In this document: positions 1 to 64,000 of the stretch, piece after piece
How the letters are laid out: each line of letters begins with the position of its first letter
How positions within the stretch are numbered: the first letter of the stretch is position 1
Assembly: GCF_001677475.2 (NCBI RefSeq)
Contig: NZ_CP015229.1
Length of the DNA stretch: 64,000 nt
Strand: one strand, 5' to 3'
DNA from: Escherichia coli
GTDB taxonomy: Bacteria; Pseudomonadota; Gammaproteobacteria; Enterobacterales; Enterobacteriaceae
Made by a program: the position numbers and the translations under genes
Notes under the pieces: generated by a model
Seen by the model: the letters and a program-made list of their open reading frames with translations, nothing else
Told to the model about the DNA's origin: nothing
Database searches by the model: none

Positions 1-11127: not shown

Positions 11128-11988
11128 GTGAGCGAAATGGTTGATACAACTCAAACTACCACCGAGAAAAAACTCACTCAAAGTGATATTCGTGGCGTCT
11201 TCCTACGTTCTAACCTCTTCCAGGGTTCATGGAACTTCGAACGTATGCAGGCACTGGGTTTCTGCTTCTCTATGGTACCGGCAATTCGTCGCCTTTACCC
11301 TGAGAACAACGAAGCTCGTAAACAAGCTATTCGCCGTCACCTGGAGTTCTTTAACACCCAGCCGTTCGTGGCTGCGCCGATTCTCGGCGTAACCCTGGCG
11401 CTGGAAGAACAGCGTGCTAATGGCGCAGAGATCGATGACGGTGCTATCAACGGTATCAAAGTCGGTTTGATGGGGCCGCTGGCTGGTGTAGGCGACCCGA
11501 TCTTCTGGGGAACCGTACGTCCGGTATTTGCAGCGCTGGGTGCCGGTATCGCAATGAGCGGCAGCCTGTTAGGTCCGCTGCTGTTCTTCATCTTGTTTAA
11601 CCTGGTGCGTCTGGCAACTCGTTACTACGGCGTAGCGTATGGTTACTCCAAAGGTATCGATATCGTTAAAGATATGGGTGGTGGTTTCCTGCAAAAACTG
11701 ACGGAAGGGGCGTCTATCCTCGGCCTGTTTGTCATGGGGGCATTAGTTAACAAGTGGACGCATGTCAACATCCCGCTGGTTGTCTCTCGCATTACTGACC
11801 AGACGGGCAAAGAACACGTTACCACTGTCCAGACTATTCTTGACCAGTTAATGCCAGGCCTGGTACCACTGCTGCTGACCTTTGCTTGTATGTGGCTACT
11901 GCGCAAAAAAGTTAACCCGCTGTGGATCATCGTTGGCTTCTTCGTCATCGGTATCGCTGGTTACGCTTGCGGCCTGCTGGGACTGTAA
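11128..11988 (+). CDS. manZ: PTS mannose transporter subunit EIID
   Basis: 286-aa ORF 3 nt after manY; start could be the internal ATG at 11137. Confidence 0.9.
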   Translation: MSEMVDTTQTTTEKKLTQSDIRGVFLRSNLFQGSWNFERMQALGFCFSMVPAIRRLYPENNEARKQAIRRHLEFFNTQPFVAAPILGVTLALEEQRANGAEIDDGAINGIKVGLMGPLAGVGDPIFWGTVRPVFAALGAGIAMSGSLLGPLLFFILFNLVRLATRYYGVAYGYSKGIDIVKDMGGGFLQKLTEGASILGLFVMGALVNKWTHVNIPLVVSRITDQTGKEHVTTVQTILDQLMPGLVPLLLTFACMWLLRKKVNPLWIIVGFFVIGIAGYACGLLGL

Positions 11989-12003
11989 GACTGTTGTACA
12001 CTA

Positions 12004-12029
12004 CCGGGGCCTTTTGGCCCCGTTTTTTT
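12004..12029 (+). terminator. Rho-independent terminator after manZ
   Basis: GC stem ccggggcc/ggccccg followed by TTTTTTT. Confidence 0.6.
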
Positions 12030-12042
12030 ATCTGGAGGATTA

Positions 12043-12501
12043 ATGACAATCACGGACCTGGTACTGATTCTTTTCATCGCCGCACTCCTGGCCTTCGCGA
12101 TCTACGATCAGTTCATCATGCCCCGCCGTAACGGCCCCACTCTGCTGGCAATTCCTTTGCTCCGGCGTGGTCGCATCGATAGCGTTATATTCGTCGGATT
12201 GATTGTCATTCTTATCTATAACAACGTCACGAATCATGGCGCGCTAATAACAACATGGTTATTAAGTGCACTGGCTCTGATGGGTTTTTATATATTCTGG
12301 ATCCGCGTTCCGAAGATCATCTTTAAACAAAAAGGTTTTTTCTTCGCCAATGTCTGGATTGAATATAGCCGAATCAAAGCGATGAACTTGTCGGAAGATG
12401 GCGTGTTGGTGATGCAATTAGAACAGCGTCGGCTGTTAATCCGCGTTCGAAATATCGACGATCTAGAAAAAATTTATAAGCTTCTCGTTTCAACTCAATA
12501 A
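12043..12501 (+). CDS. yobD: UPF0266 inner-membrane protein YobD
   Basis: 152-aa hydrophobic [27 protein letters not shown]. Confidence 0.8.
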
Positions 12502-12698
12502 GTTATGAATTTAGCCAAAGCTATGTTTAGTGTATTTTTAATAATCAGACATAGCTTAGGCTATATTACCTCTTCCCTTATTTGTTATTTATTTTAACGT
12601 TTCATTGATATATAAATCTAAATGAAAATCGTTATCAATAAAGCAATGAAATAATATATTCCAACAGTTGTTTATGAGACGACAATAACTCAGTCCGC

Positions 12699-12720
12699 CT
12701 GGCGCCGATTATTCTGGCCG
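12699..12720. repeat. Left terminal inverted repeat of the IS21-family element (ctggcgccgattattctggccg)
   Basis: Hand alignment: 18 of 22 positions match the reverse complement of 15035-15056. Confidence 0.5.
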
Positions 12721-12765
12721 GTTTTGTAACCTGAGTGTCATTTACATGATCCAACAGGAAATGGC

Positions 12766-14265
12766 GTGACGCTCAATACTTCTCAGGTCAGTTACTATAT
12801 GACTCAGCGTAAGAAAGGTATAACTCAGCATATCTCGGCCATGAAGGCTGGTATCTCAGTCCGTTCTGGTCGTCGGATCGAAAAAGGAGAGTGGGCAAAA
12901 AACAGTGTTCGGCACTGGCGCACACGCAAAGATCCTCTGGAAGCTGTGTGGGACAGCATGCTTGTTCCTCTGTTGAAAGAGAGGCCGGCTCTGACACCAA
13001 CAACTCTACTGGAGATGCTACAGGATAAATATCCCGGCCAGTACCCCAACAGCCTTCGAAGAACAATGCAACGGCGGGTTCGCGAATGGAAACTACAGTA
13101 TGGTACAGAGCAGGAGGTCATGTTCCGCCAGCAACATCAGCCCGGCCTGCGAGGCCTGTCGGACTTTACTGAACTGAAAGGTGTAGTTGTCACCATCGCC
13201 GGTAAGTTGTTGGCGCATAAGTTGTATCACTTCCGTCTGGAATGGAGCCACTGGAGCTGGATGCGGGTTGTTCTGGGTGGTGAGAGCTTCTCTGCTCTGG
13301 CTGAAGGCCTGCAGGAAGCCCTCGGACAACTGGGCGGAGTGCCGGTAGAACATAAAACGGACAGCCTGAGGGCAGCATGGAAACAACAGGGCGAAGATGG
13401 ACGCCGCGAGCTGACTGAGCGTTATGCTACTCTCTGTCAGCACTACGGAATGCAGGGCGTACACAATAATGCCGGTCGGGGCCACGAAAATGGCTCGGTT
13501 GAAAGTGCCCACGGACATCTGAAAAGGCGTATCTGTCAGGCGCTGATACTGCGGGGCAGTAACGACTTCAGCACCATAGAAGAATATCAGGCCTTCATCA
13601 CTCAGCAGGTTATGCGGCACAACCGTAACAATCAGGATCTGGTCAAGGAAGAACGTCTTCATCTGAAACCGCTGCCGCTTCGTCGCAGTGCTGACTATGA
13701 TGAGCTGACTGTGAGGGTTAGTCGCAGCAGTACCATCAATGTGAAGCACGTCGTCTACAGCGTACCTTCCCGGCTTGTAGGTCAACTGTTACGGGTCAGG
13801 TTATGGGACGATCGTCTGAGCTGTTACGTTGGCAGCAGCGAGGTCATGAGCTGCCCTCGCGTCAGACCAGAAAAAGGGAAGACGCGGGCCCGTCGTATCG
13901 ACTTCCGACATGTGATCGACAGTCTGGCAAAAAAGCCCGGTGCGTTCTGCCATGCAACGCTGAGAAATGACATCCTGCCGGACGATGAATGGCGGAGGCT
14001 GTGGCGTCGCTTATGTAATCATCTGGAGCCCGATATGGCAGGAAGGCTGATGGTACATGCCCTGAAACTGGCTGCAGGATACGACGATATCTCAGTCGTG
14101 GCAAAAGGTATGGAGCAGATGCTGAATACCCCGGGAAACGTGGATCTGCACCGGCTGATGCGCTTCCTGGGTATAAAAGAAAAGGCGTTGCCGGTAGTCA
14201 ATGTGATACAGCATAACCTGAGCAGTTATGAGCAACTACTGCGTGGCAAGGGAGGTTCGCAGTGA
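12766..14265 (+). CDS. istA: IS21-family transposase IstA
   Basis: 499-aa ORF from GTG at 12766 (alternative in-frame ATG at 12799); N-terminal HTH-like region, large catalytic domain; stop overlaps istB start. Confidence 0.8.
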   Translation: MTLNTSQVSYYMTQRKKGITQHISAMKAGISVRSGRRIEKGEWAKNSVRHWRTRKDPLEAVWDSMLVPLLKERPALTPTTLLEMLQDKYPGQYPNSLRRTMQRRVREWKLQYGTEQEVMFRQQHQPGLRGLSDFTELKGVVVTIAGKLLAHKLYHFRLEWSHWSWMRVVLGGESFSALAEGLQEALGQLGGVPVEHKTDSLRAAWKQQGEDGRRELTERYATLCQHYGMQGVHNNAGRGHENGSVESAHGHLKRRICQALILRGSNDFSTIEEYQAFITQQVMRHNRNNQDLVKEERLHLKPLPLRRSADYDELTVRVSRSSTINVKHVVYSVPSRLVGQLLRVRLWDDRLSCYVGSSEVMSCPRVRPEKGKTRARRIDFRHVIDSLAKKPGAFCHATLRNDILPDDEWRRLWRRLCNHLEPDMAGRLMVHALKLAAGYDDISVVAKGMEQMLNTPGNVDLHRLMRFLGIKEKALPVVNVIQHNLSSYEQLLRGKGGSQ

Positions 14266-15017
14266 GCAATATCCATCACCTTGAACATAGCCTGCGTAAA
14301 CTACGCCTGACACGAGTTGGAGCTGAATGGCACGCTCTGGAAAAACGAGCGCTGGCAGAAGGCTGGACACCATCGCGCTATCTTCTGACGCTATGCAATG
14401 AAGAACTCCTGTGGCGCGAGAGTGAAAAACTGCGTCGTTATAAAAAGGAGGCCCGGTTGCCAGTTGCCAAAACGCTGAGCGAATACGACTTCAGTCAGGT
14501 GCCGGAACTGAATGGAGCTCAGTTCCGGCAACTCTGTGAAACGACAGACTGGGTTGATGCAGGAGAAAACGTTCTGCTGTTCGGAGCCAGCGGGTTGGGG
14601 AAAAGCCATCTGGCGGCAGCGATCGTGGATGGCGTAGTAGGTCAGGGCTACCGGGCCCGGTTCTACAGCGCAGGAGAGCTGTTGCAGGAACTACGTAAAG
14701 CCAGAGCTCAGTTGAAACTGAATGAGCTGCTACTGAAACTGGATCGCTACCGGGTGATAGTGGTGGATGATCTTGGCTATGTCAAACGCGATAGTGCCGA
14801 AACGGGTGTGCTGTTCGAGTTAATAGCGCATCGCTATGAACGTGGGAGCCTGGTGATAACCAGTAACCATCCGTTCAGCATGTGGGGCAGCATCTTCGTG
14901 GATGAGACTATGGCGGTGGCTGCGGCAGACAGGCTGCTCCATCACGGATATATGTTCGAACTGAAAGGGGAAAGCTACAGGAAAAAGACAGCGAAGGCAG
15001 TAACAAGCGCGACTTGA
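14262..15017 (+). CDS. istB: IS21-family helper ATPase IstB
   Basis: 251-aa ORF with Walker A (LLFGASGLGKSHLAAAI) and Walker B-like (VIVVDDLGY) motifs; translationally coupled to istA. Confidence 0.85.
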   Translation: MSNIHHLEHSLRKLRLTRVGAEWHALEKRALAEGWTPSRYLLTLCNEELLWRESEKLRRYKKEARLPVAKTLSEYDFSQVPELNGAQFRQLCETTDWVDAGENVLLFGASGLGKSHLAAAIVDGVVGQGYRARFYSAGELLQELRKARAQLKLNELLLKLDRYRVIVVDDLGYVKRDSAETGVLFELIAHRYERGSLVITSNHPFSMWGSIFVDETMAVAAADRLLHHGYMFELKGESYRKKTAKAVTSAT

Positions 15018-15034
15018 TGTCGCCCTGAAGGGTG

Positions 15035-15056
15035 CGGCCAGTATAGTTGGCGCGAG
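15035..15056. repeat. Right terminal inverted repeat of the IS21-family element
   Basis: Reverse complement ctcgcgccaactatactggccg pairs with 12699-12720 (18/22). Confidence 0.5.
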
Positions 15057-15121
15057 TCGGCAAAACTAGTTGACGTCTAATAGTTGTTTTATATTCTCAA
15101 AATATGTTAAGGTTGCGCCCT

Positions 15122-15346
15122 CATTTGGGGAGTAGCCGATTTCCAGATTCCGGAAATGTACGTGTCAACATACTCGTTGCAAAACGTGGCACGTACGGAC
15201 TGAACACTTTCAGTCAGGCGAGACCATATGCACATCAATCGCTATGCCTGCATGAACGCGAAAACCCGTCGCGGCTTGTTGTTCATGTATGCATGTTTGC
15301 TGGGGGCGATGATGTGTTTTATGGATACCCCGGTCAGGACGTTGTC
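15122..15346 (+). promoter_or_regulatory. mntP 5' leader with predicted yybP-ykoY manganese riboswitch (extent approximate)
   Basis: Long untranslated leader before the mntP ATG beginning with ggggagtagcc near the expected transcript start; the E. coli mntP leader is known to hold an Mn riboswitch; structure not folded here. Confidence 0.5.
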
Positions 15347-15913
15347 ATGAATATCACTGCTACTGTTCTTCTTGCGTTTGGTATGTCGATGGATGCATTT
15401 GCTGCATCAATCGGTAAAGGTGCCACCCTCCATAAACCGAAATTTTCTGAAGCATTGCGAACCGGCCTTATTTTTGGTGCCGTCGAAACCCTGACACCGC
15501 TGATCGGCTGGGGAATGGGCATGTTAGCCAGCCGGTTTGTCCTTGAATGGAATCACTGGATTGCGTTTGTGCTGCTGATATTCCTCGGCGGGCGAATGAT
15601 TATTGAGGGTTTTCGTGGCGCAGATGATGAAGATGAAGAGCCGCGCCGTCGGCACGGTTTCTGGCTACTGGTAACCACCGCGATTGCCACCAGCCTGGAT
15701 GCCATGGCTGTGGGTGTTGGTCTTGCTTTCCTTCAGGTCAACATTATCGCGACCGCATTGGCCATTGGTTGTGCAACCTTGATTATGTCGACATTAGGGA
15801 TGATGGTTGGTCGCTTTATCGGCTCAATTATTGGGAAAAAAGCGGAAATTCTCGGCGGGCTAGTGCTGATCGGCATCGGCGTCCAGATCCTCTGGACGCA
15901 CTTCCACGGTTAA
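15347..15913 (+). CDS. mntP: Manganese efflux pump MntP
   Basis: 188-aa membrane protein [25 protein letters not shown]; ORF-track N-terminal extension (15104) rejected. Confidence 0.85.
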
Positions 15914-16719
15914 TAAGAACGCTGCCAGAGGTGAATATTAAAGTCCGTCTGGCAGTCGAACACTTCTTTTGCTACCAGTGTTTGCCAGACTTCTGGCTTC
16001 GCACGCCAGGCAAACGGCGTCATCTGCAATAATGCGACGGCTTCGTCACCGCGAAGACGCATCGGATAACACAACTCATCACTCTGCTGTAATGTAAAAC
16101 CTTCCAGTTGTTCTGCATGTGGTGCATGAAGATGTACTTCATTGTAAATCAGCCCCTTCAGCTCCATCAAATGTCGCGGTCCCGGCGTGGCAGTAATGAC
16201 CCAACCGCCAGGCTTCACTACTCGCGCTAATTCTTCTGCTTTACACGGCGCGTAAATACGTATTATGGCGTCCATACTGGCATCGGAAAACGGCAAACGG
16301 TGGCTGGAAGCAACACAAAAAGTGACCTGCGGATAGCGTTTCGCCGCCGCTTTTATCGCTACCTTCGAGACATCCAGGCCAAACGTGGTGATTTCGGGCA
16401 GCGCATCGGCAAATGCGTGTGTGTAATACCCTTCACCACAGCCAATATCCAGCACCGCCGTGGCCTTTTCATCAAGCCGTTCCCGCAGTTGGGCGACAAT
16501 TGCATCACGCAGCGGCTGATAATGTCCGGCATCTAAGAATGCGCGGCGTGCTTGCATCATTTCCGCGCTGTCGCCCGGATCACGAGACCGTTTATGCTGA
16601 ACGGGCAGCAGATTGACATACCCTTCTTTCGCCATATCAAACTGATGTCGCTGGGGACAGATATAGCTGTTTTTTTCACGCGAAAGAGGCTGATGGCAAA
16701 GTGGACAGGAAAACGACAT
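15910..16719 (-). CDS. rlmA: 23S rRNA m1G745 methyltransferase RlmA
   Basis: 269-aa ORF with N-terminal Cys4 zinc ribbon (CPLCHQ...CPQRH) and SAM methyltransferase motif DIGCGEGYY. Confidence 0.85.
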
Positions 16720-16804
16720 GACAACTCCGGCAGGATACTAAAGGCCGCAAGTGTAACGCGAATCACGCGGCGGGCAAATATCCGAACGCCAGGAGCGAAG
16801 ATAA

Positions 16805-16840
16805 AGCAAAGTAAAAAGCCTCGCATTCGACGAGGCTTTA
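16805..16840 (-). terminator. Rho-independent terminator after cspC
   Basis: Stem aaagcctcg/cgaggcttt with T-run on minus strand. Confidence 0.55.
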
Positions 16841-16884
16841 TAGCGAGATTGAAGCGTATTCACACTTCAGATCAGTGGATTCGA

Positions 16885-17094
16885 TCAGATAGCTGTTACG
16901 TTAACAGCTGCCGGACCTTTCTGGCCGTCCTGAATTTCGAACTCAACGTTCTGACCTTCAGCCAGAGTTTTGAAGCCATTACCCTGGATAGCGGAGAAGT
17001 GTACGAACACGTCTTTGCTGCCATCAGCCGGAGTAATGAAGCCAAAACCTTTAGACTCGTTGAACCACTTAACCTGACCTTTAATCTTTGCCAT
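16885..17094 (-). CDS. cspC: Cold-shock-domain protein CspC
   Basis: 69-aa [23 protein letters not shown] with RNP motifs. Confidence 0.95.
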
Positions 17095-17106
17095 TTGAAA
17101 AATTCC

Positions 17107-17250
17107 TTAGATTGTTTTCTTCGCCCGCAGGCATAACATAGATAAAACTGACACATTACTGCATGAGGCACCAATATAAGGCTCGGCAGAGAAGCGGTAT
17201 TCAACGTCAACGTGTTTACTCAGGACTTCTTTACTGAAAATGCCACACAT
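17107..17250 (-). CDS. yobF: Small protein YobF (47 aa), co-transcribed with cspC
   Basis: Hand translation of minus strand: [47 protein letters not shown]; absent from ORF track (below 60 aa). Confidence 0.8.
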
Positions 17251-17919
17251 AAACAGAACTGTACCTCGTTTAACCCGAAATCTGTTATCACATACAACGT
17301 TAATTATGGCAAGCCATTTTTAAACATGTCTCGATCAGACGCACAAATCTCGATACGTCTTCCACTTTTTTTGCACACTTATGCAACGGAATACGCGCCG
17401 ATATATCATTGTGCTTAACCTTGCCAGTTCAGGCAGATACTTAAACTGACGTATTTTCTAACATAGTTCAATAAGTTCAGTTGTTCCAGGCCAGTAGGAG
17501 AAGTTATTACATAGTGCGTGCAATATCACATTTTCTGCTATGCAATGAATAAAAAGTTATATCACTTTTTCTCATAAAACAGTCAGTTAACGGCCACCAA
17601 TTACCCCAAAGAGAAGTCAATCCCCAATGGTATTGTAAATTTAAAATAAGAAAAATTGATGAATGCGCAAAAAAATCAAGAGAGAAACGTTTCGCTAATA
17701 AATAATACCACGCTTAATCACAAATCCGATGTAAACATCCTAATAAATTAATGGGCTAAATATCTTTTTCTGATATCTCGTTACGCAAATAAATAATATG
17801 ATAATTATTTGAAGTCAGACCAGAGTTTTAATTTGAAGCAGTTGCACCATGACAGTGCGTATAATCAGGATGAATTGAGTAACCCTTCAACGACGGGGTT
17901 ACTCAAGATTGAGGAAGGA

Positions 17920-18207
17920 TTATCGTTCGGCGACCAGACGAATAATATCTTCGTCTTCAACCGATTTTTGACTCTCAACGGTCTTTTTATCTGCTTTCTC
18001 TGGTTCATTTGCTTCGCACAAACGACGTAACAGTGCATTTTGACGTTTTTGCTGATCCAACAACGCCTCAAGCAGTTCAATCTGTTCGTTAGTCCGTGAA
18101 CTGGCACGATTGATAAAAAACCACAAGATGAGCCCGATAAGAAGAACCACCACCGATACAACCAAAGACGCTATGTTCATCACGCCTGAATTTACAACTT
18201 CGTTCAT
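17920..18207 (-). CDS. yebO: Small membrane protein YebO
   Basis: 95-aa ORF, one N-terminal TM helix then charged coiled region. Confidence 0.8.
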   Translation of the reverse strand: MNEVVNSGVMNIASLVVSVVVLLIGLILWFFINRASSRTNEQIELLEALLDQQKRQNALLRRLCEANEPEKADKKTVESQKSVEDEDIIRLVAER

Positions 18208-18281
18208 TTCACCACCTCTGAGTAGAGGCGCTATTCTACCACTGCTGGAGAGGAAGAAAATCTAGTGCTGAAAAAATGATA

Positions 18282-18425
18282 TCACCACGGGATAAACTGG
18301 TTAATGGCACAAATTCCGCTGAAAAATTGTACATCCTGATCGCACATCATGTTGAATACCTGCGCCCAAAGCAGCAAGCAAGCCAACACCACGACAACCA
18401 GAACGACCCATCGAAACTTTTTCAC
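18282..18425 (-). CDS. mgrB: PhoQ-inhibiting small membrane protein MgrB (47 aa)
   Basis: Hand translation of minus strand from GTG: [47 protein letters not shown]; absent from ORF track. Confidence 0.85.
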
Positions 18426-18583
18426 TCCAATCTCCGTTTCACCTACCTTATGTCATTAAACTAGCATGCGTTAGTTAAACAGCGCCTAACTATGTCGATA
18501 TTCGTGCTTTTTCAGAATGAGTCGCTTGCTTCAGCGCATATTGCCGCTACGATTAAGCGAACATAAAAAGAGAAGAGGTTGTA

Positions 18584-18823
18584 ATGCGATTCATCATTCG
18601 CACAGTTATGCTGATAGCACTGGTATGGATAGGATTATTACTCAGCGGATATGGCGTTTTGATTGGAAGCAAAGAGAATGCCGCGGGATTAGGTTTGCAA
18701 TGTACCTATCTGACCGCCAGAGGCACCAGCACGGTACAATACCTGCACACTAAAAGTGGTTTTCTGGGGATAACAGATTGCCCGTTGTTACGTAAAAGCA
18801 ATATTGTGGTCGATAATGGTTAA
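18584..18823 (+). CDS. yobH: Small protein YobH
   Basis: 79-aa ORF MRFIIRTVMLIALVWIGLLLSGYG with signal/TM N-terminus. Confidence 0.75.
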   Translation: MRFIIRTVMLIALVWIGLLLSGYGVLIGSKENAAGLGLQCTYLTARGTSTVQYLHTKSGFLGITDCPLLRKSNIVVDNG

Positions 18824-18920
18824 GGGTAATAAATAACCAGATTCTCACTCATGAGTAAAATATTCTTATCGCAAGTGCGTTTAATATAACGCCACCTTCA
18901 ACTTTATTTTTCTCATGCTA

Positions 18921-18959
18921 AATAAAGAACCTGTCTGTTTGATATTCAGACAGGTTCTT
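18921..18959 (-). terminator. Terminator hairpin after kdgR
   Basis: 13-bp perfect stem aagaacctgtctg/cagacaggttctt immediately after the kdgR stop. Confidence 0.5.
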
Positions 18960-18966
18960 ACTCTCA

Positions 18967-19758
18967 TCAGAACGGATAGTCGTGATAACCCATTTGGGCA
19001 GAAATTTTGCGCGCTGCGGTATGCAACATTGCGACATATTCCTGTAAACGCTCTTCAGAGAAACGCAACGTCGGGAAGGAGATGCTAAGACCGGCAATGA
19101 CCACGCCAAAGCGATCAAATACCGGAACCGCAATGCATCGCAGCCCTTCTTCCTGCTCTTCGTTATCTTCGCCATACCCCTGCTCACGCACCTGGTCCAG
19201 AACGGGTAATAACGCTTCTGTACTGGTGATGGTCCGCTCGGTACTGCATTTATACTCCACGCCCTCAAGAATTTGCTTCACTTCATCGCGATCGCGCCAT
19301 GCCAGCAGTACCTTACCAATCGCGGTGCTGTACAGCGGATTACGACGCCCAATCCGTGAATACATGCGCAAATTGTACATAGAGTCAATTTTATGGATGT
19401 AAACAATACTGTCTTCGTCCAGTGCGCCGAGGTGGATAGTTTCTTTGGTCAGGCGGGAGATCTCACGCATCTGGATATCTGCGCTACGAATTAAATCGAC
19501 GTTTTGTAACGCGCGAGCGCCCAGTTCAAACAATTTCAGGGTCAGGGAATATTTCTCCGACTCCCCTTCCTGCGCCACATAACCTAAGGTTTTCATGGTC
19601 TGTAAAAAGCGATAAACGGTGCTTTTTGACATCATGACGCGCTGCGACAGCTCGGTTATCCCTATTTCGCGCTCTTCACCCAGCGCCTGCAAAATGCCAA
19701 AAACTTTTAGCACGGAAGATACAGAATCAGGCTGTTTATCCAGATCTGCGTTAGCCAT
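18967..19758 (-). CDS. kdgR: IclR-family repressor KdgR
   Basis: 263-aa ORF with N-terminal HTH (SVLKVFGILQALGEE) and IclR effector domain. Confidence 0.85.
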   Translation of the reverse strand: MANADLDKQPDSVSSVLKVFGILQALGEEREIGITELSQRVMMSKSTVYRFLQTMKTLGYVAQEGESEKYSLTLKLFELGARALQNVDLIRSADIQMREISRLTKETIHLGALDEDSIVYIHKIDSMYNLRMYSRIGRRNPLYSTAIGKVLLAWRDRDEVKQILEGVEYKCSTERTITSTEALLPVLDQVREQGYGEDNEEQEEGLRCIAVPVFDRFGVVIAGLSISFPTLRFSEERLQEYVAMLHTAARKISAQMGYHDYPF

Positions 19759-19934
19759 TTATCACCTCATTGCGAGTGTTTTATAAAAATCAGAACTGTT
19801 TTTTATTATAATTTCGCACCAGGGTGGTCGCAATCCATCTTTTGCCGGTTAGTTACAATTCTGCGACATCCACCGTGAATATCAGTGCTAGAATCATACC
19901 CCTGTTGATTATTCACCAAAGATATAAAATTCCT

Positions 19935-21308
19935 ATGCCAAAAGTTCAGGCCGACGGCCTGCCGTTGCCCCAGCGATACGGTGCGATATTAACCATTGTG
20001 ATTGGTATTTCGATGGCTGTCCTTGACGGCGCAATCGCCAACGTCGCCTTGCCAACAATCGCCACGGACCTTCATGCCACGCCGGCCAGTTCCATCTGGG
20101 TAGTGAACGCCTATCAAATCGCCATTGTCATCTCCCTGCTCTCGTTTTCGTTTCTGGGCGATATGTTTGGCTATCGACGTATTTATAAATGCGGTCTGGT
20201 CGTTTTTCTGTTGTCTTCACTGTTCTGCGCCCTTTCTGATTCGCTGCAAATGCTCACCCTTGCGCGCGTCATACAAGGTTTCGGCGGTGCAGCGTTGATG
20301 AGCGTTAATACCGCACTTATCCGCCTGATCTATCCACAACGTTTTCTGGGTAGAGGGATGGGCATAAACTCGTTTATTGTTGCCGTTTCTTCTGCTGCCG
20401 GGCCGACAATTGCTGCAGCAATCCTCTCCATCGCATCCTGGAAATGGTTATTTTTAATCAACGTACCGTTAGGTATTATCGCCCTGCTTCTGGCCATGCG
20501 TTTTCTGCCACCCAATGGTTCTCGCGCCAGTAAACCCCGTTTCGACCTGCCCAGCGCCGTGATGAACGCGTTAACCTTCGGCCTGCTTATCACTGCGTTG
20601 AGTGGTTTCGCTCAGGGGCAATCGCTGACGTTAATTGCTGCGGAACTGGTGGTAATGGTTGTAGTTGGTATTTTCTTTATTCGCCGCCAGCTTTCTCTTC
20701 CCGTACCGCTGCTACCGGTGGATTTACTGCGTATCCCGCTGTTTTCACTTTCTATTTGCACATCTGTTTGCTCTTTCTGCGCACAAATGCTGGCAATGGT
20801 TTCCCTGCCCTTTTACCTGCAAACCGTGCTCGGGCGTAGTGAAGTCGAAACAGGTTTACTTCTGACACCGTGGCCGTTAGCAACGATGGTGATGGCTCCG
20901 CTGGCAGGCTATTTGATTGAACGCGTACATGCAGGATTGCTGGGTGCTTTAGGGTTGTTCATCATGGCTGCGGGGCTTTTTTCCCTGGTTCTGCTGCCCG
21001 CGTCACCTGCGGATATCAATATTATCTGGCCGATGATCTTATGTGGTGCTGGATTTGGCTTATTCCAGTCACCCAATAACCACACCATTATTACCTCAGC
21101 TCCTCGCGAACGTAGCGGTGGAGCCAGTGGCATGTTAGGAACGGCCCGTCTACTGGGTCAGAGTAGCGGCGCGGCGCTGGTGGCGCTGATGCTAAATCAG
21201 TTTGGAGATAATGGTACGCACGTCTCGCTGATGGCTGCGGCTATTCTGGCAGTGATTGCTGCCTGTGTCAGTGGTTTACGTATCACTCAGCCACGATCCA
21301 GGGCATAA
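19935..21308 (+). CDS. yebQ: MFS transporter YebQ
   Basis: ORF 19824..21308 trimmed to MPKVQADGLPLPQRYG (457 aa); about 14 TM segments. Confidence 0.8.
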   Translation: MPKVQADGLPLPQRYGAILTIVIGISMAVLDGAIANVALPTIATDLHATPASSIWVVNAYQIAIVISLLSFSFLGDMFGYRRIYKCGLVVFLLSSLFCALSDSLQMLTLARVIQGFGGAALMSVNTALIRLIYPQRFLGRGMGINSFIVAVSSAAGPTIAAAILSIASWKWLFLINVPLGIIALLLAMRFLPPNGSRASKPRFDLPSAVMNALTFGLLITALSGFAQGQSLTLIAAELVVMVVVGIFFIRRQLSLPVPLLPVDLLRIPLFSLSICTSVCSFCAQMLAMVSLPFYLQTVLGRSEVETGLLLTPWPLATMVMAPLAGYLIERVHAGLLGALGLFIMAAGLFSLVLLPASPADINIIWPMILCGAGFGLFQSPNNHTIITSAPRERSGGASGMLGTARLLGQSSGAALVALMLNQFGDNGTHVSLMAAAILAVIAACVSGLRITQPRSRA

Positions 21309-21339
21309 AAAAAGCGCGTCGATCAGGACGCGCTTTTTA
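21307..21339. terminator. Bidirectional terminator between convergent yebQ and htpX
   Basis: Stem aaagcgcgtc/gacgcgcttt flanked by A-run and T-run. Confidence 0.6.
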
Positions 21340-21353
21340 GTATTTACTTCATA

Positions 21354-22235
21354 TTACTTCAGATATTCACCCGTACGCAGAGCTTCAATACGTTTATCCA
21401 GCGGCGGGTGAGTCATGAACAACTCACTGAGCGATTTCGACTTACCGTTAATGCAGAAAGCCATCATGCTGGTTGCTTCTTGCGGTTCATAGCTGGTTTT
21501 CAGGCGCTGCAGCGCGGCAATCATTTTCTCGCGACCAACCAGTTTTGCCGAACCGGCATCAGCATGGAATTCACGATGACGCGAGAACCACATGGTGATA
21601 ATGCTCGCCAGAATACCAAACACCAGTTCCAGAACCGTTGCAACCGCAAAGTAGATCAGCGGGTTGCCGTTACTCTCTTCACCTTCATCACGATTTCCGC
21701 CCATAAAACCCGCGGCAAGCTGCGCCAGAATACGGGAAATAAAGATAACGAAGGTGTTCACCACGCCCTGAATCAGCGTCATGGTGACCATATCACCATT
21801 GGCGATGTGGCTGATTTCATGAGCAATTACCGCCTCGGCTTCATCCGGGCTCATGTTCTGCAGCAAACCGGTGCTGACAGCAACCAGAGAGGCATCACGG
21901 CGCGCACCGGTTGCAAAAGCGTTGATGTCCGGCGCATGGTAGATAGCCACTTGCGGCATAGCGATCCCCGCCTGACGAGCCTGGGTTGCTACAGTATTGA
22001 CCAGCCAACGTTCCCTTTCGTTACGCGGTTGCTCGATCACTTCCCCGCCAACAGATCGTAATGCCATCCATTTGGACATCAGAAGCGAAACGAAGGAACC
22101 ACCAAAACCGAACAGCAAGGCCATGATCATCAGCCCCTGAACGCTGCTCGACTGTATCCCTGTCAGGCTCAGTACCAGCCCGAAAACGACCATTACGGCC
22201 AGGTTCGTTAGCAGGAAGAGCGCGATTCGCATCAT
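21354..22235 (-). CDS. htpX: Heat-shock membrane zinc protease HtpX
   Basis: 293-aa ORF with HEISH zinc-binding motif. Confidence 0.9.
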
Positions 22236-22390
22236 AATTTTCTTTTTACCTCAGTTTAACAAAACGCAATATGCGATACCCACATCGTATGGGTTACGCG
22301 ACTATTTTCAAGTCTGGATAGTGCGTAAGTCACCAGAAAGACACAACTTTACATTTTGTAGCATCTGATTTACGGCATCTTGCCGCTGTT

Positions 22391-22421
22391 AAAAAATCAG
22401 GCACAATTTCTTGTGCCTGAT
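22391..22421 (-). terminator. Terminator hairpin after prc
   Basis: Stem atcaggcacaa/ttgtgcctgat with T-run on minus strand. Confidence 0.5.
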
Positions 22422-22426
22422 TGATA

Positions 22427-24475
22427 TTACTTGACGGGAGCGGGTTGTTCCGCGGGTCTGGCTTTTTCAAGCTTCGCCAGATCGAGTGCGATATTCACCG
22501 TCTCATCCAGATAAGGATCCGGCTCCTGGTAATCTTTCGGTAGATCATCCAGTTTCTTCAACTCCGGTTTACCTTCGCGCTTAAAGCGTTCGTTCAAACG
22601 CGCCAGACGCGTCGCATCATCTTCATTATTCTCTTTCTCACGCACAGCGTAATTCAGAGAAACGATATTGCGCTTGTCCTTCATAGCGTTGAAGCGCGCG
22701 ATATCCTTCATGATGTTCTGGAACTCTGGATCTTTCGCGATACGCGCATTATGTTCCTTCAGCAGCTCCGGTCCAAAGGCCGTCAAATCTCCCGATTTCA
22801 CATAGGTCGCGGCATCGATGCTATCCCACGGCAGCGCGTTATCTTCGAATTTCTCACCGGTTTCCGTTTCTTCATTACCCGTCGGCATGATGATGTCTGG
22901 CGTTACGCCTTTACGTTGCGTACTGCCGCCGTTAACGCGATAGAATTTCTGGATCGTGTACTGCACAGATCCCAGCGCTGGCCATTCAGGACGTAACATC
23001 TGATCGTAGATACGGTTCAATGAACGGTATTGCTGAACGGTGCCTTTACCAAACGTCGGTTCACCCACAACCAGCGCACGACCGTAATCCTGCATTGCCG
23101 CGGCAAAGATTTCTGAAGCCGAAGCACTGAAACGGTCAACCAGTACCACCAGCGGGCCTTTATAGAAGACCTGTCCGTCGGTATCGCTGTCTTCACGAAC
23201 TTTACCGTTGTTATCACGGACCTGAACAATCGGGCCGGATGGAATAAACAGACCGGAGAGCGATACCGCTTCGGTCAGCGCCCCACCACCATTGCTACGC
23301 AGGTCGATGATGACGCTGCTGACATTCTGTTTTTCCAGTTTCTGCAGTTGCACTTTGACATCGTCTGTCAACCCCACATAGAAGCCCGGAATATCCAGCA
23401 CGCCGACTTTCTCTTTACCGACGGTCTTCACCGACATTTTAACCGCGCGATCTTCGAGACGAATACGTTCACGGGTCAACGTTACAGTACGGGTCTTGGT
23501 CCCTTTACCAGCGGGTAAAATTTCCAGACGAACTTTACTGCCCTTCGGCCCTTTAATTAAGGCAACCACATCATCAAGACGCCAGCCAATCACGTCAACC
23601 ATCGGCTTGCCTGTTTGACCAACACCGACAATTTTATCACCAACGCTGATAGCTTTACTCTTCGCTGCCGGACCACCTGCCACCATCGAATTGATAACGG
23701 TGTAGTCATCATCCATTTGCAGAACTGCGCCAATACCTTCCAGCGACAAACTCATTTCAGTGTTGAACTGTTCGGTATTACGCGGGGAAAGATAGTTGGT
23801 ATGCGGGTCGATTTCACGCGCAAACGCCGTCATTGCCAGCGAGAAAACATCTTCGCTGTTGGTTTGCGCCAGACGACGAATGGCAAATTTGTAGCGGCGA
23901 GTCAGGGTTTCACGAATTTCTTTATCCGTTTTTCCTGCCAGCTTCAGGCTTAACTCGTCGAATTTGACTTTACTGTCCCACAGCGCGTTCAACTCAGCCT
24001 CGTTTTTCGGCCATGGCGCTTTACTGCGGTCAAGGTTATAAGTGTCGTTGCCGGTAAAATCCATCGGCTTTTCCAGTACCGACAAAGCGTACTGGTAACG
24101 CTCAAAACGGCGCTTTTGCGCCAAATTGTAGAGATCGTAGAAAACGTCGAGTTTTCCTGAACGTAGTTCATCGCCTAACTCGGTTTTCTTTTTCGCGAAC
24201 TGTTCAACATCGCTTGCCAGCAGCACGTTGTGGCTGTAATCGAGCAGATTCAGATAGCGGTCAAAGATTTTGGCCGAAAATGCCTGATCGAGGTCGAACT
24301 GGCGATAATGAGAACGGGTGAAGCGCGACGTTACGCGCTCACTCACCGTCGCATGCTGCGTCTCTTCCTTTAATACCGGAATTTGATCAGCACGCGTGAT
24401 ATCTTCTACAGCGAAGGTCTGGCCTGCTATTGCAAGCAGGCCAGCTAACGCGGTAAGCCTAAAAAACATGTTCAT
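22427..24475 (-). CDS. prc: Tail-specific periplasmic protease Prc (Tsp)
   Basis: ORF 22427..24523 trimmed to MNMFFRLTALAGLLAIAGQTFA (682 aa); PDZ and S41 peptidase domains. Confidence 0.9.
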   Translation of the reverse strand: MNMFFRLTALAGLLAIAGQTFAVEDITRADQIPVLKEETQHATVSERVTSRFTRSHYRQFDLDQAFSAKIFDRYLNLLDYSHNVLLASDVEQFAKKKTELGDELRSGKLDVFYDLYNLAQKRRFERYQYALSVLEKPMDFTGNDTYNLDRSKAPWPKNEAELNALWDSKVKFDELSLKLAGKTDKEIRETLTRRYKFAIRRLAQTNSEDVFSLAMTAFAREIDPHTNYLSPRNTEQFNTEMSLSLEGIGAVLQMDDDYTVINSMVAGGPAAKSKAISVGDKIVGVGQTGKPMVDVIGWRLDDVVALIKGPKGSKVRLEILPAGKGTKTRTVTLTRERIRLEDRAVKMSVKTVGKEKVGVLDIPGFYVGLTDDVKVQLQKLEKQNVSSVIIDLRSNGGGALTEAVSLSGLFIPSGPIVQVRDNNGKVREDSDTDGQVFYKGPLVVLVDRFSASASEIFAAAMQDYGRALVVGEPTFGKGTVQQYRSLNRIYDQMLRPEWPALGSVQYTIQKFYRVNGGSTQRKGVTPDIIMPTGNEETETGEKFEDNALPWDSIDAATYVKSGDLTAFGPELLKEHNARIAKDPEFQNIMKDIARFNAMKDKRNIVSLNYAVREKENNEDDATRLARLNERFKREGKPELKKLDDLPKDYQEPDPYLDETVNIALDLAKLEKARPAEQPAPVK

Positions 24476-24494
24476 GCCTGGCCCGGCCTCCGTT

Positions 24495-25193
24495 TCAGAA
24501 CACCAGGTGTTCTGCGCGCACAATCAAAGACATACCCGAATTCAGCTGGACGCGGACGCCGTCTTTGGTGATTTCTAATACGGTGGCATCCATCGCGTTT
24601 TGACCCGCTTTCACCTTCAGGGCTTGTCCGACAGTCAGAGCTGAAATGTCAGAAACCGGGGTGTGCTGTTCTTCGCGAGGTGCTTTTACTGTTTTTGGCG
24701 CTTTCTCTACCGGCTTTTGCGCACGAGGTTTACGTTCAGCGCCTTCTTTGCGGCGTGGCGTGGTCGGACGTGGCTTGCGTTCGCGGCGCGGTGCGTCTTC
24801 TTTCTCACCAGCAGCTGCGGCAGCTTCGCGTTTTTTCGCTTGCTGTTCAGCACGCTGTGCCTGAACACGCGCTTTCGCTTCTTCAAGCTGCTTGCGAGCA
24901 TGCTCTACATGTTGCTCGTCCAGCTCACCGCATGGGTTGCCGTCAAGATCGACACGCGTTGCGCCGGGTTTAACACCGTAAAGGTAACGCCAGCTCGAAG
25001 TGTAGAGACGTAAAGCGGATCGCAATTGCGTTTTGCTCAGGTTCATTTCCCCGGCAACACGATCGACCAAATCCTGAAAAATACCGATTTTCAGCGGACG
25101 CGCTTCACCTTCCGCACTGAAACAGTGGGGAAAACGTTCGGCCAGAAACGCGATTACTTCTTTACTGCTATTCAACTTAGGTTGATTTTCCAT
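24495..25193 (-). CDS. proQ: RNA chaperone ProQ
   Basis: 232-aa [28 protein letters not shown]; FinO-like N domain, basic linker, C-terminal Tudor-like domain. Confidence 0.9.
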
Positions 25194-25289
25194 GAAATTT
25201 CCTGATTACAACGGACGTAGCCAACAAGCGCAGGCATGAACAGGCGTCATTATAATGACGCTATCAGTAAATGCTACGTTATCCGTTGA

Positions 25290-25787
25290 TTATCCTGCGA
25301 CGCTCGCAAAGAATTTTTTGTAATCCGTCGTTGCAAGCACTTTTTCAAGCTGTGCTACAAGCTGACGTAAGCCTTGCTCGTCCTCGTCTGTAAAGCGACC
25401 GAAGACGGTACTATCGATGTCGAGAACACCAATAATCTGATTTTTCACCACCAGCGGCAGAACAATTTCAGAATTACTCGCCGCATCACAGGCAATATGC
25501 CCGTCAAACGCGTGCACATCCTCGATACGCTGCACTTGATTGCGGGCAACCGCTGTGCCGCACACCCCGCGCCCGACGGGTATCCGAACACAGGCAATTT
25601 TGCCCTGAAATGGTCCGAGCACCAGTGTATCGTCCTCAAGCAAATAAAAACCTGCCCAGTTTACGTCAGTGAGACGCTCATATAACAACGCACTGGTGTT
25701 CGCAAGCGTTGCCAGAAAACTGGTTTCTCCTGCCATCAGCGCGTTAAAGTCGCGATTTAAATCCGCGTAAAATTCTGTTTTGTTCAT
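25290..25787 (-). CDS. msrC: Free methionine-(R)-sulfoxide reductase MsrC (GAF domain)
   Basis: ORF 25290..25841 trimmed to MNKTEFYADL (165 aa). Confidence 0.8.
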   Translation of the reverse strand: MNKTEFYADLNRDFNALMAGETSFLATLANTSALLYERLTDVNWAGFYLLEDDTLVLGPFQGKIACVRIPVGRGVCGTAVARNQVQRIEDVHAFDGHIACDAASNSEIVLPLVVKNQIIGVLDIDSTVFGRFTDEDEQGLRQLVAQLEKVLATTDYKKFFASVAG

Positions 25788-25916
25788 TATATAATCACTT
25801 GGTTGTCTTACCAGGAACTGCCAGCCTATTAAAATAAGCATTAAATGCGTTAATGCTCAAGATCATTCCCATCATGGGTTAAGATTAATGTTAATTCTTA
25901 TTACATTTGGCACGTC

Positions 25917-27200
25917 ATGGCTCTTAACACACCACAAATTACGCCGACAAAAAAGATAACAGTGAGGGCAATCGGCGAGGAACTGCCGCGTGGTGATTAC
26001 CAACGTTGCCCGCAATGTGACATGCTGTTTAGCCTGCCCGAGATAAATTCTCATCAGAGTGCCTATTGTCCGCGCTGTCAGGCAAAAATTCGCGACGGGC
26101 GCGACTGGTCGCTGACGCGCCTGGCGGCAATGGCGTTCGCTATGCTGTTGTTGATGCCGTTTGCATGGGGCGAACCGCTGTTGCATATCTGGCTGTTAGG
26201 CATTCGTATTGACGCCAACGTCATGCAAGGCATCTGGCAAATGACCAAACAGGGCGATGCGATAACGGGATCAATGGTCTTTTTTTGCGTTATTGGTGCC
26301 CCCCTCATTCTGGTGACCTCCATAGCTTATTTATGGTTTGGTAACCGACTGGGAATGAATCTACGTCCGGTACTGCTGATGCTTGAGCGACTGAAAGAGT
26401 GGGTAATGCTCGATATCTACCTGGTCGGCATTGGCGTTGCTTCTATAAAGGTACAGGATTATGCCCATATCCAGGCGGGTGTCGGCTTGTTCTCTTTTGT
26501 GGCGTTGGTGATTTTAACGACGGTGACGTTGTCACATCTCAATGTCGAAGAACTGTGGGAGCGATTTTATCCACAGCGCCCCGCTACGCGTAGAGACGAG
26601 AAACTCCGTGTCTGTCTTGGGTGCCATTTTACCGGCTATCCTGATCAGCGTGGTCGCTGCCCGCGTTGCCATATTCCGCTACGCCTGCGTCGCCGTCATA
26701 GTCTGCAAAAATGCTGGGCGGCGCTGTTAGCGTCAATCGTTTTGTTGTTACCTGCCAACCTGTTGCCTATTTCTATCATTTATCTGAACGGAGGACGGCA
26801 GGAAGATACAATTCTTTCCGGAATTATGTCGCTGGCGAGTAGCAACATTGCCGTTGCGGGAATCGTGTTTATCGCCAGTATTCTGGTACCGTTTACTAAA
26901 GTGATCGTCATGTTCACTTTACTGTTGAGCATTCATTTTAAATGCCAGCAAGGTTTACGCACACGCATTCTGTTACTGCGGATGGTGACCTGGATTGGTC
27001 GCTGGTCGATGCTCGACCTGTTTGTCATATCTTTAACCATGTCGCTGATTAATCGCGATCAGATCCTCGCTTTTACTATGGGACCGGCTGCGTTTTATTT
27101 CGGCGCAGCGGTAATTTTGACTATTCTTGCTGTGGAATGGCTGGACAGCCGCTTACTTTGGGATGCACATGAGTCAGGAAACGCCCGCTTCGACGACTGA
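25917..27200 (+). CDS. yebS: Paraquat-inducible-A-like membrane protein YebS (LetA)
   Basis: 427-aa ORF with two CxxC zinc-ribbon pairs and two PqiA-like membrane modules. Confidence 0.8.
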
Positions 27201-29802
27201 AGCGCAGATTAAAAATAAACGCCGTATCTCACCTTTCTGGCTGCTGCCGTTCATCGCGCTAATGATTGCTGGTTGGCTGATTTGGGACAGTTATCAGGAC
27301 CGGGGTAATACCGTCACCATCGACTTTATGTCGGCGGATGGTATTGTCCCGGGCCGCACCCCTGTTCGTTATCAGGGCGTTGAAGTCGGAACTGTGCAGG
27401 ATATCAGCCTGAGCGACGATCTTCGTAAGATTGAAGTCAAGGTCAGCATCAAGTCTGATATGAAAGATGCGCTGCGCGAAGAGACACAGTTCTGGCTGGT
27501 GACGCCAAAGGCCTCGTTGGCAGGTGTCTCCGGGCTGGATGCCCTCGTCGGTGGTAACTATATCGGCATGATGCCAGGTAAAGGTAAAGAGCAGGATCAC
27601 TTTGTCGCACTCGATACCCAACCGAAGTATCGGCTGGATAATGGCGATCTGATGATCCACCTGCAAGCCCCCGATCTCGGTTCACTGAACAGTGGTTCAT
27701 TGGTCTATTTCCGTAAGATCCCGGTGGGTAAAGTCTACGACTATGCCATCAATCCCAATAAGCAAGGCGTGGTGATTGATGTCCTGATCGAGCGGCGTTT
27801 TACCGATCTGGTGAAAAAAGGTAGCCGTTTCTGGAACGTTTCCGGCGTTGATGCCAACGTCAGTATCAGTGGCGCGAAGGTGAAACTGGAAAGTCTGGCG
27901 GCACTGGTTAACGGTGCGATTGCCTTCGATTCACCTGAAGAGTCGAAACCTGCCGAGGCGGAAGATACCTTTGGTCTGTATGAAGATCTCGCCCACAGCC
28001 AGCGTGGCGTAATAATAAAACTGGAACTGCCGAGTGGGGCCGGATTAACCGCCGACTCGACGCCGTTAATGTATCAGGGGCTGGAAGTCGGACAGCTGAC
28101 TAAACTGGATTTAAATCCTGGTGGTAAAGTCACTGGGGAAATGACCGTTGATCCCAGCGTCGTCACCCTGCTTCGTGAAAATACCCGCATCGAATTACGC
28201 AACCCGAAATTATCCCTTAGCGATGCCAATCTCAGCGCCCTGCTGACCGGAAAAACCTTTGAGTTGGTGCCCGGCGATGGCGAGCCACGCAAAGAGTTCG
28301 TTGTTGTGCCAGGCGAAAAAGCACTGCTGCATGAACCTGATGTTCTGACACTGACCCTGACAGCACCGGAAAGTTACGGTATTGATGCTGGTCAGCCGCT
28401 CATTCTTCACGGCGTGCAGGTAGGCCAGGTTATTGATCGTAAACTCACCAGTAAAGGCGTCACCTTTACCGTCGCCATCGAGCCTCAGCATCGAGAACTG
28501 GTAAAAGGCGATAGCAAATTTGTCGTCAACAGCCGTGTCGACGTGAAGGTGGGGCTGGATGGCGTTGAGTTTCTCGGAGCCAGCGCCTCAGAATGGATTA
28601 ATGGCGGGATACGTATTCTGCCGGGCGATAAAGGCGAGATGAAAGCCAGCTATCCACTGTATGCCAATCTGGAAAAAGCGCTGGAGAACAGCCTTAGCGA
28701 TTTACCCACCACAACCGTAAGTTTGAGTGCAGAGACGCTGCCGGATGTGCAGGCGGGCTCGGTAGTGCTGTACCGTAAATTTGAAGTTGGTGAAGTTATT
28801 ACCGTGCGTCCGCGAGCTAACGCGTTTGATATCGATCTGCATATTAAGCCGGAGTATCGCAACCTTCTGACCAGCAACAGCGTGTTCTGGGCAGAAGGTG
28901 GGGCGAAAGTTCAGCTAAATGGTAGTGGTCTGACTGTACAGGCATCCCCGCTCTCCAGAGCATTAAAGGGGGCTATTAGCTTCGATAACCTCAGCGGTGC
29001 CAGCGCCAGTCAGCGTAAAGGCGACAAGCGTATTCTGTATGCTTCCGAAACAGCGGCCCGTGCGGTTGGCGGGCAAATTACGCTTCACGCTTTCGATGCC
29101 GGAAAACTGGCGGTCGGGATGCCAATTCGCTATCTCGGTATTGATATCGGGCAAATCCAGACGCTGGATCTGATTACCGCGCGCAATGAAGTACAGGCAA
29201 AGGCGGTGCTCTATCCGGAATATGTCCAGACCTTTGCTCGCGGTGGTACGCGCTTCTCAGTGGTCACACCGCAAATTTCGGCAGCTGGCGTTGAGCATCT
29301 AGATACTATCCTCCAGCCGTATATCAACGTCGAACCAGGACGGGGCAATCCTCGTCGCGACTTTGAATTACAAGAGGCCACCATTACTGATTCGCGTTAC
29401 CTGGATGGCTTAAGCATTATTGTTGAAGCGCCGGAAGCCGGTTCGTTAGGTATCGGTACACCTGTGCTGTTCCGTGGTCTGGAAGTCGGTACGGTTACCG
29501 GAATGACGCTGGGGACATTGTCAGATCGCGTGATGATTGCGATGCGCATCAGTAAACGCTATCAACACCTGGTGCGTAACAATTCCGTCTTCTGGTTGGC
29601 ATCGGGTTACAGTCTGGACTTTGGTCTGACGGGCGGCGTAGTGAAAACCGGCACCTTTAACCAGTTTATCCGTGGCGGCATCGCCTTCGCCACGCCTCCA
29701 GGTACGCCACTGGCACCGAAAGCCCAGGAAGGCAAGCACTTCCTGTTGCAGGAAAGTGAACCGAAAGAGTGGCGTGAATGGGGTACTGCGCTTCCCAAAT
29801 AA
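27169..29802 (+). CDS. yebT: Multi-MCE-domain lipophilic envelope-spanning protein YebT (LetB)
   Basis: ORF 27127..29802 trimmed to [13 protein letters not shown] (877 aa); N-terminal TM then tandem MCE repeats; overlaps yebS 3' end. Confidence 0.85.
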
Positions 29803-29875
29803 TGCCCACTGCTCCGGCGTGCCTGCGCCGGAGCGTTTATGCTAAACTGCGCGCCTGTTTTTTTGCCAGTGGTAT

Positions 29876-31321
29876 ATGCTCGTGGCCCAACATACCGTTT
29901 ATTTCCCGGACGCCTTTCTGACACAAATGCGCGAAGCAATGCCTTCGACGCTCTCTTTTGATGATTTTCTTGCCGCCTGTCAGCGCCCGTTGCGCCGCAG
30001 CATTCGCGTTAATACGCTGAAAATCTCCGTTGCTGATTTCCTGCAATTAACCGCTCCTTATGGCTGGACGCTTACGCCAATTCCGTGGTGTGAAGAAGGT
30101 TTCTGGATTGAACGCGACGATGAAGATGCATTGCCATTGGGTAGTACCGCCGAGCATTTAAGCGGCCTGTTTTATATTCAGGAAGCCAGTTCAATGTTGC
30201 CCGTTGCCGCCTTGTTTGCTGACGGTAATGCACCACAGCGGGTGATGGATGTCGCTGCTGCGCCAGGCTCCAAAACGACGCAAATTGCCGCGCGGATGAA
30301 TAACGAAGGGGCTATCCTTGCCAATGAGTTTTCCGCCAGTCGGGTAAAAGTGTTACATGCCAATATCAGCCGCTGTGGTATCAGTAATGTTGCGCTCACA
30401 CATTTTGATGGCCGCGTGTTTGGTGCGGCATTGCCAGAAATGTTCGATGCCATTTTGCTGGACGCTCCCTGCTCCGGCGAAGGCGTGGTGCGTAAAGATC
30501 CCGATGCGCTAAAAAACTGGTCACCAGAAAGCAATCAGGAAATCGCAGCTACCCAACGGGAGCTTATCGACAGCGCCTTTCATGCATTACGCCCTGGCGG
30601 TACGCTGGTTTACTCGACCTGTACCTTAAACCAGGAAGAAAACGAAGCCGTTTGCCGGTGGCTGAAAGAGACTTACCCCGACGCAGTAGAGTTTTTACCG
30701 CTTGGTGATCTCTTCCCTGGTGCAAACAAGGCGCTGACCGAGGAAGGCTTTTTGCATGTTTTCCCACAAATTTACGACTGCGAAGGCTTCTTCGTTGCTC
30801 GTCTGCGTAAAACTCAGGCGATTCCCGCCTTACCCGCCCCAAAATACAAAGTGGGCAATTTCCCGTTCAGCCCGGTGAAAGATCGCGAAGCTGGACAAAT
30901 TCGTCAGGCGGCTGCAGGTGTTGGCTTAAACTGGGATGAAAACCTGCGCCTCTGGCAGCGTGACAAAGAACTGTGGTTGTTCCCGGTGGGCATTGAAGCC
31001 CTGATCGGTAAAGTCCGATTTTCTCGCCTGGGGATTAAACTTGCCGAAATGCACAACAAAGGTTATCGCTGGCAGCATGAAGCGGTTATTGCCCTTGCCT
31101 CCCCCGACAATGTGAACGCTTTTGAACTGACACCGCAGGAAGCGGAAGAGTGGTATCGCGGGCGCGATGTTTACCCGCAAGCCGCGCCAGTGGCGGATGA
31201 TGTATTGGTTACTTTCCAACATCAGCCGATTGGTTTAGCCAAACGGATTGGTTCGCGACTGAAAAACAGCTACCCGCGTGAACTGGTGCGCGACGGGAAA
31301 CTTTTTACCGGTAACGCCTGA
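29876..31321 (+). CDS. rsmF: 16S rRNA m5C1407 methyltransferase RsmF
   Basis: 481-aa ORF (start possibly GTG at 29882); SAM motif [10 protein letters not shown] and catalytic Cys motifs. Confidence 0.85.
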
Positions 31322-31438
31322 CAGCGCACAAAAAAAGCGCACTTTTTGACTGGCACATTCGGCTGCCTCAACTAGGCTGATAAATGGTGCGATCGGACTG
31401 GTCGTACCACAACCGGCAGCTAAATGGAGAGCACGAAG

Positions 31439-31675
31439 ATGAAAACCAGTGTGCGCATAGGCGCTTTTGAAATCGACGACGGCGAATTACACGGCGAATC
31501 GCCGGGTGATCGAACGTTAACCATTCCTTGTAAATCAGACCCCGATTTATGTATGCAACTGGATGCCTGGGATGCCGAAACCAGTATCCCTGCCCTGCTA
31601 AATGGCGAACACTCTGTCCTTTACCGTACCCGTTACGATCAACAATCTGATGCCTGGATTATGCGTCTTGCCTGA
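31439..31675 (+). CDS. yebV: Small protein YebV
   Basis: ORF 31424..31675 trimmed to MKTSVRIGAFEIDDGELHGE (78 aa). Confidence 0.7.
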   Translation: MKTSVRIGAFEIDDGELHGESPGDRTLTIPCKSDPDLCMQLDAWDAETSIPALLNGEHSVLYRTRYDQQSDAWIMRLA

Positions 31676-31779
31676 TCCAAAAAGAACCCGTCAGCATGGC
31701 GGGTTATTTGTCCTGGTTATTCCCCCGTTGTAAAATCTCTCCTAAACTTAACGGTACGGCACCACACTTCGGGGATGAA

Positions 31780-31971
31780 ATGTTCGCGCTGGTACTTTTT
31801 GTTTGCTACCTGGATGGCGGTTGTGAAGATATTGTTGTGGATGTCTACAACACGGAACAGCAGTGTCTTTATTCTATGAGCGATCAACGGATCCGCCATG
31901 GCGGTTGTTTTCCGATTGAGGATTTTATAGATGGTTTCTGGCGACCAGCACAGGAGTATGGTGATTTTTAA
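31780..31971 (+). CDS. yebW: Small protein YebW
   Basis: ORF 31696..31971 trimmed to MFALVLFVCYLDGGCEDIVVDVYN (63 aa). Confidence 0.6.
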   Translation: MFALVLFVCYLDGGCEDIVVDVYNTEQQCLYSMSDQRIRHGGCFPIEDFIDGFWRPAQEYGDF

Positions 31972-32631
31972 TTATTGCAGTTGCACAAGAGTCAGTTCGC
32001 CCCCAAAGACAGCGCCGGTATCAATATAATGCAGGTTGCCGATATCCACGCGATGGCGCAACGGTGTATGACCAAACCAGAAATGATCAGCACCTGTAAT
32101 TCTCTGCCCTTTTTGGCGTTCACCTAATCGCGAGCGGCTCCACAAGACCTGATGCAAATCGACGTCCTTTTGCCATTCATAAACATCATCTGGATAATCG
32201 GCATGAGCAATAACATGCTTGCCGGTGCGACTGTGTACTTCAAGAATAAAGGGCAAATGCTGACATTTTTCCAGCCCCGTTTTCGCTTGTTTCTGTTGAT
32301 TATCTGCCAGCGTAATAAACCAGTCGCCGCCATTCATCAACCACAAAGACATCTGCTGGGATGCCAGCGCATCCATCGCCATCTGTTCATGATTGCCTCT
32401 TACCGCACGAACCCAATGTTGTTCCAGTAACTGCAGACAACGTAAACTTTGCGGCCCACGATCGATAACGTCTCCCACTGAGATAAGTAAATCTCGCCAC
32501 GGATCAAAACGACAATGCCATAATTTGCGGCGCAACTGCTCAAGACAACCGTGTATATCGCCAGAAAGCCAGATATGTCGCCATTGATGACCCGCAATTC
32601 TTTGATAAACGGGCGCAGGCTGTTTCATCAA
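31972..32631 (-). CDS. pphA: Serine/threonine protein phosphatase 1 PphA
   Basis: 219-aa ORF with calcineurin-like phosphoesterase motifs (GDIHG, GDVIDRG, GNHE). Confidence 0.85.
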   Translation of the reverse strand: MMKQPAPVYQRIAGHQWRHIWLSGDIHGCLEQLRRKLWHCRFDPWRDLLISVGDVIDRGPQSLRCLQLLEQHWVRAVRGNHEQMAMDALASQQMSLWLMNGGDWFITLADNQQKQAKTGLEKCQHLPFILEVHSRTGKHVIAHADYPDDVYEWQKDVDLHQVLWSRSRLGERQKGQRITGADHFWFGHTPLRHRVDIGNLHYIDTGAVFGGELTLVQLQ

Positions 32632-32719
32632 TATTTTCCTCCCGCGCTAAAGATCACATAATCTTAACAAGAATGTTAAAAACGCTGGACTCAGACAGTA
32701 GAGTGTGTGTTATGGTTGA

Positions 32720-32993
32720 CTATAAAGTCAGCGAAGGGAATGCTTCTGGCTTTTAACAGATAAAAAGAGACCGAACACGATTCCTGTATTCGGTCCAGGG
32801 AAATGGCTCTTGGGAGAGAGCCGTGCGCTAAAAGTTGGCATTAATGCAGGCTTAGTTGCCTTGCCCTTTAAGAATAGATGACGACGCCAGGTTTTCCAGT
32901 TTGCGTGCAAAATGGTCAATAAAAAGCGCGGTGGTCATCAGCTTAAATGTTAAAAACCGCCCGTTCTGGTGAAAGAACTGAGGCGGTTTTTTT
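32720..32993 (+). ncRNA. ryeA: RyeA (SraC) sRNA, antisense partner of SdsR; ends approximate
   Basis: Plus-strand terminator (accgcc...ggcggt then TTTTTTT, about 32955-32993) between pphA and yebY; a RyeA transcript opposite SdsR is established for this locus; 5' end not determined. Confidence 0.35.
32762..32864 (-). ncRNA. sdsR: SdsR (RyeB) RpoS-dependent Hfq-binding sRNA
   Basis: Minus-strand sequence GCAAGGCAACTAAGCCTGCATTAATGCCAACTTTTAGCGCACGGCTCTCTCCCAAGAGCC...GTGTTCGGTCTCTTTTT matches remembered SdsR including the terminal hairpin and U-tail. Confidence 0.75.
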
Positions 32994-33022
32994 ATTGGAA
33001 ATCAAAAGGCTATTTTAGGTAA

Positions 33023-33364
33023 TTAACAGAGTTTTTCAGCTCGTTCTATAAACGGTGCCAGACTCATTTTTTCGCCGGGATTGTTAGGATCATTAATCTG
33101 AATCACCGAAATGGGTTGGGCTTTAGTCTTCCCACTGGCAACTTCCTTTTGTGCGATATCGTTTAAAGGATACTGCACGAGGGTACTTGGGTTGATGACA
33201 TACAAAGCATTACCCGGTCGGCAAGTCAGCATCACCTCTTCGCGATTAAACGCCCATTTGTCTTTACCCACTTCAAAACGGCTGACGGTAATCACCTGCG
33301 GTGCAGCCAGCGCCGCTGCAGAACTGGTGAGTAACAGAAACGCCAGAATACTTTTTTTCATCAT
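33023..33364 (-). CDS. yebY: Periplasmic protein YebY
   Basis: 113-aa ORF with signal peptide [20 protein letters not shown]. Confidence 0.8.
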
Positions 33365-33376
33365 TTTCGTAATCCA

Positions 33377-34249
33377 TCAAAAAGGTTCGAGAGTCGCAAG
33401 CAGGCTGATGATCACCAGCACTACCGCACCTATCGCCCATTCGAGTTTAGTCATCCACACAAACCAGGGAGCCGCACGATCCTCATCCTGCCTCATGCGC
33501 GGTACAAGAACATAACGATTAGCCAGCGCGATGACCACCATAATCATCACCAGGATGGCTTTGAGCAATAAGAGTTGGCCCCAGTAAGTCGTAAGCGTGG
33601 GGGGAAATCCGGTAATCAACAATGCATTAAGCACGCCGCTTGCCAGTACGCCGATCACCGCAAAATGCCCGCACCAGGAAAAACGCATCAGCGCCTGAAT
33701 AGCCTGGTGTCGCCAACGGCCTTTAATGAGTTGCATACACCAGAGCACCGGCAGTAATCCCCCAAACCACGCCGCCGCACAAATCAGGTGAATCGCGTGA
33801 TTAGTCTGATGGATTTTCGCCGTTACCCCTTCATTCAGCGTCGCATGCCCGACTCCCGCCAGCAGAATAAATTGCGCGGTAGTGAGCATAAACAGCAAAC
33901 GTGGCATATTCCGCGGTTGCATAAGGGCGACGATCAACGTTACGAGGGCGAGAACAATTTGCCATAACCAGACGCCACCAAACTGCGTTTGTAAAACAGC
34001 CTGCCAAATATTTGGCGAAAATACATCTGTCCATCCCGTTCCCATCAACCCGCCCTGAACAGCGAGCATTGCAGTGGCACTGATCAAGCTCCAGATGGCA
34101 GCGTACTGTTGTAAACGCAGAAAACGCTTCGCCAGCAAGCGACGAATCGTTAAGGGGGCCAGCCAGGCACCGTACATTGCGAAGCCAAAAACCAGCATCA
34201 GCGAGGTGAAATGGATAAATCGCAGCGCGATCCAGGTAAACGCCAGCAT
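33377..34249 (-). CDS. yebZ: CopD-family inner-membrane copper-resistance protein YebZ
   Basis: 290-aa polytopic membrane ORF directly upstream of yebY. Confidence 0.8.
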   Translation of the reverse strand: MLAFTWIALRFIHFTSLMLVFGFAMYGAWLAPLTIRRLLAKRFLRLQQYAAIWSLISATAMLAVQGGLMGTGWTDVFSPNIWQAVLQTQFGGVWLWQIVLALVTLIVALMQPRNMPRLLFMLTTAQFILLAGVGHATLNEGVTAKIHQTNHAIHLICAAAWFGGLLPVLWCMQLIKGRWRHQAIQALMRFSWCGHFAVIGVLASGVLNALLITGFPPTLTTYWGQLLLLKAILVMIMVVIALANRYVLVPRMRQDEDRAAPWFVWMTKLEWAIGAVVLVIISLLATLEPF

Positions 34250-34252
34250 GAT

Positions 34253-34627
34253 TTATTTCACGCTAAAGGTGTAGTGTCCTTTCGTTTTATGCCCATCCAC
34301 CGAAACAACATGCCAGTCAACGGTGTAGGTTCCGGGTTTCAGCGAATCGGCCAGTGGAACAATCAGTTGCTTTTGGTCCTGCTCATTCCGCTTCGCCGGT
34401 AATGTTTTAATATTTTCGTTTTTTGACCCCGTGATTTTTGCACCACTGAATCCTGTTTCAACGCCTTCCGAGAAGTTTAAAGTAATTGCCTGCGGGGCAG
34501 CTGTCACTTGCGCGTTTGCCGCAGGATACTGATGCGTTAAATGCGCATGTGCCCAGACGGAAGGTGTCACCAACGAAGTGGTCAGGATTGCCAGCGCGTA
34601 GCGAAGGGAGCGTGCAGTTGAAGTCAT
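34253..34627 (-). CDS. yobA: CopC-family periplasmic copper-binding protein YobA
   Basis: 124-aa ORF with signal peptide and CopC-like beta fold sequence (HAHLTHQYPAANAQ). Confidence 0.8.
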   Translation of the reverse strand: MTSTARSLRYALAILTTSLVTPSVWAHAHLTHQYPAANAQVTAAPQAITLNFSEGVETGFSGAKITGSKNENIKTLPAKRNEQDQKQLIVPLADSLKPGTYTVDWHVVSVDGHKTKGHYTFSVK

Positions 34628-34765
34628 ATTATCTATTCCTTTTTGTAATAACTTTTTTACAGAGCATAACCTTGTCTAATGTCTGAGTCGAGGATCATCA
34701 ATTCCGACTTGCCATCCAGGCTCACTCTTAGTAACTTTTGCCCGCGAATGATGAGGAGATTAAGA

Positions 34766-34996
34766 ATGCTGAAGAATCTGGCTAAACTGGATCAAACAGA
34801 AATGGATAAAGTGAATGTCGATTTGGCGGCAGCCGGGGTGGCATTTAAAGAACGCTACAATATGCCGGTGATCGCTGAAGCGGTTGAACGTGAACAGCCT
34901 GAACATTTGCGCAGCTGGTTTCGCGAGCGTCTTATCGCCCACCGTTTGGCTTCGGTCAATCTGTCACGTTTACCTTACGAGCCCAAACTTAAATAA
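34766..34996 (+). CDS. holE: DNA polymerase III theta subunit
   Basis: ORF 34679..34996 trimmed to [35 protein letters not shown] (76 aa). Confidence 0.85.
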
Positions 34997-35097
34997 AACT
35001 TATACAGAGTTACACTTTCTTACATAACGCCTGCTAAATTATGAGTATTTTCTAAACCGCACCCATAATTTGCAGTCATTTTGAAAAGGAAGTCATT

Positions 35098-35754
35098 ATG
35101 TCGTTCTGGAAAGTTGCAGCAGCGCAATATGAGCCTCGTAAAACCTCACTGACCGAACAGGTAGCTCATCATCTGGAGTTTGTGAGGGCCGCCGCCAGGC
35201 AACAATGTCAGCTGTTAGTTTTTCCATCGCTTTCTTTACTGGGGTGTGATTATTCGCGACGTGCCCTTCCTGCCCCACCCGATCTCTCGCTGTTAGACCC
35301 GCTTTGTTATGCTGCAACGACCTGGCGAATGACCATCATTGCCGGCCTTCCCGTTGAATATAACGATCGCTTTATTCGTGGAATTGCGGTGTTCGCACCG
35401 TGGCGAAAAACGCCAGGGATCTACCATCAGAGTCATGGTGCATGTCTGGGCCGTCGTTCCAGAACCATCACGGTGGTCGATGAACAACCGCAAGGTATGG
35501 ATATGGACCCGACCTGTTCACTGTTTACGACAGGGCAATGTCTGGGGGAACCCGACCTGCTGGCATCTACCCGCCGCTTACAATTTTTTTCACATCAGTA
35601 CTCAATTGCCGTGCTGATGGCAAATGCCCGTGGTAACAGTGCACTATGGGATGAACATGGTCGTCTCATCGTTCGCGCCGATCGTGGTTCATTATTGTTA
35701 GTCGGTCAGCGTTCATCACAGGGTTGGCAAGGCGATATCATTCCATTACGCTAG
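35098..35754 (+). CDS. yobB: Carbon-nitrogen hydrolase-like protein YobB
   Basis: 218-aa ORF MSFWKVAAAQYEPRKTSLTEQVAHHLEF. Confidence 0.75.
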   Translation: MSFWKVAAAQYEPRKTSLTEQVAHHLEFVRAAARQQCQLLVFPSLSLLGCDYSRRALPAPPDLSLLDPLCYAATTWRMTIIAGLPVEYNDRFIRGIAVFAPWRKTPGIYHQSHGACLGRRSRTITVVDEQPQGMDMDPTCSLFTTGQCLGEPDLLASTRRLQFFSHQYSIAVLMANARGNSALWDEHGRLIVRADRGSLLLVGQRSSQGWQGDIIPLR

Positions 35755-35777
35755 GCTTTTTCGGCCTGGAGCATGCC

Positions 35778-38524
<2,747 letters not shown>

Positions 38525-38705
38525 TTATAAGGGTGGCAAAACTCACCGGGGATGCAAGCGAAACAGGGTCGTCATTGCTTAGATGATGACAGGTAATGGC
38601 GCGGATATCGAATGTTATGCAGACAGAGAAAATCAGCCTGTTCAAATGGCTGTGCGGTTCTGGATAGCCCGAAATAGTCAACTTCAGGCTATCCAGAGAG
38701 CGGAA

Positions 38706-39365
38706 TTATTCCGCCAAAGTGCGTTTTTGCTGTTCGAGATCGCGTTCAATGCCTTCACGAACATCCTGGGGGATTTTCAGCGCGTCACCCAGTGCATTCA
38801 GGTAACTGCGTTCCATAAAATGGTCAATATCAATAGCCGCGCAGCTCAGGAAATAGATTTCCAGCGCCTCTTCTTCATTGCGGACCCCGGTAGCCAGGCG
38901 TTGTGGATCCAGCGGTTGTTCGATTGCCTGCTCAATGAGTACACGCCCCTGCTCTTCCACGCCGGCTTCACGCAATTGCAGGTCGATTGCCGCACGTTCT
39001 TTGGCATCAATATGACCATCACTTTTAGCGGCAAAGACTAGCGCAAGGATCAAACGTTCCGTACGCTCATCCAGCGGCGTACTTTGCGCGCCAAACTGCG
39101 GTTCGTCCTGATGCGCCGCGCGAATTTTATCTTTGTATTTATTCCACAGCACCGTACCCGCTACCGCTCCGCCGCCAACCAGCAACGCGTTGGTGCCATA
39201 TTTCGTAAGAAGTTTACGTGCTGATTTATTTGCGACCAGCAGCCCAGCCAGTCCGCCTAATGCGCCAGGCACTAAAAGTTTGCCCAATCCCTGATCCGCA
39301 GACGAGGAGGTAGAAGAACTGCTTTGCCCAAGCAGGGATTGCAGTTGATTTAACCAGTTAGCCAT
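38706..39365 (-). CDS. yebE: Inner-membrane protein YebE (DUF533)
   Basis: 219-aa [17 protein letters not shown]. Confidence 0.8.
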
Positions 39366-39577
39366 ATTTGCTCCTCAATAACCATTTTTAGTGCCTGTAG
39401 CATAGCGGATGAGGATGTCAGAAAATGTATATCGAGACAAAAGATGCGCAAATAAGCAGGTCGGCAGGCCGTTATTCAAAGAAATTCGCGCCAGGTAAGG
39501 TATTCACTGTATATCAGGTGATAAGGGTATTTTAGGTGAAAGTAATTTGACGTTTTGAGTGGCATTGTTTGATGCTG

Positions 39578-39666
39578 ATTGCCCGATGCGACGGTGTTGC
39601 GTCTTCTCAGGCCTACGATTGAGGTGCCTTGTAGGGCGGACCAGGCACTCGCGCCGCATCCGCCGA
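39578..39666. repeat. REP-like palindromic elements between yebE and yebF
   Basis: gcccgatgcgacg...gcgtcttctcaggcctac and ggcggaccaggcactcgcgccgcatccgcc resemble REP consensus. Confidence 0.45.
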
Positions 39667-39691
39667 CGGTCAATCGAATTATCAGAGGCCA

Positions 39692-40096
<405 letters not shown>

Positions 40097-40114
40097 TCAG
40101 GAGCGCAAGTTGCT

Positions 40115-40405
40115 TCAGGCCGCGTGTGAGGCATCTTCCTCTTCGGATTCAGCACCGACGACCTGTGGGGACGGTAATTTGCCGGTTTTCAGAATGGTGC
40201 TAAGCACATCTTTTTGTTCTGCCAGCCATAGCGAAAGGGCTTCACGTTGCTCGTCTTCCATTTGCACTGGAGAATTTGTCAGCCAGGTGTCAAGCAGATC
40301 CGCCGTATCAAGCATTTTGTCATAAGCATCGGCTTCCTTTTTGCTGGTAAACGACATTTTCTCTTCGCCCTCACGAATGACTACGTATTTAACTTCAACC
40401 GCCAT
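40115..40405 (-). CDS. yebG: SOS-inducible DNA-damage protein YebG
   Basis: 96-aa ORF MAVEVKYVVIREGEEKMSFTSKKEADAYDK; LexA box just upstream. Confidence 0.8.
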   Translation of the reverse strand: MAVEVKYVVIREGEEKMSFTSKKEADAYDKMLDTADLLDTWLTNSPVQMEDEQREALSLWLAEQKDVLSTILKTGKLPSPQVVGAESEEEDASHAA

Positions 40406-40424
40406 TTGCAGCCTCTCATAATAA

Positions 40425-40440
40425 CTGTGATTTTATACAG
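40425..40440. promoter_or_regulatory. LexA (SOS) box upstream of yebG
   Basis: CTGTGATTTTATACAG fits CTGT-N8-ACAG, 20 nt upstream of the yebG start. Confidence 0.6.
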
Positions 40441-40538
40441 TATATTTCTTTTTGGTTGGGAAATCAACATCAGCGATAAAGACACGCGCAAACGTTTTCG
40501 TTTATACTGCGCGCGGAATTAATCAGGGGATATTCGTT

Positions 40539-41717
40539 ATGACGTTATTAGGCACTGCGCTGCGTCCGGCAGCAACTCGCGTGATGTTATTAGGCTCCGG
40601 TGAACTGGGTAAAGAAGTGGCAATCGAGTGTCAGCGTCTCGGCGTAGAGGTGATTGCCGTCGATCGCTATGCCGACGCACCAGCCATGCATGTCGCACAT
40701 CGCTCCCATGTCATTAATATGCTTGATGGTGATGCATTACGCCGTGTGGTTGAACTGGAAAAACCACATTATATCGTGCCGGAGATCGAAGCTATTGCCA
40801 CCGATATGCTGATCCAACTTGAAGAGGAAGGACTGAATGTTGTCCCCTGCGCGCGCGCAACGAAATTAACGATGAATCGCGAGGGTATCCGTCGCCTGGC
40901 GGCAGAAGAGCTGCAGCTGCCCACTTCCACTTATCGTTTTGCCGATAACGAAAACCTTTTCCGCGAGGCGGTTGCTGAAATCGGCTATCCCTGCATTGTT
41001 AAACCGGTGATGAGTTCCTCCGGCAAGGGGCAGACGTTTATTCGTTCTGCAGAGCAACTTGCTCATGCATGGGAGTACGCTCAGCAAGGCGGTCGCGCCG
41101 GAGCGGGCCGCGTAATTGTTGAAGGCGTCGTTAAGTTTGATTTCGAAATTACCCTGCTAACCGTCAGCGCGGTGGATGGCGTCCATTTCTGTGCACCGGT
41201 AGGTCATCGCCAGGAAGATGGCGACTATCGTGAATCCTGGCAACCACAGCAAATGAGCCAGCTGGCTTTGGAACGTGCGCAAGAGATTGCCCGTAAAGTG
41301 GTGCTGGCACTGGGCGGTTATGGGCTGTTTGGTGTCGAGCTGTTTGTCTGTGGTGATGAGGTGATTTTCAGTGAGGTCTCCCCTCGCCCACATGATACCG
41401 GGATGGTGACGTTAATTTCTCAGGATCTCTCGGAGTTTGCCCTGCATGTGCGAGCCTTGCTCGGACTTCCGGTTGGCGAGATCCGTCAGTATGGTCCTGC
41501 AGCTTCTGCCGTTATCCTGCCACAACTGACCAGTCAGAATGTCACGTTTGATAATGTGCAGAATGCCGTAGGCGCAGGCCTACAGATTCGTTTATTTGGT
41601 AAGCCGGAAATTGATGGCAGCCGTCGTCTGGGGGTGGCACTGGCTACTGCAGAGAGTGTTGATGAAGCGATTGAGCGCGCAAAGCACGCCGCCGGACAGG
41701 TAAAAGTACAGGGTTAA
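40539..41717 (+). CDS. purT: Formate-dependent GAR transformylase PurT
   Basis: ORF 40452..41717 trimmed to [27 protein letters not shown] (392 aa); ATP-grasp fold. Confidence 0.9.
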
Positions 41718-41772
41718 ACCCGGCAAAAAAATGCTACAAAAATGCCCGATCCTCGATCGGGCATTTTGACTT

Positions 41773-42414
41773 TTACAGCTTAGCGCCTTCTACAGCTTCA
41801 CGCGCCAGCTTAGTAATGCGGTCGTAATCGCCCGCTTCCAGCGCATCTGCCGGAACCAGCCAGGAACCACCGATGCACAGCACGCTTTTCAGCGCCAGGT
41901 AGTCACGGTAGTTAGCCGGAGAAATACCACCCGTCGGGCAGAAACGGACCTGGGAGAACGGACCCGCGATCGCCTGCAGGGCTTTCACGCCGCCGTTAGC
42001 TTCAGCCGGGAAGAATTTGAACTCTTTCAAACCGTAGTCCATACCCAGCATCAGTTCGGAAACAGTGCTGATCCCCGGAATCAGAGGAATAGTCCCTTCG
42101 GTAGCAGCTTTCAGCAGCGGCTCGGTCAGACCCGGGCTAATTGCGAACTGTGCACCCGCTTCAGTGACTTCTGCAAGCTGCTGTGGATTCAGCACCGTAC
42201 CGGCACCCACAATTGCTTCAGGCACTTCTTTGGCGATAGCACGGATAGCGTCAACTGCACACTCGGTACGCAGAGTCACTTCCAGAACGCGCACCCCACC
42301 AGCAACCAACGCTTTTGCCATCGGCACCGCGTGTTCCAGTTTTTTTACCACGATAACCGGTACAACCGGGCCGGTGGTTAGGATTGATTCTGCACTTGTT
42401 TTCCAGTTTTTCAT
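41773..42414 (-). CDS. eda: KDPG/KHG aldolase Eda
   Basis: 213-aa [26 protein letters not shown]. Confidence 0.9.
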
Positions 42415-42450
42415 CAGAGTTTTCTCTCGCCTGATTACAAATTTGTCGTC

Positions 42451-44262
42451 TTAAAAAGTGATACAGGTTGCGCCCTGTTCGGCACCGGACAGTTTTTCAC
42501 GCAAGGCGCTGAATAATTCACGTCCTGTTCCCACGCGTGACGCGCTCAGGTCAGGAATGTGCGGTTCGCGAGCAGCCAGTTCCGCTTCGTCTACCAGCAG
42601 CGTCAGTTCGCCTGTCTGTCCATTCACACGAATGATGTCCCCGTCGCGCACTTTTGCCAGCAGCCCGCCATCGTAGGCTTCTGGTGTTACGTGGATAGCT
42701 GACGGCACTTTACCTGAAGCGCCGGAGAGTCGTCCATCAGTAACTAACGCAATTTTGAAACACCGGTCCAATAATACACCAAGTGGCGGCATGAGTTTAT
42801 GTAATTCTGGCATTCCGTTCGCTTTTGGCCCCTGATGACGGACAACAACGACACAATCGCGGTCCAGCAAACCCGCTTCAAAGGCCGGCATAACGTCATG
42901 CTGGCTTTCAAAAACAACCGCTGGCGCTTCAATCACCTGGTTCTCAACCGGCACGGCAGAGGTTTTCATAACCGCACGGCCCAGGTTACCGCTTAACACT
43001 TTTGTCCCACCATGATGAGAGAAAGGTTGTTCGAAGGAAGCGATCACATTGCTGTCGAGTGATTTTTCCGCCCCTTCCCGCCAGTCCAGTTCACCATTAT
43101 TCAGCCATGGTTCAAGGGTATAACGAGACAGACCAAAGCCTGCCACCGTATTGACATCTTCATGCAGCAGGCCTGCTTTGAGCAGTTCACGCACCAGAAC
43201 CGGTACGCCACCTGCCGCCTGGAAGTGGTTAATATCGGCCGGACCGTTCGGGTAGAGACGTGCCATCAGCGGTACAACATCAGAAAGGTCAGAGAAGTCA
43301 TCCCAGTTAATCTGAATACCGGCCGCGCGCGCCATCGCCACCAGGTGCATGGTGTGGTTAGTGGAACCACCGGTCGCCAGCAGTGCAACGATACCGTTCA
43401 CCACCACTTTCTCATCGATCATCTTACCGATCGGCATCCATTCATTACCATTACCGGTCATGCGTGTAACCTGACGCGCAGCGGCAGCGGTCAAAGCATC
43501 GCGCAGCGGAGAATCCGGATGAACAAAAGAAGAGCCTGGCAACTGCATCCCCATAAACTCCACCACCATCTGGTTGGTGTTGGCAGTACCGTAGAAAGTA
43601 CATGTTCCCGGCGCATGATAAGAAGCGGCTTCTGATTCCAGTAGTGCCATGCGGTCCACTTTACCTTCGGCATAAAGCTGGCGAATACGCACTTTTTCTT
43701 TATTTGGCAAACCGCTTGCCATCGGTCCAGACGGCACAAACACCGCAGGCAAATGACCAAACGATAGGGCTGCCATCGTCAGACCCGGGACAATCTTGTC
43801 GCATACACCGAGGAACAGAGCACCATCAAACATGTTATGGGACAGCCCCACCGCCGCAGACATCGCAATCACTTCGCGGCTTAACAGCGACAATTCCATT
43901 CCATCCTGCCCCTGGGTGACACCATCACACATCGCCGGAACACCACCCGCAACCTGACCAACCGCATTCGCTTCATGCAGGGCTTTACGAATGATTTCTG
44001 GATAGTGTTCATAAGGCTGGTGTGCGGAGAGCATGTCGTTATAGGAGGTGATGATGGCGATATTGTTACGCAACATGCTTTTCAAAGAGGCTTTGTCTTC
44101 TGGCTGGCAGGCAGCGAAACCGTGTGCCAGGTTACCGCATGCCAACTGCGAACGATGAACAGTCGAAGTTTTCGCTTGTTCTATCCGGGCGAGGTAAGCA
44201 GAGCGAGTCTCGCGCGAACGTTCAATGATTCGATTTGTTACGCGTAACAACTGTGGATTCAT
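42451..44262 (-). CDS. edd: Phosphogluconate dehydratase Edd
   Basis: 603-aa ORF of the IlvD/Edd dehydratase family. Confidence 0.9.
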
Positions 44263-44383
44263 AAAGGCTCCTGAAATTGAGTTGTCAGAGCAGGATGATT
44301 CACAACGCGTTTCATTCAGCGGATTTATGACTGAAACGCCTGTAACCGGAGCTCATAGGGCAAAAACGTTTCAGTCAGTGTAA

Positions 44384-44418
44384 TAAAAAAAGCCTCGTGG
44401 GTGAATCCACACGAGGCC
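44384..44418 (-). terminator. Rho-independent terminator after zwf
   Basis: Stem gcctcgtg/cacgaggc with T-run on minus strand. Confidence 0.6.
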
Positions 44419-44496
44419 TGAAAGTGTAAAAATTGTTCTACAATCTGTGCAAGATCATGTTACCGGTAAAATAACCATAAAGGATAAGCGCAGATA

Positions 44497-45972
44497 TTAC
44501 TCAAACTCATTCCAGGAACGACCATCACGGGTAATCATCGCCACCGAGGCAACGGGTCCCCAGGTTCCGGCCTGATACGGTTTTGGCGCATCATTGTCCA
44601 TCGCCCACGCCTCAGTAATGGAGTCTACCCATTTCCAGGCTTCTTCCACTTCATCGCGACGTACAAACAGTGCCTGAATACCACGCATGGTTTCCAGCAG
44701 CAAACGTTCATAGGCATCCGCCAGATGCGTCTGATTAAAGGTTTCTGAATAGCTCAGATCCAGCTTGGTGATTTGCAGGTTATGTTTGTGGTCAAGACCA
44801 GGAACTTTATTCAGTACCTGGATATCCACGCCTTCATCAGGTTGCAGACGGATAGTCAGTTTATTCTGCGGCAGATCCTGCCACGACTCTTTAAACAGAT
44901 TCAGTTCAGGTGTTTTGAAATAGACCACGACTTCAGAACATTTGGTCGGCAGACGTTTACCAGTACGCAGGTAGAATGGCACACCGGCCCAGCGCCAGTT
45001 ATCAATGTCGACGCGGATCGCCACGAAGGTTTCTGTATTGCTGCTCTTGTTCGCGCCCTCTTCTTCCAGATATCCCGGCACTTTTTTGCCCTGGGCGAAG
45101 CCCGCAGTATATTGCCCGCGTACGGTTTTTTCGCGTACGTTGGAGCGGTCGATACGGCGCAGAGACTTCAGTACTTTCACTTTTTCATCGCGGATGCTGT
45201 CTGCGCTCAGGTCAGACGGCGGAGACATCGCAATCATGCAGAGAATTTGTAGCAAGTGGTTCTGAATCATGTCGCGCATCTGACCGGCTTTATCAAAATA
45301 GCCCCAGCGCCCTTCGATCCCCACTTCTTCTGCCACGGTAATCTCAACATGATCAATGGTGCGATTGTCCCAGTTATTCACAAACAGGGAGTTAGCAAAA
45401 CGCAGCGCCAACAGGTTCAGCACCGTTTCTTTACCAAGATAGTGGTCGATACGGTAAACCTGGCACTCCTCGAAGTATTCGCCAACCTGATCATTGATTT
45501 CCTGCGAGGTCGCCAGCGACGTCCCCAGCGGTTTCTCCATGACTACGCGTGCCGGTTTAGCATTCAGTTTTGCCTCGCCAAGCCCTTTGCAAATTGCGCC
45601 AAAAGTACTGGGCGGCATGGCAAAGTAGTTAATGGTAATACGATTTTTTTGATCCAGCATCGCGCCGAGACGGCTGAATGCAGCAGTGTCATTGACATCG
45701 AGATTACAAAAATCCAGACGTGCACTCAGGGTGTCCCATAAACCTTCATCAATGGTTTCTTTCATGAAAGTTTCGAGCGCCTCGCGGACAACTTTGGTAT
45801 ATGCCGCTTTATCCCAGTCAGCACGCCCTACGCCGATAATCCGGGTGTCCGGGTTGAGCTGACCGGCTTTTTCCAGTTGATACAGGGAAGGCAGCAATTT
45901 ACGACGCGCAAGGTCGCCTTTCGCGCCGAAAATGACCAGGTCACAGGCCTGGGCTGTTTGCGTTACCGCCAT
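44497..45972 (-). CDS. zwf: Glucose-6-phosphate 1-dehydrogenase
   Basis: 491-aa [37 protein letters not shown]; G6PD signature RIDHYLGKE. Confidence 0.95.
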
Positions 45973-46309
45973 GTCATTCTCCTTAAGTTAACTAACCCGG
46001 TACTTAAGCCAGGGTATACTTGTAATTTTCTTACGGTGCACTGTACTGCTTTTACAAGCTTGCGAAAACTGTAAACGCTTATCCACCCGTGCGATTACGG
46101 TAAAAGCGCGCAAAGTGCGGCAAAACTGATAAAAAAATCATCGTTTTCCATTGGGTAAAAATCTGACACTGATCATGTTATGAAAAAAAATAACAACTTT
46201 TTTATCTGCTTTTGTCATTAACACAGCACACAGGCGTAATATTTGACAAAACTGCATTTCGGTTTCTTTCAGTGCGGAAATCGTCATTACCCGTGAGTCT
46301 CTTTACATC

Positions 46310-47179
46310 ATGAATATGCTGGAAAAAATCCAGTCTCAGCTGGAACATTTGAGCAAATCAGAGCGCAAAGTTGCCGAGGTCATTCTGGCTTCGCCCGATA
46401 ACGCGATCCATTCGAGTATTGCTGCTCTGGCGCTGGAAGCCAATGTTAGCGAACCGACGGTGAATCGTTTCTGTCGCAGCATGGACACGCGCGGTTTTCC
46501 TGATTTTAAACTTCATCTGGCACAGAGTCTGGCGAATGGCACTCCCTATGTTAATCGCAACGTCAATGAAGATGACAGCGTTGAATCATACACGGGGAAA
46601 ATATTTGAGTCCGCAATGGCAACGCTTGATCATGTCCGTCATTCACTGGATAAATCTGCTATCAACCGCGCCGTCGACTTGCTCACTCAGGCAAAAAAAA
46701 TCGCCTTTTTCGGATTAGGCTCTTCAGCCGCCGTTGCCCACGATGCGATGAATAAGTTCTTTCGTTTTAATGTTCCGGTGGTGTACTCCGATGATATCGT
46801 GCTGCAACGCATGAGTTGTATGAATTGTAGCGACGGAGACGTGGTGGTGCTGATTTCTCACACTGGAAGAACAAAAAATCTGGTCGAGCTGGCACAGCTG
46901 GCACGCGAAAACGACGCCATGGTGATTGCCCTCACCTCTGCGGGTACCCCGCTCGCCCGGGAAGCCACGCTGGCAATCACCCTCGACGTACCGGAAGATA
47001 CTGACATTTATATGCCCATGGTTTCTCGACTTGCACAGCTGACCGTGATAGATGTGCTAGCGACAGGATTTACTTTGCGACGCGGTGCAAAATTCAGAGA
47101 TAACTTGAAGCGGGTCAAGGAAGCGCTGAAGGAATCGCGTTTTGATAAGCAGTTACTTAATTTAAGTGACGATCGCTAA
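46310..47179 (+). CDS. hexR: RpiR/HexR-family regulator YebK (HexR)
   Basis: 289-aa ORF with N-terminal HTH and SIS domain; divergent from zwf. Confidence 0.85.
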
Positions 47180-47306
47180 AAGCGACTGTCACTGTTCTAA
47201 TCTTATACGACATCCGAATGAGATTAATTTATCGCCATCGCGGCGTTATTTCATTCGGATTTCATGTTCAAGCAACACCTGGTTGTTTCAGTCAACGGAG
47301 TATTAC

Positions 47307-64000: not shown

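What the first reader, a model, noticed from the sequence alone, without database searches (positions are those of the whole stretch)
12695..15060. Intact IS21-family insertion sequence (istA/istB) in the yobD-mntP intergenic region
Every other gene in the window follows the core E. coli order I recall, but between yobD and mntP sits a 2.36-kb two-gene module: a 499-aa IstA-like transposase and a 251-aa IstB-like Walker-A ATPase, with the family-typical 4-nt start/stop overlap and imperfect terminal inverted repeats. Both reading frames are full length, so the element looks transposition-competent. It is the only clearly accessory DNA here. I could not assign it to a named IS from memory.
Basis: partly seen in the sequence, partly recalled or inferred. 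Interest (0 to 1): 0.6.

Follow-up and report, generated by a model that had tools for sequence, protein, structure and literature searches.

The report
ISEc10 insertion upstream of mntP
This is an intact copy of ISEc10, a known and active E. coli jumping gene; the only unusual point is that it landed about 40 bases upstream of where transcription of the manganese-exporter gene mntP starts, which may change that gene's regulation.

Summary
The window carries one complete IS21-family insertion sequence, and it has a name: ISEc10.

- **Ends:** It is flanked by a 6-bp target-site duplication, GTTGTT. Removing the IS and one duplicate reproduces the empty yobD-mntP site exactly.
- **Genes:** istA (499 aa) and istB (251 aa) pass the curated NCBIfam cut-offs. 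They are the same length as the CFT073 ISEc10 copies (98.5% nt identity). The DDE triad (D133, D199, E246) and the Walker A/B motifs are intact.
- **Activity:** ISEc10 is partly or fully present in 898 of 5,426 complete E. coli genomes. Published work selected new ISEc10 insertions in CFT073 in the laboratory. Competence of this copy is plausible but not shown.
- **Rest of the window:** it is colinear with K-12 (98.3% identity).
- **Mildly interesting point:** none of 5,426 complete genomes shares this insertion. It sits about 40 nt (26-44) upstream of the inferred mntP transcription start. It moves two MntR-box-like palindromes and a 25%-GC upstream region 2.4 kb away. It also brings an outward-facing TTGACG that forms a promoter-like site with flanking DNA. 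Any effect on mntP expression is untested.

Verdict: already known element, new location, low interest.

The parts
12667..12672 (.). Left copy of the 6-bp target-site duplication, GTTGTT
   Evidence: It is identical to 15083-15088. Removing the IS and one copy gives an exact match to the empty site of strain 20Ec-P-124.
12673..15082 (+). Complete ISEc10 (IS21 family), 2,410 bp
   Evidence: The ends were defined by comparing copies in eight unrelated contexts, all 2,410 bp. Identity is 99.8% to copies in OkiPb01695 and RM9088 and 98.5% to CFT073. There is a single copy in the window.
12673..12720 (+). Left terminal inverted repeat (IRL); tip TATGAGACG
   Evidence: the repeat finder pair I1 has 48-nt arms, 71% complementary; 34/48 positions match.
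12766..14265 (+). istA, DDE transposase, 499 aa, GTG start preceded by AGGAA
   Evidence: NF033546 scores 226 bits against a cut-off of 160. D133, D199 and E246 are invariant in alignment A1. Pfam Mu-transpos_C_2 matches residues 311-366. PGAP annotates the same coordinates in other copies.
14262..15017 (+). istB, AAA+ helper ATPase, 251 aa, GTG start overlapping the istA stop (GTGA), preceded by GGGAGG
   Evidence: NF038214 scores 267 bits against a cut-off of 200. Pfam IstB_IS21 matches at 7.9e-62. IS5376 IstB (8q3w) matches at 2e-45, with Walker A GASGLGKS and Walker B VVVDD aligned.
15035..15082 (-). Right terminal inverted repeat (IRR); tip (reverse complement) TATTAGACG
15070..15097 (+). 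Promoter-like site spanning the junction: -35 TTGACG inside the IS right end, 16-nt spacer, -10 TATTCT in flanking DNA, facing mntP
   Evidence: The consensus scan finds it in the window but not in the empty site. It is a consensus match only, and the region holds 4 such sites against 2.8 expected by chance.
15083..15088 (.). Right copy of the target-site duplication, GTTGTT
12509..12566 (.). Two MntR-box-like palindromes (12509-12526 and 12549-12566) in the 25%-GC region upstream of the insertion, now 2,416 bp further from mntP
   Evidence: The pattern ACATAGCNNNGGCTATGT matches with 1-3 mismatches. Four of the five matches in the 64-kb window lie here, and 1 of 100 shuffles reached 5 matches. 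GC content is 24.6%. The pattern itself was recalled from memory.
15119..15215 (+). Mn2+ riboswitch aptamer (yybP-ykoY) of the mntP leader, intact, 37 nt downstream of the IS end
   Evidence: Rfam RF00080 scores 41.9 bits (gathering score 45), E = 6e-10, full model length.
15347..15913 (+). mntP (manganese exporter), intact
   Evidence: It is colinear with K-12 b1821. The ATG context is shown.

Best explanation
This is a complete, probably active copy of the known IS21-family insertion sequence ISEc10. It inserted recently, in this lineage only, into the yobD-mntP intergenic region.

Shown here: the element has two 48-nt imperfect terminal inverted repeats. It encodes a DDE transposase, IstA (catalytic D133/D199/E246), and an AAA+ helper ATPase, IstB, from overlapping genes. 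It is flanked by a fresh 6-bp target duplication.

Inferred from established knowledge of the IS21 family: IstA binds and cleaves the ends. ATP-bound IstB assembles on target DNA and delivers it to the IstA-end complex. Staggered joining 5-7 bp apart, followed by repair, produces the duplication. When two ends are abutted (in a tandem or circular intermediate) with 1-3 nt between them, the TTGACG in the right end and GACAAT in the left end would form a promoter that drives istA. This resembles what is described for IS21.

Inferred consequence: the IS sits about 40 nt (range 26-44) upstream of the mntP transcription start. The core promoter, riboswitch and coding sequence stay intact. The upstream MntR-type boxes and the AT-rich region are pushed 2.4 kb away, and an IS-borne -35 element now faces mntP. 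Transcriptional control of mntP is therefore probably altered, in an unknown direction.
For: - **Family and name:** searches give family-level matches above curated cut-offs. PGAP annotates 98.5-99.8% identical DNA as ISEc10.
- **Ends and duplication:**. All eight copies are 2,410 bp, with duplications of 5-7 bp.
- **Intactness:** lengths equal the CFT073 copies, with 2-4 amino-acid differences. DDE and K at E+7 are invariant across IstA proteins of 21-46% identity. Walker A/B align to the solved IS5376 IstB.
- **Recent, lineage-specific insertion:** the duplication is perfect. No place in 5,426 complete genomes covers 80% of the left junction. The site is uninterrupted in 5,418 of 5,422 genomes. 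Copies differing by only 4-6 nt sit at other sites in other strains.
- **Activity of ISEc10 in general:** new insertions next to lpp were selected in CFT073 (PMC7482066).
- **Junction promoter:**
- **mntP context:** riboswitch at 15119-15215, MntR-like boxes, promoter-like site present only with the IS. PMC11647493 reports that a leader lacking +1 to +19 no longer responded to Mn. This places the start within about 19 nt upstream of the conserved GGGGAGUAG at 15127.
Against: - No experiment shows that this particular copy transposes.
- IstA gave no phmmer match to any solved structure even at E = 10. Pfam detects only the C-terminal Mu-transposase-like domain, not rve. The catalytic assignment therefore rests on my six-sequence alignment.
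- No clear sub-terminal repeats (multiple IstA sites) were found at 12-mers with up to 2 mismatches.
- The element tips are TA, not the TG...CA that I recall as usual in the family.
- The ISfinder reference could not be consulted. One paper gives ISEc10 as 2,530 bp (PMC8764528), against 2,410 bp here.
- The mntP start site, the MntR consensus and the 225-nt leader length are from memory or indirect, because the primary papers were not available.
- Promoter-like sites are consensus matches at about chance density.
Confidence: 0.93

Rival explanations
1. The copy is a structurally intact but functionally dead or silent relic: it looks complete but no longer moves and has no effect on its neighbours.
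For: Only sequence was examined. No promoter-like site lies within the left end upstream of istA. IS21-type elements are thought to express istA poorly unless two ends are abutted (from knowledge of IS21). IstA differs from each compared copy by 2-4 residues. Only one copy is visible in the 64-kb window.
Against: The reading frames are full length. The catalytic and ATPase motifs are intact, and both ends are identical to those of seven other copies. The duplication is perfect and the insertion is absent from all 5,426 complete genomes, so it moved recently. Copies differing by 4-6 nt lie at different sites in other strains. ISEc10 transposes in the laboratory (PMC7482066). The one IstB residue unique to this copy (L226) matches the residue in IS5376 IstB.
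Confidence: 0.1
2. The insertion is not just a neutral hop but a selected regulatory change. By uncoupling mntP from MntR/Fur/H-NS control and supplying an IS-derived -35 or read-through from istB, it changes manganese export in a way that benefits this lineage.
For: The IS lies 26-44 nt upstream of the inferred start, in the same orientation as mntP. It displaces the MntR-like boxes and a 24.6%-GC region by 2,416 bp. TTGACG-16-TATTCT exists only with the IS. No terminator-like site on the + strand lies between the istB stop and the IS end. The upstream region is otherwise uninterrupted in 5,418 of 5,422 genomes. ISEc10 insertions are reported to change expression of lpp and afa genes, and, as cited, ampC.
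Against: This is a single occurrence with no recurrence: 0 of 5,426 genomes share it, and no other IS insertion was seen at this site. That argues for a chance event. In published cases ISEc10 mostly lowered neighbouring expression. The promoter prediction is at chance density. The riboswitch and Rho-dependent control of the leader remain and would buffer changes (PMC11647493). No expression or phenotype data exist.
Confidence: 0.12
3. The module is part of a larger mobile unit (composite transposon, island or prophage), or is resident non-mobile DNA at this site.
For: ISEc10 copies elsewhere often sit inside islands, prophages, plasmids or other IS elements.
Against: The DNA on both sides is core chromosome, colinear with K-12 right up to the duplication. 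There is no second copy or other accessory DNA in the 64 kb. The reference and nearly all other genomes lack it.
Confidence: 0.01

Closest known systems
ISEc10 (IS21 family), as annotated in E. coli CFT073 and hundreds of other genomes
   Same: Same length (2,410 bp) and same ends. Same gene order and protein lengths (499 and 251 aa). 98.5% nucleotide identity to a CFT073 copy and 99.8% to copies in OkiPb01695 and RM9088. Duplications fall in the same 5-7-bp range.
   Different: 37 nucleotide differences from the CFT073 copy (4 in IstA, 2 in IstB at the protein level). The insertion site is not seen in any of 5,426 complete genomes. One paper quotes 2,530 bp for ISEc10, which I could not reconcile. 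The ISfinder entry itself was not consulted.
IS21 (plasmid R68.45), the family prototype
   Same: istA-istB organisation, a DDE transposase plus an AAA+ helper, terminal inverted repeats, and a short target duplication. There is an outward -35 in the right end that could pair with a -10 in the left end when ends are abutted (the IS21 mechanism is from memory).
   Different: IstA here is about 110 residues longer (499 aa against about 390 aa, from memory). The tips are TA rather than TG/CA. The duplication is 5-7 bp rather than 4 bp (from memory). No sequence comparison with IS21 itself was made.
IS5376 (Geobacillus), the structurally solved IS21-family system
   Same: IstB aligns over residues 11-243 at E = 2e-45, with Walker A, Walker B and the DRLLHH region conserved.
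   Different: IstA shows no detectable phmmer similarity to any solved chain, so the transposase belongs to a distant branch of the family.
ISRel5, ISBj11-like and unnamed rhizobial/Burkholderia IS21-family elements; IS1326 and ISPst3
   Same: The nearest differently named relatives share a ~480-500-aa IstA aligned end to end at 39-46% identity. IS1326 and ISPst3 align at 21%. The same D, D and E columns are conserved.
   Different: These are different IS species (well below 95% identity) in different hosts.

Membership tests
IS21 family | IstA transposase matching the family profile | tested here: met
   NF033546 scores 226.4 bits against a curated cut-off of 160, covering residues 12-304.
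IS21 family | Conserved DDE catalytic triad with K/R seven residues after E | tested here: met
   D133, D199 and E246 are invariant, and K253 aligns with K/R, in alignment A1 of six IstA proteins of 21-46% identity. This rests on alignment only, with no structure.
IS21 family | IstB AAA+ helper ATPase with Walker A and B | tested here: met
   NF038214 scores 266.7 bits against a cut-off of 200. Pfam PF01695 matches at 7.9e-62. Alignment to IS5376 IstB shows GASGLGKS and VVVDD in register.
IS21 family | istA followed by istB on the same strand, adjacent or overlapping | tested here: met
   istA is at 12766-14265 and istB at 14262-15017, with a GTGA overlap.
IS21 family | Imperfect terminal inverted repeats | tested here: met
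   48-nt arms with 34/48 matching. The ends were confirmed by comparing eight copies.
IS21 family | Short target-site duplication (4-8 bp in the family, from memory) | tested here: met
   6 bp (GTTGTT) here, verified against the empty site. Eight copies show 5-7 bp.
IS21 family | Tips ending in TG...CA (a usual, not universal, feature; from memory) | tested here: not met
   The tips are TATG... on the left and ...AATA on the right (reverse complement TATT...). TG occurs only at positions 3-4 of the left end.
IS21 family | Several sub-terminal repeats serving as multiple IstA binding sites | tested here: inconclusive
   No 12-mer repeats with up to 2 mismatches occur within or between the ends beyond the main inverted repeat. 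Shorter or more degenerate repeats were not excluded.
IS21 family | Promoter assembled when right and left ends are abutted | tested here: inconclusive
   In silico, a spacer of 1-3 nt gives TTGACG-16..18-GACAAT, 9 of 12 matches. This is a consensus match only.
IS21 family | Demonstrated IstA/IstB-dependent transposition | not testable with these tools
   Only literature on other ISEc10 copies is available (PMC7482066).
ISEc10 (same IS species) | At least 95% nucleotide identity to the reference element (ISfinder convention, from memory) | tested here: met
   98.5% identity (37 of 2,410 differences) to a CFT073 copy that PGAP names ISEc10.
ISEc10 (same IS species) | Same length and identical termini as other copies | tested here: met
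   All eight copies are 2,410 bp and have the same terminal 19-21 nt.

The most novel reading that the evidence does not exclude
The ISEc10 insertion at about -40 of the mntP promoter rewires manganese efflux. It cuts the promoter off from its upstream MntR/Fur sites and its AT-rich (H-NS-type) silencing region. It substitutes an IS-borne -35 or read-through from istB. mntP transcription then becomes independent of MntR and is governed only by the riboswitch and Rho. On this reading the change was selected in a poorly sampled E. coli lineage.
Probability: 0.1. Interest if true: 0.4.

Novelty: already known. Interest (0 to 1): 0.15.

Why it matters
As an element it adds nothing new. ISEc10 is named, widespread (898 of 5,426 complete E. 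coli genomes hold at least part of it) and known to transpose.

Its practical value is as a strain marker, because the junction is unique among complete genomes. It also offers a small, cleanly testable natural experiment. The insertion separates the mntP core promoter and riboswitch from the upstream regulatory DNA. Comparing this strain with a precise-excision derivative would show how much of mntP control in vivo comes from upstream transcription-factor sites and how much from the leader RNA.

Tried and rejected
- **Solved structures for IstA:** phmmer found nothing even at E = 10. The DDE triad was instead assigned from an alignment with plasmid-borne relatives.
- **Rfam at gathering threshold over 12000-16000:** nothing found. 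The mntP riboswitch scores 41.9 bits, just under the 45-bit threshold, and appeared only with the E-value threshold.
- **Primary mntP papers (Waters 2011, Dambach 2015):** these were not held. Searches for the start site and MntR site coordinates in other papers gave only indirect bounds.
- **Sub-terminal repeats in the IS ends:** none found at 12-mers with up to 2 mismatches.
- **Same insertion in another genome:** rejected. Hits H2 and H4 matched my whole first query only because that query lay inside the true IS ends, and they sit in a TonB-receptor gene and a prophage gene.
- **Recurrent IS insertions upstream of mntP:** rejected. The one outlier examined, B1172, is a deletion, not an insertion.
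- **Not run:** the large protein databases, structure prediction and metagenome scans, because the identity of the element was already settled.
Full report
**Observation**

The two reading frames are exactly as described. istA lies at 12766-14265 (GTG start, 499 aa) and istB at 14262-15017 (GTG start, 251 aa), on the + strand, sharing GTGA at 14262-14265. Each start is preceded by a Shine-Dalgarno-like sequence (AGGAA and GGGAGG).

The longest inverted repeat in the region pairs 12673-12720 with 15035-15082 (48 nt, 34/48 matching).

**True ends and insertion point**

My first query (12680-15080) matched in full at 98.5-99.8% identity in genomes where the element sits in quite different places. 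These were a prophage transglycosylase gene in RM9088, a TonB-receptor gene in OkiPb01695 and an island in CFT073.

Aligning the flanks of these copies shows that similarity starts at TATGAGACG (12673) and stops at GACGTCTAATA (15082). Eight copies with exact ends are all 2,410 bp.

In the window the element is flanked by GTTGTT at 12667-12672 and 15083-15088. Deleting the IS and one GTTGTT reproduces the uninterrupted yobD-mntP spacer of strain 20Ec-P-124 exactly at the junction, with 3 mismatches in 600 nt. Target duplications of the other copies are 5, 5, 5, 6, 6, 7 and 7 bp. This spread is wider than chance extension of a fixed 5-bp duplication would give, so the stagger seems variable.

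**Identity**

- IstA scores 226 bits against the NCBIfam IS21 transposase model (cut-off 160), and IstB 267 bits against the IS21 helper ATPase model (cut-off 200).
- Pfam gives IstB_IS21 at 7.9e-62 for IstB. For IstA it gives only a Mu-transposase C-terminal domain at residues 311-366.
- RefSeq/PGAP annotation of the near-identical copies calls them 'IS21-like element ISEc10 family'.
- The window copy differs from a CFT073 copy at 37 of 2,410 positions (98.5% identity). It differs from the RM9088 and OkiPb01695 copies at 6 and 4 positions.
- I could not consult ISfinder. The name therefore rests on PGAP's annotation and on papers that use it for the CFT073 and ST131 elements.
- One of those papers gives 2,530 bp for ISEc10, which does not match the 2,410 bp measured here. 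I leave this unexplained.

**Intactness**

- Both proteins have the same length as the CFT073 proteins and differ at 4 (IstA) and 2 (IstB) residues.
- No solved structure matched IstA by sequence. I therefore collected IstA relatives from plasmids by tblastn: ISRel5, ISPst3, IS1326, and unnamed Paraburkholderia and Rhodococcus elements. I aligned these with the window protein.
- D133 (SDFTE), D199 (KTDSL) and E246 (SVESA) are invariant at 21-46% identity, and K/R stands seven residues after the E. This is the pattern expected of an IS21-type DDE transposase.
- IstB aligns over residues 11-243 to the solved IS5376 IstB (E = 2e-45), with Walker A (GASGLGKS), Walker B (VVVDD) and DRLLHH conserved.
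- The only IstB residue peculiar to this copy, L226, is the residue present in IS5376.

Sequence therefore gives no reason to doubt competence, but competence itself is untested.

**How it works**

The mechanism is inferred from what is established for IS21 and IS5376, recalled from memory. IstA binds and cleaves the ends. ATP-bound IstB oligomerises on target DNA and hands it to the IstA-end complex. Integration with a 5-7-bp stagger yields the duplication.

IS21 is described as reactive mainly when two ends are abutted, which creates a promoter for istA. Here the right end carries TTGACG 7 nt from the tip. Joining it to the left end with 1-3 nt between gives TTGACG-16..18-GACAAT, consistent with the same logic. 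This is a consensus match only.

I found no distinct sub-terminal repeats. The tips are TA rather than the TG/CA I recall as usual for the family.

**Distribution and age**

- 898 of 5,426 complete E. coli genomes have some match and 525 have a near-complete copy, with up to 14 places per genome. 181 places are on plasmids.
- Related IstA proteins of at least 90% identity also occur on Salmonella and Enterobacter plasmids.
- The left junction of the window's insertion is found in none of the 5,426 genomes.
- A 400-bp reconstruction of the empty site is continuous in 5,418 of 5,422 genomes.
- The window is colinear with MG1655 1,892,759-1,954,339 at 98.3% identity, with only 1-2-nt indels apart from the IS.
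- The backbone's best complete-genome match is 99.5% (strain KV7), and all others are at most 98.8%. The source lineage is therefore poorly represented.
- With a perfect duplication, this is a recent, lineage-specific insertion.
- Laboratory selection of new ISEc10 insertions beside lpp in CFT073 (PMC7482066) shows the IS species is active.

**Consequence for the neighbour**

- The Mn2+ riboswitch aptamer of the mntP leader is at 15119-15215 (RF00080, 41.9 bits, E = 6e-10), and the mntP ATG is at 15347.
- PMC11647493 reports that a leader lacking +1 to +19 no longer responded to Mn. The conserved GGGGAGUAG is at 15127-15135, so the start must lie at roughly 15108-15126. My memory of a 225-nt leader gives 15122.
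- The IS end at 15082 is therefore 26-44 nt upstream of the start, at the upstream edge of the core promoter. By eye, TTGTTT at 15084-15089 and TGtTAAGGT at 15105-15113 could be the -35 and extended -10 elements.
- The core promoter, riboswitch and gene are untouched.
- Two palindromes resembling the E. coli MntR box (12509-12526 and 12549-12566, pattern from memory) would sit about 126-201 nt upstream of that start in the empty site. They are now about 2.5-2.6 kb upstream, together with a 24.6%-GC stretch.
- Reviews state that MntR and Fur activate mntP by countering H-NS (PMC8632737).
- The IS is oriented like mntP, has no terminator-like site after istB on the + strand, and contributes TTGACG. 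With flanking TATTCT at 16 nt this forms a promoter-like site that is absent from the empty site.
- Whether mntP expression rises, falls or stays the same cannot be decided from sequence. Published ISEc10 insertions mostly lowered neighbouring expression.

**Verdict**

It is the already named ISEc10, with corrected coordinates 12673-15082 and a 6-bp duplication.

Novelty is nil at the level of the element. The unique position next to the mntP promoter is a modest, testable curiosity. Interest is 0.15.

Noticed in passing
window 12632-12660 (+): A promoter-like site, TTATCA-17-TATATT, lies in the native AT-rich spacer and ends 13 nt before the IS left end. It is also present in the empty site. 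In this strain it would read into istA and could give external transcription of the transposase gene.
   Followed up: partly
L017 (NZ_CP120549.1, strain B1172) 2334-2709: One of the four genomes lacking an intact yobD-mntP spacer has a deletion. It runs from inside manZ through yobD and the mntP promoter into the leader, ending near the equivalent of window 15138. mntP itself is left intact.
   Followed up: partly
L013 (TW10690) and L012 (WP2-S18-ESBL-08): ISEc10 copies are nested in or next to other IS21-family elements. In TW10690 the copy splits an ISEc12-type istA, with a 7-bp duplication. In WP2-S18-ESBL-08 it abuts another istB, and its own istB is frameshifted.
   Followed up: no
L001, L002, L004, L013-L016 and window 12667-12672 / 15083-15088: The target duplications of eight ISEc10 copies vary in length: 5, 5, 5, 6, 6, 6, 7 and 7 bp. 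This is more variation than chance extension of a fixed 5-bp duplication would produce.
   Followed up: partly
PMC8764528 versus window 12673-15082: The ST131 afa-promoter paper gives ISEc10 as 2,530 bp. Every complete copy measured here is 2,410 bp. The reason for the difference is unknown.
   Followed up: no
window 15089-40000: The backbone is 99.5% identical to one complete genome (KV7, pig) and at most 98.8% identical to all others. The source strain therefore belongs to a lineage that is rare among complete E. coli assemblies.
   Followed up: no
window 15265: There is a single extra C relative to K-12 in the mntP leader, downstream of the riboswitch aptamer. It lies within a terminator-like hairpin, CGCGAAAACCCGTCGCG followed by GCTTGTTGTT. 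Strain 20Ec-P-124 has A instead of G in the loop.
   Followed up: no
window 15104-15913: The 269-aa ORF listed mechanically here is mntP (15347-15913, 188 aa) extended upstream in frame through its leader. It is not a longer gene. PGAP also annotates a 40-aa hypothetical protein inside the leader of other strains (L003 913-1035).
   Followed up: partly

What the first reader, a model, noticed from the sequence alone, without database searches (positions are those of the whole stretch)
12691..15064. IS termini are imperfect and no clean target-site duplication is visible
Hand alignment gives a 22-bp inverted repeat (12699-12720 vs 15035-15056) with 4 mismatches, extendable by 3 bp. The flanks (cagtccgc left, tcggcaaa right) share only a degenerate AGTC-like motif, not a perfect 4-8 bp direct repeat. 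This could mean the true ends differ slightly from my call, the insertion is old, or it arrived with an adjacent deletion or rearrangement.
Basis: seen in the sequence. Interest (0 to 1): 0.3.

Follow-up and report, generated by a model that had tools for sequence, protein, structure and literature searches.

The report
Intact ISEc10 insertion upstream of mntP

Summary
It is only the inner pair of repeats of a longer, two-part terminal inverted repeat.

**True ends.** Eleven other copies, including relatives only 86-88% identical, place the ends at 12673 and 15082 (2410 bp, TATGAGACG...CGTCTAATA).

**Target-site duplication.** A perfect 6-bp direct repeat, GTTGTT, flanks those ends (12667-12672 / 15083-15088). 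Removing the IS and one repeat copy restores the yobD-mntP intergenic sequence found in 5419 of 5426 complete E. coli genomes. It matches strain 104 without gaps, with 3 mismatches in 800 bp. There is no deletion or rearrangement.

**Identity and state.** The element is ISEc10 of the IS21 family. istA and istB are intact, and it is 99.8% identical to copies in other strains. This points to a recent simple insertion, not an old or damaged one.

**Side observation.** The IS lies about 35-40 bp upstream of the mntP transcription start. It moves two MntR operator-like palindromes 2.4 kb away and brings in an outward-facing TTGACG -35 hexamer. mntP regulation may therefore be altered, but this is untested.

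The parts
12673..15082 (+). ISEc10 (IS21 family), complete 2410-bp copy
   Evidence: It is 99.0-99.8% identical to PGAP-annotated 'IS21-like element ISEc10 family' copies. Eight E. coli copies share exactly these end bases while their flanks differ. Salmonella and Klebsiella relatives at 86-88% identity align from position 1 to 2410 exactly.
12667..12672 (.). Left copy of the 6-bp target-site duplication GTTGTT
   Evidence: The empty site in K-12 and strain 104 carries one copy.
15083..15088 (.). Right copy of the 6-bp target-site duplication GTTGTT
12673..12720 (+). Left terminal inverted repeat (48 nt, 34/48 match to the right end)
   Evidence: (I1)
15035..15082 (-). Right terminal inverted repeat
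   Evidence: (I1)
12680..12698 (+). L1, outer 19-bp repeat of the left end (CGACAATAACTCAGTCCGC)
   Evidence: It lies 23 bp from L2 and matches it at 12 of 19 positions. The L1/L2 layout with 23-bp spacing is the IS21-family TIR architecture (PMC10122671).
12703..12721 (+).
   Evidence: It matches R2 at 15 of 19 positions.
15034..15052 (-).
15057..15075 (-). R1, outer repeat of the right end
   Evidence: R1 and R2 match at 13 of 19 positions with a 23-bp offset. This was the only off-diagonal repeat detected within the ends.
12766..14265 (+). istA, 499-aa IS21-family transposase, intact
   Evidence: ORF. NCBIfam NF033546 scores 226.4 bits against a cut-off of 160. Pfam Mu-transpos_C_2 matches. 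The coordinates agree with RefSeq istA in other copies.
14262..15017 (+). istB, 251-aa AAA+ helper ATPase, intact, overlapping the istA stop codon (GTGA)
   Evidence: ORF. Pfam IstB_IS21 gives E=6.8e-62. NCBIfam NF038214 scores 266.7 bits against a cut-off of 200.
15070..15075 (+). Outward-facing -35-like hexamer TTGACG inside the right end, 7 bp from the tip
   Evidence: It is conserved in relatives 86-88% identical. The IS21 family is reported to carry a -35 box in the right TIR (PMC10122671).
15092..15097 (+). -10-like TATTCT in chromosomal DNA, 16 bp downstream of the IS -35 (candidate hybrid promoter; consensus match only)
   Evidence: No such promoter-like site exists in the empty K-12 site.
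12509..12526 (.). MntR-operator-like palindrome ATTTAGCCAAAGCTATGT, now 2.4 kb further from mntP
   Evidence: It has 2 mismatches to the core of the K-12 mntH promoter palindrome ACATAGCAAAGGCTATGT. This and the next site are the only matches with 2 or fewer mismatches in the 64-kb window.
12549..12566 (.). MntR-operator-like palindrome ACATAGCTTAGGCTATAT
   Evidence: 1 mismatch
15125..15215 (+). Mn2+ riboswitch aptamer (yybP-ykoY) in the mntP leader, untouched by the insertion
   Evidence: Rfam RF00080 scores 45.2 bits (gathering score 45), E=3.5e-11.
15347..15913 (+). mntP (manganese exporter), 264 bp downstream of the IS
   Evidence: Pfam Mntp gives E=1.7e-55. RefSeq annotation of the homologous locus agrees.
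12043..12501 (+). yobD (DUF986), 171 bp upstream of the IS

Best explanation
A complete, apparently active copy of the known insertion sequence ISEc10 (IS21 family) made a simple insertion into the yobD-mntP intergenic region of an E. coli chromosome.

The element spans 12673-15082 (2410 bp). It encodes the IstA transposase and the IstB AAA+ helper. Each end carries two IstA-site-like repeats 23 bp apart (L1/L2 and R1/R2). Staggered cleavage of the target produced a 6-bp duplication, GTTGTT.

It therefore looked for a target duplication 26 bp inside each true end, where none can exist.

Shown here: the ends, the duplication, the intact ORFs, the empty site and the family assignment. Inferred: that L1/L2/R1/R2 are IstA binding sites, and that the copy is transposition-competent.
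For: (1) Identity. The region is 99.0-99.8% identical to annotated ISEc10 copies and differs from the nearest copies at 4-6 positions in 2410.

(2) Ends. Eight E. coli copies at different sites share the first base T (12673) and the last base A (15082), and their flanks diverge immediately outside these bases. Relatives 86-88% identical on Salmonella and Klebsiella plasmids align exactly from position 1 to 2410 and keep the outer ~16 bp (left) and ~27 bp (right) unchanged.

(3) Target duplication. GTTGTT abuts both ends. Other copies carry perfect duplications of 5 bp (2 copies), 6 bp (5 copies) and 7 bp (1 copy) at the same end positions.

(4) Empty site. K-12 and strain 104 read ...TTCCAACAGTTGTTTTATATTCTC.... 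Deleting 12673-15088 gives an 800-bp ungapped match to strain 104 with 3 mismatches. The reconstructed empty site is present in 5419 of 5426 genomes.

(5) Proteins. IstA and IstB score above the NCBIfam IS21 cut-offs. IstB matches Pfam IstB_IS21.

(6) End architecture. The two repeats per end at 23-bp spacing match the published IS21-family TIR layout. In that study IstA needed both repeats for integration (PMC10122671).
Against: - The ISfinder reference entry for ISEc10 could not be consulted, so the name rests on PGAP annotation of near-identical copies.
- Similarity among L1, L2, R1 and R2 is modest: 10-15 matches of 19. A match of 12 of 19 sits only in roughly the top 0.15% of background 19-mers within the IS.
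- The termini end in 3'-TA, not the 3'-CA described for IS5376.
- One paper gives ISEc10 as 2,530 bp (PMC8764528), which disagrees with the 2410 bp measured here in every full-length copy apart from two carrying 1-bp and 4-bp internal deletions.
- No transposition assay was possible.
Confidence: 0.96

Rival explanations
1. One reading: the insertion is old and its ends have decayed, or it arrived together with an adjacent deletion or rearrangement, so no target duplication survives.
For: The terminal inverted repeat is imperfect, 34 of 48 matches. Some other ISEc10 copies do lack a clean duplication: L005 lies next to another IS21-like element, L012 has none, and L007 reads TTATG/TTATA.
Against: The same imperfect ends occur base for base in all other copies, so the imperfection is by design. 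A perfect 6-bp repeat is present. The flanks are collinear with the empty site, with no missing or extra bases. Both ORFs are intact, and the copy is 99.8% identical to others.
Confidence: 0.01
2. The element is 2408 bp (12674-15081) and the duplication is the 8-bp repeat AGTTGTTT (12666-12673 / 15082-15089). A 7-bp version with one end shifted is also conceivable.
For: In this window alone an 8-bp perfect direct repeat exists, and 6-, 7- and 8-bp parsings all fit the empty site. Eight bp lies within the range I recall for the IS21 family (memory).
Against: At eight other insertion sites the T at the left tip and the A at the right tip stay constant while the flanks differ. Moving them into the flank destroys the direct repeats there; for example L001 would read TTTTCT vs ATTTTC. 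Diverged relatives also begin with T and end with A.
Confidence: 0.03

Closest known systems
ISEc10 (IS21 family) copies in E. coli chromosomes and plasmids, e.g. NZ_AP042571.1 and NZ_CP042296.1
   Same: Same 2410-bp length and same end sequences. The same istA (1500 bp) and istB (756 bp) overlap by 4 bp. The window copy is 99.8% identical, with 4-6 differences. The 6-bp target duplication is the commonest length among copies.
   Different: The insertion site, yobD-mntP, is absent from all 5426 complete E. coli genomes searched. One istB substitution is not seen in the 8 compared copies: C at IS position 2265, giving Leu instead of Ile. This exact IstB sequence is not on record in the protein collection.
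IS21 / IS5376 prototypes of the IS21 family (PMC10122671)
   Same: Two-gene istA-istB operon. TIRs are built of two direct repeats per end, 23 bp apart. There is a -35-like box in the right end and a -10-like box in the left end. Short target duplications are made.
   Different: - IstA is 499 aa here against about 400 aa for IS5376, and it has no sequence-level match to any PDB chain.
- The termini end in 3'-TA rather than the 3'-CA reported for IS5376.
- The duplication length varies from 5 to 7 bp among ISEc10 copies, against a fixed 5 bp reported for IS5376 in vitro.
Reported ISEc10 insertions next to genes (lpp, the afa promoter, the ampC promoter)
   Same: An insertion in a regulatory region close to a promoter.
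   Different: The reported effects go both ways. lpp expression fell 6-10 fold (PMC7482066). afa promoter activity was reduced (PMC8764528). AmpC was overproduced (Haldorsen 2008, as cited in PMC7482066). The direction of any effect on mntP therefore cannot be predicted, and nothing was measured here.

Membership tests
IS21 family | Two consecutive same-strand genes: an istA DDE transposase followed by an istB AAA+ helper ATPase | tested here: met
   istA is 12766-14265 and istB is 14262-15017, overlapping by 4 bp. IstA scores 226.4 bits on NF033546 (cut-off 160). IstB scores 266.7 bits on NF038214 (cut-off 200). Pfam IstB_IS21 gives E=6.8e-62.
IS21 family | Terminal inverted repeats composed of at least two direct repeats per end (L1/L2, R1/R2), about 23 bp apart | tested here: met
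   The R1/R2 repeat at a 23-bp offset was the only off-diagonal repeat detected within the ends. The four 19-mers share the consensus CGnCAAnTAnTCTGGCCGn with 10-15 of 19 pairwise matches. The architecture and spacing are as described in PMC10122671. Statistical support is modest.
IS21 family | Short target-site duplication (5 bp for IS5376 per PMC10122671; 4-8 bp for the family from memory) | tested here: met
   The 6-bp GTTGTT repeat abuts both ends, with a single copy in the empty site.
IS21 family | A -35 box in the right TIR and a -10 box in the left TIR, forming a promoter when two copies abut | tested here: inconclusive
   TTGACG lies 7 bp from the right tip. GACAAT occupies IS positions 9-14. 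A 2-3-bp junction would space them 17-18 bp apart (sequence; my inference). No expression data are available.
ISEc10 (named element) | Near-identity over the full length to the reference element (from memory, ISfinder treats >95% DNA identity as the same IS) | tested here: met
   98.3-99.8% identity over 2410 bp to copies that PGAP names 'IS21-like element ISEc10 family'. This is an indirect test.
ISEc10 (named element) | Ends identical to the curated ISfinder entry | not testable with these tools
   ISfinder is not available here. The ends were inferred from 11 independent copies instead.

The most novel reading that the evidence does not exclude
Because of where it landed, this ISEc10 copy may make a natural regulatory variant of the manganese exporter gene mntP.

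Its right tip lies about 35-40 bp upstream of the reported mntP transcription start. The 5'UTR is 229 nt according to PMC11647493.

The insertion moves both MntR-operator-like palindromes 2.4 kb away. It also moves the 25%-GC upstream tract, the kind of AT-rich DNA through which H-NS might act at this promoter (location inferred).

It places an outward TTGACG -35 hexamer 16 bp from a TATTCT -10-like hexamer. istAB also reads towards mntP with no terminator-like site in between.

mntP transcription would then be uncoupled from MntR, Fur and H-NS, and controlled only by the riboswitch and Rho.
Probability: 0.4. Interest if true: 0.35.

Novelty: already known. Interest (0 to 1): 0.12.

Why it matters
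For the scan, this closes the finding. The element is a textbook simple insertion of a catalogued IS. The 'missing' duplication came from calling the ends on the inner repeats of a two-part IS21-type terminus.

The practical lesson concerns IS21-family elements in general. The most conspicuous inverted repeat can be L2/R2, about 23-26 bp inside the true tip. Ends should therefore be set by comparing several copies or an empty site.

The only biological point of possible consequence is the position at the mntP promoter. mntP is tightly controlled, and its overexpression is toxic (PMC11647493). An insertion that separates the promoter from its MntR sites could change manganese tolerance in this strain. 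That would be a strain-level curiosity, not a new mechanism.

Tried and rejected
- **Junction search.** I searched the left junction (34 nt) and then the IS left end (34 nt) in the GTDB species-representative genomes. Both gave 0 hits, so the source genome and further copies could not be obtained that way.
- **Exact-protein look-up.** I looked up IstB twice, once as translated DNA and once with an M start. It is not on record.
- **PDB search.** A sequence search with IstA returned no hit at E<=0.01.
- **Rfam.** The gathering scan of 12400-15500 found nothing. The riboswitch appeared only in a shorter stretch searched with laxer filters, at 45.2 bits against a threshold of 45.
- **Primary mntP papers.** Waters 2011, Dambach 2015 and Waters 2020 are not held. 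The transcription start therefore rests on the '229-nt 5'UTR' statement in PMC11647493 and on my memory of 225 nt.
- **8-bp and 7-bp duplication parsings.** Considered and rejected on the evidence of other copies.
- **A larger composite element.** Considered and rejected, because the flanks are collinear with the empty site.
- My first empty-site script kept both duplication copies and failed to match. It was corrected.

Full report
**What is at the coordinates.** The stretch 12691-15064 lies inside a two-gene mobile element between yobD (12043-12501) and mntP (15347-15913). The ORF list shows a 499-aa ORF (12766-14265) followed by a 251-aa ORF (14262-15017) on the + strand, overlapping by 4 bp.
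- The second ORF matches Pfam IstB_IS21 (E=6.8e-62), and the first matches Mu-transpos_C_2.
- NCBIfam places them above the curated cut-offs for 'IS21 family transposase' (226.4 bits, cut-off 160) and 'IS21-like element helper ATPase IstB' (266.7 bits, cut-off 200).
- Megablast against 5426 complete E. coli genomes finds many copies annotated 'IS21-like element ISEc10 family', at 98.3-99.8% identity.

**Checking the observation.** 12699-12720 against the reverse complement of 15035-15056 has 4 mismatches in 22 positions, and 5 in 25 with the 3-bp extension. It is not the terminus, though.
- The repeat finder extends the pairing to 48 nt, 12673-12720 vs 15035-15082, with 34 of 48 matches.
- The BLAST alignments to other copies start at query 473/474 and end at 2883, which is window 12672/12673 to 15082.
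They could never have held a target duplication.

**Fixing the ends.** I fetched eight E. coli copies at different chromosomal and plasmid sites and lined up their junctions.
- All begin TATGAGACGACAATAAC and end AACTAGTTGACGTCTAATA, and the sequence outside those bases differs at every site.
- A search of the plasmid collection with 12673-15082 returned full-length relatives at only 88% (Salmonella) and 86% (Klebsiella) identity. Their alignments run exactly from position 1 to 2410, and their outermost bases are unchanged.
- The element is therefore 12673-15082, 2410 bp.

**The target-site duplication.** GTTGTT occurs immediately before 12673 (12667-12672) and immediately after 15082 (15083-15088).
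- Within this window alone the repeat can be read as 8 bp (AGTTGTTT, 12666-12673 / 15082-15089). This is because the chromosomal A before the repeat equals the last base of the IS, and the chromosomal T after it equals the first base.
- The other copies settle the question. With T...A as part of the IS, they carry perfect duplications of 5 bp (L001, L004), 6 bp (L002, L006, L008, L011/L014, L013) and 7 bp (L003). With T...A assigned to the flank, those repeats disappear.
- Three copies (L005, L007, L012) lack a clean duplication. Such cases do exist, but this is not one of them.

**The empty site.** K-12 MG1655 and strain 104 read ...AATAATATATTCCAACAGTTGTTTTATATTCTCAAAATATG... with one GTTGTT.
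- Deleting 12673-15088 from the window gives an 800-bp ungapped match to strain 104 with 3 mismatches. K-12 matches equally well up to an unrelated indel about 180 bp downstream of the junction, in the mntP leader.
- The reconstructed empty site covers at least 80% of its length in 5419 of 5426 genomes. No genome has the occupied site.
- There is thus no adjacent deletion or rearrangement. The insertion is specific to this strain or lineage. The neighbouring 24 kb is at most 99.4% identical to any complete E. coli genome, so the host is an E. coli-type chromosome with no close relative in that set.

Each end is two-part.
- Scanning the first 100 nt of each end for internal repeats found one signal only, a direct repeat within the right end at a 23-bp offset.
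- The same offset in the left end gives 12 of 19 matches.
- The four 19-mers are L1 12680-12698, L2 12703-12721, R2 15034-15052 and R1 15057-15075. They share the consensus CGnCAAnTAnTCTGGCCGn.
- The cryo-EM and biochemical study of an IS21-family transposase states that family TIRs are composed of two direct repeats (L1/L2, R1/R2) separated by 23 bp, and that IstA needs both for integration (PMC10122671).
The outer pair, L1/R1, matches at only 10 of 19 positions and is easy to miss by eye.
- That these repeats bind IstA in ISEc10 is an inference from the family.

**State of the copy.** Both ORFs are full length, with the same coordinates as the RefSeq genes in other copies. The copy differs from its nearest relatives at 4-6 positions. 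One difference is not seen in the eight compared copies: C at IS position 2265, giving Leu rather than Ile in IstB. With a perfect duplication as well, this looks like a recent insertion of a functional element. Activity itself was not tested.

**Context worth recording.**
- The Mn2+ riboswitch aptamer of the mntP leader is at 15125-15215 (RF00080, 45.2 bits).
- PMC11647493 gives the mntP 5'UTR as 229 nt, and I recall 225 nt from the primary papers, which are not held. Either value puts the right tip of the IS about 35-40 bp upstream of the transcription start.
- Two palindromes at 12509-12526 and 12549-12566 differ by 2 and 1 bases from the core of the K-12 mntH promoter palindrome ACATAGCAAAGGCTATGT. 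That palindrome is, from memory, the MntR operator of mntH. These two sites are the only such matches in the 64-kb window. They lay 107-164 bp upstream of the insertion point and are now 2.4 kb further from mntP.
- A review summarises that MntR and Fur activate mntP by relieving H-NS repression (PMC8632737). The upstream tract is 25% GC, against 53% for the IS.
- The IS brings an outward TTGACG 7 bp from its right tip. With chromosomal TATTCT at 16-bp spacing this scores as promoter-like. No such site exists in the empty locus. This hexamer is presumably the family's right-end -35 box (PMC10122671).
- istAB reads towards mntP, and no terminator-like site lies between them on the + strand.
- Published ISEc10 insertions near genes have lowered expression (lpp and afa) or raised it (ampC, as cited). 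I therefore do not predict a direction.

**Verdict.** The element is an already known IS behaving in the textbook way. Interest is low. The mntP promoter position is a modest lead for anyone working on this strain.

Noticed in passing
window 12509-12526 and 12549-12566: Two MntR-operator-like palindromes upstream of mntP are separated from the mntP core promoter and riboswitch by the 2.4-kb IS. They are the only matches with 2 or fewer mismatches to the mntH promoter palindrome core in the 64-kb window.
   Followed up: partly
window 15070-15097: An IS-borne outward -35 (TTGACG) and a chromosomal TATTCT at 16-bp spacing form a promoter-like site aimed at mntP. It is absent from the empty K-12 locus. 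This is a consensus match only.
   Followed up: partly
window 12673-12675 and 15080-15082: ISEc10 termini read 5'-TAT...ATA-3', so both transferred strands end in 3'-TA. IS5376 of the same family is described with a 3'-CA. The TA tips are conserved in relatives 86-88% identical (L011, L012).
   Followed up: partly
L001-L014 junctions: The target duplication length of ISEc10 varies between copies: 5 bp in 2, 6 bp in 6 (counting the window) and 7 bp in 1. Seven of the nine duplications start with G. Three further copies have no clean duplication (L005, L007, L012).
   Followed up: partly
window 14078-14097: An internal 20-mer in the 3' part of istA (GATACGACGATATCTCAGTC) matches the left tip (12676-12695) at 17 of 20 positions. 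It could be chance or an internal IstA site.
   Followed up: no
window 14937: The IstB codon here is CTC (Leu), where all eight compared ISEc10 copies have ATC (Ile). This exact IstB sequence is not on record in the large protein collection.
   Followed up: partly
window 15125-15215: The mntP Mn riboswitch was missed by the Rfam gathering-threshold scan of a 3.1-kb stretch. It was found at 45.2 bits (threshold 45) when only 341 bases were searched, which shows how the speed filters behave for this borderline family member.
   Followed up: yes
window 15104-15913: The ORF list shows a 269-aa ATG ORF that is only an upstream in-frame extension of mntP through its riboswitch leader. The real start is 15347. 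RefSeq also annotates a 40-aa hypothetical ORF inside the leader in strain 104 (L009 713-835).
   Followed up: no
window 15267 region vs L010: K-12 differs from the window and from strain 104 by a 1-bp indel in the mntP leader, downstream of the aptamer. It is unrelated to the IS.
   Followed up: no
PMC8764528: That paper gives ISEc10 as a 2,530-bp insertion. Here every full-length copy measures 2410 bp, apart from two with 1-bp and 4-bp internal deletions. The discrepancy is unexplained.
   Followed up: no

What the first reader, a model, noticed from the sequence alone, without database searches (positions are those of the whole stretch)
12766..14265. istA start ambiguity and istA-istB translational coupling
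The longest istA frame starts at GTG 12766, but an in-frame ATG at 12799 (MTQRKKGITQ...) is an equally plausible start. The istA stop overlaps the istB GTG start by 4 nt, consistent with coupled translation. IS21-family elements often make alternative N-terminal IstA forms, so the start choice matters for interpreting activity.
Basis: seen in the sequence. Interest (0 to 1): 0.2.

Follow-up and report, generated by a model that had tools for sequence, protein, structure and literature searches.

The report
ISEc10 transposase start and gene overlap

Summary
GTG 12766 opens a 499-codon istA, ATG 12799 is in frame 11 codons later, and the istA stop overlaps the istB GTG in GTGA (14262-14265). The element is an intact ISEc10 (IS21 family, 12673-15082) with a target duplication, inserted between yobD and mntP.

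The two starts are not equally plausible. GTG 12766 is the first start codon after an in-frame TAA and has an AGGA six bases upstream. It matches a start codon in all 65 non-redundant relatives. Residues between the two candidates (Q7, V8, Y11) are conserved, so they are translated. RefSeq annotates the same start.

ATG 12799 is conserved (62/65) and lies within two residues of the IS21 'cointegrase' start. In ISEc10 its Shine-Dalgarno context is about background (-3.2 kcal/mol, against -6.5 in IS21). A short isoform is possible but unshown.

The istA/istB juxtaposition with a strong istB Shine-Dalgarno is typical of the family. It fits coupling but does not prove it.

Beyond the finding, a covariation-supported mRNA hairpin (12732-12741 with 12766-12775) pairs the long-form start codon. 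Overall this is ordinary, known biology with one modest new detail.

The parts
12667..12672 (.). Left copy of the target-site duplication, GTTGTT. Neighbouring bases allow a reading of up to 8 bp (AGTTGTTT).
   Evidence: The empty site in Nissle 1917 reads CCAACAGTTGTTTTATATTC. Other ISEc10 copies have 6-7 bp duplications: GGTCACC, GTTGAC, GGCACC.
12673..12720 (+). Left terminal inverted repeat of ISEc10; the element spans 12673-15082 (2410 bp).
   Evidence: The 48-nt arms are 71% complementary. Independent copies share these ends.
12727..12729 (+). In-frame TAA that closes the istA frame upstream. No ATG/GTG/TTG lies between it and 12766.
   Evidence: Translation of 12673-12810.
12732..12741 (+). 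5' arm (UGAGUGUCAU) of a conserved mRNA hairpin that pairs with the istA start codon and codons 2-4.
   Evidence: It appears in the MFE and centroid fold. RNAalifold predicts the same 8-bp stem in 16 relatives, with 4 compensatory pairs. 96.1% of cells are paired, against 29-59% for slid controls, and the covariation score is reached by 0/500 shuffles.
12756..12759 (+). Shine-Dalgarno AGGA for GTG 12766, with a 6-nt spacer. It lies in the loop of the hairpin.
   Evidence: Sequence. Duplex energy with the anti-SD is -4.3 kcal/mol.
12766..14265 (+). istA, the IS21-family DDE transposase (499 aa, GTG start). This is the principal, long-form reading.
   Evidence: NCBIfam NF033546 scores 226 bits against a cut-off of 160. 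RefSeq annotates the same start in other copies. A start codon sits at the homologous position in 65/65 relatives.
12766..12775 (+). 3' arm (GUGACGCUCA) of the hairpin, made of the start codon plus codons 2-4.
   Evidence: The predicted unpaired probability of GTG 12766 is 0.02.
12785..12788 (+). Weak SD-like AGGT (from the Q7-V8 codons CAG GTC); its AGG core lies 11 nt before ATG 12799.
   Evidence: Sequence. The energy is -3.2 kcal/mol, against a mean of about -2.5 for other in-frame ATGs.
12799..12801 (+). In-frame internal ATG (Met12), a conserved residue at the N-terminal edge of HTH-1. It is a possible secondary start for a 488-aa short form.
   Evidence: The codon is ATG in 62/65 relatives. 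It aligns within 2 residues of the IS21 Met9 cointegrase start. Its predicted unpaired probability is 0.36.
14248..14256 (+). Strong Shine-Dalgarno AAGGGAGGT for istB, inside the 3' end of istA.
   Evidence: Sequence. The energy is -12.0 kcal/mol. Comparable SDs occur in relatives.
14262..14265 (+). GTGA, where the istB start codon GTG overlaps the istA stop codon TGA.
   Evidence: The same junction is annotated in RefSeq copies.
14262..15017 (+). istB, the IS21-family AAA+ helper ATPase (251 aa).
   Evidence: Pfam PF01695 scores 209.5 bits. NCBIfam NF038214 scores 266.7 bits against a cut-off of 200.
15035..15082 (+). Right terminal inverted repeat. It contains an outward-facing -35-like TTGACG at 15070-15075.
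   Evidence: IS21 is reported to carry a -35 in its right TIR and a -10 in its left TIR (PMC10122671).
15083..15088 (.). Right copy of the target-site duplication, GTTGTT.

Best explanation
The region is the istA-istB operon of an intact ISEc10 (IS21 family) inserted between yobD and mntP.

istA is translated mainly from GTG 12766 into a 499-aa DDE transposase. That start looks deliberately weak: a GTG codon, a 4-nt SD, and a conserved mRNA hairpin (12732-12741 with 12766-12775) that pairs the start codon. This should keep transposase output low. The repressive effect of the hairpin is inferred.

istB is translated from GTG 14262, which overlaps the istA stop (GTGA) and follows a strong SD. 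Ribosomes finishing istA can therefore re-initiate, and free ribosomes can also load directly. Coupling is inferred.

Met12 (ATG 12799) is first of all a conserved residue at the start of the first helix-turn-helix. It may also give a minor short isoform, like the IS21 cointegrase, but ISEc10 lacks the good internal SD seen in IS21 and in about half of the related lineages.
For: Identity of the element:
- 99.8% DNA identity to RefSeq-annotated ISEc10 copies.
- The IstA and IstB family models score above their cut-offs.
- Terminal repeats and a target duplication are present, and an empty site exists in other strains.
- ISEc10 is reported to transpose in CFT073 (PMC7482066).

Evidence for the GTG start:
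- It is the first start codon after the in-frame TAA.
- AGGA lies 6 nt upstream.
- The homologous position is ATG (31), GTG (31) or TTG (3) in 65/65 non-redundant relatives of about 43-99% identity. Their median SD energy is -6.4 kcal/mol, against -2.4 for 351 other in-frame ATGs.
- Relatives at 68, 63, 59 and 54% identity start with GTG, TTG, GTG and ATG at that codon, each behind GGAG-type SDs.
- Q7, V8 and Y11 are conserved.
- PGAP chooses the same start.

Evidence for the hairpin:
- It appears in the MFE and centroid folds.
- RNAalifold predicts the same 8-bp stem.
- 96.1% of cells are paired, 4 of 8 pairs show two-sided changes, and 0/500 shuffles reach the covariation score.
- U·G wobbles make the structure strand-specific, which points to RNA.
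- In 66 relatives the UTR-to-start duplex averages -13.3 kcal/mol, against -9.6 and -10.35 for two control sets (P about 1e-10 and 1e-9).
- The start codon has a predicted unpaired probability of 0.02.
- IS21 itself folds its first ATG into a hairpin with z = -3.4.

Evidence at the junction:
- The istB start lies -11 to +4 nt from the istA stop in most relatives (46 of 52 classified junctions), with SDs of -7 to -13 kcal/mol.
- IS21 has ...GTGATG... at its own junction.
Against: - No protein or ribosome-level data are available. All start assignments rest on sequence and comparison.
- ISEc10's SD for the GTG is only moderate (-4.3 kcal/mol), and the codon is predicted to be almost always paired. 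In absolute terms the long form may be poorly made, and the relative use of ATG 12799 cannot be judged from sequence.
- The hairpin alignment was anchored by me on a TG[AG] motif, because MAFFT had offset an identical 8-mer by one column. The sequences are also related to each other, so the statistics overstate independence.
- The strong, unstructured istB SD means the overlap need not imply obligatory coupling.
Confidence: 0.8

Rival explanations
1. Both starts are used, as in IS21. GTG 12766 gives a full-length transposase. ATG 12799 gives a form 11 residues shorter, which lacks the N-terminal tail and has altered activity, like the IS21 cointegrase. The hairpin over the long-form start would set the ratio between the two.
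For: - The IS21 cointegrase lacks the first 8 residues (PMC10122671).
- IS21 reads ATG CTG AGC AGA GAG GAC TTT TAC ATG, with GAGAGGA 8 nt before the second ATG.
- ISEc10 Met12 aligns with IS21 Met9 by hhalign, or two residues away by the NCBIfam model.
- The Met12 codon is ATG in 62/65 relatives.
- Codon -3 is biased towards SD-like triplets in relatives: Arg is AGG in 10/19 cases against 4.9% expected, Lys is AAG in 10/13, and Glu is GAG in 10/11. AGG is used in 5 of the 6 independent clusters that have Arg there.
- The internal ATG is predicted to be more accessible than the GTG (0.36 against 0.02).
Against: - In the ISEc10 clade codon -3 is AGT, not AGG. The only SD-like element is AGGT 11 nt upstream (-3.2 kcal/mol, against -6.5 in IS21 and a background of about -2.5).
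- Met12 is replaced by Leu (CTG, CTC) or shifted in three lineages. That fits a structural hydrophobic residue of helix 1.
- The overall hhalign probability is only 52%.
- No product data exist for ISEc10.
Confidence: 0.25
2. ATG 12799 is the only real start, and the GTG-initiated extension is an artefact of calling the longest ORF.
For: - ATG is the commoner start codon.
- The NCBIfam IS21 transposase model begins to align at residue 12.
- GTG 12766 is predicted to be base-paired.
Against: - Residues upstream of Met12 are conserved in sequence and length across relatives down to about 45% identity (Q in 62/65, V/I in 47/65, Y/F in 65/65).
- A start codon with a strong SD sits at -11 or -14 in 63 of the 65 relatives, and at -12 or -13 in the other two.
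- The hairpin covaries with codons 2-4, which means selection acts on this exact initiation region.
- ATG 12799 has no adequate SD.
Confidence: 0.04
3. istB is translated independently from its own strong ribosome-binding site. On this view the 4-nt overlap is just compact gene packing and not functional coupling.
For: - The SD AAGGGAGGT has ideal spacing and an energy of -12.0 kcal/mol.
- The junction region has no significant structure that would make the SD depend on upstream ribosomes (z = +0.99).
- Junction geometry varies among relatives, from a 14-nt overlap to a 1-nt gap.
Against: - The start stays within about 11 nt of the istA stop in most relatives (46 of 52 classified junctions) despite large sequence divergence. 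That proximity is what termination-reinitiation needs.
- The two mechanisms are not exclusive.
Confidence: 0.3

Closest known systems
ISEc10 (IS21 family), as annotated by NCBI PGAP in E. coli chromosomes and plasmids such as RM9088, pUM146 and OkiPb01695
   Same: The DNA is 98-99.8% identical over 12673-15082. The copies share the 1500-nt istA with a GTG start 93 nt inside the left end, the 756-nt istB that overlaps it by 4 nt, and the same terminal sequences TATGAGACG...CGTCTAATA.
   Different: The insertion site differs. The yobD-mntP intergenic region is not occupied in any of the 5,426 complete E. coli genomes searched (the best hits cover only the element itself). IstA also differs by five amino acids from the commonest cluster representative, P0001.
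IS21 of plasmid R68/RP4, the prototype with transposase and cointegrase isoforms (Schmid et al. 1998, as cited in PMC10122671)
   Same: Both have the two-gene istA-istB operon with a stop/start overlap; IS21 reads GTGATG. Both have an in-frame Met at the N-terminal edge of HTH-1, preceded by Tyr (FYM against YYM). Both have a predicted hairpin over the first start codon, and both carry a -35-like box in the right end (PMC10122671).
   Different: - IstA is 499 aa against about 390, with a long extra C-terminal region (Pfam PF27155 Y4rL_C in relatives).
- Sequence similarity is only profile-level (hhalign E = 1.5e-4).
- IS21 starts with ATG, and its internal ATG has a good SD (GAGAGGA, -6.5 kcal/mol). 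ISEc10 starts with GTG, and its internal ATG has only AGGT (-3.2).
- The tail removed would be 11 residues rather than 8.
Translation-initiation sequestration in other insertion sequences, for example fold-back inhibition in IS10 and IS50 (from my knowledge of the IS literature, not checked here)
   Same: An element-encoded 5' segment pairs with the transposase initiation region and should reduce translation.
   Different: In IS10 and IS50 the inhibitory pairing is specific to read-through transcripts that start outside the element. Here both arms lie well inside the element (60-103 nt from the left end). Transcripts from a left-end promoter would therefore also form the hairpin, so it would act as a constitutive attenuator. 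This is inferred.

Membership tests
IS21 family insertion sequence | IstA DDE transposase | tested here: met
   NCBIfam NF033546 transpos_IS21 scores 226.4 bits against a cut-off of 160. Pfam Mu-transpos_C_2 also matches.
IS21 family insertion sequence | IstB AAA+ helper ATPase encoded immediately downstream on the same strand | tested here: met
   PF01695 IstB_IS21 scores 209.5 bits and NF038214 scores 266.7 bits against a cut-off of 200. istB occupies 14262-15017 and overlaps istA by 4 nt.
IS21 family insertion sequence | Terminal inverted repeats and a short target-site duplication | tested here: met
   The 48-nt repeats lie at 12673-12720 and 15035-15082. The 6-bp (up to 8-bp) duplication is confirmed against an empty site.
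IS21 family insertion sequence | Multiple repeated IstA-binding sites (L1/L2, R1/R2) inside the ends | tested here: inconclusive
   I saw only a loose resemblance by eye, between ACAATAACTCAGTCC and TTTGTAACCTGAGTGTC. The repeat finder did not report it.
ISEc10 (specific element) | Near-identity over the full length to copies named ISEc10 | tested here: met
   Identity is 99.8% over the whole element to the RM9088 and OkiPb01695 copies, which PGAP names 'IS21-like element ISEc10 family'. The ISfinder reference sequence itself was not available.
IS21-type dual IstA isoforms (transposase and cointegrase) | In-frame internal start codon a few codons into istA, at the edge of HTH-1 | tested here: met
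   ATG 12799 is Met12. It aligns within 0-2 residues of IS21 Met9.
IS21-type dual IstA isoforms (transposase and cointegrase) | Functional ribosome-binding site before the internal start | tested here: inconclusive
   The only element is AGGT, whose AGG core lies 11 nt upstream. Its energy is -3.2 kcal/mol, against -6.5 for IS21 and about -2.5 for other in-frame ATGs.
IS21-type dual IstA isoforms (transposase and cointegrase) | Two IstA polypeptides with different activities | not testable with these tools
   This needs protein analysis and transposition or cointegration assays.
Translationally coupled gene pair | Stop codon of the upstream gene overlaps or abuts the start codon of the downstream gene | tested here: met
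   GTGA lies at 14262-14265. Proximity is conserved in relatives.
Translationally coupled gene pair | Downstream translation depends on upstream translation, for example because structure masks the RBS | tested here: not met
   I tested only the masking-structure route. The fold of 14200-14320 is no more stable than shuffles (z = +0.99), and the SD is strong (-12.0 kcal/mol). Functional dependence itself cannot be tested here.

The most novel reading that the evidence does not exclude
A covariation-supported mRNA hairpin occludes the long-form istA start. Together with a conserved and more accessible internal ATG, it could form a translational device across a large subfamily of about 500-aa IstA proteins, and perhaps in IS21 itself. 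In many lineages the internal ATG is preceded by SD-like codons maintained against codon usage. The device would both throttle transposase synthesis and set the ratio of full-length to N-terminally truncated (cointegrase-like) IstA. ISEc10 would be a member in which the internal site has weakened.
Probability: 0.25. Interest if true: 0.45.

Novelty: already known. Interest (0 to 1): 0.22.

Why it matters
For annotation, the GTG start and the 4-nt overlap used by RefSeq are right and need no change.

For IS biology, the start region of this IstA subfamily seems to be under RNA-level selection. There is a hairpin over the start codon, and SD-like codons precede a conserved internal Met. If confirmed, this would extend the IS21 transposase/cointegrase idea beyond the single element in which it was shown. 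It would also give a concrete handle on how these elements keep transposase low.

For the host strain, the copy is intact, and ISEc10 is reported to be mobile. It sits just upstream of the mntP leader with an outward -35-like box, so it could alter expression of the manganese exporter.

Tried and rejected
- A PDB sequence search with IstA alone and with a 27-sequence profile found nothing. I therefore could not map Met12 onto the solved IS5376 IstA structure.
- Rfam has no family in 12400-15500.
- The primary IS21 papers and the Berger & Haas review are not held. A full-text search for a reported istA start hairpin found nothing relevant.
- I tested whether the Gln7 codon is kept as CAG to form an SD. 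It is not: 64.5% observed against 59.4% expected, P = 0.22.
- I first thought the insertion might disrupt mntS. The empty site shows only yobD and mntP annotated there, so I dropped that idea.
- MAFFT on the untrimmed 5' regions offset the ISEc10 group by one column relative to an identical 8-mer. I re-anchored the alignment on the TG[AG] motif and state this as a caveat.
- The reading 'frame truncated upstream of 12766' is rejected. An in-frame TAA lies 12 codons upstream. Relatives that are three residues longer use a start at -14 that has no counterpart in ISEc10.

Full report
**What is there.** The window around 12.7-15.1 kb carries two same-strand ORFs.
- The first runs from GTG 12766 to TGA 14263-14265 (499 codons).
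- The second runs from GTG 14262 to 15017 (251 codons).
- They share the four bases GTGA.
- ATG 12799 is in frame with the first ORF, 11 codons in.

The first product matches the NCBIfam IS21 transposase model (226 bits, cut-off 160). The second matches IstB (Pfam PF01695, 209.5 bits; NF038214, 266.7 bits).

**Identity and limits of the element.**
- A megablast search against 5,426 complete E. coli genomes finds copies that are 98-99.8% identical and that PGAP names 'IS21-like element ISEc10 family'.
- All of these matches stop at window positions 12672/12673 and 15082/15083.
- The repeat finder gives 48-nt imperfect terminal inverted repeats at 12673-12720 and 15035-15082.
- E. coli Nissle 1917 has the uninterrupted site CCAACAGTTGTTTTATATTC between yobD and mntP. 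The insertion therefore duplicated GTTGTT, with adjacent bases making up to 8 bp formally possible.
- Other ISEc10 copies are flanked by GGTCACC, GTTGAC and GGCACC.
- Only one copy is in the window.
- ISEc10 is reported as mobile in CFT073, with new insertions near lpp and cited activation of ampC (PMC7482066).

This is an intact copy of a catalogued element.

**Which start codon.** Several independent lines favour GTG 12766.
- The frame is closed by TAA at 12727-12729, and no ATG, GTG or TTG lies between that stop and 12766.
- AGGA (12756-12759) sits six bases upstream of the GTG. ATG 12799 has only AGGT (12785-12788), whose AGG core lies 11 nt upstream.
- I fetched 80 loci encoding relatives from the genome collection, plus four intermediate relatives.
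- In 65 non-redundant N-terminal regions there is always a start codon 11 codons (15 cases) or 14 codons (48 cases) before the Met12 equivalent; the other two are at -12 and -13. The codons are ATG 31, GTG 31 and TTG 3.
- Their SD energies have a median of -6.4 kcal/mol, against -2.4 for 351 other in-frame ATG codons of the same genes.
- The relatives at 68, 63, 59 and 54% identity begin with GTG, TTG, GTG and ATG at exactly the homologous codon, behind GGGAGAGG, GGAGG, GGAGA and AAGGAG.
- The residues between the two candidate starts are conserved as protein: Gln at -5 in 62/65, Val/Ile at -4 in 47/65, and Tyr/Phe at -1 in 65/65. They are therefore translated.
- RefSeq uses the same GTG in three independent copies.

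'Equally plausible' is not a fair description. GTG 12766 is the principal start.

**Is ATG 12799 a second start?** This idea comes from IS21. Its IstA is also made as a 'cointegrase' that lacks the first eight residues and handles IS21 tandems preferentially (PMC10122671 citing Schmid et al. 1998).
- I retrieved IS21 from a plasmid. It reads ATG CTG AGC AGA GAG GAC TTT TAC ATG, with GAGAGGA eight bases before the second ATG.
- A profile comparison aligns ISEc10 Tyr11-Met12 with IS21 Tyr8-Met9 (overall probability only 52%).
- The NCBIfam model places ISEc10 Met12 and IS21 Lys11 at the same model position. The two Met residues are therefore within two positions of each other, at the N-terminal edge of the first helix-turn-helix.
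- The Met12 codon is ATG in 62 of 65 relatives. Three lineages have CTG, CTC or a shifted Met, as expected if the residue is primarily a structural hydrophobic one.
- At the nucleotide level many relatives do show a signal. Codon -3 is Arg-AGG in 10 of 19 cases (4.9% expected from the rest of the same genes), Lys-AAG in 10 of 13, and Glu-GAG in 10 of 11. AGG is used in five of the six independent 70%-identity clusters that have Arg there. This places a purine-rich RRG about six bases before the internal ATG and argues that internal initiation is selected in perhaps half of the lineages.
- ISEc10 and its close kin have AGT at that codon. Their internal SD energy is -3.2 kcal/mol, against -6.5 in IS21 and about -2.5 for background ATGs.

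A short ISEc10 isoform is possible but not supported beyond positional analogy. I put it at about one in four.

**A conserved hairpin over the long-form start.** This was not part of the finding.
- Folding 12700-12830 gives a stem in which UGAGUGUCAU (12732-12741) pairs with GUGACGCUCA (12766-12775), that is, the start codon and codons 2-4. The SD lies in the loop.
- In the 16 relatives of the '-11 class' the two arms change together. Examples are UGAGUGCC/GGCGCUCA, UGACCGC/GCGGUCA, UGGCCGC/GCGGCCA and GACCGCC/GGCGGUC.
- On an alignment anchored at the conserved TG[AG] motif, RNAalifold predicts exactly this 8-bp stem, with four pairs showing two-sided changes.
- The pair count gives 96.1% of cells paired, against 29-59% when the partner is slid by 1-3 columns. 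No shuffle out of 500 reaches the covariation score.
- Frequent U·G pairs make the structure strand-specific, which points to RNA and not to a DNA palindrome.
- Across 66 relatives of both classes, the leader (-55 to -10) pairs with the start window (-2 to +16) at a mean of -13.3 kcal/mol. The controls are -9.6 for other coding windows (Wilcoxon P = 1.5e-10) and -10.35 for other 45-nt partners (P = 1.3e-9).
- In the window the predicted probability that GTG 12766 is unpaired is 0.02, against 0.36 for ATG 12799.
- IS21's own leader folds its first ATG and both SDs into a hairpin with z = -3.4.
- Caveats: I chose the anchor, the sequences are related, and no experiment backs the inferred repression.

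The most economical reading is a built-in attenuator of transposase translation. This is a strategy known from other insertion sequences (my knowledge of IS10 and IS50, not checked here). I found no report of it for IS21-family elements in the searchable library, and the primary IS21 papers are not held.

**The istA-istB junction.**
- AAGGGAGGT (14248-14256) precedes GTG 14262 with ideal spacing, and its anti-SD energy is -12.0 kcal/mol.
- In relatives the istB start lies from 11 nt before to 4 nt after the first base of the istA stop in most cases (46 of 52 classified junctions). The forms are ATGA/GTGA in 13 cases, ATGnnTGA-type in 20, and TGATG, TGAnATG and longer overlaps in the rest. SDs are typically -7 to -13 kcal/mol.
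- IS21 has ...TTGTGATGCAT... at its junction.
- The local RNA is not more structured than shuffles (z = +0.99).

The arrangement therefore permits termination-reinitiation and is conserved, but istB could also be translated independently. The sequence alone cannot separate the two.

**Comparison with what is known, and verdict.** Element, gene pair, start codon and overlap are exactly as already annotated for ISEc10, so the finding itself is ordinary. It is too generous to ATG 12799, and it over-generalises the IS21 two-isoform case. The added value of this analysis is comparative evidence that fixes the start. It also yields two modest leads: the covarying start hairpin, and the SD-like codon bias before the conserved internal Met in related elements.

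Noticed in passing
window 12667-15097: ISEc10 is inserted in the yobD-mntP intergenic region, a few tens of bases upstream of the mntP leader. None of the 5,426 complete E. coli genomes searched carries it at this site. The right end has an outward -35-like TTGACG (15070-15075), which lies 16 nt before TATTCT (15092-15097) in the flanking DNA. This could form a hybrid promoter reading into mntP. ISEc10 insertions are cited as activating ampC (PMC7482066).
   Followed up: partly
L084 2139-2227 (IS21 on plasmid pB39_X): The IS21 istA leader is predicted to fold into a long hairpin (-38.5 kcal/mol, z = -3.4, matched by 0/200 shuffles). The hairpin pairs the first ATG, its SD and the internal GAGAGGA, and leaves the second (cointegrase) ATG just outside.
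   Followed up: partly
relatives L013, L024, L039-L043, L080, L081 and others; codon 3 before the Met12 equivalent: The rare Arg codon AGG (and AAG, GAG) is strongly over-used exactly three codons before the conserved internal Met of these IstA genes. This creates an SD-like RRG about 6 nt upstream. The cyanobacterial cluster uses CGN or AGA instead and has no such signal.
   Followed up: yes
L003 (pUM146 copy), the codon equivalent to window 12772-12774: This plasmid copy has CTC changed to TTC (Leu3Phe) in the 3' arm of the start hairpin. The change weakens the predicted leader-start duplex from -15.6 to -10.3 kcal/mol. It is a natural variant that could be used to test the hairpin.
   Followed up: no
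L004 (Martelella alba scaffold NZ_SZPQ01000083.1): An ISEc10-like element with 94% IstA identity sits on a 6.6-kb scaffold of an alphaproteobacterial assembly. All other close copies are in Enterobacterales. This suggests contamination or recent transfer.
   Followed up: no
window 15110-15350: Rfam's gathering-threshold scan of 12400-15500 reported no family, even though this stretch is the mntP leader. From my own knowledge, that leader is described as carrying a manganese (yybP-ykoY) riboswitch in E. coli. I did not rerun the scan at a permissive threshold.
   Followed up: no
window 12683-12740 and 15000-15060: The 5' arm of the start hairpin overlaps a conserved motif, TGTAA(C/T)CTGAG. This motif loosely resembles a sequence nearer the left tip (ACAATAACTCAG) and one near the right end (TTGTTACTGCC on the other strand). 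It may be the inner IstA-binding repeat (L2/R2). If so, the same bases would serve both DNA binding and the RNA stem. I saw this only by eye.
   Followed up: no

Follow-up and report, generated by a model that had tools for sequence, protein, structure and literature searches.

A complete ISEc10 element between yobD and mntP

The window considered here, a stretch of Escherichia coli DNA of 64,000 nucleotides, carries the chromosomal gene order manY-manZ-yobD-mntP-rlmA-cspC, with an insertion between yobD and mntP. The yobD-mntP spacer, which runs from the yobD stop at 12501 to the mntP ATG at 15347 (the start codon of the original prediction, in agreement with the open reading frame), holds a two-gene element of the IS21 family with istA and istB. 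The gene downstream of the element encodes a MntP protein that is very common, in exactly this form, among public assemblies. The features of the region are collected in Table 1.

Table 1. Features of the yobD-mntP region, with coordinates in the window and, where relevant, positions relative to the mntP start site (+1) before and after insertion of the IS.
Feature	Coordinates	Strand	Position relative to +1	Basis and remarks
Native upstream regulatory tract of mntP (yobD stop to insertion point)	12502..12672	+		171 bp, 24.6% GC; K-12 spacer alignment, GC content
MntR box 1 (putative), TTAGC-CAAA-GCTAT	12511..12524	.	centre -187.5, now -2603.5	motif scan; 1 mismatch
MntR box 2 (putative), ATAGC-TTAG-GCTAT	12551..12564	.	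centre -147.5, now -2563.5	motif scan; exact palindrome
Fur site cluster (putative)	12618..12642	.	-87..-63 (~-75), now ~-2491	two overlapping Fur-like 19-mers, 14/19 and 13/19 consensus
Target-site duplication GTTGTT, left copy	12667..12672	.		spacer alignment and copy comparison
ISEc10 (IS21 family), complete	12673..15082	+		2,410 bp; 98-99.8% identity to RefSeq-annotated ISEc10 copies; ends from 11 copies
Left terminal inverted repeat	12673..12720	+		inverted repeat, 48 nt, 71% complementary
istA transposase, intact	12766..14265	+		499 aa; ORF; annotated istA in RefSeq matches
istB helper ATPase, intact	14262..15017	+		251 aa; ORF; Pfam IstB_IS21 on identical-length neighbour gene in related loci
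Right terminal inverted repeat	15035..15082	+		48-nt arm, 71% complementary to left; tips match in 11 copies
Outward -35-like hexamer TTGACG, inside right terminal inverted repeat	15070..15075	+	-51..-46	promoter scan; 7 bp from IS tip
Target-site duplication GTTGTT, right copy	15083..15088	.	-38..-33	spacer alignment and copy comparison
Inferred native -35 of PmntP, TTGTTT (weak)	15084..15089	+	-37..-32	inference from start site and sequence; 18-bp spacer
Candidate -10 of hybrid promoter, TATTCT, in chromosomal flank	15092..15097	+		consensus match only
Inferred extended -10 of PmntP, TGtTAAGGT	15105..15113	+	-16..-8	inference, sequence read against start site
yybP-ykoY Mn2+ riboswitch aptamer, intact	15119..15215	+		RF00080, 41.9 bits, E=5e-10
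mntP 5' leader	15121..15346	+		226 nt (K-12 1 nt shorter); aptamer numbering; 1-nt insertion vs K-12
mntP CDS	15347..15913	+		188 aa, MntP identical to K-12; ORF and protein comparison

A megablast search of 5,426 complete E. coli genomes returned hundreds of copies of the element at 98-99.8% identity, labelled 'IS21-like element ISEc10 family' in RefSeq. Identity was judged against RefSeq-annotated copies in E. coli chromosomes and plasmids rather than against the ISfinder reference, and amounts to 98.2-99.8% over 2,410 bp, above the 95% DNA identity by which copies are assigned to the same IS. The exact IstA protein is present in 145 blocks of public assemblies, the Pfam families IstB_IS21 and Mu-transpos_C_2 match, in related loci, proteins that are exact copies or of identical length, and the istA and istB reading frames overlap by 4 nt. 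The istA-istB pair, the imperfect terminal inverted repeats (TIRs) of ~48 bp, the 6-bp target-site duplication (TSD) and the outward -35-like hexamer at the right end are all shared with ISEc10 and the IS21 family. The tips do differ from those of IS5376: they read 5'-TATGAG...CTAATA-3' here, whereas IS5376 is shown with a terminal CA dinucleotide (PMC10122671). By every feature testable in the sequence, the element is ISEc10.

The limits of the element were set by aligning this copy with ten others, two of them taken from chromosomes in RefSeq and the other eight from contigs encoding an identical IstA. The sequence common to the 11 copies starts with TATGAGACG and finishes with CGTCTAATA, and is 2,410 bp long save in one copy of 2,409 bp; the flanks vary. 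This comparison shifts the end of the right inverted repeat, which had been predicted near 15056, by 26 bp to 15082, and narrows the predicted gap of ~65 bp between the IS and the leader to 38 bp (15083-15120), such that the IS abuts the -35 region. With the IS placed at 12673-15082 by the shared tips, a longer TSD of 7-8 bp (GTTGTTT or AGTTGTT) is excluded; the duplication is 6 bp in seven of the eight other ISEc10 copies that show one. The left target flank, TCCAACA, is similar to the right tip of the IS, TCTAATA, and a BLAST match at the junction was over-extended to 15076. We judge this likeness a coincidence, since nothing alike flanks any of nine other copies.

Excision of 2,416 bp, that is the IS and one copy of the duplication, regenerates the K-12 yobD-mntP spacer with a join free of indels. 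The rebuilt spacer shows few point differences from K-12, all of them also present in natural strains, and is 98.6% identical to the spacer of the K-12-derived strains J53 and EC600 and 99.8% identical to that of the two best-matching RefSeq genomes. Together, the perfect TSD and the exactly rebuilt empty site exclude an assembly artefact or chimera. For the 27-mer at the left end of the IS, zero chance matches are expected in the window. Judged from these sequences, the event was a clean, simple and probably recent transposition, and the complete ISEc10 is probably still mobile.

Of 5,422 genomes, 5,419 have an unbroken yobD-mntP spacer, and a BLAST search for the IS/mntP junction found it in none of the 5,426 complete E. 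coli genomes. Exact junction k-mers of the IS allele (GACGTCTAATAGTTGTTTTATATTC and CCAACAGTTGTTTATGAGACGAC) are absent from metagenome contigs and from GTDB representative genomes, and in the neighbourhoods of 615 contigs with an identical MntP and 21 with an identical IstA the two proteins are never found together. A literature search returned no paper reporting an IS upstream of mntP. Over 20 kb the host chromosome shares only 98.8-99.3% identity with the complete genomes that match it best, which indicates that the lineage is poorly sampled, and the allele could be fixed there.

Promoter core, leader and riboswitch of mntP

The published numbering of the mntP aptamer (NAR 2025) places A11 within loop L1 (GGGGAGUAG) and A48 at the first base of loop L3 (ACAUACU) (PMC12153347). 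Both of these conserved metal-sensing loops are present in the window, at 15127-15135 and 15168-15174 respectively, and under this numbering A11 (15131), A48 (15168) and A50 (15170) set mntP +1 at 15121, 1 nt from the leader start near 15122 that had been expected. Dambach 2015 reportedly gives 225 nt for the K-12 mntP leader, which would also put +1 at 15121 once the 1-nt insertion is allowed for. Relative to this start, the last base of the IS is at -39.

Read against the start site, the sequence suggests a weak native -35 hexamer and an extended -10 for PmntP (Table 1). The right copy of the TSD overlaps the -35 hexamer, which is kept because it lies inside or adjoining the target that was duplicated by the staggered cut. 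The native DNA from -40 to -60 is 81% AT and might serve as an UP element; in this allele it is replaced by the tip of the IS. The earlier view that the core promoter and the riboswitch are probably intact thus holds for the riboswitch and the extended -10, but the core is only just preserved, with the segment from -40 to -60 exchanged for IS DNA.

The aptamer was missed by a default scan. The gathering cut-off of RF00080 is 45 bits, against the 41.9 bits obtained here and 41.6 bits for the K-12 mntP riboswitch. Since the K-12 riboswitch is validated and scores 41.6 bits, a score of 41.9 is normal and the cut-off appears too strict for this orthologue. A single substitution separates the aptamer from that of K-12. 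Placed alone behind the constitutive T7A1 promoter, the leader confers a 9- to 16-fold induction by Mn via the riboswitch and Rho-dependent termination, and untranslated leader transcripts are mostly terminated by Rho. In the wild type, Mn raises mntP mRNA ~15-fold, and the initiation component of this response is credited to MntR (PMC11647493).

Displaced regulatory sites and a candidate hybrid promoter

MntR boxes were located by motif comparison, calibrated on the upstream regions of K-12 mntH and mntS, and two putative boxes were found in the native tract upstream of mntP. The exact palindrome ATAGC-N4-GCTAT, represented by box 2, occurs as a single copy in the 64-kb window and is also found in exact form upstream of K-12 mntH and mntS. 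Box 1 belongs to an inverted repeat, I3. For Fur, Table 4 of Chen et al. 2007 (PMC2189734) assigns yebN (= mntP) a strong two-site cluster, at -300 relative to the start codon, which maps to ~12630 in the window and falls within the two overlapping Fur-like 19-mers. A consensus scan for Fur sites is weak by itself, as the window holds 25 that score 13/19 or better, and it is agreement with the published cluster alone that makes the putative site acceptable.

The MntR boxes, the Fur cluster and the AT-rich tract all lie to the left of the IS, and their distance from the promoter has grown by 2,416 bp relative to the empty site. A scan of the promoter-proximal side (15083-15346) found no Fur-like site, and the only MntR-like sequence was a match with two mismatches inside the leader. 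Mapping the regulator sites against the IS therefore agrees with the original prediction that upstream operator sites are cut off by the insertion: the MntR palindromes and the Fur cluster are all distal to it, and none comparable is promoter-proximal.

A review (PMC8632737, citing Dambach 2015) describes repression of mntP by H-NS at non-toxic Mn, with MntR and Mn-loaded Fur binding the promoter region and relieving this repression. The insertion alters the base composition along the region, in that the upstream tract (24.6% GC) is followed by an IS of 53.3% GC and then by the remaining 38 bp at 34% GC. At bgl, insertion of IS1 or IS5 upstream relieves silencing by H-NS (PMC9678765). The mntP allele resembles that case, as the IS sits in AT-rich DNA and parts an upstream tract from a promoter which, according to the review, is repressed by H-NS. 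However, bgl is cryptic and its IS alleles are selected on beta-glucosides, whereas mntP is normally expressed and inducible; moreover, silencing at bgl involves a loop to which a downstream H-NS site also contributes, and mntP has no known site of this sort.

The right end of the IS may in addition contribute promoter sequence. The hexamer TTGACG within the right TIR and TATTCT in the chromosomal flank are separated by 16 bp and together match 9 of 12 consensus positions, with a predicted start at ~15104, ~17 nt upstream of the native +1. This pair is absent from the K-12 empty site. Promoter-like sites in the region number four, compared with 2.8 +/- 1.6 in shuffled sequences, and so show no enrichment. 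The 17-nt right terminus containing TTGACG matches in all of the copies compared (at most two mismatches). In IS21 the right TIR carries an outward -35 that forms a strong promoter once joined to a -10, and IS21 promoters in single copy are weak (PMC10122671). The idea that the IS end could donate a -35 element is plausible in the light of this precedent, at the level of a consensus match, and a hybrid promoter starting near 15104 is likewise plausible.

A comparable arrangement is found at fucAO, where IS5 makes a fusion promoter (PMC11894529); in the prediction here, similarly, the terminus of the IS provides a -35-like hexamer and the flanking DNA a -10-like one, 16 bp apart. Unlike at fucAO, an intact native promoter follows just 17 nt downstream, so expression can do without the hybrid one. 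The likeness to the bgl and fucAO cases is one of anatomy, and a gain of H-NS-independent expression would follow only by analogy with them. On the + strand no terminator-like site was found between the istB stop and the leader, so weak read-through from the element is possible, which Rho would limit. For a transcript beginning at 15104, RNAfold predicts that 15111-15120 pairs with 15128-15137 in the L1 loop, and in such 5'-extended transcripts this predicted pairing might disable the aptamer.

Manganese control of mntP in the IS allele

The arrangement described above would uncouple initiation at PmntP from MntR and Fur. As the AT-rich tract now lies behind 2.4 kb of 53%-GC DNA, the promoter is probably freed from silencing by H-NS too. 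Because MntR and Fur are reported to counteract H-NS, losing the AT-rich tract could de-repress the promoter rather than weaken it. Initiation would then be roughly constitutive, from the native core and possibly also from the hybrid promoter, and control by Mn would be left to the leader, where the riboswitch and Rho-dependent termination by themselves give a response of ~10-fold. The net effect would be a blunted range of Mn induction with export kept, and any phenotype is probably mild. We consider this uncoupling from MntR, Fur and H-NS, with the riboswitch/Rho layer retained, to have a somewhat better than even chance of being correct. Several considerations count against it: replacement of the UP-like DNA from -40 to -60 could lower basal activity, H-NS could form a bridge over the IS or nucleate within the 34%-GC stretch that is left, and IstA, when bound at the right TIR, might block the promoter beside it (PMC10122671). 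The measured ISEc10 insertion at afa/dr, described below, is a further point against it.

Were PmntP instead to fire weakly and leave MntP too low under Mn excess, the result would be a net loss of function and an Mn-sensitive strain, the phenotype put forward originally. All of the activator sites are indeed displaced and the region from -40 to -60 is swapped for IS DNA, and both mntP mutants and riboswitch-deletion mutants are Mn-sensitive (PMC11647493). In addition, the one ISEc10 insertion in a promoter region that has been tested, at afa/dr of ST131, left promoter activity as it was or reduced it, with lowered reporter activity from the afa promoter region (PMC8764528). That insertion resembles this one in that the element is the same and has entered regulatory DNA upstream of a promoter, but there the IS is ~440 bp upstream of the start codon, whereas here it reaches -39 and severs putative metal-regulator sites. 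The behaviour of the leader speaks against a net loss, as on a constitutive promoter it retains its 9- to 16-fold induction; MntR and Fur, which the review describes as H-NS anti-silencers rather than classical activators, are perhaps unneeded once the silenced tract is removed. The extended -10 (TGn) would also reduce the need of the core for upstream contacts, and the candidate hybrid promoter would add initiation capacity. Mn sensitivity is thus not the likeliest outcome, and we regard a net loss of function as unlikely.

Less probable again is an IS-driven gain, in which the hybrid promoter or read-through from istAB would cause high constitutive expression of mntP, possibly selected in an Mn-rich niche. 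The hybrid promoter is exclusive to the IS allele, the right TIR of the IS21 family is built to donate a -35 (PMC10122671), the + strand is free of terminator-like sites from the istB stop to the leader, and the fusion promoter at fucAO provides a precedent (PMC11894529). Yet the 9/12 match of the hybrid promoter is not above chance, and the weakness of single-copy IS21 promoters and the termination of most untranslated leader transcripts by Rho would both restrain any output. A 5'-extended leader, if it sequesters L1 as predicted, may not switch on at all. Furthermore, overproduction of MntP is toxic (PMC11647493), and the allele was found nowhere else among the sequences searched, which argues against positive selection and spread.

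It is also improbable that the insertion is a recent and effectively silent passenger, with mntP regulation dominated by the riboswitch and Rho. The perfect TSD and TIRs and the 99.8% identity of the IS to other copies point to a recent event, the insertion has left the core promoter, leader and ORF as they were, and the allele is absent from all other sequence searched; in addition, stretches of DNA bound by H-NS are transposition hotspots and H-NS-bound AT-rich DNA acts as a general transposon sink (PMC11335895). Set against this are the ~15-fold mRNA response of the wild type, in which an initiation part is credited to MntR (PMC11647493), and the scarcity of interrupted spacers, which suggests that insertions here are either rarely tolerated or rarely occur. 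An adaptive switch, in which detachment of PmntP from its upstream region and a -35 donated by ISEc10 made mntP constitutively transcribed under its riboswitch alone, a bgl-like activation selected in an Mn-rich or iron-poor niche, has similarly little probability, even if H-NS-directed capture of the transposon would account for the landing site.

Compared with the K-12 mntP control region, which comprises MntR, Fur, H-NS, the riboswitch and Rho, all elements are kept in near-identical sequence, but a 2.4-kb element now stands between the protein-binding sites and the promoter/riboswitch. The insertion is a rare example of a well-known class, in which an IS lands upstream of a promoter in DNA rich in AT, and it reveals no new mechanism. 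If the uncoupling of initiation from its upstream regulators does hold, the allele would be a natural separation-of-function allele in which the MntR/Fur/H-NS layer is unplugged and the riboswitch/Rho layer is untouched. Comparison with an excised derivative would then reveal the share of each layer in Mn tolerance in a wild chromosome context, and the allele could show whether countering silencing by H-NS is all that MntR and Fur do.

Chromosomal background and other RNAs in the window

Over the 20 kb to the right of ISEc10 (15083-35000), the best identity to the complete RefSeq E. coli genomes was 99.3%, to strain KV7 from a pig, and otherwise 98.8%. Judged by these identities, close relatives of the source lineage are not represented among complete RefSeq E. 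coli genomes. Three further RNA features matched in the window; SraC/RyeA and SdsR/RyeB form an overlapping antisense sRNA pair whose presence is expected for E. coli.

Other RNA features in the window
Feature	Location	Strand	Score
Rfam cspA thermoregulator match	cspC leader and gene region, 16810-17270	-	135.7 bits (gathering score 78)
SraC/RyeA sRNA	within 32758-32902	+	175 bits
SdsR/RyeB sRNA	within 32758-32902	-	114 bits

Flanks of ISEc10

The chromosomal BLAST match runs 7 bp into the element because the flank to the left of the insertion, TCCAACA, is similar to the right tip of the IS, TCTAATA (12660-12673 and 15076-15089). No similar resemblance between flank and tip is present at other ISEc10 copies, and the likeness at mntP therefore looks coincidental from these sequence comparisons. 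An ISEc10 copy at locus L003 (NZ_AP021946.1, 1-2710) carries a frameshifted istB, directly adjoins a second IS21-like istB and lacks a target duplication, which suggests nested or rearranged IS21-family elements at that locus.

The mntP leader and its riboswitch

The experimentally validated Mn riboswitch of E. coli mntP falls below the 45-bit gathering cut-off of Rfam model RF00080, scoring 41.9 bits in the window (15119-15215; locus L001, 3462-3558) and 41.6 bits in K-12, and so goes unmarked under default Rfam annotation. The spacer between yobD and mntP is disrupted in only 3 of 5,422 genomes. Among these is E. coli B1172 (NZ_CP120549.1; locus L025, 3334-3708), in which the mntP leader is joined, at approximately +18, to a truncated manZ through a natural deletion that takes out yobD, the predicted MntR/Fur sites, the mntP promoter and the aptamer's initial ~17 nt. 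When the leader is lengthened by 17 nt upstream (15104-15137), the RNAfold minimum free energy structure pairs the native -10 to -1 DNA (15111-15120) with the conserved L1 loop of the metal-sensing core, GGGGAGUAGCC (15128-15137). Given this predicted pairing, the aptamer might be disabled in transcripts begun upstream of the native mntP +1.

Follow-up and report, generated by a model that had tools for sequence, protein, structure and literature searches.

An apparently intact mntP manganese riboswitch of the yybP-ykoY class below an ISEc10-like insertion in an Escherichia coli genome

The stretch of DNA examined here (the window) comprises 64,000 nucleotides of the Escherichia coli contig NZ_CP015229.1 (assembly GCF_001677475.2). 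Within it, the gene for the manganese efflux pump MntP stands in a gene order of the E. coli type, yobD (12043-12501), mntP, rlmA (-), cspC (-) and kdgR (-), and the yobD-mntP interval is collinear with that of K-12, an insertion sequence (IS) excepted. The principal features between yobD and the end of mntP are as follows.

12674-15081, + strand: ISEc10-like element of the IS21 family, 2408 bp, transcribed toward mntP
15104-15346, + strand: N-terminal extension (81 codons) of a 269-aa open reading frame (ORF), outside the MntP models and regarded as an artefact
15121-15230, + strand: Mn2+ aptamer (yybP-ykoY, four-way junction), the first 110 nt of the leader, from RF00080, the minimum free energy (MFE) fold, covariation and comparison with K-12
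15228-15350, + strand: 40-aa ORF, the "hypothetical protein" WP_000547919.1 called by PGAP in some +C-allele genomes, probably spurious
15231-15346, + strand: expression platform, from family-wide alignments, covariation and the full-leader MFE
15347-15913, + strand: mntP coding sequence, 188 aa (NF008546 equivalog, PF02659; RefSeq start in K-12 and FDAARGOS_497)

The MntP equivalog model NF008546 scored 412.9 bits against a cutoff of 214, its positions 1-188 aligning with residues 82-269 of the 269-aa frame. This alignment places the mntP start ATG at 15347-15349, in agreement with the RefSeq start in K-12 and FDAARGOS_497, and the equivalog match is full-length from that annotated Met; Pfam PF02659 likewise matches the protein. 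Upstream of it, 225 nt (15122-15346) separate the inferred mntP promoter from the ATG, and coding potential is unsupported in this interval. The preliminary description had assigned about 225 nt of noncoding sequence to the same place, which is borne out, with the start possibly one base earlier than the 15122 given there: the published K-12 numbering (A11 in L1, A48 in L3; PMC12153347) fits only if +1 is 15121. Counted from 15121 the leader is 226 nt long here and 225 nt in K-12, because the window allele has one extra C. The sequence quoted for the beginning of the leader, GGGGAGUAGCC, was confirmed within it as GGGGAGTAGCC at 15127-15137.

A scan of the whole window against Rfam at gathering thresholds returned no match to the yybP-ykoY family (RF00080), and only RyeA, SdsR and a cspA-type leader were reported. 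In a local 501-nt search run without the gathering cutoff, RF00080 was the sole family matched, at 15119-15215 on the + strand with 41.9 bits and E = 5e-10 (about 6e-8 when rescaled to the whole window, by our own scaling). The match is thus significant, on the correct strand and directly upstream of a Mn-exporter gene. The default scan was silent because 41.9 bits lies below the RF00080 gathering score of 45 bits, a cutoff set for operational use that marks no biological feature. The validated leader of K-12 MG1655, with 41.6 bits in the same search, also falls short of 45 bits, as do 11 of the mntP leaders from 20 other Enterobacteriaceae species (range 35.5-55.6 bits). The low score is therefore a property of the model in relation to this clade and not a defect of the present copy. 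The Rfam scan proposed in the preliminary description was accordingly answered in two ways, by a match below the cutoff and by silence at the gathering threshold. Its further proposal, that the lack of a covariance-model hit should count against the riboswitch, misfires if taken literally, given the K-12 score. A gathering-threshold scan is a false negative on a validated riboswitch and on about half of the enterobacterial orthologues, so the absence of a default Rfam match should not be taken as absence of the element. The RefSeq feature tables of K-12 and FDAARGOS_497 also carry no riboswitch feature at the mntP locus.

The RNAs that did pass the gathering thresholds lie elsewhere in the window. 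The cspA thermoregulator match (RF01766, 135.7 bits) covers the cspC gene and its leader at 16810-17270 on the - strand and adjoins mntP in other genera too. SraC/RyeA (32758-32902, + strand) and SdsR/RyeB (32762-32861, - strand) form an overlapping antisense sRNA pair, each matched over its full length with a score far above the gathering threshold.

The elements of the aptamer were assigned to the window as follows.

15122-15128/15224-15230, + strand: helix P1
15129-15134 and 15220-15223, + strand: loop L1 (GGAGUA / GAGA)
15135-15137/15217-15219, + strand: helix P1.1
15139-15146/15150-15157, + strand: helix P2
15158-15164/15190-15196 and 15175-15178/15183-15186, + strand: helix P3
15165-15173, + strand: loop L3 (UCAACAUAC)
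15198-15204/15209-15215, + strand: helix P4

The metal-site loops L1 (GGGGAGUAG ... GAGAC) and L3 (GUCAACAUAC) are both present and unchanged. Their columns are invariant over 72 distinct enterobacterial sequences and align to the RF00080 consensus with high posterior probability; together, these two conserved loops form the metal site. In the folding check that the preliminary description had suggested, 15121-15231 on its own gave the expected four-way junction, which is the MFE as well as the centroid structure (-37.5 kcal/mol; z = -3.39 against dinucleotide shuffles). The mntP loci of 80 species representatives provided the 72 distinct aptamer sequences that were aligned for covariation. 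Standard pairs occupy 93.9% of cells in helices P1, P1.1, P2, P3 and P4, compared with 25-46% in slid controls in which the partners were shifted by 1-3 columns. Compensatory changes on both sides were found at 20 of the 36 pairs, P4 covarying at all seven of its pairs, and the observed values were reached by none of 500 shuffles. The P1/P1.1/P2/P3/P4 junction is thus supported by covariation.

These data bear directly on the possibility that the likeness to RF00080 is due to chance or is that of a degenerate remnant, a reading to which the empty gathering scan of the whole window would lend itself. The local E-value, a score equal to that of the validated K-12 reference, the invariant L1 and L3 columns and strongly covarying helices among the 72 relatives, and the scores of the 20 orthologues refute it, and we give it virtually no credence. 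An intact aptamer of the yybP-ykoY class is the reading we retain.

The leader differs from that of K-12 at five places in total. The sole difference in the aptamer is T>C at 15205, which opens the P4 tetraloop; C at this position is shared with FDAARGOS_497 and several other Escherichia. As a whole, the aptamer has exact counterparts in other E. coli strains. Three of the differences, an extra C within the run 15265-15267 and A>G at 15268 and at 15271, fall at the hypervariable tip of the expression-platform hairpin. The last is A>G at 15341 in the spacer between the Shine-Dalgarno (SD) sequence and the AUG, where G is the family majority and K-12 is therefore in the minority. None of the five touches L1, L3, P1, P1.1, P2, P3, the P4 stem, the anti-P1 strand, the GGGG/CCCC elements or the Shine-Dalgarno sequence, so that the comparison with the reference leader that had been called for reveals one P4-loop base in the aptamer and no disrupting mutation in any helix, loop or SD. 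The best leader match among 5,422 complete E. coli genomes was 99.6% identical, with one mismatch at 15268, and the G at this hairpin-loop position is private to the window, having no counterpart in those 5,422 genomes. Over 12 kb (15082-27000) the best complete E. coli genome is 98.9% identical. In an evenly spaced sample of the ranked complete E. coli genomes, the K-12-type allele of 224 nt accounts for roughly 80% and the +C allele for roughly 17%.

We are therefore highly confident that 15121-15346 is the mntP 5' leader and that it carries, in intact form, the Mn2+ riboswitch already known from E. coli mntP, a member of the yybP-ykoY class (Rfam RF00080). Judged by its sequence, it is the orthologue of the experimentally characterised K-12 element. 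The suggestion in the preliminary description that this structured leader is consistent with a yybP-ykoY manganese riboswitch is upheld by the RF00080 E-value, the z-score of the fold and the covariation in 72 relatives.

Downstream of the aptamer, the expression platform was resolved into the following elements.

15231-15242, + strand: conserved platform strand b
15243-15298, + strand: variable, optional apical hairpin
15299-15305, + strand: GGGG strand (GCUGGGG)
15306-15324, + strand: conserved anti-P1 strand, complementary to 15224-15242 (the P1 3' strand and the next 12 nt)
15328-15334, + strand: CCCCGGU
15336-15339, + strand: Shine-Dalgarno AGGA

In the family alignment 96.2% of cells in the platform helices are paired, compared with at most 47% in slid controls, and compensatory changes occur at 15 of 31 pairs overall. 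The anti-P1 helix (15224-15242/15306-15324) shows them at 9 of 18 pairs across Enterobacteriaceae and the base of the variable hairpin at four of six. The helix formed by the GGGG and CCCC strands (15299-15305 with 15328-15334), which abuts the Shine-Dalgarno sequence, shows them at two of seven pairs, both from one clade and hence possibly reflecting a single event. The full anti-P1 helix and the GGGG/CCCC helix are mutually exclusive by topology. For the full leader, MFE folding gives the anti-P1 state, with the freed 5' UUGGGG (15125-15130) paired to CCCCGG (15328-15333), and the predicted energy gap between the anti-P1 and the aptamer-enforced states is 3.6 kcal/mol here and 3.8 kcal/mol in K-12. 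The P1/P1.1 switch region is thus alternatively paired with the expression platform, as befits a riboswitch of this class. Partition function calculations, run with the leader free, with the aptamer enforced and with anti-P1 forced, placed the SD in pairs each time, mostly with coding sequence, and so do not tell the states apart.

The apical hairpin (15243-15298) behaves as an optional module, while the flanking anti-P1 and GGGG/CCCC elements stay conserved: it is long in species of the Citrobacter freundii complex, 13-14 nt shorter in the cryptic Escherichia clades and E. albertii, and absent from Enterobacter, Kosakonia, Cedecea and others. A terminator-like hairpin at 15257-15273 was considered and rejected. 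It is the tip of this variable hairpin and is absent in K-12-type alleles, other Escherichia species lack 13-14 nt there, and its apparent T-run (GCUUGUUGUU) is the 3' strand of a larger helix, hence no terminator.

In the four-way-junction aptamer of K-12, Mn2+ stabilises L1 and the switch helix P1.1; in the absence of Mn2+ the two are invaded when ~205 nt have been transcribed (PMC12153347). Co-transcriptional probing of the K-12 leader described a single platform helix folding from about 175 nt, with the switching point at about 205 nt and no clear Mn-dependent reactivity in the RBS region in vitro (PMC12153347). Placed on the window, these landmarks correspond to about 15295 and about 15325, and the position of the anti-P1 strand agrees with them. 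Translation of mntP increases with Mn2+, which also relieves part of the Rho-dependent termination; the latter acts in the mntP leader and early coding region as a further layer of control (PMC11647493, PMC12360218).

The comparison identifies the invading strand as 15306-15324, which pairs with the P1 3' strand and the sequence downstream of it (15224-15242). We propose that in the Mn-free state the released 5' UUGGGG would pair with CCCCGG just upstream of the SD, and this pairing would close the leader and disfavour initiation; with Mn2+ bound, P1 would hold and the SD region would be more open. The step from P1 disruption to exclusion of the ribosome is hypothetical, in the published work too. 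With all switch elements unchanged in the window, the riboswitch should function like that of K-12, and near-identity to the K-12 orthologue, for which both properties have been demonstrated, suggests that the window allele would bind Mn2+ and raise downstream expression. The covariation found for the anti-P1 helix and for the SD-adjacent GGGG/CCCC helix may help with the unsettled question of how the aptamer communicates with the RBS.

A different account of the leader is that it codes for protein, either as part of a 269-aa MntP begun at 15104 or as a 40-aa peptide coupled to mntP through an ATGA overlap. Both frames are indeed open, the extension from 15104 being in frame with mntP here. 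The 40-aa ORF, which runs from its ATG in the P1 3' strand through the whole expression platform, is annotated by PGAP as a hypothetical protein in some genomes, and its stop overlaps the mntP ATG. However, the MntP equivalog NF008546 spans residues 82-269 of the long frame only, and a 1-nt indel swaps the frames in the K-12-type alleles, which make up about 80% of complete E. coli genomes and in which the extension is out of frame with mntP. Across genera, the open length upstream of the mntP ATG varies from 3 to 91 codons, the ATG at 15228 is AGG, AGA or TGG in most genera, and the conserved AUG/GUG in the anti-P1 strand lies in frame 0, 1 or 2 according to genus. Neither leader ORF has a family match, a literature search found no upstream ORF linked to the mntP leader, and the ATGA overlap exists because the Met-Asn start of MntP is conserved. 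An upstream ORF, whether the 40-aa frame or one of 9-13 codons running from the anti-P1 strand to the ATGA overlap, was likewise rejected as conserved coding sequence, since the frame varies by genus. We consider a coding leader highly improbable and interpret the leader ORFs, from these comparisons, as artefacts of a structured, stop-poor RNA, in line with the earlier dismissal of the 269-aa frame; the PGAP call of the 40-aa ORF in +C-allele leaders is probably a mis-annotation.

The insertion upstream of this leader and the promoter elements around it comprise the following.

12509-12526 and 12549-12566, + strand: two MntR-box-like palindromes, from a pattern search (the two best in the window, with 2 and 1 mismatches)
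12666-12673: target-site duplication AGTTGTTT, 8 bp, left copy
12766-14265, + strand: istA
14262-15017, + strand: istB (NF033546/NF038214 equivalog matches for IstA and IstB, above cutoffs)
15070-15097, + strand: hybrid promoter-like site, TTGACG in the IS right end (15070-15075), 16 nt and native TATTCT (consensus match only)
15082-15089: target-site duplication AGTTGTTT, right copy, overlapping the inferred -35
15084-15113, + strand: inferred native core promoter, -35 TTGTTT at 15084-15089 and extended -10 TGtTAAGGT at 15105-15113, with a start near 15121

The element belongs to the IS21 family by its istA and istB genes, its imperfect terminal inverted repeats, its target-site duplication and the occurrence of full-length copies elsewhere: 2408-bp copies of 99.8% identity, annotated as ISEc10 family, are found at unrelated sites in other E. 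coli genomes. Collinearity with K-12 breaks at its ends (12674/15081), and none of 5,426 complete E. coli genomes has the IS/mntP junction. The right end lies ~40 bases upstream of the leader start (about -40). The preliminary description had held that the state of the riboswitch matters for interpreting the adjacent IS, aptly so, as the insertion overlaps the -35 region and leaves the leader untouched.

The native promoter is placed by inference from the UTR length of 225 nt reported for mntP and from the A11/A48 numbering. From 15082 onward (-39 to +1) the sequence is identical to that of K-12; the -35 region was duplicated as part of the target site, which leaves the core promoter in place, while everything upstream of about -40 is replaced. 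The native mntP promoter is too weak to pass a sigma-70 consensus scan of 14900-15450, in which the hybrid site was the only match (one found, 0.8 expected by chance). Its outward TTGACG sits 6 bp from the IS right end; occurring at chance frequency, the site is only a lead. The two palindromes, which we take to be MntR sites from their likeness to the known mntH-type box, lie in yobD-proximal intergenic DNA of 24% GC. The IS puts them 2.4 kb further from the promoter, and in K-12 they would centre near -187 and -147 from the mntP start.

The insertion would thereby change the transcriptional input of mntP, displacing AT-rich upstream DNA that bears the putative MntR boxes while the core promoter is kept, and the likely consequence would be altered, possibly constitutive, transcription into an unchanged riboswitch. 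A stronger version, which modifies the main reading and does not exclude it, holds that the riboswitch is intact and its context has been broken or rewired by the IS, mntP being transcribed from the hybrid promoter or by istAB read-through, or largely losing its transcription; the leader would then be either the sole element still responding to Mn or a silent relic. The position of the IS end and of the duplication over the -35, the displacement of the MntR-like boxes with their AT-rich surroundings, and the hybrid site as the only consensus promoter match all speak for it. The ist genes moreover point toward mntP, and there is no + strand terminator-like site between istB and the leader. H-NS silencing of mntP, relieved by MntR and Mn-Fur, has also been reported (review, PMC8632737). 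On the other hand, the core promoter is identical to that of K-12 from -39 to +1, the hybrid promoter match is at chance frequency, and the positions of the MntR, Fur and H-NS sites come from sequence patterns and secondary sources. We regard such rewiring as a serious possibility, though one to which we would give something less than an even chance.

Its most specific form, in which the IS strips mntP of its H-NS/MntR/Fur-controlled upstream region and perhaps adds a stronger -35 (TTGACG), so that transcription would be constitutive and the riboswitch, together with Rho, the sole Mn sensor, is a conjecture that we think unlikely. If true, it would be a natural promoter swap equivalent to laboratory T7A1-promoter constructs. 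IS-mediated uncoupling from MntR would in any event be a minor, strain-specific curiosity. What is settled for annotation is that the leader is noncoding, that mntP starts at 15347, that the riboswitch is undamaged and that the IS affects the promoter-upstream region only.

Promoters generated by insertion sequences arise from an outward -35 in the IS end, as in the IS21 junction promoter. The window site resembles these in having an outward TTGACG suitably spaced from a native -10-like hexamer; it differs in being a candidate by consensus only, and in that the native core promoter is also kept by the target-site duplication.

Firmicute yybP-ykoY riboswitches (B. subtilis yybP and ykoY, L. lactis yoaB) share with the present element the four-way-junction aptamer, the conserved L1 and L3 and the switching on of Mn exporters. 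They act mainly through an intrinsic terminator and antiterminator. In contrast, no convincing terminator is present in the mntP platform of the enterobacteria, where 15257-15273 is the single terminator-like match, and this platform acts on translation and Rho.

The K-12 mntP (yebN) leader is said to have been described as a Mn2+ riboswitch of the yybP-ykoY class by Dambach et al. in 2015. The second E. coli member of the class, the alx (SraF) Mn2+/alkaline-pH riboswitch, has the same L1/L3 core and translational control of a Mn exporter (PMC12153347). It differs in forming a three-way junction with two platform helices, including an intrinsic terminator, and in its pH dependence, whereas the window element has a four-way junction and the single-helix platform of the mntP type.

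The closest known system is the K-12 mntP 5' UTR riboswitch itself (Stephen et al. 2025, PMC12153347; Prakash et al. 2024, PMC11647493). The mntP Mn2+ riboswitch is already known and well studied in E. coli. The two copies occupy the same locus, yobD-mntP-rlmA-cspC, and have the same aptamer save one P4-loop base. They also agree in L1, L3, P1.1, the anti-P1 strand, the CCCC/GGGG elements, the SD, the Rfam score and the predicted ON/OFF energy gap. The window copy is distinguished from that of K-12 by its "+C" allele of 225/226 nt, which about 17% of complete E. coli genomes share, by the private A>G at 15268 and by the ISEc10-like element at about -40.

Follow-up and report, generated by a model that had tools for sequence, protein, structure and literature searches.

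The intergenic region that separates yebO from yobF in Escherichia coli is probably ordinary control DNA that contains no unannotated gene. What is conserved in it consists of promoter elements and operator-like motifs, and the locus as a whole is real but ordinary and has largely been characterized already. The sequence analyzed here (referred to as the window) is a stretch of 64,000 nucleotides from E. coli contig NZ_CP015229.1. Of 5,426 complete genomes, 5,417 match the 1.9-kb portion of the window that spans the locus across 80% or more of that portion, the best of them at an identity of 99.5%.

Gene content of the locus

Four genes frame the region, all of them on the minus strand and equal to MG1655 b1823 to b1826 at a constant coordinate offset of +1890341. 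The first is cspC (16885-17094), which encodes a cold-shock-domain RNA chaperone of 69 amino acids (aa) and was identified both as an open reading frame (ORF) and as the counterpart of b1823; the CspC protein is 100% identical across 76 loci. It is followed by yobF (17107-17250), which encodes 47 aa with a DUF2527 domain (Pfam E = 1.7e-30) and is at the same time part of the cspA-type leader region of cspC. Beyond the gap are yebO (17920-18207; 95 aa), for which the ORF, the MG1655 match, and the YebO Pfam family agree, and mgrB (18282-18425; 47 aa; GTG start), which falls in the MgrB family. The latter two genes are cotranscribed, and the mgrB-yebO transcript has been reported to be polycistronic (PMC5861431). 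The gene placements and identities in the first-pass annotation, which had been made from the sequence alone, are right, as coordinates, strand, MG1655 match, and Pfam families all agree.

The same annotation had described an AT-rich gap of about 670 bp between yobF and yebO. This gap is real: it comprises 669 bp (17251-17919) with a GC content of 0.354, and the value falls to 0.29 to 0.34 in 200-bp windows, compared to approximately 0.5 in the flanking genes. The RefSeq annotations of MG1655 and IAI39 place no feature inside the gap.

Comparative map of the yebO-yobF gap

With YebO as an anchor, we retrieved 80 orthologous loci, drawn from representative genomes of Enterobacteriaceae species. 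The order mgrB-yebO-gap-yobF-cspC was kept in 76 of these loci. A short gap of ∼0.44 to 0.75 kb was found in Escherichia, Salmonella, Citrobacter, Klebsiella, Raoultella, and some Enterobacter, and a long gap of ∼1.46 to 1.58 kb in Lelliottia, Kosakonia, Leclercia, Buttiauxella, Cedecea, Phytobacter, and other Enterobacter. Conservation within the gap was mapped by an alignment of 77 sequences and by an independent BLAST comparison, and the two maps were concordant. The 100 bp that directly precede yobF (17349-17251) are near-invariant in all species (identity of ∼0.8 to 1.0). Farther upstream, two islands are conserved in many genera, namely, island B (17489-17455) and island A (17699-17650). 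For the remainder of the gap, neither the 77-sequence alignment nor BLAST detected homology outside Escherichia.

This remainder includes two AT-rich, Escherichia-specific spacers. Spacer 1 (17700-17870) diverges by 0.23 to 0.35 within Escherichia and contains the palindrome CGCACTGTCATGGTGCA, discussed below. Spacer 2 (17490-17649), in which no conserved element was found, diverges by 0.30 to 0.35 within Escherichia and shows an identity of 0.18 to 0.48 to other genera; its BLAST high-scoring segment pairs (HSPs) are contributed largely by the three other Escherichia, with a rise to ∼7 species near 17560-17500. Together, the two spacers amount to 331 bp and diverge by 0.23 to 0.35 per site from E. 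albertii and two cryptic clades. In the same Escherichia comparison, the third codon positions of yebO diverge by 0.24 to 0.28, and the near-invariant promoter and 5′ untranslated region (5′UTR) in front of yobF by only 0.02 to 0.06. Given the similarity between the divergence of the spacers and that of yebO third positions, the pace of change in half of the gap is roughly that of synonymous sites.

The long-gap class carries an additional gene. Of the 76 orthologous loci whose gap could be scored, 29 have a gene of ∼330 aa (here called gene X) on the same strand directly after yebO; it encodes a protein with a metallo-beta-lactamase fold (Lactamase_B_2; Pfam E = 8e-42). Loci with gene X still keep ∼500 bp of noncoding DNA upstream of yobF, and island A adjoins the downstream side of the gene in the genomes that carry it. 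The unusual length of the E. coli gap could be the scar of a gene loss in which an ancestral gene X was replaced by Escherichia-specific AT-rich DNA. The faint trace of the gene X C terminus found in some of the short Enterobacter gaps (E values of 0.2 to 0.9) points the same way; a tblastn search of the E. coli gap, on the other hand, returned no remnant of the gene (E > 0.1 throughout). We regard gene loss as a tentative account, more doubtful than probable. It concerns the origin of the gap and is compatible with its present function as a regulatory spacer.

Hairpin and 3′ end of the mgrB-yebO transcript

At its yebO end, the gap begins with the 3′UTR of the mgrB-yebO operon (17871-17919, minus strand), which includes a hairpin. 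The first-pass annotation had noted this hairpin near 17878-17901. The structure is real and more stable than shuffled sequences (z = −4.1; 1 of 200 shuffles folds as well), and its stem proved slightly longer than first described, as 11 bp are formed between 17906-17896 and 17885-17875, with a ΔG of −15.5 kcal/mol. Rather than being part of the yobF leader, the hairpin belongs to yebO, lying 13 nt past its stop codon. In the portion of the Term-seq data available from Adams et al. 2021, a "primary" yebO 3′ end is listed at MG1655 positions 1908212/3. These correspond to positions 17871/17872 of the window, so that the mapped RNA 3′ end sits 3 to 4 nt beyond the stem.

A strong stem-loop directly follows yebO in each genus of the short-gap class, and the sequences of these stem-loops are unrelated between genera. 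The recurrence of such a structure in the same place, independent of its sequence, suits a role as the terminator or the 3′-end-protecting hairpin of the mgrB-yebO transcript. In common with intrinsic terminators and protective 3′ hairpins, the yebO structure has a stable stem after the stop codon and an RNA 3′ end just past the stem. Unlike in intrinsic terminators, where a U-tract is expected after the stem, the tail here is AAUUCAUCC, and the hairpin was not among the hits of the terminator scan.

A proximal and a probable distal promoter for yobF-cspC

The near-invariant end of the gap is accounted for by a promoter (P1) and its short leader, both on the minus strand. P1 (17299-17349) is a sigma-70 promoter with a −35 element GAGACA (17332-17327), an 18-nt spacer, and an extended −10 element TGcCATAAT (17311-17303). 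It was found by promoter scan, gave a BLAST HSP in 76 of 76 species, and shows an identity of 0.78 to 1.00 across the 77 sequences; its core (17319-17310) is invariant in all 77, and its other positions range from 0.78 to 0.94. The conserved block upstream of P1 reads ATTTGTGCG. In Salmonella, a yobF::sfgfp fusion was cloned from the transcription start site (TSS), and the primer insert begins at GTTGTATGTGATAACAG. This start places the TSS at G17298 of the window and defines a leader of 48 nt (17251-17298; identity of 0.77 to 0.99 in 77 sequences) with a Shine-Dalgarno (SD) sequence, GAGG, at 17267-17264. The small RNAs (sRNAs) OxyS and CyaR have been reported to pair near the SD of this 48-nt yobF 5′UTR.

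A second, distal start was located from published Salmonella data. For strain 4/74, a yobF-cspC TSS has been given at 1893683, along with two Tn5 insertions in the 5′UTR and one in cspC. The TSS and the three Tn5 coordinates are mutually consistent only with a leader of 181 to 390 nt before the ATG. In S. enterica, a start at island B predicts a leader of ∼203 nt and a start at island A one of ∼402 nt; since only the former fits these limits, we assign the distal promoter (P2) to island B. From the Salmonella coordinates and the conservation of the island (identity of ∼0.57 to 0.75 in the 77-sequence alignment), we infer that island B also serves as P2 in E. coli (17455-17489, minus strand). 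There it would consist of TGGAAC (17488-17483), a 17-nt spacer, and cTATGTT (17465-17460), with a probable TSS at ∼17454. It has only 3/6 and 4/6 matches to the sigma-70 consensus (7/12) and was not a hit of the promoter scan. The upstream part of the ∼203-nt P2 leader (17350-17454, minus strand) is mostly unconserved and diverges within Escherichia by 0.22 to 0.25, approximately the synonymous rate; it contains a conserved motif, GCATAAnTGTGCA, at 17386-17372. In all, the control region agrees with what has been described for the same locus in Salmonella, with P1 and the 48-nt 5′UTR matching the fusion design and island B matching the TSS coordinate. The promoter names yobFp1, yobFp2, and cspCp8 appear in the E. 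coli literature, and the first two probably denote P1 and P2.

Promoter readings of island A were also considered and rejected. On the minus strand, TTGAGG, 17 nt, and CATTAT form a workable promoter in some genera; in E. coli, a 4-nt deletion shortens the spacer, and in Salmonella, the implied leader of ∼402 nt is outside the published limits. On the plus strand, ATGACA, 17 nt, and AATAAA would place the operator-like palindrome at +1, and no −10 element is present in Escherichia, Salmonella, and Citrobacter.

Operator-like palindromes in the distal part of the gap

Island A (17650-17699) shows an identity of 0.45 to 0.78 in the alignment and HSPs in ∼24 species by BLAST. It contains a palindrome, AGCGAAACGTTTCTCT, at 17696-17681 that resembles a LacI/GalR-type operator and includes an exact GCGAAACGTTTC at 17684-17695; a second conserved block follows, which is partly degenerate in E. 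coli. The palindrome spans 16 bp with a central CG and matches the core of the published rbsO (TCAGCGAAACGTTTCGCTGA), the operator of RbsR in the ribose operon, at 15 of 16 positions (compare AGCGAAACGTTTCGCT). Its left half, (A/T)(G/T)CGAAAC, is kept in most genera. Unlike rbsO, the palindrome lies ∼440 bp upstream of yobF, away from any recognized promoter, and its right half, GTTTCTCT, is present only in Escherichia, Salmonella, and Citrobacter and diverges elsewhere; in the alignment, the palindrome is missing from Klebsiella and Raoultella. PurR, Cra, or another LacI/GalR member could equally be the partner of this candidate operator. Our literature search retrieved no paper linking RbsR to yobF-cspC and no binding data for the palindrome. 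One Salmonella paper reports that RbsR and CspC each restrain succinate use; the two were treated as separate pathways, and no link was drawn.

A second palindrome, CGCACTGTCATGGTGCA, is located at 17859-17843, just past the yebO hairpin, and resembles an NtrC box (TGCACCAnnnTGGTGCA), with 11 of 14 positions matched and the right half perfect. Across the window, 7 such matches were found versus 3.6 expected, such that the E. coli site alone is not significant. Several genera have similar palindromes at the corresponding position, and for the NtrC-like box, only this conserved position counts as evidence. A genomic SELEX (gSELEX) study reported NtrC-enhanced RpoN binding in the yebO-yobF spacer, classed as a "repressive promoter," together with nitrogen-dependent changes in yobF and cspC mRNA. 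The reported peak center (∼17287), however, is at P1 and not at the NtrC-like box. A scan for canonical sigma-54 promoters was uninformative, with 333 matches versus 339 expected, and none was found. Readings of the conserved blocks as Pho-box, Fur-box, or CRP-like sites were made by eye only and were too weak to retain.

On the basis of sequence, both palindromes are candidate transcription factor sites that may act on yobF-cspC. A more far-reaching interpretation is that the RbsR-like palindrome, the adjacent block, and the NtrC-like box together form an undescribed long-range control element that would couple CspC/YobF transcription to sugar/purine or nitrogen status. We consider this rather unlikely.

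Search for sRNAs and antisense RNAs

The first-pass annotation had expected further small ORFs or sRNAs in the gap. For RNAs, the following searches lent this expectation no support. At a permissive threshold, Rfam returned nothing above the gathering cutoff inside the gap; a psRNA2 match at 17758-17904 reached 16 bits versus a cutoff of 65 and was driven by the yebO hairpin. In sliding-window folding of both strands, z scores below −2 were obtained only for windows that contain this hairpin, and no second stable structure was found. The 3′ ends nearby in the available portion of the Term-seq data (Adams et al. 2021) are the cspC terminator at 1907153, a site within yobF at 1907479, and the yebO end described above. 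Between the latter two, this portion lists no 3′ end on either strand under two conditions.

One RNA candidate is an Escherichia-specific plus-strand noncoding RNA, antisense to yebO, to the yobF-cspC leader, or to both, that would start in AT-rich, promoter-like DNA and whose level H-NS and Rho would normally hold down. Published in vitro run-off microarray (ROMA) data hint at plus-strand transcription from naked DNA, as the forward probe set for this gap (IG1905616_1906284-f) and the c2230 probe ("antisense of cspC") gave Eσ70/EσS values of 2.44 and 2.42, respectively (PMC3141248). One plus-strand promoter-like site is found at 17770-17797, and the GC content drops locally to 0.29. The ROMA signal was obtained in vitro, and artifacts from second-strand cDNA are possible. 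In the available Term-seq portion, no 3′ end is listed on the plus strand from 1907153 to 1909303, and the only terminator-like structure on the plus strand is the shared yebO hairpin, which itself lacks a T-tract. The candidate region moreover evolves at the neutral rate, with no conserved plus-strand promoter, and promoter-like sites in the gap are not raised in number (5 versus 4.2 in shuffled sequences). Such an RNA thus appears improbable.

Search for hidden small ORFs

To survey coding potential, all ORFs of at least 10 codons on both strands of the gap were scored for intactness in 45 short-gap species. None was intact outside Escherichia, except for ORFs inside the invariant P1/5′UTR block, which are explained by nucleotide conservation. 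When yobF was put through this strict test as a positive control, it proved intact in 23 of 45 species. The small-ORF conservation check that had been proposed for 17251-17919 therefore yielded no ORF of at least 10 codons kept beyond Escherichia outside this block. As far as these data reach, the gap holds no conserved small ORF and no discrete transcript beyond the yobF-cspC leader.

Within the genus, a single ORF is open in all four Escherichia, a plus-strand ORF of 22 codons at 17381-17449. It was rejected as a gene, with substitutions spread over the codon positions without bias (8/7/5), an amino acid identity of ∼50%, and no SD. A plus-strand mini-ORF running from the conserved ATGACA to the palindrome of island A was rejected as well, since its frame, length, and stop differ between genera in the alignment, which was read by eye. 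Among the entries examined in the ribosome-profiling supplement of Stringer et al., no coordinate falls in 19075xx-19082xx, and in the passages seen of an intergenic small-ORF survey covering 5,668 Enterobacteriaceae genomes, yobF and cspC are listed and no gap ORF is shown. Despite the many short ORFs in the gap, the one shared by all four Escherichia, and a locus rich in small proteins, these results leave only a very slim chance that the gap encodes a small protein, which would have to be shorter than 10 codons or lineage specific, e.g., an upstream ORF with a regulatory role in the P2 leader.

yobF as a coding sequence and possible RNA element

Outside the gap, Rfam reports a cspA thermoregulator (RF01766) at 16810-17270 on the minus strand (135.7 bits versus a gathering cutoff of 78; E = 5e-36), lying over yobF-cspC. 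Like cspA-type leaders, the region is nucleotide invariant; here, however, the leader part also encodes the genuine 47-aa YobF, and the match is carried mainly by the coding part of cspC. We compared identity to E. coli by codon position (1/2/3) in ∼70 species. The values were 1.00/1.00/0.84 for cspC, 0.78/0.95/0.60 for mgrB, and 0.76/0.87/0.49 for yebO, compared to 0.92/0.95/0.93 for yobF, which shows no relaxation at third positions and is therefore under nucleotide-level constraint. In the passages seen of the small-ORF survey, three values are given for the yobF cluster of Escherichia, 0.0034, 0.0037, and 0.917, which are probably dN, dS, and their ratio.

YobF is nevertheless a real, membrane-associated protein, and complementation of the deletion phenotype requires its start codon (PMC11429745). 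Its induction by heat and low Mg was reported to be posttranscriptional in the same study. The codon-position pattern, the Rfam match, and the 3′ end within yobF together suggest an additional, RNA-level function of the yobF sequence in the cspC leader.

Proposed organization and implications

Read in the direction of transcription, the gap can be divided as follows. The mgrB-yebO transcript ends at the stable hairpin 13 nt past the yebO stop codon, with its RNA 3′ end 3 to 4 nt past the stem. The next ∼375 bp, where our data gave no sign of a stable transcript, are mostly fast-evolving, Escherichia-only AT-rich filler, in which the NtrC-box-like palindrome and the island with the RbsR-operator-like palindrome are embedded as putative sites acting on yobF-cspC. 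The distal promoter P2 would then start the leader of ∼203 nt, and the near-invariant P1 starts that of 48 nt, whose SD region corresponds to the published OxyS/CyaR target.

As an ordinary stretch, the gap can be kept off the list of candidate new genes, and each of its parts is given either a role or the status of neutral filler. Two observations provide leads for specialists. The first is the conserved LacI-family-type operator-like site far upstream of yobF-cspC; the second is yobF itself, the synonymous sites of which are constrained as strongly as its nonsynonymous ones.

Gene content of the equivalent gap in related genera

Several genera of the Enterobacteriaceae carry a gene of approximately 330 amino acids with a metallo-beta-lactamase fold (Lactamase_B_2, HNHYDHLD motif) in the equivalent of the gap between yebO and yobF (17251-17919), immediately 3' of yebO. 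This gene lies at 3316-4317 in one orthologous locus (L029) and at equivalent positions in 28 other loci (e.g., L046, L060, L063, and L082); its carriers comprise Lelliottia, Kosakonia, Leclercia, Buttiauxella, Cedecea, Phytobacter, and some Enterobacter. A tblastn search of the E. coli gap returned no trace of it. The E. coli gap itself contains a palindrome resembling an NtrC box, CGCACTGTCATGGTGCA (17843-17859), directly past the yebO hairpin (17906-17875). At the corresponding relative position, comparable palindromes are present in E. albertii, Trabulsiella, several Citrobacter species, Pseudocitrobacter, and Superficieibacter.

At the other end of the locus, a 581-amino-acid penicillin-binding-protein transpeptidase is located downstream of cspC in Salmonella enterica (2086-3144 in locus L083), whereas the corresponding gene in E. 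coli is rlmA; synteny therefore ends immediately past cspC. The gene at 16885-17094 is named "cspE" by the NCBI pipeline in many E. coli RefSeq genomes (e.g., IAI39). Its position and its correspondence to the MG1655 gene identify it as the cspC orthologue, and the "cspE" label is an annotation inconsistency.

Transcription across the locus

In a published in vitro run-off microarray (PMC3141248), the forward-strand probe set for exactly this gap was Esigma70-preferred (ratio of 2.44), as was the "antisense of cspC" probe (16885-17094, plus strand; ratio of 2.42). These plus-strand signals possibly reflect antisense transcription over the gap and cspC; no in vivo counterpart was found among the published data examined.

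On the minus strand, published data place a separate transcription start site for yebO in the 74-bp mgrB-yebO spacer and several RNA 3' ends in the yebO interior (18027-18161), one of which the authors tied to pairing with the sRNA CyaR. A bicyclomycin-sensitive (Rho-dependent) site is also reported within yebO, at MG1655 position 1908371. Term-seq (Adams et al. 2021) additionally recorded a 3' end within yobF, at 17138 (MG1655 position 1907479). This end lies 44 nt before the start of cspC and is preceded by a U-rich stretch; it could mark a point of attenuation or of RNA processing in the operon.

Constraint on yobF

Among approximately 70 species, yobF (17107-17250, minus strand) shows identities of 0.92, 0.95, and 0.93 at codon positions 1, 2, and 3, such that the third position is not relaxed; the values for cspC, given for comparison, are 1.00, 1.00, and 0.84. 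For the Escherichia yobF cluster, the table of a survey of intergenic small ORFs in 5,668 Enterobacteriaceae genomes lists three values, 0.0034, 0.0037, and 0.917, which we tentatively interpret as dN, dS, and dN/dS, respectively. The yobF Shine-Dalgarno sequence (GAGG, 17267-17264) precedes the ATG by 13 nt, an unusually long spacing, and the stretch from this element to the ATG (17251-17267) is invariant throughout the genera compared. On the codon-position identities and the survey values, constraint on yobF appears to act on its RNA or DNA as well as on the protein.

What the first reader, a model, noticed from the sequence alone, without database searches (positions are those of the whole stretch)
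32720..32993. SdsR/RyeA antisense sRNA pair between pphA and yebY, invisible to the ORF track
The minus strand at 32762-32864 reads as the conserved RpoS-dependent sRNA SdsR, including its terminal hairpin and U-tail, and the plus strand carries a separate strong terminator at about 32955-32993 consistent with the overlapping antisense RyeA transcript. This is a known locus, not a novelty, but it is the main non-coding functional element in the window.
Basis: partly seen in the sequence, partly recalled or inferred. Interest (0 to 1): 0.3.

Follow-up and report, generated by a model that had tools for sequence, protein, structure and literature searches.

The report
Known SdsR/RyeA antisense sRNA pair

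Summary
Confirmed, and already known. Rfam matches both families at full length: SdsR_RyeB on the minus strand (32762-32861, 114 bits) and SraC_RyeA on the plus strand (32758-32902, 175 bits). The interval is 99% identical to E. coli K-12. Mapping the K-12 annotation gives sdsR at 32762-32865 (-) and ryeA at 32724-32995 (+), between pphA and yebY. SdsR is identical to K-12; RyeA differs at 3 bases. Both experimentally defined -10 boxes, both start sites and both terminators are intact.

Two caveats apply. The RyeA Rfam model is only the mirror image of SdsR plus its promoter, so it also hits in genera reported to have poorly conserved or no sraC; it does not test for RyeA. The plus-strand terminator is a two-way hairpin shared with yebY.

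Beyond the finding, the SdsR terminator (32761-32792) is a phage attachment site, empty here and occupied by a prophage in 228 of 5,425 E. coli genomes. The 63 bases carrying the ryeA promoter (32655-32717) resemble the 3' end of integrase genes that sit at this position in other genera (E = 1.7e-5), and they fall within a series of integrase remnants of decreasing length. That origin is moderately supported, and I could not check whether it has been published.

The parts
32763..32864 (-). SdsR (RyeB) small RNA, 102 nt by the mapped ends; the K-12 annotation gives 104 nt, 32762-32865
   Evidence: RF00111 at 114.4 bits, full length. 100% identical to K-12 sdsR b4433. Start site and 3' ends from PMC6610125 mapped onto the window. 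Across 96 distinct homologues, 99.8% of cells form canonical pairs, with compensatory changes at 4 terminator-stem pairs.
32768..32796 (-). SdsR intrinsic terminator hairpin, followed by the U-tail at 32767-32762
   Evidence: Terminator scan: 11 pairs, loop of 7. Fold. Covariation.
32871..32877 (-). sdsR sigma-S-type -10 box TATTCT (32876-32871) with C at -13 (32877), in the context TCTATTCTTAA
   Evidence: This hexamer is the one replaced by XhoI in the sdsR promoter mutant of PMC6610125. The -13 C is described in PMC3333887. TCTATTCTTA is the commonest form among homologues.
32888..32899 (-). Conserved upstream block of the sdsR promoter (CTGGAAAACCTG, about -35 to -24)
   Evidence: Read directly from the oriented homologues. 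Promoter segment -60 to -1 has median identity 0.80 to the window. Its role as a -35 region is inferred.
32724..32995 (+). RyeA (SraC) antisense RNA, 272 nt; its positions 40-141 are fully complementary to SdsR
   Evidence: K-12 ryeA b4432 mapped by alignment, 3 substitutions (32738, 32929, 32944). The 5' end and the 3' ends (+261 to +270 = 32984-32993) come from PMC6610125. RF00101 at 175.1 bits covers 32758-32902 but is not independent of SdsR.
32708..32716 (+). ryeA sigma-70 extended -10 promoter element TGtTATGGT (hexamer 32711-32716), 7 nt upstream of the start site at 32724
   Evidence: TATGGT is the hexamer replaced by XhoI in the ryeA promoter mutant of PMC6610125. Identical to K-12. 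Sigma-70 dependence was shown in vitro in K-12.
32655..32717 (+). Probable relic of an integrase gene 3' end; it carries the ryeA promoter (-70 to -8)
   Evidence: Top blastn hit in the whole window for the last 63 nt of intact integrase genes next to sdsR in Enterobacter (L090: 68% ungapped, E = 1.7e-5) and Kluyvera (L086: 67%, E = 1.5e-4). Unique best of 127,880 window 60-mers for both. Falls within a deletion series of integrase remnants in 51 of 117 loci. Weak points: a profile of 13 diverse integrases is not significant, and L050 gives no significant match.
32761..32792 (.). Phage attachment-site core (attB), covering the loop, 3' arm and U-tail of the SdsR terminator; unoccupied in this window
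   Evidence: This segment is duplicated at both junctions of a 43-kb prophage in E. coli NZ_CP148440.1. The same phage arm is present in 228 of 5,425 genomes. A Salmonella phage record carries the segment next to its integrase. Literature: the last 23 bp of ryeB form the attachment site of phage PhiW104 (PMC7380047).
32952..32993 (.). Bidirectional intrinsic terminator: it ends RyeA on the plus strand (U7 at 32987-32993) and yebY on the minus strand (U5)
   Evidence: Folds of both strands: -20.6 kcal/mol (z = -4.6) and -19.8 kcal/mol (z = -6.4). The RyeA 3' ends map onto the U-run.
31972..32628 (-). pphA (Ser/Thr phosphatase 1), downstream of sdsR; in K-12 it is transcribed mainly by read-through from the sdsR promoter
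   Evidence: NF008516 at 438 bits. Read-through transcription reported in PMC6610125; not tested here.
33023..33364 (-). yebY, the conserved upstream neighbour of sdsR
   Evidence: K-12 and PGAP annotation. A yebY homologue lies directly upstream of sdsR in 102 of 104 loci across Enterobacterales.

Best explanation
The interval is the E. coli sdsR/ryeA locus: two small RNAs transcribed convergently from opposite strands of one DNA segment between yebY and pphA.

SdsR (minus strand, about 102 nt) is made from a sigma-S-type promoter in stationary phase and ends at its own intrinsic terminator. [quoted passage not shown]

RyeA (plus strand, 272 nt) starts at a sigma-70 extended -10 promoter, runs across the whole of sdsR and its promoter, and ends at a two-way terminator shared with yebY. 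RyeA restrains SdsR in two ways. [quoted passage not shown] That collision also lowers pphA, which is transcribed by read-through past the SdsR terminator. The pair has been classed as a 'type VIII' toxin-antitoxin system, with an RNA toxin and an RNA antitoxin.

Shown here: the identity, boundaries, promoter boxes, terminators, structure, conservation and synteny. Taken from K-12 and Salmonella experiments and inferred for this strain: expression, sigma-factor dependence, targets, RNase III co-degradation and transcriptional interference.
For: Both Rfam families match at full length, far above their gathering scores. The interval is 99% identical to K-12, where both genes are annotated; SdsR is 100% identical and RyeA has 3 substitutions. 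The -10 hexamers defined by mutagenesis (TATGGT for ryeA; TATTCT with C at -13 for sdsR), both start sites and the mapped 3' ends are all present at the expected positions. Both terminators fold far better than shuffled sequence. The locus is in 5,425 of 5,426 complete E. coli genomes. SdsR homologues occur downstream of yebY across Enterobacterales, with median identity 0.95 and compensatory changes in the terminator stem. The mechanism comes from PMC6610125, PMC3333887 and PMC8610362.
Against: No expression data exist for this strain; all functional statements are transferred from K-12 and Salmonella. The window differs from K-12 by a 1-nt deletion in the A-run at 32674-32678, about 46 nt upstream of the RyeA start, and by 3 substitutions in RyeA-only sequence; their effects are unknown. 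RyeA-specific sequence is poorly conserved outside close relatives (median identity 0.36 against 0.25 for shuffled targets). [quoted passage not shown] Choi et al. 2019 doubt that mutS is a primary target.
Confidence: 0.95

Rival explanations
1. Only SdsR is a selected gene. RyeA is a by-product of a promoter that happens to sit in a decayed integrase remnant left by an old phage integration at the SdsR terminator. It is transcribed in E. coli and may damp SdsR, but it was not built as a dedicated antitoxin.
For: RyeA-only sequence is barely conserved (0.36 against 0.95 for SdsR). The ryeA promoter region is homologous to integrase 3' ends. The distance from the -10 box to sdsR varies between genera (18 to 83 nt). 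Frohlich et al. regard SraC as non-essential and variable.
Against: K-12 ryeA promoter mutants shift SdsR timing and raise pphA. In 20 integrase-less loci the A-tract and TGGACG upstream of the -10 box are at least 90% conserved, while 15 of the 16 columns between them and the TG of the extended -10 are not, and there are no indels. This suggests the relic is kept for promoter function. Relic lengths cluster at 60-72 nt, roughly promoter size. Origin and present function are not mutually exclusive.
Confidence: 0.3
2. The plus-strand hairpin at 32952-32993 is simply the yebY terminator read backwards and has nothing to do with RyeA.
For: On the minus strand the same hairpin folds even better relative to shuffles (z = -6.4) and is followed by U5, 30 nt after the yebY stop codon.
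Against: The 3' RACE ends of RyeA (+261 to +270) fall exactly on the plus-strand U7 run, and in vitro transcription gives a ~270-nt RyeA. The hairpin therefore serves both strands.
Confidence: 0.05
3. The interval encodes a small protein: the 63-aa minus-strand ORF at 32728-32919 or the 38-aa plus-strand ORF at 32856-32972.
For: Both ORFs exist mechanically.
Against: Both start with TTG, and I see no Shine-Dalgarno sequence upstream of the 38-aa ORF when reading the sequence. The 63-aa ORF spans the sdsR promoter, the whole structured RNA and the non-conserved downstream arm, which diverges completely between genera. The conservation pattern is that of an RNA, with compensatory stem changes. 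Neither K-12 nor PGAP annotates a protein here.
Confidence: 0.02

Closest known systems
SdsR/RyeB (Rfam RF00111), the RpoS-dependent Hfq-associated sRNA of E. coli and Salmonella
   Same: Sequence identical to K-12 sdsR. Same sigma-S-type -10 box with C at -13, same three-hairpin layout with terminator, same position downstream of yebY.
   Different: Nothing detectable at the sequence level; expression in this strain was not tested.
SraC/RyeA (Rfam RF00101), the cis-antisense partner, and the SdsR/RyeA 'type VIII' toxin-antitoxin pair (Choi et al. 2018, 2019)
   Same: Same -10 box, start site, length and terminator as K-12 ryeA; full antisense overlap with SdsR.
   Different: Three substitutions in RyeA-only sequence and a 1-nt shorter A-run upstream of the promoter. 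The Rfam model itself covers only the part mirrored by SdsR and its promoter.
The ryeB 3'-end attachment site of Salmonella phage PhiW104 (Balbontin et al. 2008, as cited in PMC7380047 and PMC3333887)
   Same: The same segment (loop, 3' arm and U-tail of the SdsR terminator) is duplicated at prophage junctions in E. coli and carried by a Salmonella phage record next to its integrase.
   Different: In this window the site is empty. The core measured in E. coli spans about 32 bp with 2 mismatches, against the reported 23 bp. I could not read the original paper.
tRNA and tmRNA genes used as phage attachment sites, where the phage carries the 3' end of the RNA gene so that integration rebuilds it (general knowledge)
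   Same: The integrated element supplies a new 3' end for sdsR. In the E. coli lysogen the terminator carries the phage-derived base A in place of G, which turns a G-U pair into A-U.
   Different: The target is a regulatory sRNA with an overlapping antisense gene, so integration also replaces the 5' part and the promoter of the antisense RNA.

Membership tests
SdsR_RyeB (RF00111) | Covariance-model score at or above the curated gathering score, over the full model | tested here: met
   114.4 bits against 38; model positions 1-100 of 100; E = 1.8e-21.
SdsR_RyeB (RF00111) | About 100-nt RNA with internal hairpin and Rho-independent terminator plus U-tail, supported by covariation | tested here: met
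   Fold at -35.2 kcal/mol, z = -3.8; terminator called by the scan. Across 96 distinct homologues 99.8% of cells are canonical pairs, with compensatory changes at 4 terminator pairs. Hairpin 2 is partly fixed by the search pattern used.
SdsR_RyeB (RF00111) | Sigma-S-type promoter: -10 box with conserved C at -13 | tested here: met
   TCTATTCTTAA with C at 32877 (= -13). It is the same hexamer mutated in PMC6610125. Sequence only; sigma-S dependence was not tested.
SdsR_RyeB (RF00111) | Located downstream of yebY | tested here: met
   yebY at 33023-33364 on the same strand; 102 of 104 homologous loci share this arrangement.
SdsR_RyeB (RF00111) | Stationary-phase, RpoS-dependent accumulation; Hfq binding; repression of targets by base pairing | not testable with these tools
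   Known for K-12 and Salmonella (PMC3333887, PMC6610125).
SraC_RyeA (RF00101) | Covariance-model score at or above the gathering score | tested here: met
   175.1 bits against 37, full model. Not discriminating: the model mirrors SdsR plus its promoter and hit in all 10 other genera and species tested.
SraC_RyeA (RF00101) | Own sigma-70 promoter upstream of the sdsR 3' end, on the opposite strand | tested here: met
   TGtTATGGT at 32708-32716, identical to K-12 and equal to the hexamer mutated in PMC6610125; start site at 32724. Promoter activity was not tested here.
SraC_RyeA (RF00101) | Transcript covers all of sdsR in antisense and ends at an intrinsic terminator about 270 nt downstream | tested here: met
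   SdsR corresponds to RyeA positions 40-141. Hairpin at 32952-32991 plus U7; the mapped 3' ends fall on the U-run.
Type VIII toxin-antitoxin (SdsR toxin / RyeA antitoxin) | Overproduced SdsR is toxic (through yhcB repression) and RyeA relieves the toxicity; the two RNAs are degraded together with RNase III | not testable with these tools
   Literature only (PMC6610125, PMC8610362).
Phage attachment site at the sdsR (ryeB) 3' end | Core sequence duplicated at both ends of an integrated element, with a tyrosine integrase gene next to one junction | tested here: met
   Met in other genomes: a 43-kb prophage in NZ_CP148440.1 with the core duplicated (window 32761-32792) and the integrase adjacent; 228 E. 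coli genomes; an integrase homologue adjacent in 31 of 106 loci of other species. In this window the site is intact and empty.

The most novel reading that the evidence does not exclude
The ryeA promoter is not an ordinary intergenic promoter. It is the exapted last ~63 nt of a tyrosine-integrase gene, left by an ancient integration at the SdsR-terminator attachment site. Intact integrases of this lineage end ...KYLDARGAEYVMV*, and the codons GTT ATG GTT TAG overlap the same TGnTATGGT -10 motif. On this reading, phages and islands that integrate here bring their own RyeA-like outward promoter, and the E. coli 'antitoxin' RNA was born from phage DNA. In integrase-less loci the A-tract and TGGACG are kept while the former codons between them drift, which suggests the relic is retained because it drives antisense transcription over sdsR. 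I found no statement of this in the searchable literature. Balbontin et al. 2008, the most likely place for it, could not be read.
Probability: 0.45. Interest if true: 0.4.

Novelty: already known. Interest (0 to 1): 0.2.

Why it matters
For the genome scan this is a correct call of a textbook locus and adds nothing new about SdsR/RyeA. Three practical points come out of the check.

(1) An Rfam hit to SraC_RyeA should not be read as evidence for a RyeA transcript, because the model mirrors SdsR.

(2) Automated annotation leaves this pair unannotated in the E. coli records checked here apart from K-12.

(3) The SdsR terminator doubles as a phage integration site, occupied in about 4% of complete E. 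coli genomes. Integration swaps out RyeA's promoter and 5' end, which could re-tune SdsR and pphA in those strains.

If the integrase-relic origin of the ryeA promoter holds, it would be a concrete example of a regulatory antisense RNA created from the debris of phage integration. It would also explain why RyeA is so much less conserved than SdsR.

Tried and rejected
(1) The simple terminator scan did not call the plus-strand terminator. Folding showed a strong interrupted hairpin, so the miss is a limit of the scan.

(2) A profile of 13 diverse intact integrase C-termini found nothing at the ryeA promoter by protein search (best E = 4.5, elsewhere). By DNA search it ranked the site second with E = 2.3. 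The relic homology is significant only against closer Enterobacteriaceae integrases (L090, L086) and not against L050. The claim is therefore moderate.

(3) A search of 50,697 phage records with the SdsR 3' region gave only one convincing hit, a Salmonella prophage-derived record. A weak Actinobacillus phage hit (E = 5e-3) was not pursued.

(4) Balbontin et al. 2008 (PMC2395037) is not held, so what it says about ryeA promoter origin is unknown to me.

(5) The small ORFs overlapping the locus were considered and rejected as coding.

(6) The -35 element of ryeA was not assigned. TGGACT/TGGACG lies 19 nt from the -10 hexamer, which is longer than optimal. The conserved block may act as a weak -35 or as something else.

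(7) In one search the per-element averages printed under my labels used wrong offsets. I used only the column-by-column conservation line.

(8) The cross-species pattern fixed parts of hairpin 2 and the single-stranded core, so invariance there is partly by construction. Two of 120 matches were clear chance hits (L035, a Prevotella MAG; L123, a Burkholderiales MAG), and one Hafnia locus (L069) failed my orientation filter.

Full report
**1. The observation**

The window between 32,629 and 33,022 is the intergenic region between pphA and yebY. pphA lies at 31972-32628 on the minus strand (NCBIfam NF008516, 438 bits against a cut-off of 326). yebY lies at 33023-33364 on the minus strand.

An Rfam gathering-threshold scan of the whole window gave three hits, two of them here:
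- SraC_RyeA (RF00101), plus strand, 32758-32902, 175.1 bits, gathering score 37.
- SdsR_RyeB (RF00111), minus strand, 32861-32762, 114.4 bits, gathering score 38.

Both cover their full models.

The K-12 MG1655 record annotates ryeA (b4432, 272 nt, +) and sdsR (b4433, 104 nt, -) between pphA and yebY. A pairwise alignment of 412 columns shows one 1-nt deletion and three substitutions. It maps ryeA to window 32724-32995 and sdsR to 32762-32865. SdsR is identical to K-12. The three substitutions (32738, 32929, 32944) lie in RyeA-only sequence.

**2. Promoters, ends and terminators**

Choi et al. 2019 (PMC6610125) mapped the ends experimentally in K-12:
- The SdsR start lies 1 nt downstream of the older annotation, with 3' ends at +100 to +102.
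- RyeA 3' ends lie at +261 to +270, counted from its most downstream start.

Their mutagenesis primers identify the -10 boxes. Transferred to the window, these give:
- ryeA -10 box TATGGT at 32711-32716, preceded by TG at 32708-32709 (an extended -10 by sequence), with the start site at 32724.
- RyeA 3' ends at 32984-32993, on the U7 run.
- sdsR -10 box TATTCT at 32876-32871, with C at -13 (32877), in the context TCTATTCTTAA.
- SdsR start at 32864 and 3' ends at 32765-32763.

The SdsR terminator (32796-32768) is the only one the simple scan called. The plus-strand hairpin at 32952-32991 folds at -20.6 kcal/mol (z = -4.6). The same hairpin on the minus strand folds at -19.8 kcal/mol (z = -6.4) and is followed by U5, just after the yebY stop codon. 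It is therefore a bidirectional terminator shared by RyeA and yebY.

**3. How the locus works**

This section rests on the literature; it is transferred to this strain by sequence identity and was not tested here.

- SdsR is a sigma-S-dependent, Hfq-associated RNA that accumulates in stationary phase. [quoted passage not shown] Its first 30 nt are required for ompD regulation.
- RyeA is transcribed by sigma-70 RNA polymerase and overlaps all of SdsR.
- RyeA transcription interferes with the sdsR promoter.
- pphA is transcribed mainly by read-through from the sdsR promoter, so it falls under the same control.
- Reviews class the pair as the founding type VIII toxin-antitoxin system.

**4. A caveat on the proposed Rfam test**

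RF00101 spans 32758-32902. That is the antisense of SdsR plus 41 nt of the SdsR promoter, and it includes neither the ryeA promoter nor its terminator.

I scanned ten loci from other taxa: Yersinia aldovae, Y. pestis, Serratia marcescens, Hafnia paralvei, Dickeya oryzae, Rahnella bruchi, Pantoea sp., Enterobacter genomosp. O, Citrobacter werkmanii and Salmonella arizonae. RF00101 hit at full length in every one (127-175 bits), always paired with RF00111. Frohlich et al. found sraC in only about half of the species they compared and judged its promoter variable. An RF00101 hit therefore shows SdsR conservation, not the presence of RyeA. In this window RyeA is supported by its K-12-identical promoter, start site and terminator.

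**5. Conservation**

- The locus is present in 5,425 of 5,426 complete E. coli genomes, and PGAP records show no feature under it.
- A pattern scan of species-representative genomes returned 120 loci. Of these, 117 are true SdsR loci from across Enterobacterales.
- Median identity to the window by segment: SdsR 0.95; its promoter 0.80; the RyeA 3' part and shared terminator 0.63; the RyeA-only 5' part and ryeA promoter 0.36 (0.25 for shuffled targets).
- An alignment of 96 distinct SdsR sequences gives 21 consensus pairs. Of all cells, 99.8% are canonical pairs, and there are compensatory double changes at four terminator-stem positions.
- yebY lies directly upstream in 102 of 104 loci with enough flank. 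pphA is directly adjacent in only 5 of 89.

**6. The SdsR terminator is a phage attachment site**

About 230 E. coli genomes carry the locus split in two. Two cases were examined:
- In one, an IS4-like element sits inside the sdsR 5' end.
- In another, a complete 43-kb prophage with a tyrosine integrase, excisionase, RecE/RecT and RalR lies between sdsR and pphA.

Aligning the two prophage junctions with the window shows a duplicated core, CGAA.ACAGGAATCGT.TTCGGTCTCTTTTTA. It maps to window 32792-32761, which is the loop, 3' arm and U-tail of the terminator. The integrase-proximal phage arm is joined to sdsR in 228 of 5,425 genomes.

A Salmonella phage record carries this segment about 125 nt beyond its integrase gene. 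In other species an integrase homologue lies next to sdsR in 31 of 106 loci.

This is known for Salmonella. The last 23 bp of ryeB form the attachment site of PhiW104, and lysogeny changes the RyeA 5' part and its expression (Balbontin 2008, as cited). A Cronobacter prophage at SraC/RyeA has also been listed. In the present window the site is empty.

**7. The ryeA promoter resembles an integrase 3' end**

TGnTATGGT occurs on the RyeA-sense strand within 255 nt of sdsR in 29 of 114 loci examined, a set that includes the window and the E. coli lysogen. It is preceded by a shared block, TTAACAA...AAAAA..CTGGAC-N17-. In loci with an intact integrase this block is the end of the gene:
- The integrases end ...LLGHKNLTMTKKYLDARGAEYVMV*, with GTT ATG GTT TAG overlapping the -10 motif.
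- The window reads, in one frame and without gaps, AKDHIILTRMLKTLDSDSRVCVMVD.

Tests gave mixed but mostly positive results:
- Negative: a profile of 13 diverse integrase ends is not significant. The protein search found nothing at the site, and the DNA search gave E = 2.3, ranked second.
- Positive: the last 63 nt of the Enterobacter (L090) and Kluyvera (L086) integrases find window 32655-32717 as their best hit in the whole 64 kb. The alignments are ungapped at 68% and 67% identity, with E = 1.7e-5 and 1.5e-4.
- Positive: a three-sequence DNA profile gives E = 0.003.
- Positive: with the -10 anchor excluded, 34-35 of 60 positions match. No shuffle in 20,000 reached this, and it is the unique best of 127,880 window 60-mers.
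- Negative: L050 is not significant.

With the L090 integrase plus arm as query, 51 of 117 loci retain integrase 3'-end sequence next to sdsR. Retained lengths run from 1,092 nt down through 740, 549, 276, 186, 106 and 72 nt to 18 nt, and all end at the integrase 3' end. The window retains 63-66 nt, within a cluster of 60-72-nt relics in Citrobacter, Enterobacter, Cedecea and Kluyvera.

In 20 integrase-less loci the A-tract and TGGACG are at least 90% conserved. Fifteen of the 16 columns between TGGACG and the TG of the extended -10 are not, and there are no indels. The -10 box itself is conserved by selection of the set.

I read this as moderate evidence that the ryeA promoter is an exapted integrase remnant. 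The reading also accounts for a remark by Frohlich et al. that the -10 box lies about 35 nt further upstream in Salmonella: the distance to sdsR is 46 nt here against about 82 nt in most relics. A literature search for ryeA with integrase found no statement of this, and the key 2008 paper could not be read.

**8. Verdict**

The finding is correct and already known, so it deserves a low interest score. The added value of the check is threefold: the caveat on RF00101, the shared terminator, and the link between phage integration at the SdsR terminator and the origin and variability of RyeA.

Noticed in passing
window 15119-15215 (+): Manganese riboswitch (yybP-ykoY, RF00080) match at 41.9 bits, just under the gathering score of 45 (E = 6e-8), so the default Rfam scan missed it. 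It lies upstream of an ORF whose product contains [18 protein letters not shown]..., which I recognise as MntP.
   Followed up: partly
window 16810-17270 (-): cspA-thermoregulator family hit (RF01766, 135.7 bits). It covers a 69-aa cold-shock-family gene (16885-17094; I recognise it as cspC) and the 47-aa upstream ORF (17107-17250; yobF), not cspA itself.
   Followed up: partly
window 53931-54007, 53835-53907 and 48750-48787 (-): Sub-threshold naRNA4 (RF02564) matches of 36-47 bits against a gathering score of 59.5, probably REP-type repeats. There is also a sub-threshold 'Vibrio AS5' match at 58279-58402.
   Followed up: no
window 32674-32678 (+): The A-run upstream of the ryeA promoter has 5 A's here against 6 in K-12, about 46 nt upstream of the RyeA start. 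Of the 15 closest E. coli matches listed, only one (strain KV7) has the same total length as the window; the others are 1 nt longer. The run is one of the conserved blocks of the putative integrase relic.
   Followed up: partly
L002 (E. coli NZ_AP027783.1), break at about window 32857: An IS4-like ISVsa5 element is inserted inside the 5' end of sdsR (about +8), which should inactivate SdsR and cut RyeA in that strain.
   Followed up: no
L004 (E. coli NZ_CP148440.1) 94-485 and 43350-43607: In the lysogen the rebuilt SdsR terminator carries the phage-derived base (CGTATTCGG instead of CGTGTTCGG), turning a G-U pair into A-U. Most other genera also have A at this position. The native ryeA promoter ends up 43 kb away from sdsR.
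   Followed up: partly
E. coli genome collection: One of 5,426 complete E. coli genomes has no match to the locus, and one match lies on a plasmid record.
   Followed up: no
window 33012-33039 (-): A sigma-70-like promoter match (CTGAAA-16-TAAAAT) lies at the 3' end of yebY, close to where an older report placed a heat-shock promoter for pphA. Choi et al. 2019 found no activity there.
   Followed up: no
phage record PP818812.1 (Actinobacillus phage vB_Apl-pPE4) 46270-46301: A 32-nt, 91% match to the SdsR terminator segment (window 32761-32792) lies near the end of the record (E = 5e-3). It may be chance or an attachment site of a related kind.
   Followed up: no

Follow-up and report, generated by a model that had tools for sequence, protein, structure and literature searches.

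LexA operators of yebG and ruvAB in a segment of the Escherichia coli chromosome, and a possible terminator role for the ruvAB palindrome

The boxes found upstream of yebG and ruvA are almost certainly genuine LexA (SOS) operators, and ones that have already been characterised in Escherichia coli. Both are identical in sequence to known sites of strain K-12, score highest in a LexA matrix scan, overlap promoter elements and are conserved across species; that LexA binds them is taken from the literature on the identical K-12 sequences. The two operators are thus known, and their regulation is of the textbook kind. The ruv operator was reportedly first described by Shinagawa et al. and by Benson et al. 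in 1988, and the yebG operator by Lomba et al. in 1997. The primary papers on LexA binding are said to be those of Shinagawa (1988), Benson (1988) and Wade (2005), and the heterology index and the lists of sites reportedly go back to Lewis et al. (1994) and Fernandez de Henestrosa et al. (2000). This main finding is an expected one; the overlap of the ruvAB operator with a putative transcription terminator, discussed below, is the only reading with some novelty.

The window, meaning the whole stretch of 64,000 nucleotides that was analysed, is a segment of the E. coli chromosome that runs from inside yoaA to cmoB, as mapped by BLAST against strains KV7 and K-12. It is collinear with both strains except for a 2.4-kb insertion at about 12673-15082, and KV7 is 100% identical to it at yebG-purT. 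The corresponding K-12 region extends from yebE to yebC, and the stretch around the yebG and ruvAB sites is matched in 5425 of 5426 complete E. coli genomes. In the RefSeq annotation of matching E. coli genomes, the first site is occupied by yebF, yebG and purT and the second by ruvB, ruvA, yobI and yebB, in agreement with the gene calls for yebG, ruvA and ruvB made in a first-pass annotation of the window; in addition, the yebG product matches the Pfam YebG family with E = 4e-34 (Table 1). Rfam returned no match at the yebG box or at the ruvAB box. The value of the two operators is mainly that of a quality check, in that they mark the window as ordinary E. coli core chromosome and support the gene calls and, for yebG especially, the position of the promoter.

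The insertion, which is absent from KV7, is an IS21-family element with a transposase ORF of 499 amino acids, an IstB-like ATPase of 251 amino acids and imperfect terminal inverted repeats of 48 nt, and with a possible short target duplication (...AGTTGTTT). An aptamer of the mntP Mn2+ riboswitch is found at 15119-15215, with a score of 41.9 bits that is just under the Rfam cut-off of 45. The element lies about 37 nt upstream of this aptamer, and mntP may therefore be cut from its native promoter. Rfam also located the overlapping sRNAs SraC/RyeA (plus strand) and SdsR/RyeB (minus strand) at 32758-32902, and a cspA-type thermoregulator 5' UTR at 16810-17270, upstream of a cold-shock-family gene beside yobF; both are expected here.

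Table 1. Coordinates of genes, operators, promoters and matrix matches in the window
Feature	Position	Strand	Matrix score (bits)	Rank in window	Expected matches	Basis or remark
yoaA LexA operator, CCCTGTTCAAATCAACAGGG	484-503 (core 486-501)	minus	7.9	23		pattern match; PMC8378479
Third-ranked matrix match	39340-39359		13.3	3		inside 5' end of yebE
yebG CDS	40115-40405	minus				ORF call, RefSeq; 96 aa; Pfam PF07130 YebG
yebG LexA operator, 20-mer TACTGTATAAAATCACAGTT	40423-40442	minus	22.9	1	0.001	matrix score and K-12 identity
yebG sigma-70-like promoter	40439-40467	minus				promoter scan; hexamers also in PMC3946193
purT CDS	40540-41717	plus				ORF call; divergent from yebG
ruvB CDS	54007-55017	minus				ORF call, RefSeq
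ruvA CDS, GTG start at 55637	55026-55637	minus				ORF call, RefSeq
ruvA and ruvB operon	54007-55637	minus				
ruvAB sigma-70-like promoter	55675-55703	minus				promoter scan; hexamers also in PMC3946193
ruvAB LexA operator, 20-mer CGCTGGATATCTATCCAGCA	55687-55706	minus	18.1	2	0.046	matrix score and K-12 identity
yobI small ORF, 21 aa, same direction as ruvA	55776-55841	minus				RefSeq

Operator sequences, matrix scores and chance expectation

Of 18 K-12 LexA boxes taken from Table 4 of PMC3009722, 16 were used to derive a log-odds matrix, the yebG and ruvA boxes being left out, and the matrix was run over about 128,000 positions of the window. The yebG and ruvA boxes ranked first and second, and both scores fall within the range of 16.4-29.5 bits spanned by the training sites, so that neither operator lies below threshold, the outcome that the first-pass annotation had named as counting against them. 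A score of 18.1 bits was attained by one of 200 dinucleotide shuffles, and 22.9 bits by none. The mean shuffle maximum was 13.0 +/- 1.9 bits, which is about the level of the third-ranked match, and beyond yebG and ruvA the matrix scan gave no window match above the shuffle maximum. Matches at positions 1101 and 1222 were discarded as LexA operators, both positions being inside yoaA. The Berg-von Hippel heterology index calculated from the same matrix is 4.8 for yebG and 8.0 for ruvA (training range 0.3-9.2); the literature values are 6.3 and 7.6, respectively (PMC11228462, quoting Courcelle 2001).

The first-pass annotation had described a CTGT-N8-ACAG box 20 nt upstream of yebG, and this description is borne out by the core CTGTGATTTTATACAG at 40425-40440, with its near edge 20 nt from the first base (A, 40405) of the yebG start codon. 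The ruvAB operator that it had placed at 55688-55705, upstream of ruvA, is likewise present as the 18-mer gctggatagatatccagc, 51 nt upstream of the ruvA GTG codon (55637). The K-12 RefSeq record lists only coding sequences here, and the comparison with reference operators was therefore made with the literature. Both boxes equal the published K-12 boxes base for base, the 25-mers of PMC3009722 Table 4 occurring verbatim on the minus strand at 40420-40444 (yebG) and 55684-55708 (ruvA). The designation of the ruvA box as non-canonical is apt relative to CTGT-N8-ACAG, but the box, which reads CTG-GATATCTATC-CAG, obeys the invariant CTG-N10-CAG rule stated for LexA operators in PMC11228462 and PMC5999292, as does the yebG box, CTG-TATAAAATCA-CAG.

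Short patterns of this kind could in principle be chance palindromes, one or both of them devoid of any regulatory role. CTGT-N8-ACAG is not significantly enriched in the window, where it is matched 2 times against 0.77 expected and where at least 2 matches arise in 15 of 100 shuffles, and CTG-N10-CAG occurs 29 times. Because the bare CTGT-N8-ACAG pattern is so unremarkable, the test must use the whole 20-bp operator, and the scores of the full 20-mers are expected only 0.001 and 0.046 times in the window. Both boxes, moreover, sit in the correct promoters, are identical to known K-12 operators and are conserved across genera, and LexA-dependent induction has been published (PMC11228462). Chance is consequently an exceedingly improbable source of the yebG and ruvAB boxes, and this reading is effectively refuted.

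The first-pass annotation was right about the SOS operators of yebG and ruvAB, but overlooked a third, that of yoaA. Apart from the yebG core, CTGT-N8-ACAG is matched exactly in the window only by the core of the yoaA box, which lies between yoaA and yoaB and 6 nt ahead of the GTG start codon of yoaA at 477. The yoaA box reads CTG-TTCAAATCAA-CAG, and its mutation to CCC...GGG results in constitutive expression (Sutera et al. 2021, PMC8378479). With a heterology index of 15, it fits the matrix far less well than the yebG and ruvA boxes do, and it is positioned closer to the start codon. As this validated box scores only 7.9 bits, a matrix threshold would miss it, and matrix scans therefore understate the SOS regulon.

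Promoter context and SOS regulation

For yebG, a sigma-70-like promoter consists of the -35 hexamer TTGATT (40467-40462), a 17-nt spacer and the -10 hexamer TATACT (40444-40439), the last four nucleotides of which are the first four of the operator. The operator thus takes in the last part of the -10 hexamer together with the inferred transcription start. Downstream of it lie a GAGAGG ribosome-binding site and, 17 nt beyond the operator, the ATG codon. The hexamer pairs of both yebG and ruvAB are included in a genomic-SELEX catalogue of RpoD promoters (PMC3946193).

The yebG box falls within the 134-bp intergenic region that yebG shares with purT, an arrangement that would allow the operator to repress the divergent gene as well. 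The promoter-like site of purT (AAGACA-18-TATACT, 40479-40508), however, starts 37 nt beyond the box, purT carries an invariant PurR-type operator of its own at about 40486-40501, and the gene is absent from the SOS gene list of PMC11228462. Repression of purT from the yebG operator is accordingly judged very improbable. The PurR-type operator, GCGCAAACGTTTTCGT at 40486-40501, is situated between the yebG and purT promoters and overlaps the -35/spacer region of purT, and the sequence ACGAAAACGTTTGCG is invariant across five genera. From its resemblance to the consensus, the site is taken to be a PurR box.

At ruvAB, the only sigma-70-like match on the ruvA sense strand is TGGATA-17-TATCAT, with the -35 hexamer (55703-55698) within the operator, a run of seven T residues (55686-55680) inside the 17-nt spacer and the -10 hexamer at 55680-55675. 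The -35 hexamer TGGATA is weak, and Culyba 2018 (PMC5999292) found the ruvA promoter to be biphasic after UV and, with their tool, predicted no sigma-70 promoter; for these reasons the ruvA promoter is placed less firmly than that of yebG. The first-pass claim that the operators support the promoter positions consequently holds well for yebG and less firmly for ruvA. Since the assignment of the -35 and -10 elements is uncertain, the exact mechanism of occlusion at ruvAB is uncertain too.

An early paper is said to have mentioned two SOS boxes at ruv, and a candidate for the second can be picked out at 55669-55688 (sense strand CATTTTTTTATCATACAGCA), abutting the first box and covering the -10 hexamer. 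It has a good right half-site, ATACAGCA, and with a symmetric matrix it reaches 9.1 bits, the eighth-best score in the window. Nevertheless, the mean shuffle maximum (13 bits) exceeds that score, the heterology index amounts to 14.4, and the left half is rich in T and lacks a CTG. In addition, the CAG of the half-site is unconserved, the consensus of the 77 species listed being ATACCGCA, and it is on this ground that the candidate was rejected. A second LexA box at ruvAB is thus very improbable.

At each promoter, a LexA dimer would bind the 20-bp imperfect palindrome on double-stranded DNA and block RNA polymerase, presumably by steric occlusion of the -10 hexamer and start region in the case of yebG, and of the -35 hexamer in the case of ruvAB. 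Upon DNA damage, RecA-stimulated self-cleavage of LexA would free both promoters. The stronger operator of yebG would provide tight repression and strong induction; the weaker operator of ruvAB would permit substantial basal expression and only about 2-fold induction.

Published expression data are consistent with this scheme. By RNA-seq, yebG is induced 4.4-fold upon AZT treatment, with a lexA3 dependence of 9.7-fold (PMC11228462), and strong LexA-dependent induction fits a stronger operator placed over the start site. In the same data, ruvA is induced 2.0-fold with a lexA dependence of 1.9-fold (PMC11228462). This modest response, which by its weakness also counts against the ruvAB operator, fits a weaker, -35-proximal site. 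Salmonella yebG has its box 17 nt from the ATG codon and responds to nalidixic acid with a 41-fold induction (PMC8072944). Both yebG and ruvA are included in the SOS gene table of PMC6590174.

Conservation across species and within E. coli

Nine YebG homologues, located by protein searches, were sampled. Seven of them, down to 44% identity and including those of Salmonella, Citrobacter and Intestinirhabdus, have a strong box upstream, which is the single best match (17.4-28.4 bits), is positioned 13-28 nt before the start codon and is always fused to a -10-like TATAC or TACAC; the sequence TATACTGTA is kept in yebG homologues. The matrix scan gave no box upstream of the two most distant homologues sampled (40% and 38% identity). 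Within E. coli, a 38-mer at yebG is identical in 4333 of 5426 complete genomes, those without an exact match amounting to about 18%. Two box variants were read, in one genome each: T14C in the ST131 strain EC958 and A10G in the O157:H7 strain G5295. Both are single SNPs in the central spacer that leave a score of 21-22 bits.

For ruvA, genome contigs were searched with RuvA, and the 80 closest species, all Enterobacteriaceae, were considered, 78 of them with enough upstream sequence. Among these closest species listed, CTGGAT-N4-ATCCAG is found upstream of ruvA in all 78, and in 76 of the 78 it lies 47-52 nt before the GTG codon. In an alignment of the listed species, the arms of the box are invariant or nearly so, the T-run and TAT[G/C/T]AT are kept in 77 species, the four central bases of the box differ between species, and the sequence farther upstream cannot be aligned. 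Within E. coli, 5202 of 5413 genomes carry the 78-nt ruvA promoter unchanged.

The ruvAB palindrome as a possible ruvC terminator

The ruvAB box may have a second function. In most Enterobacteriaceae it is quite possible, if short of probable, that the operator acts at two levels, as LexA site and carrier of the -35 hexamer on DNA, and as intrinsic terminator of yebC-ruvC on RNA. The palindrome would then form the terminator stem for whichever co-directional gene is upstream (ruvC in the majority of Enterobacteriaceae, yobI in E. coli), and termination would leave ruvAB to be expressed from its own LexA-controlled promoter. Stem stability would be the reason for retaining the G+C-rich positions G6/C15 and G2/C19, together with G1/C20 in relatives, and selection on the stem would explain why the operator deviates from the LexA consensus at its positions 1, 2, 6, 15, 19 and 20.

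The elements of a terminator, a stem-loop followed by a U-tract, are present in E. coli as well as in its relatives. The E. coli site was flagged as terminator-like on the ruvA strand, with a 7-bp stem and a 4-nt loop (GCTGGAT-ATCT-ATCCAGC) followed by ATTTTTTTAT; the hairpin has a predicted energy of -10.6 kcal/mol (z = -3.5) and runs into the seven T residues. Among the 18 K-12 LexA boxes, that of ruvA is the most G+C-rich and forms the most stable hairpin. The position of the site, just after the end of a co-directional gene, is also that of a terminator in 49 of the 78 species (from the 80 closest listed), which are without the yebB or yobI insertion and in which the ruvC stop codon is 6-14 nt (about 9) upstream of the CTGG of the box. 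In 48 of these 49 listed species the palindrome is longer, reading (A)GGCTGGAT-N4-ATCCAGCC(T), and is followed by six or seven T residues. The mean hairpin energy of the extended palindromes is -15.0 kcal/mol, and the stems of the relatives are 9-10 bp or more in length, with energies of -14.7 to -19.6 kcal/mol over a flanked 42-nt segment. For instance, in Salmonella the order is yebC, ruvC, hairpin, ruvA and ruvB, all on one strand, and the hairpin, at a locus called terminator-like, starts 9 nt after the ruvC stop codon.

Stem strength also appears to follow the identity of the upstream neighbour. Where yebB is upstream and divergent, the stem is weaker (-10.6 or about -6 kcal/mol) in 11 of 13 species among those listed, and the listed species that carry another inserted co-directional ORF, such as the Kosakonia group, have mostly kept the strong stem. 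The E. coli form of the box is the better LexA site, at 18.1 bits versus 14.5 bits for the majority form, yet has the weaker stem. A possible history is that, in lineages such as Escherichia, the insertion of yebB and yobI separated ruvC from ruvA, and that the outer G-C pairs decayed and the box shifted closer to the LexA consensus; for E. coli this would mean a weakened or vestigial terminator.

In E. coli itself, yobI is the sole co-directional gene upstream, and its stop codon is about 70 nt upstream of the ruvA box. A need to terminate yobI was nonetheless rejected as the reason for the hairpin: among the tblastn matches listed, homologues of yobI are confined to Escherichia loci, whereas the hairpin and T-run are family-wide. 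The tblastn matches to 'WIFIQPFF' were not accepted as yobI, as they are merely the translated box and T-run.

Several observations weigh against a terminator role. Neither yobI nor ruvA has an associated 3' end in the K-12 Term-seq data, which place that of ruvC at 1946817, directly downstream of the gene (PMC7815308 supplements). The conservation of the arms is equally explained by LexA binding, and because the arms are invariant they show no compensatory changes of the kind that would prove an RNA stem. The T-run, too, belongs to the promoter spacer beside the -10 hexamer, and it is invariant in E. coli although ruvC is 800 nt away. The association of ruvC adjacency with stem strength is drawn from counts of species that are not phylogenetically independent. 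Given the invariant arms, the location of the T-run in the spacer, the non-independence of the species and the K-12 Term-seq data, the terminator role is put forward here as a hypothesis. An overlap of operator and terminator at ruvA was not found described in the literature searched; Sanchez-Alberola et al. 2012 (PMC3323433) discussed how ruvCAB was split while ruvAB stayed under LexA control, and inferred a secondary ruvAB promoter; a terminator is not mentioned there. Should the dual role of the palindrome be true, a single sequence would serve repressor, promoter and terminator, and gene insertions would relax one of these constraints. Neither the terminator reading nor the lesson drawn from yoaA alters the understanding of the SOS response.

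Set beside known systems, the operators of the window are those of K-12. The ruvAB box is contained in an identical 25-mer, with no difference detected between K-12 and the window. At yebG, the 25-mer, the spacing to the ATG codon, the promoter hexamers and the divergent purT neighbour are all the same as in K-12; the only differences are two SNPs within the promoter spacer and another two farther upstream, all of which are outside the box, the -10 and -35 hexamers and the ribosome-binding site. The LexA box of cho (ydjQ), CACTGGATAGATAACCAGCA, has the CTGG...CCAG subclass in common with the ruvA box, as well as G at position 6 and GC at positions 18-19, but is a poor palindrome, with a hairpin of -4.2 kcal/mol as compared with -10.6 kcal/mol for the ruvA box. 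With Rho-independent terminators, the ruvC-adjacent species share a stem of 9-10 bp that is rich in G+C, a loop of 4 nt and a tract of six or seven U residues. Unlike such terminators, the ruvA stem doubles as a protein operator that includes a -35 hexamer, and termination at it is putative. As in the ancestral ruvCAB cluster with LexA sites that has been described for the Vibrionaceae (Sanchez-Alberola 2012, PMC3323433), ruvAB retains a LexA site of its own, with ruvC either adjacent or separated by inserted genes.
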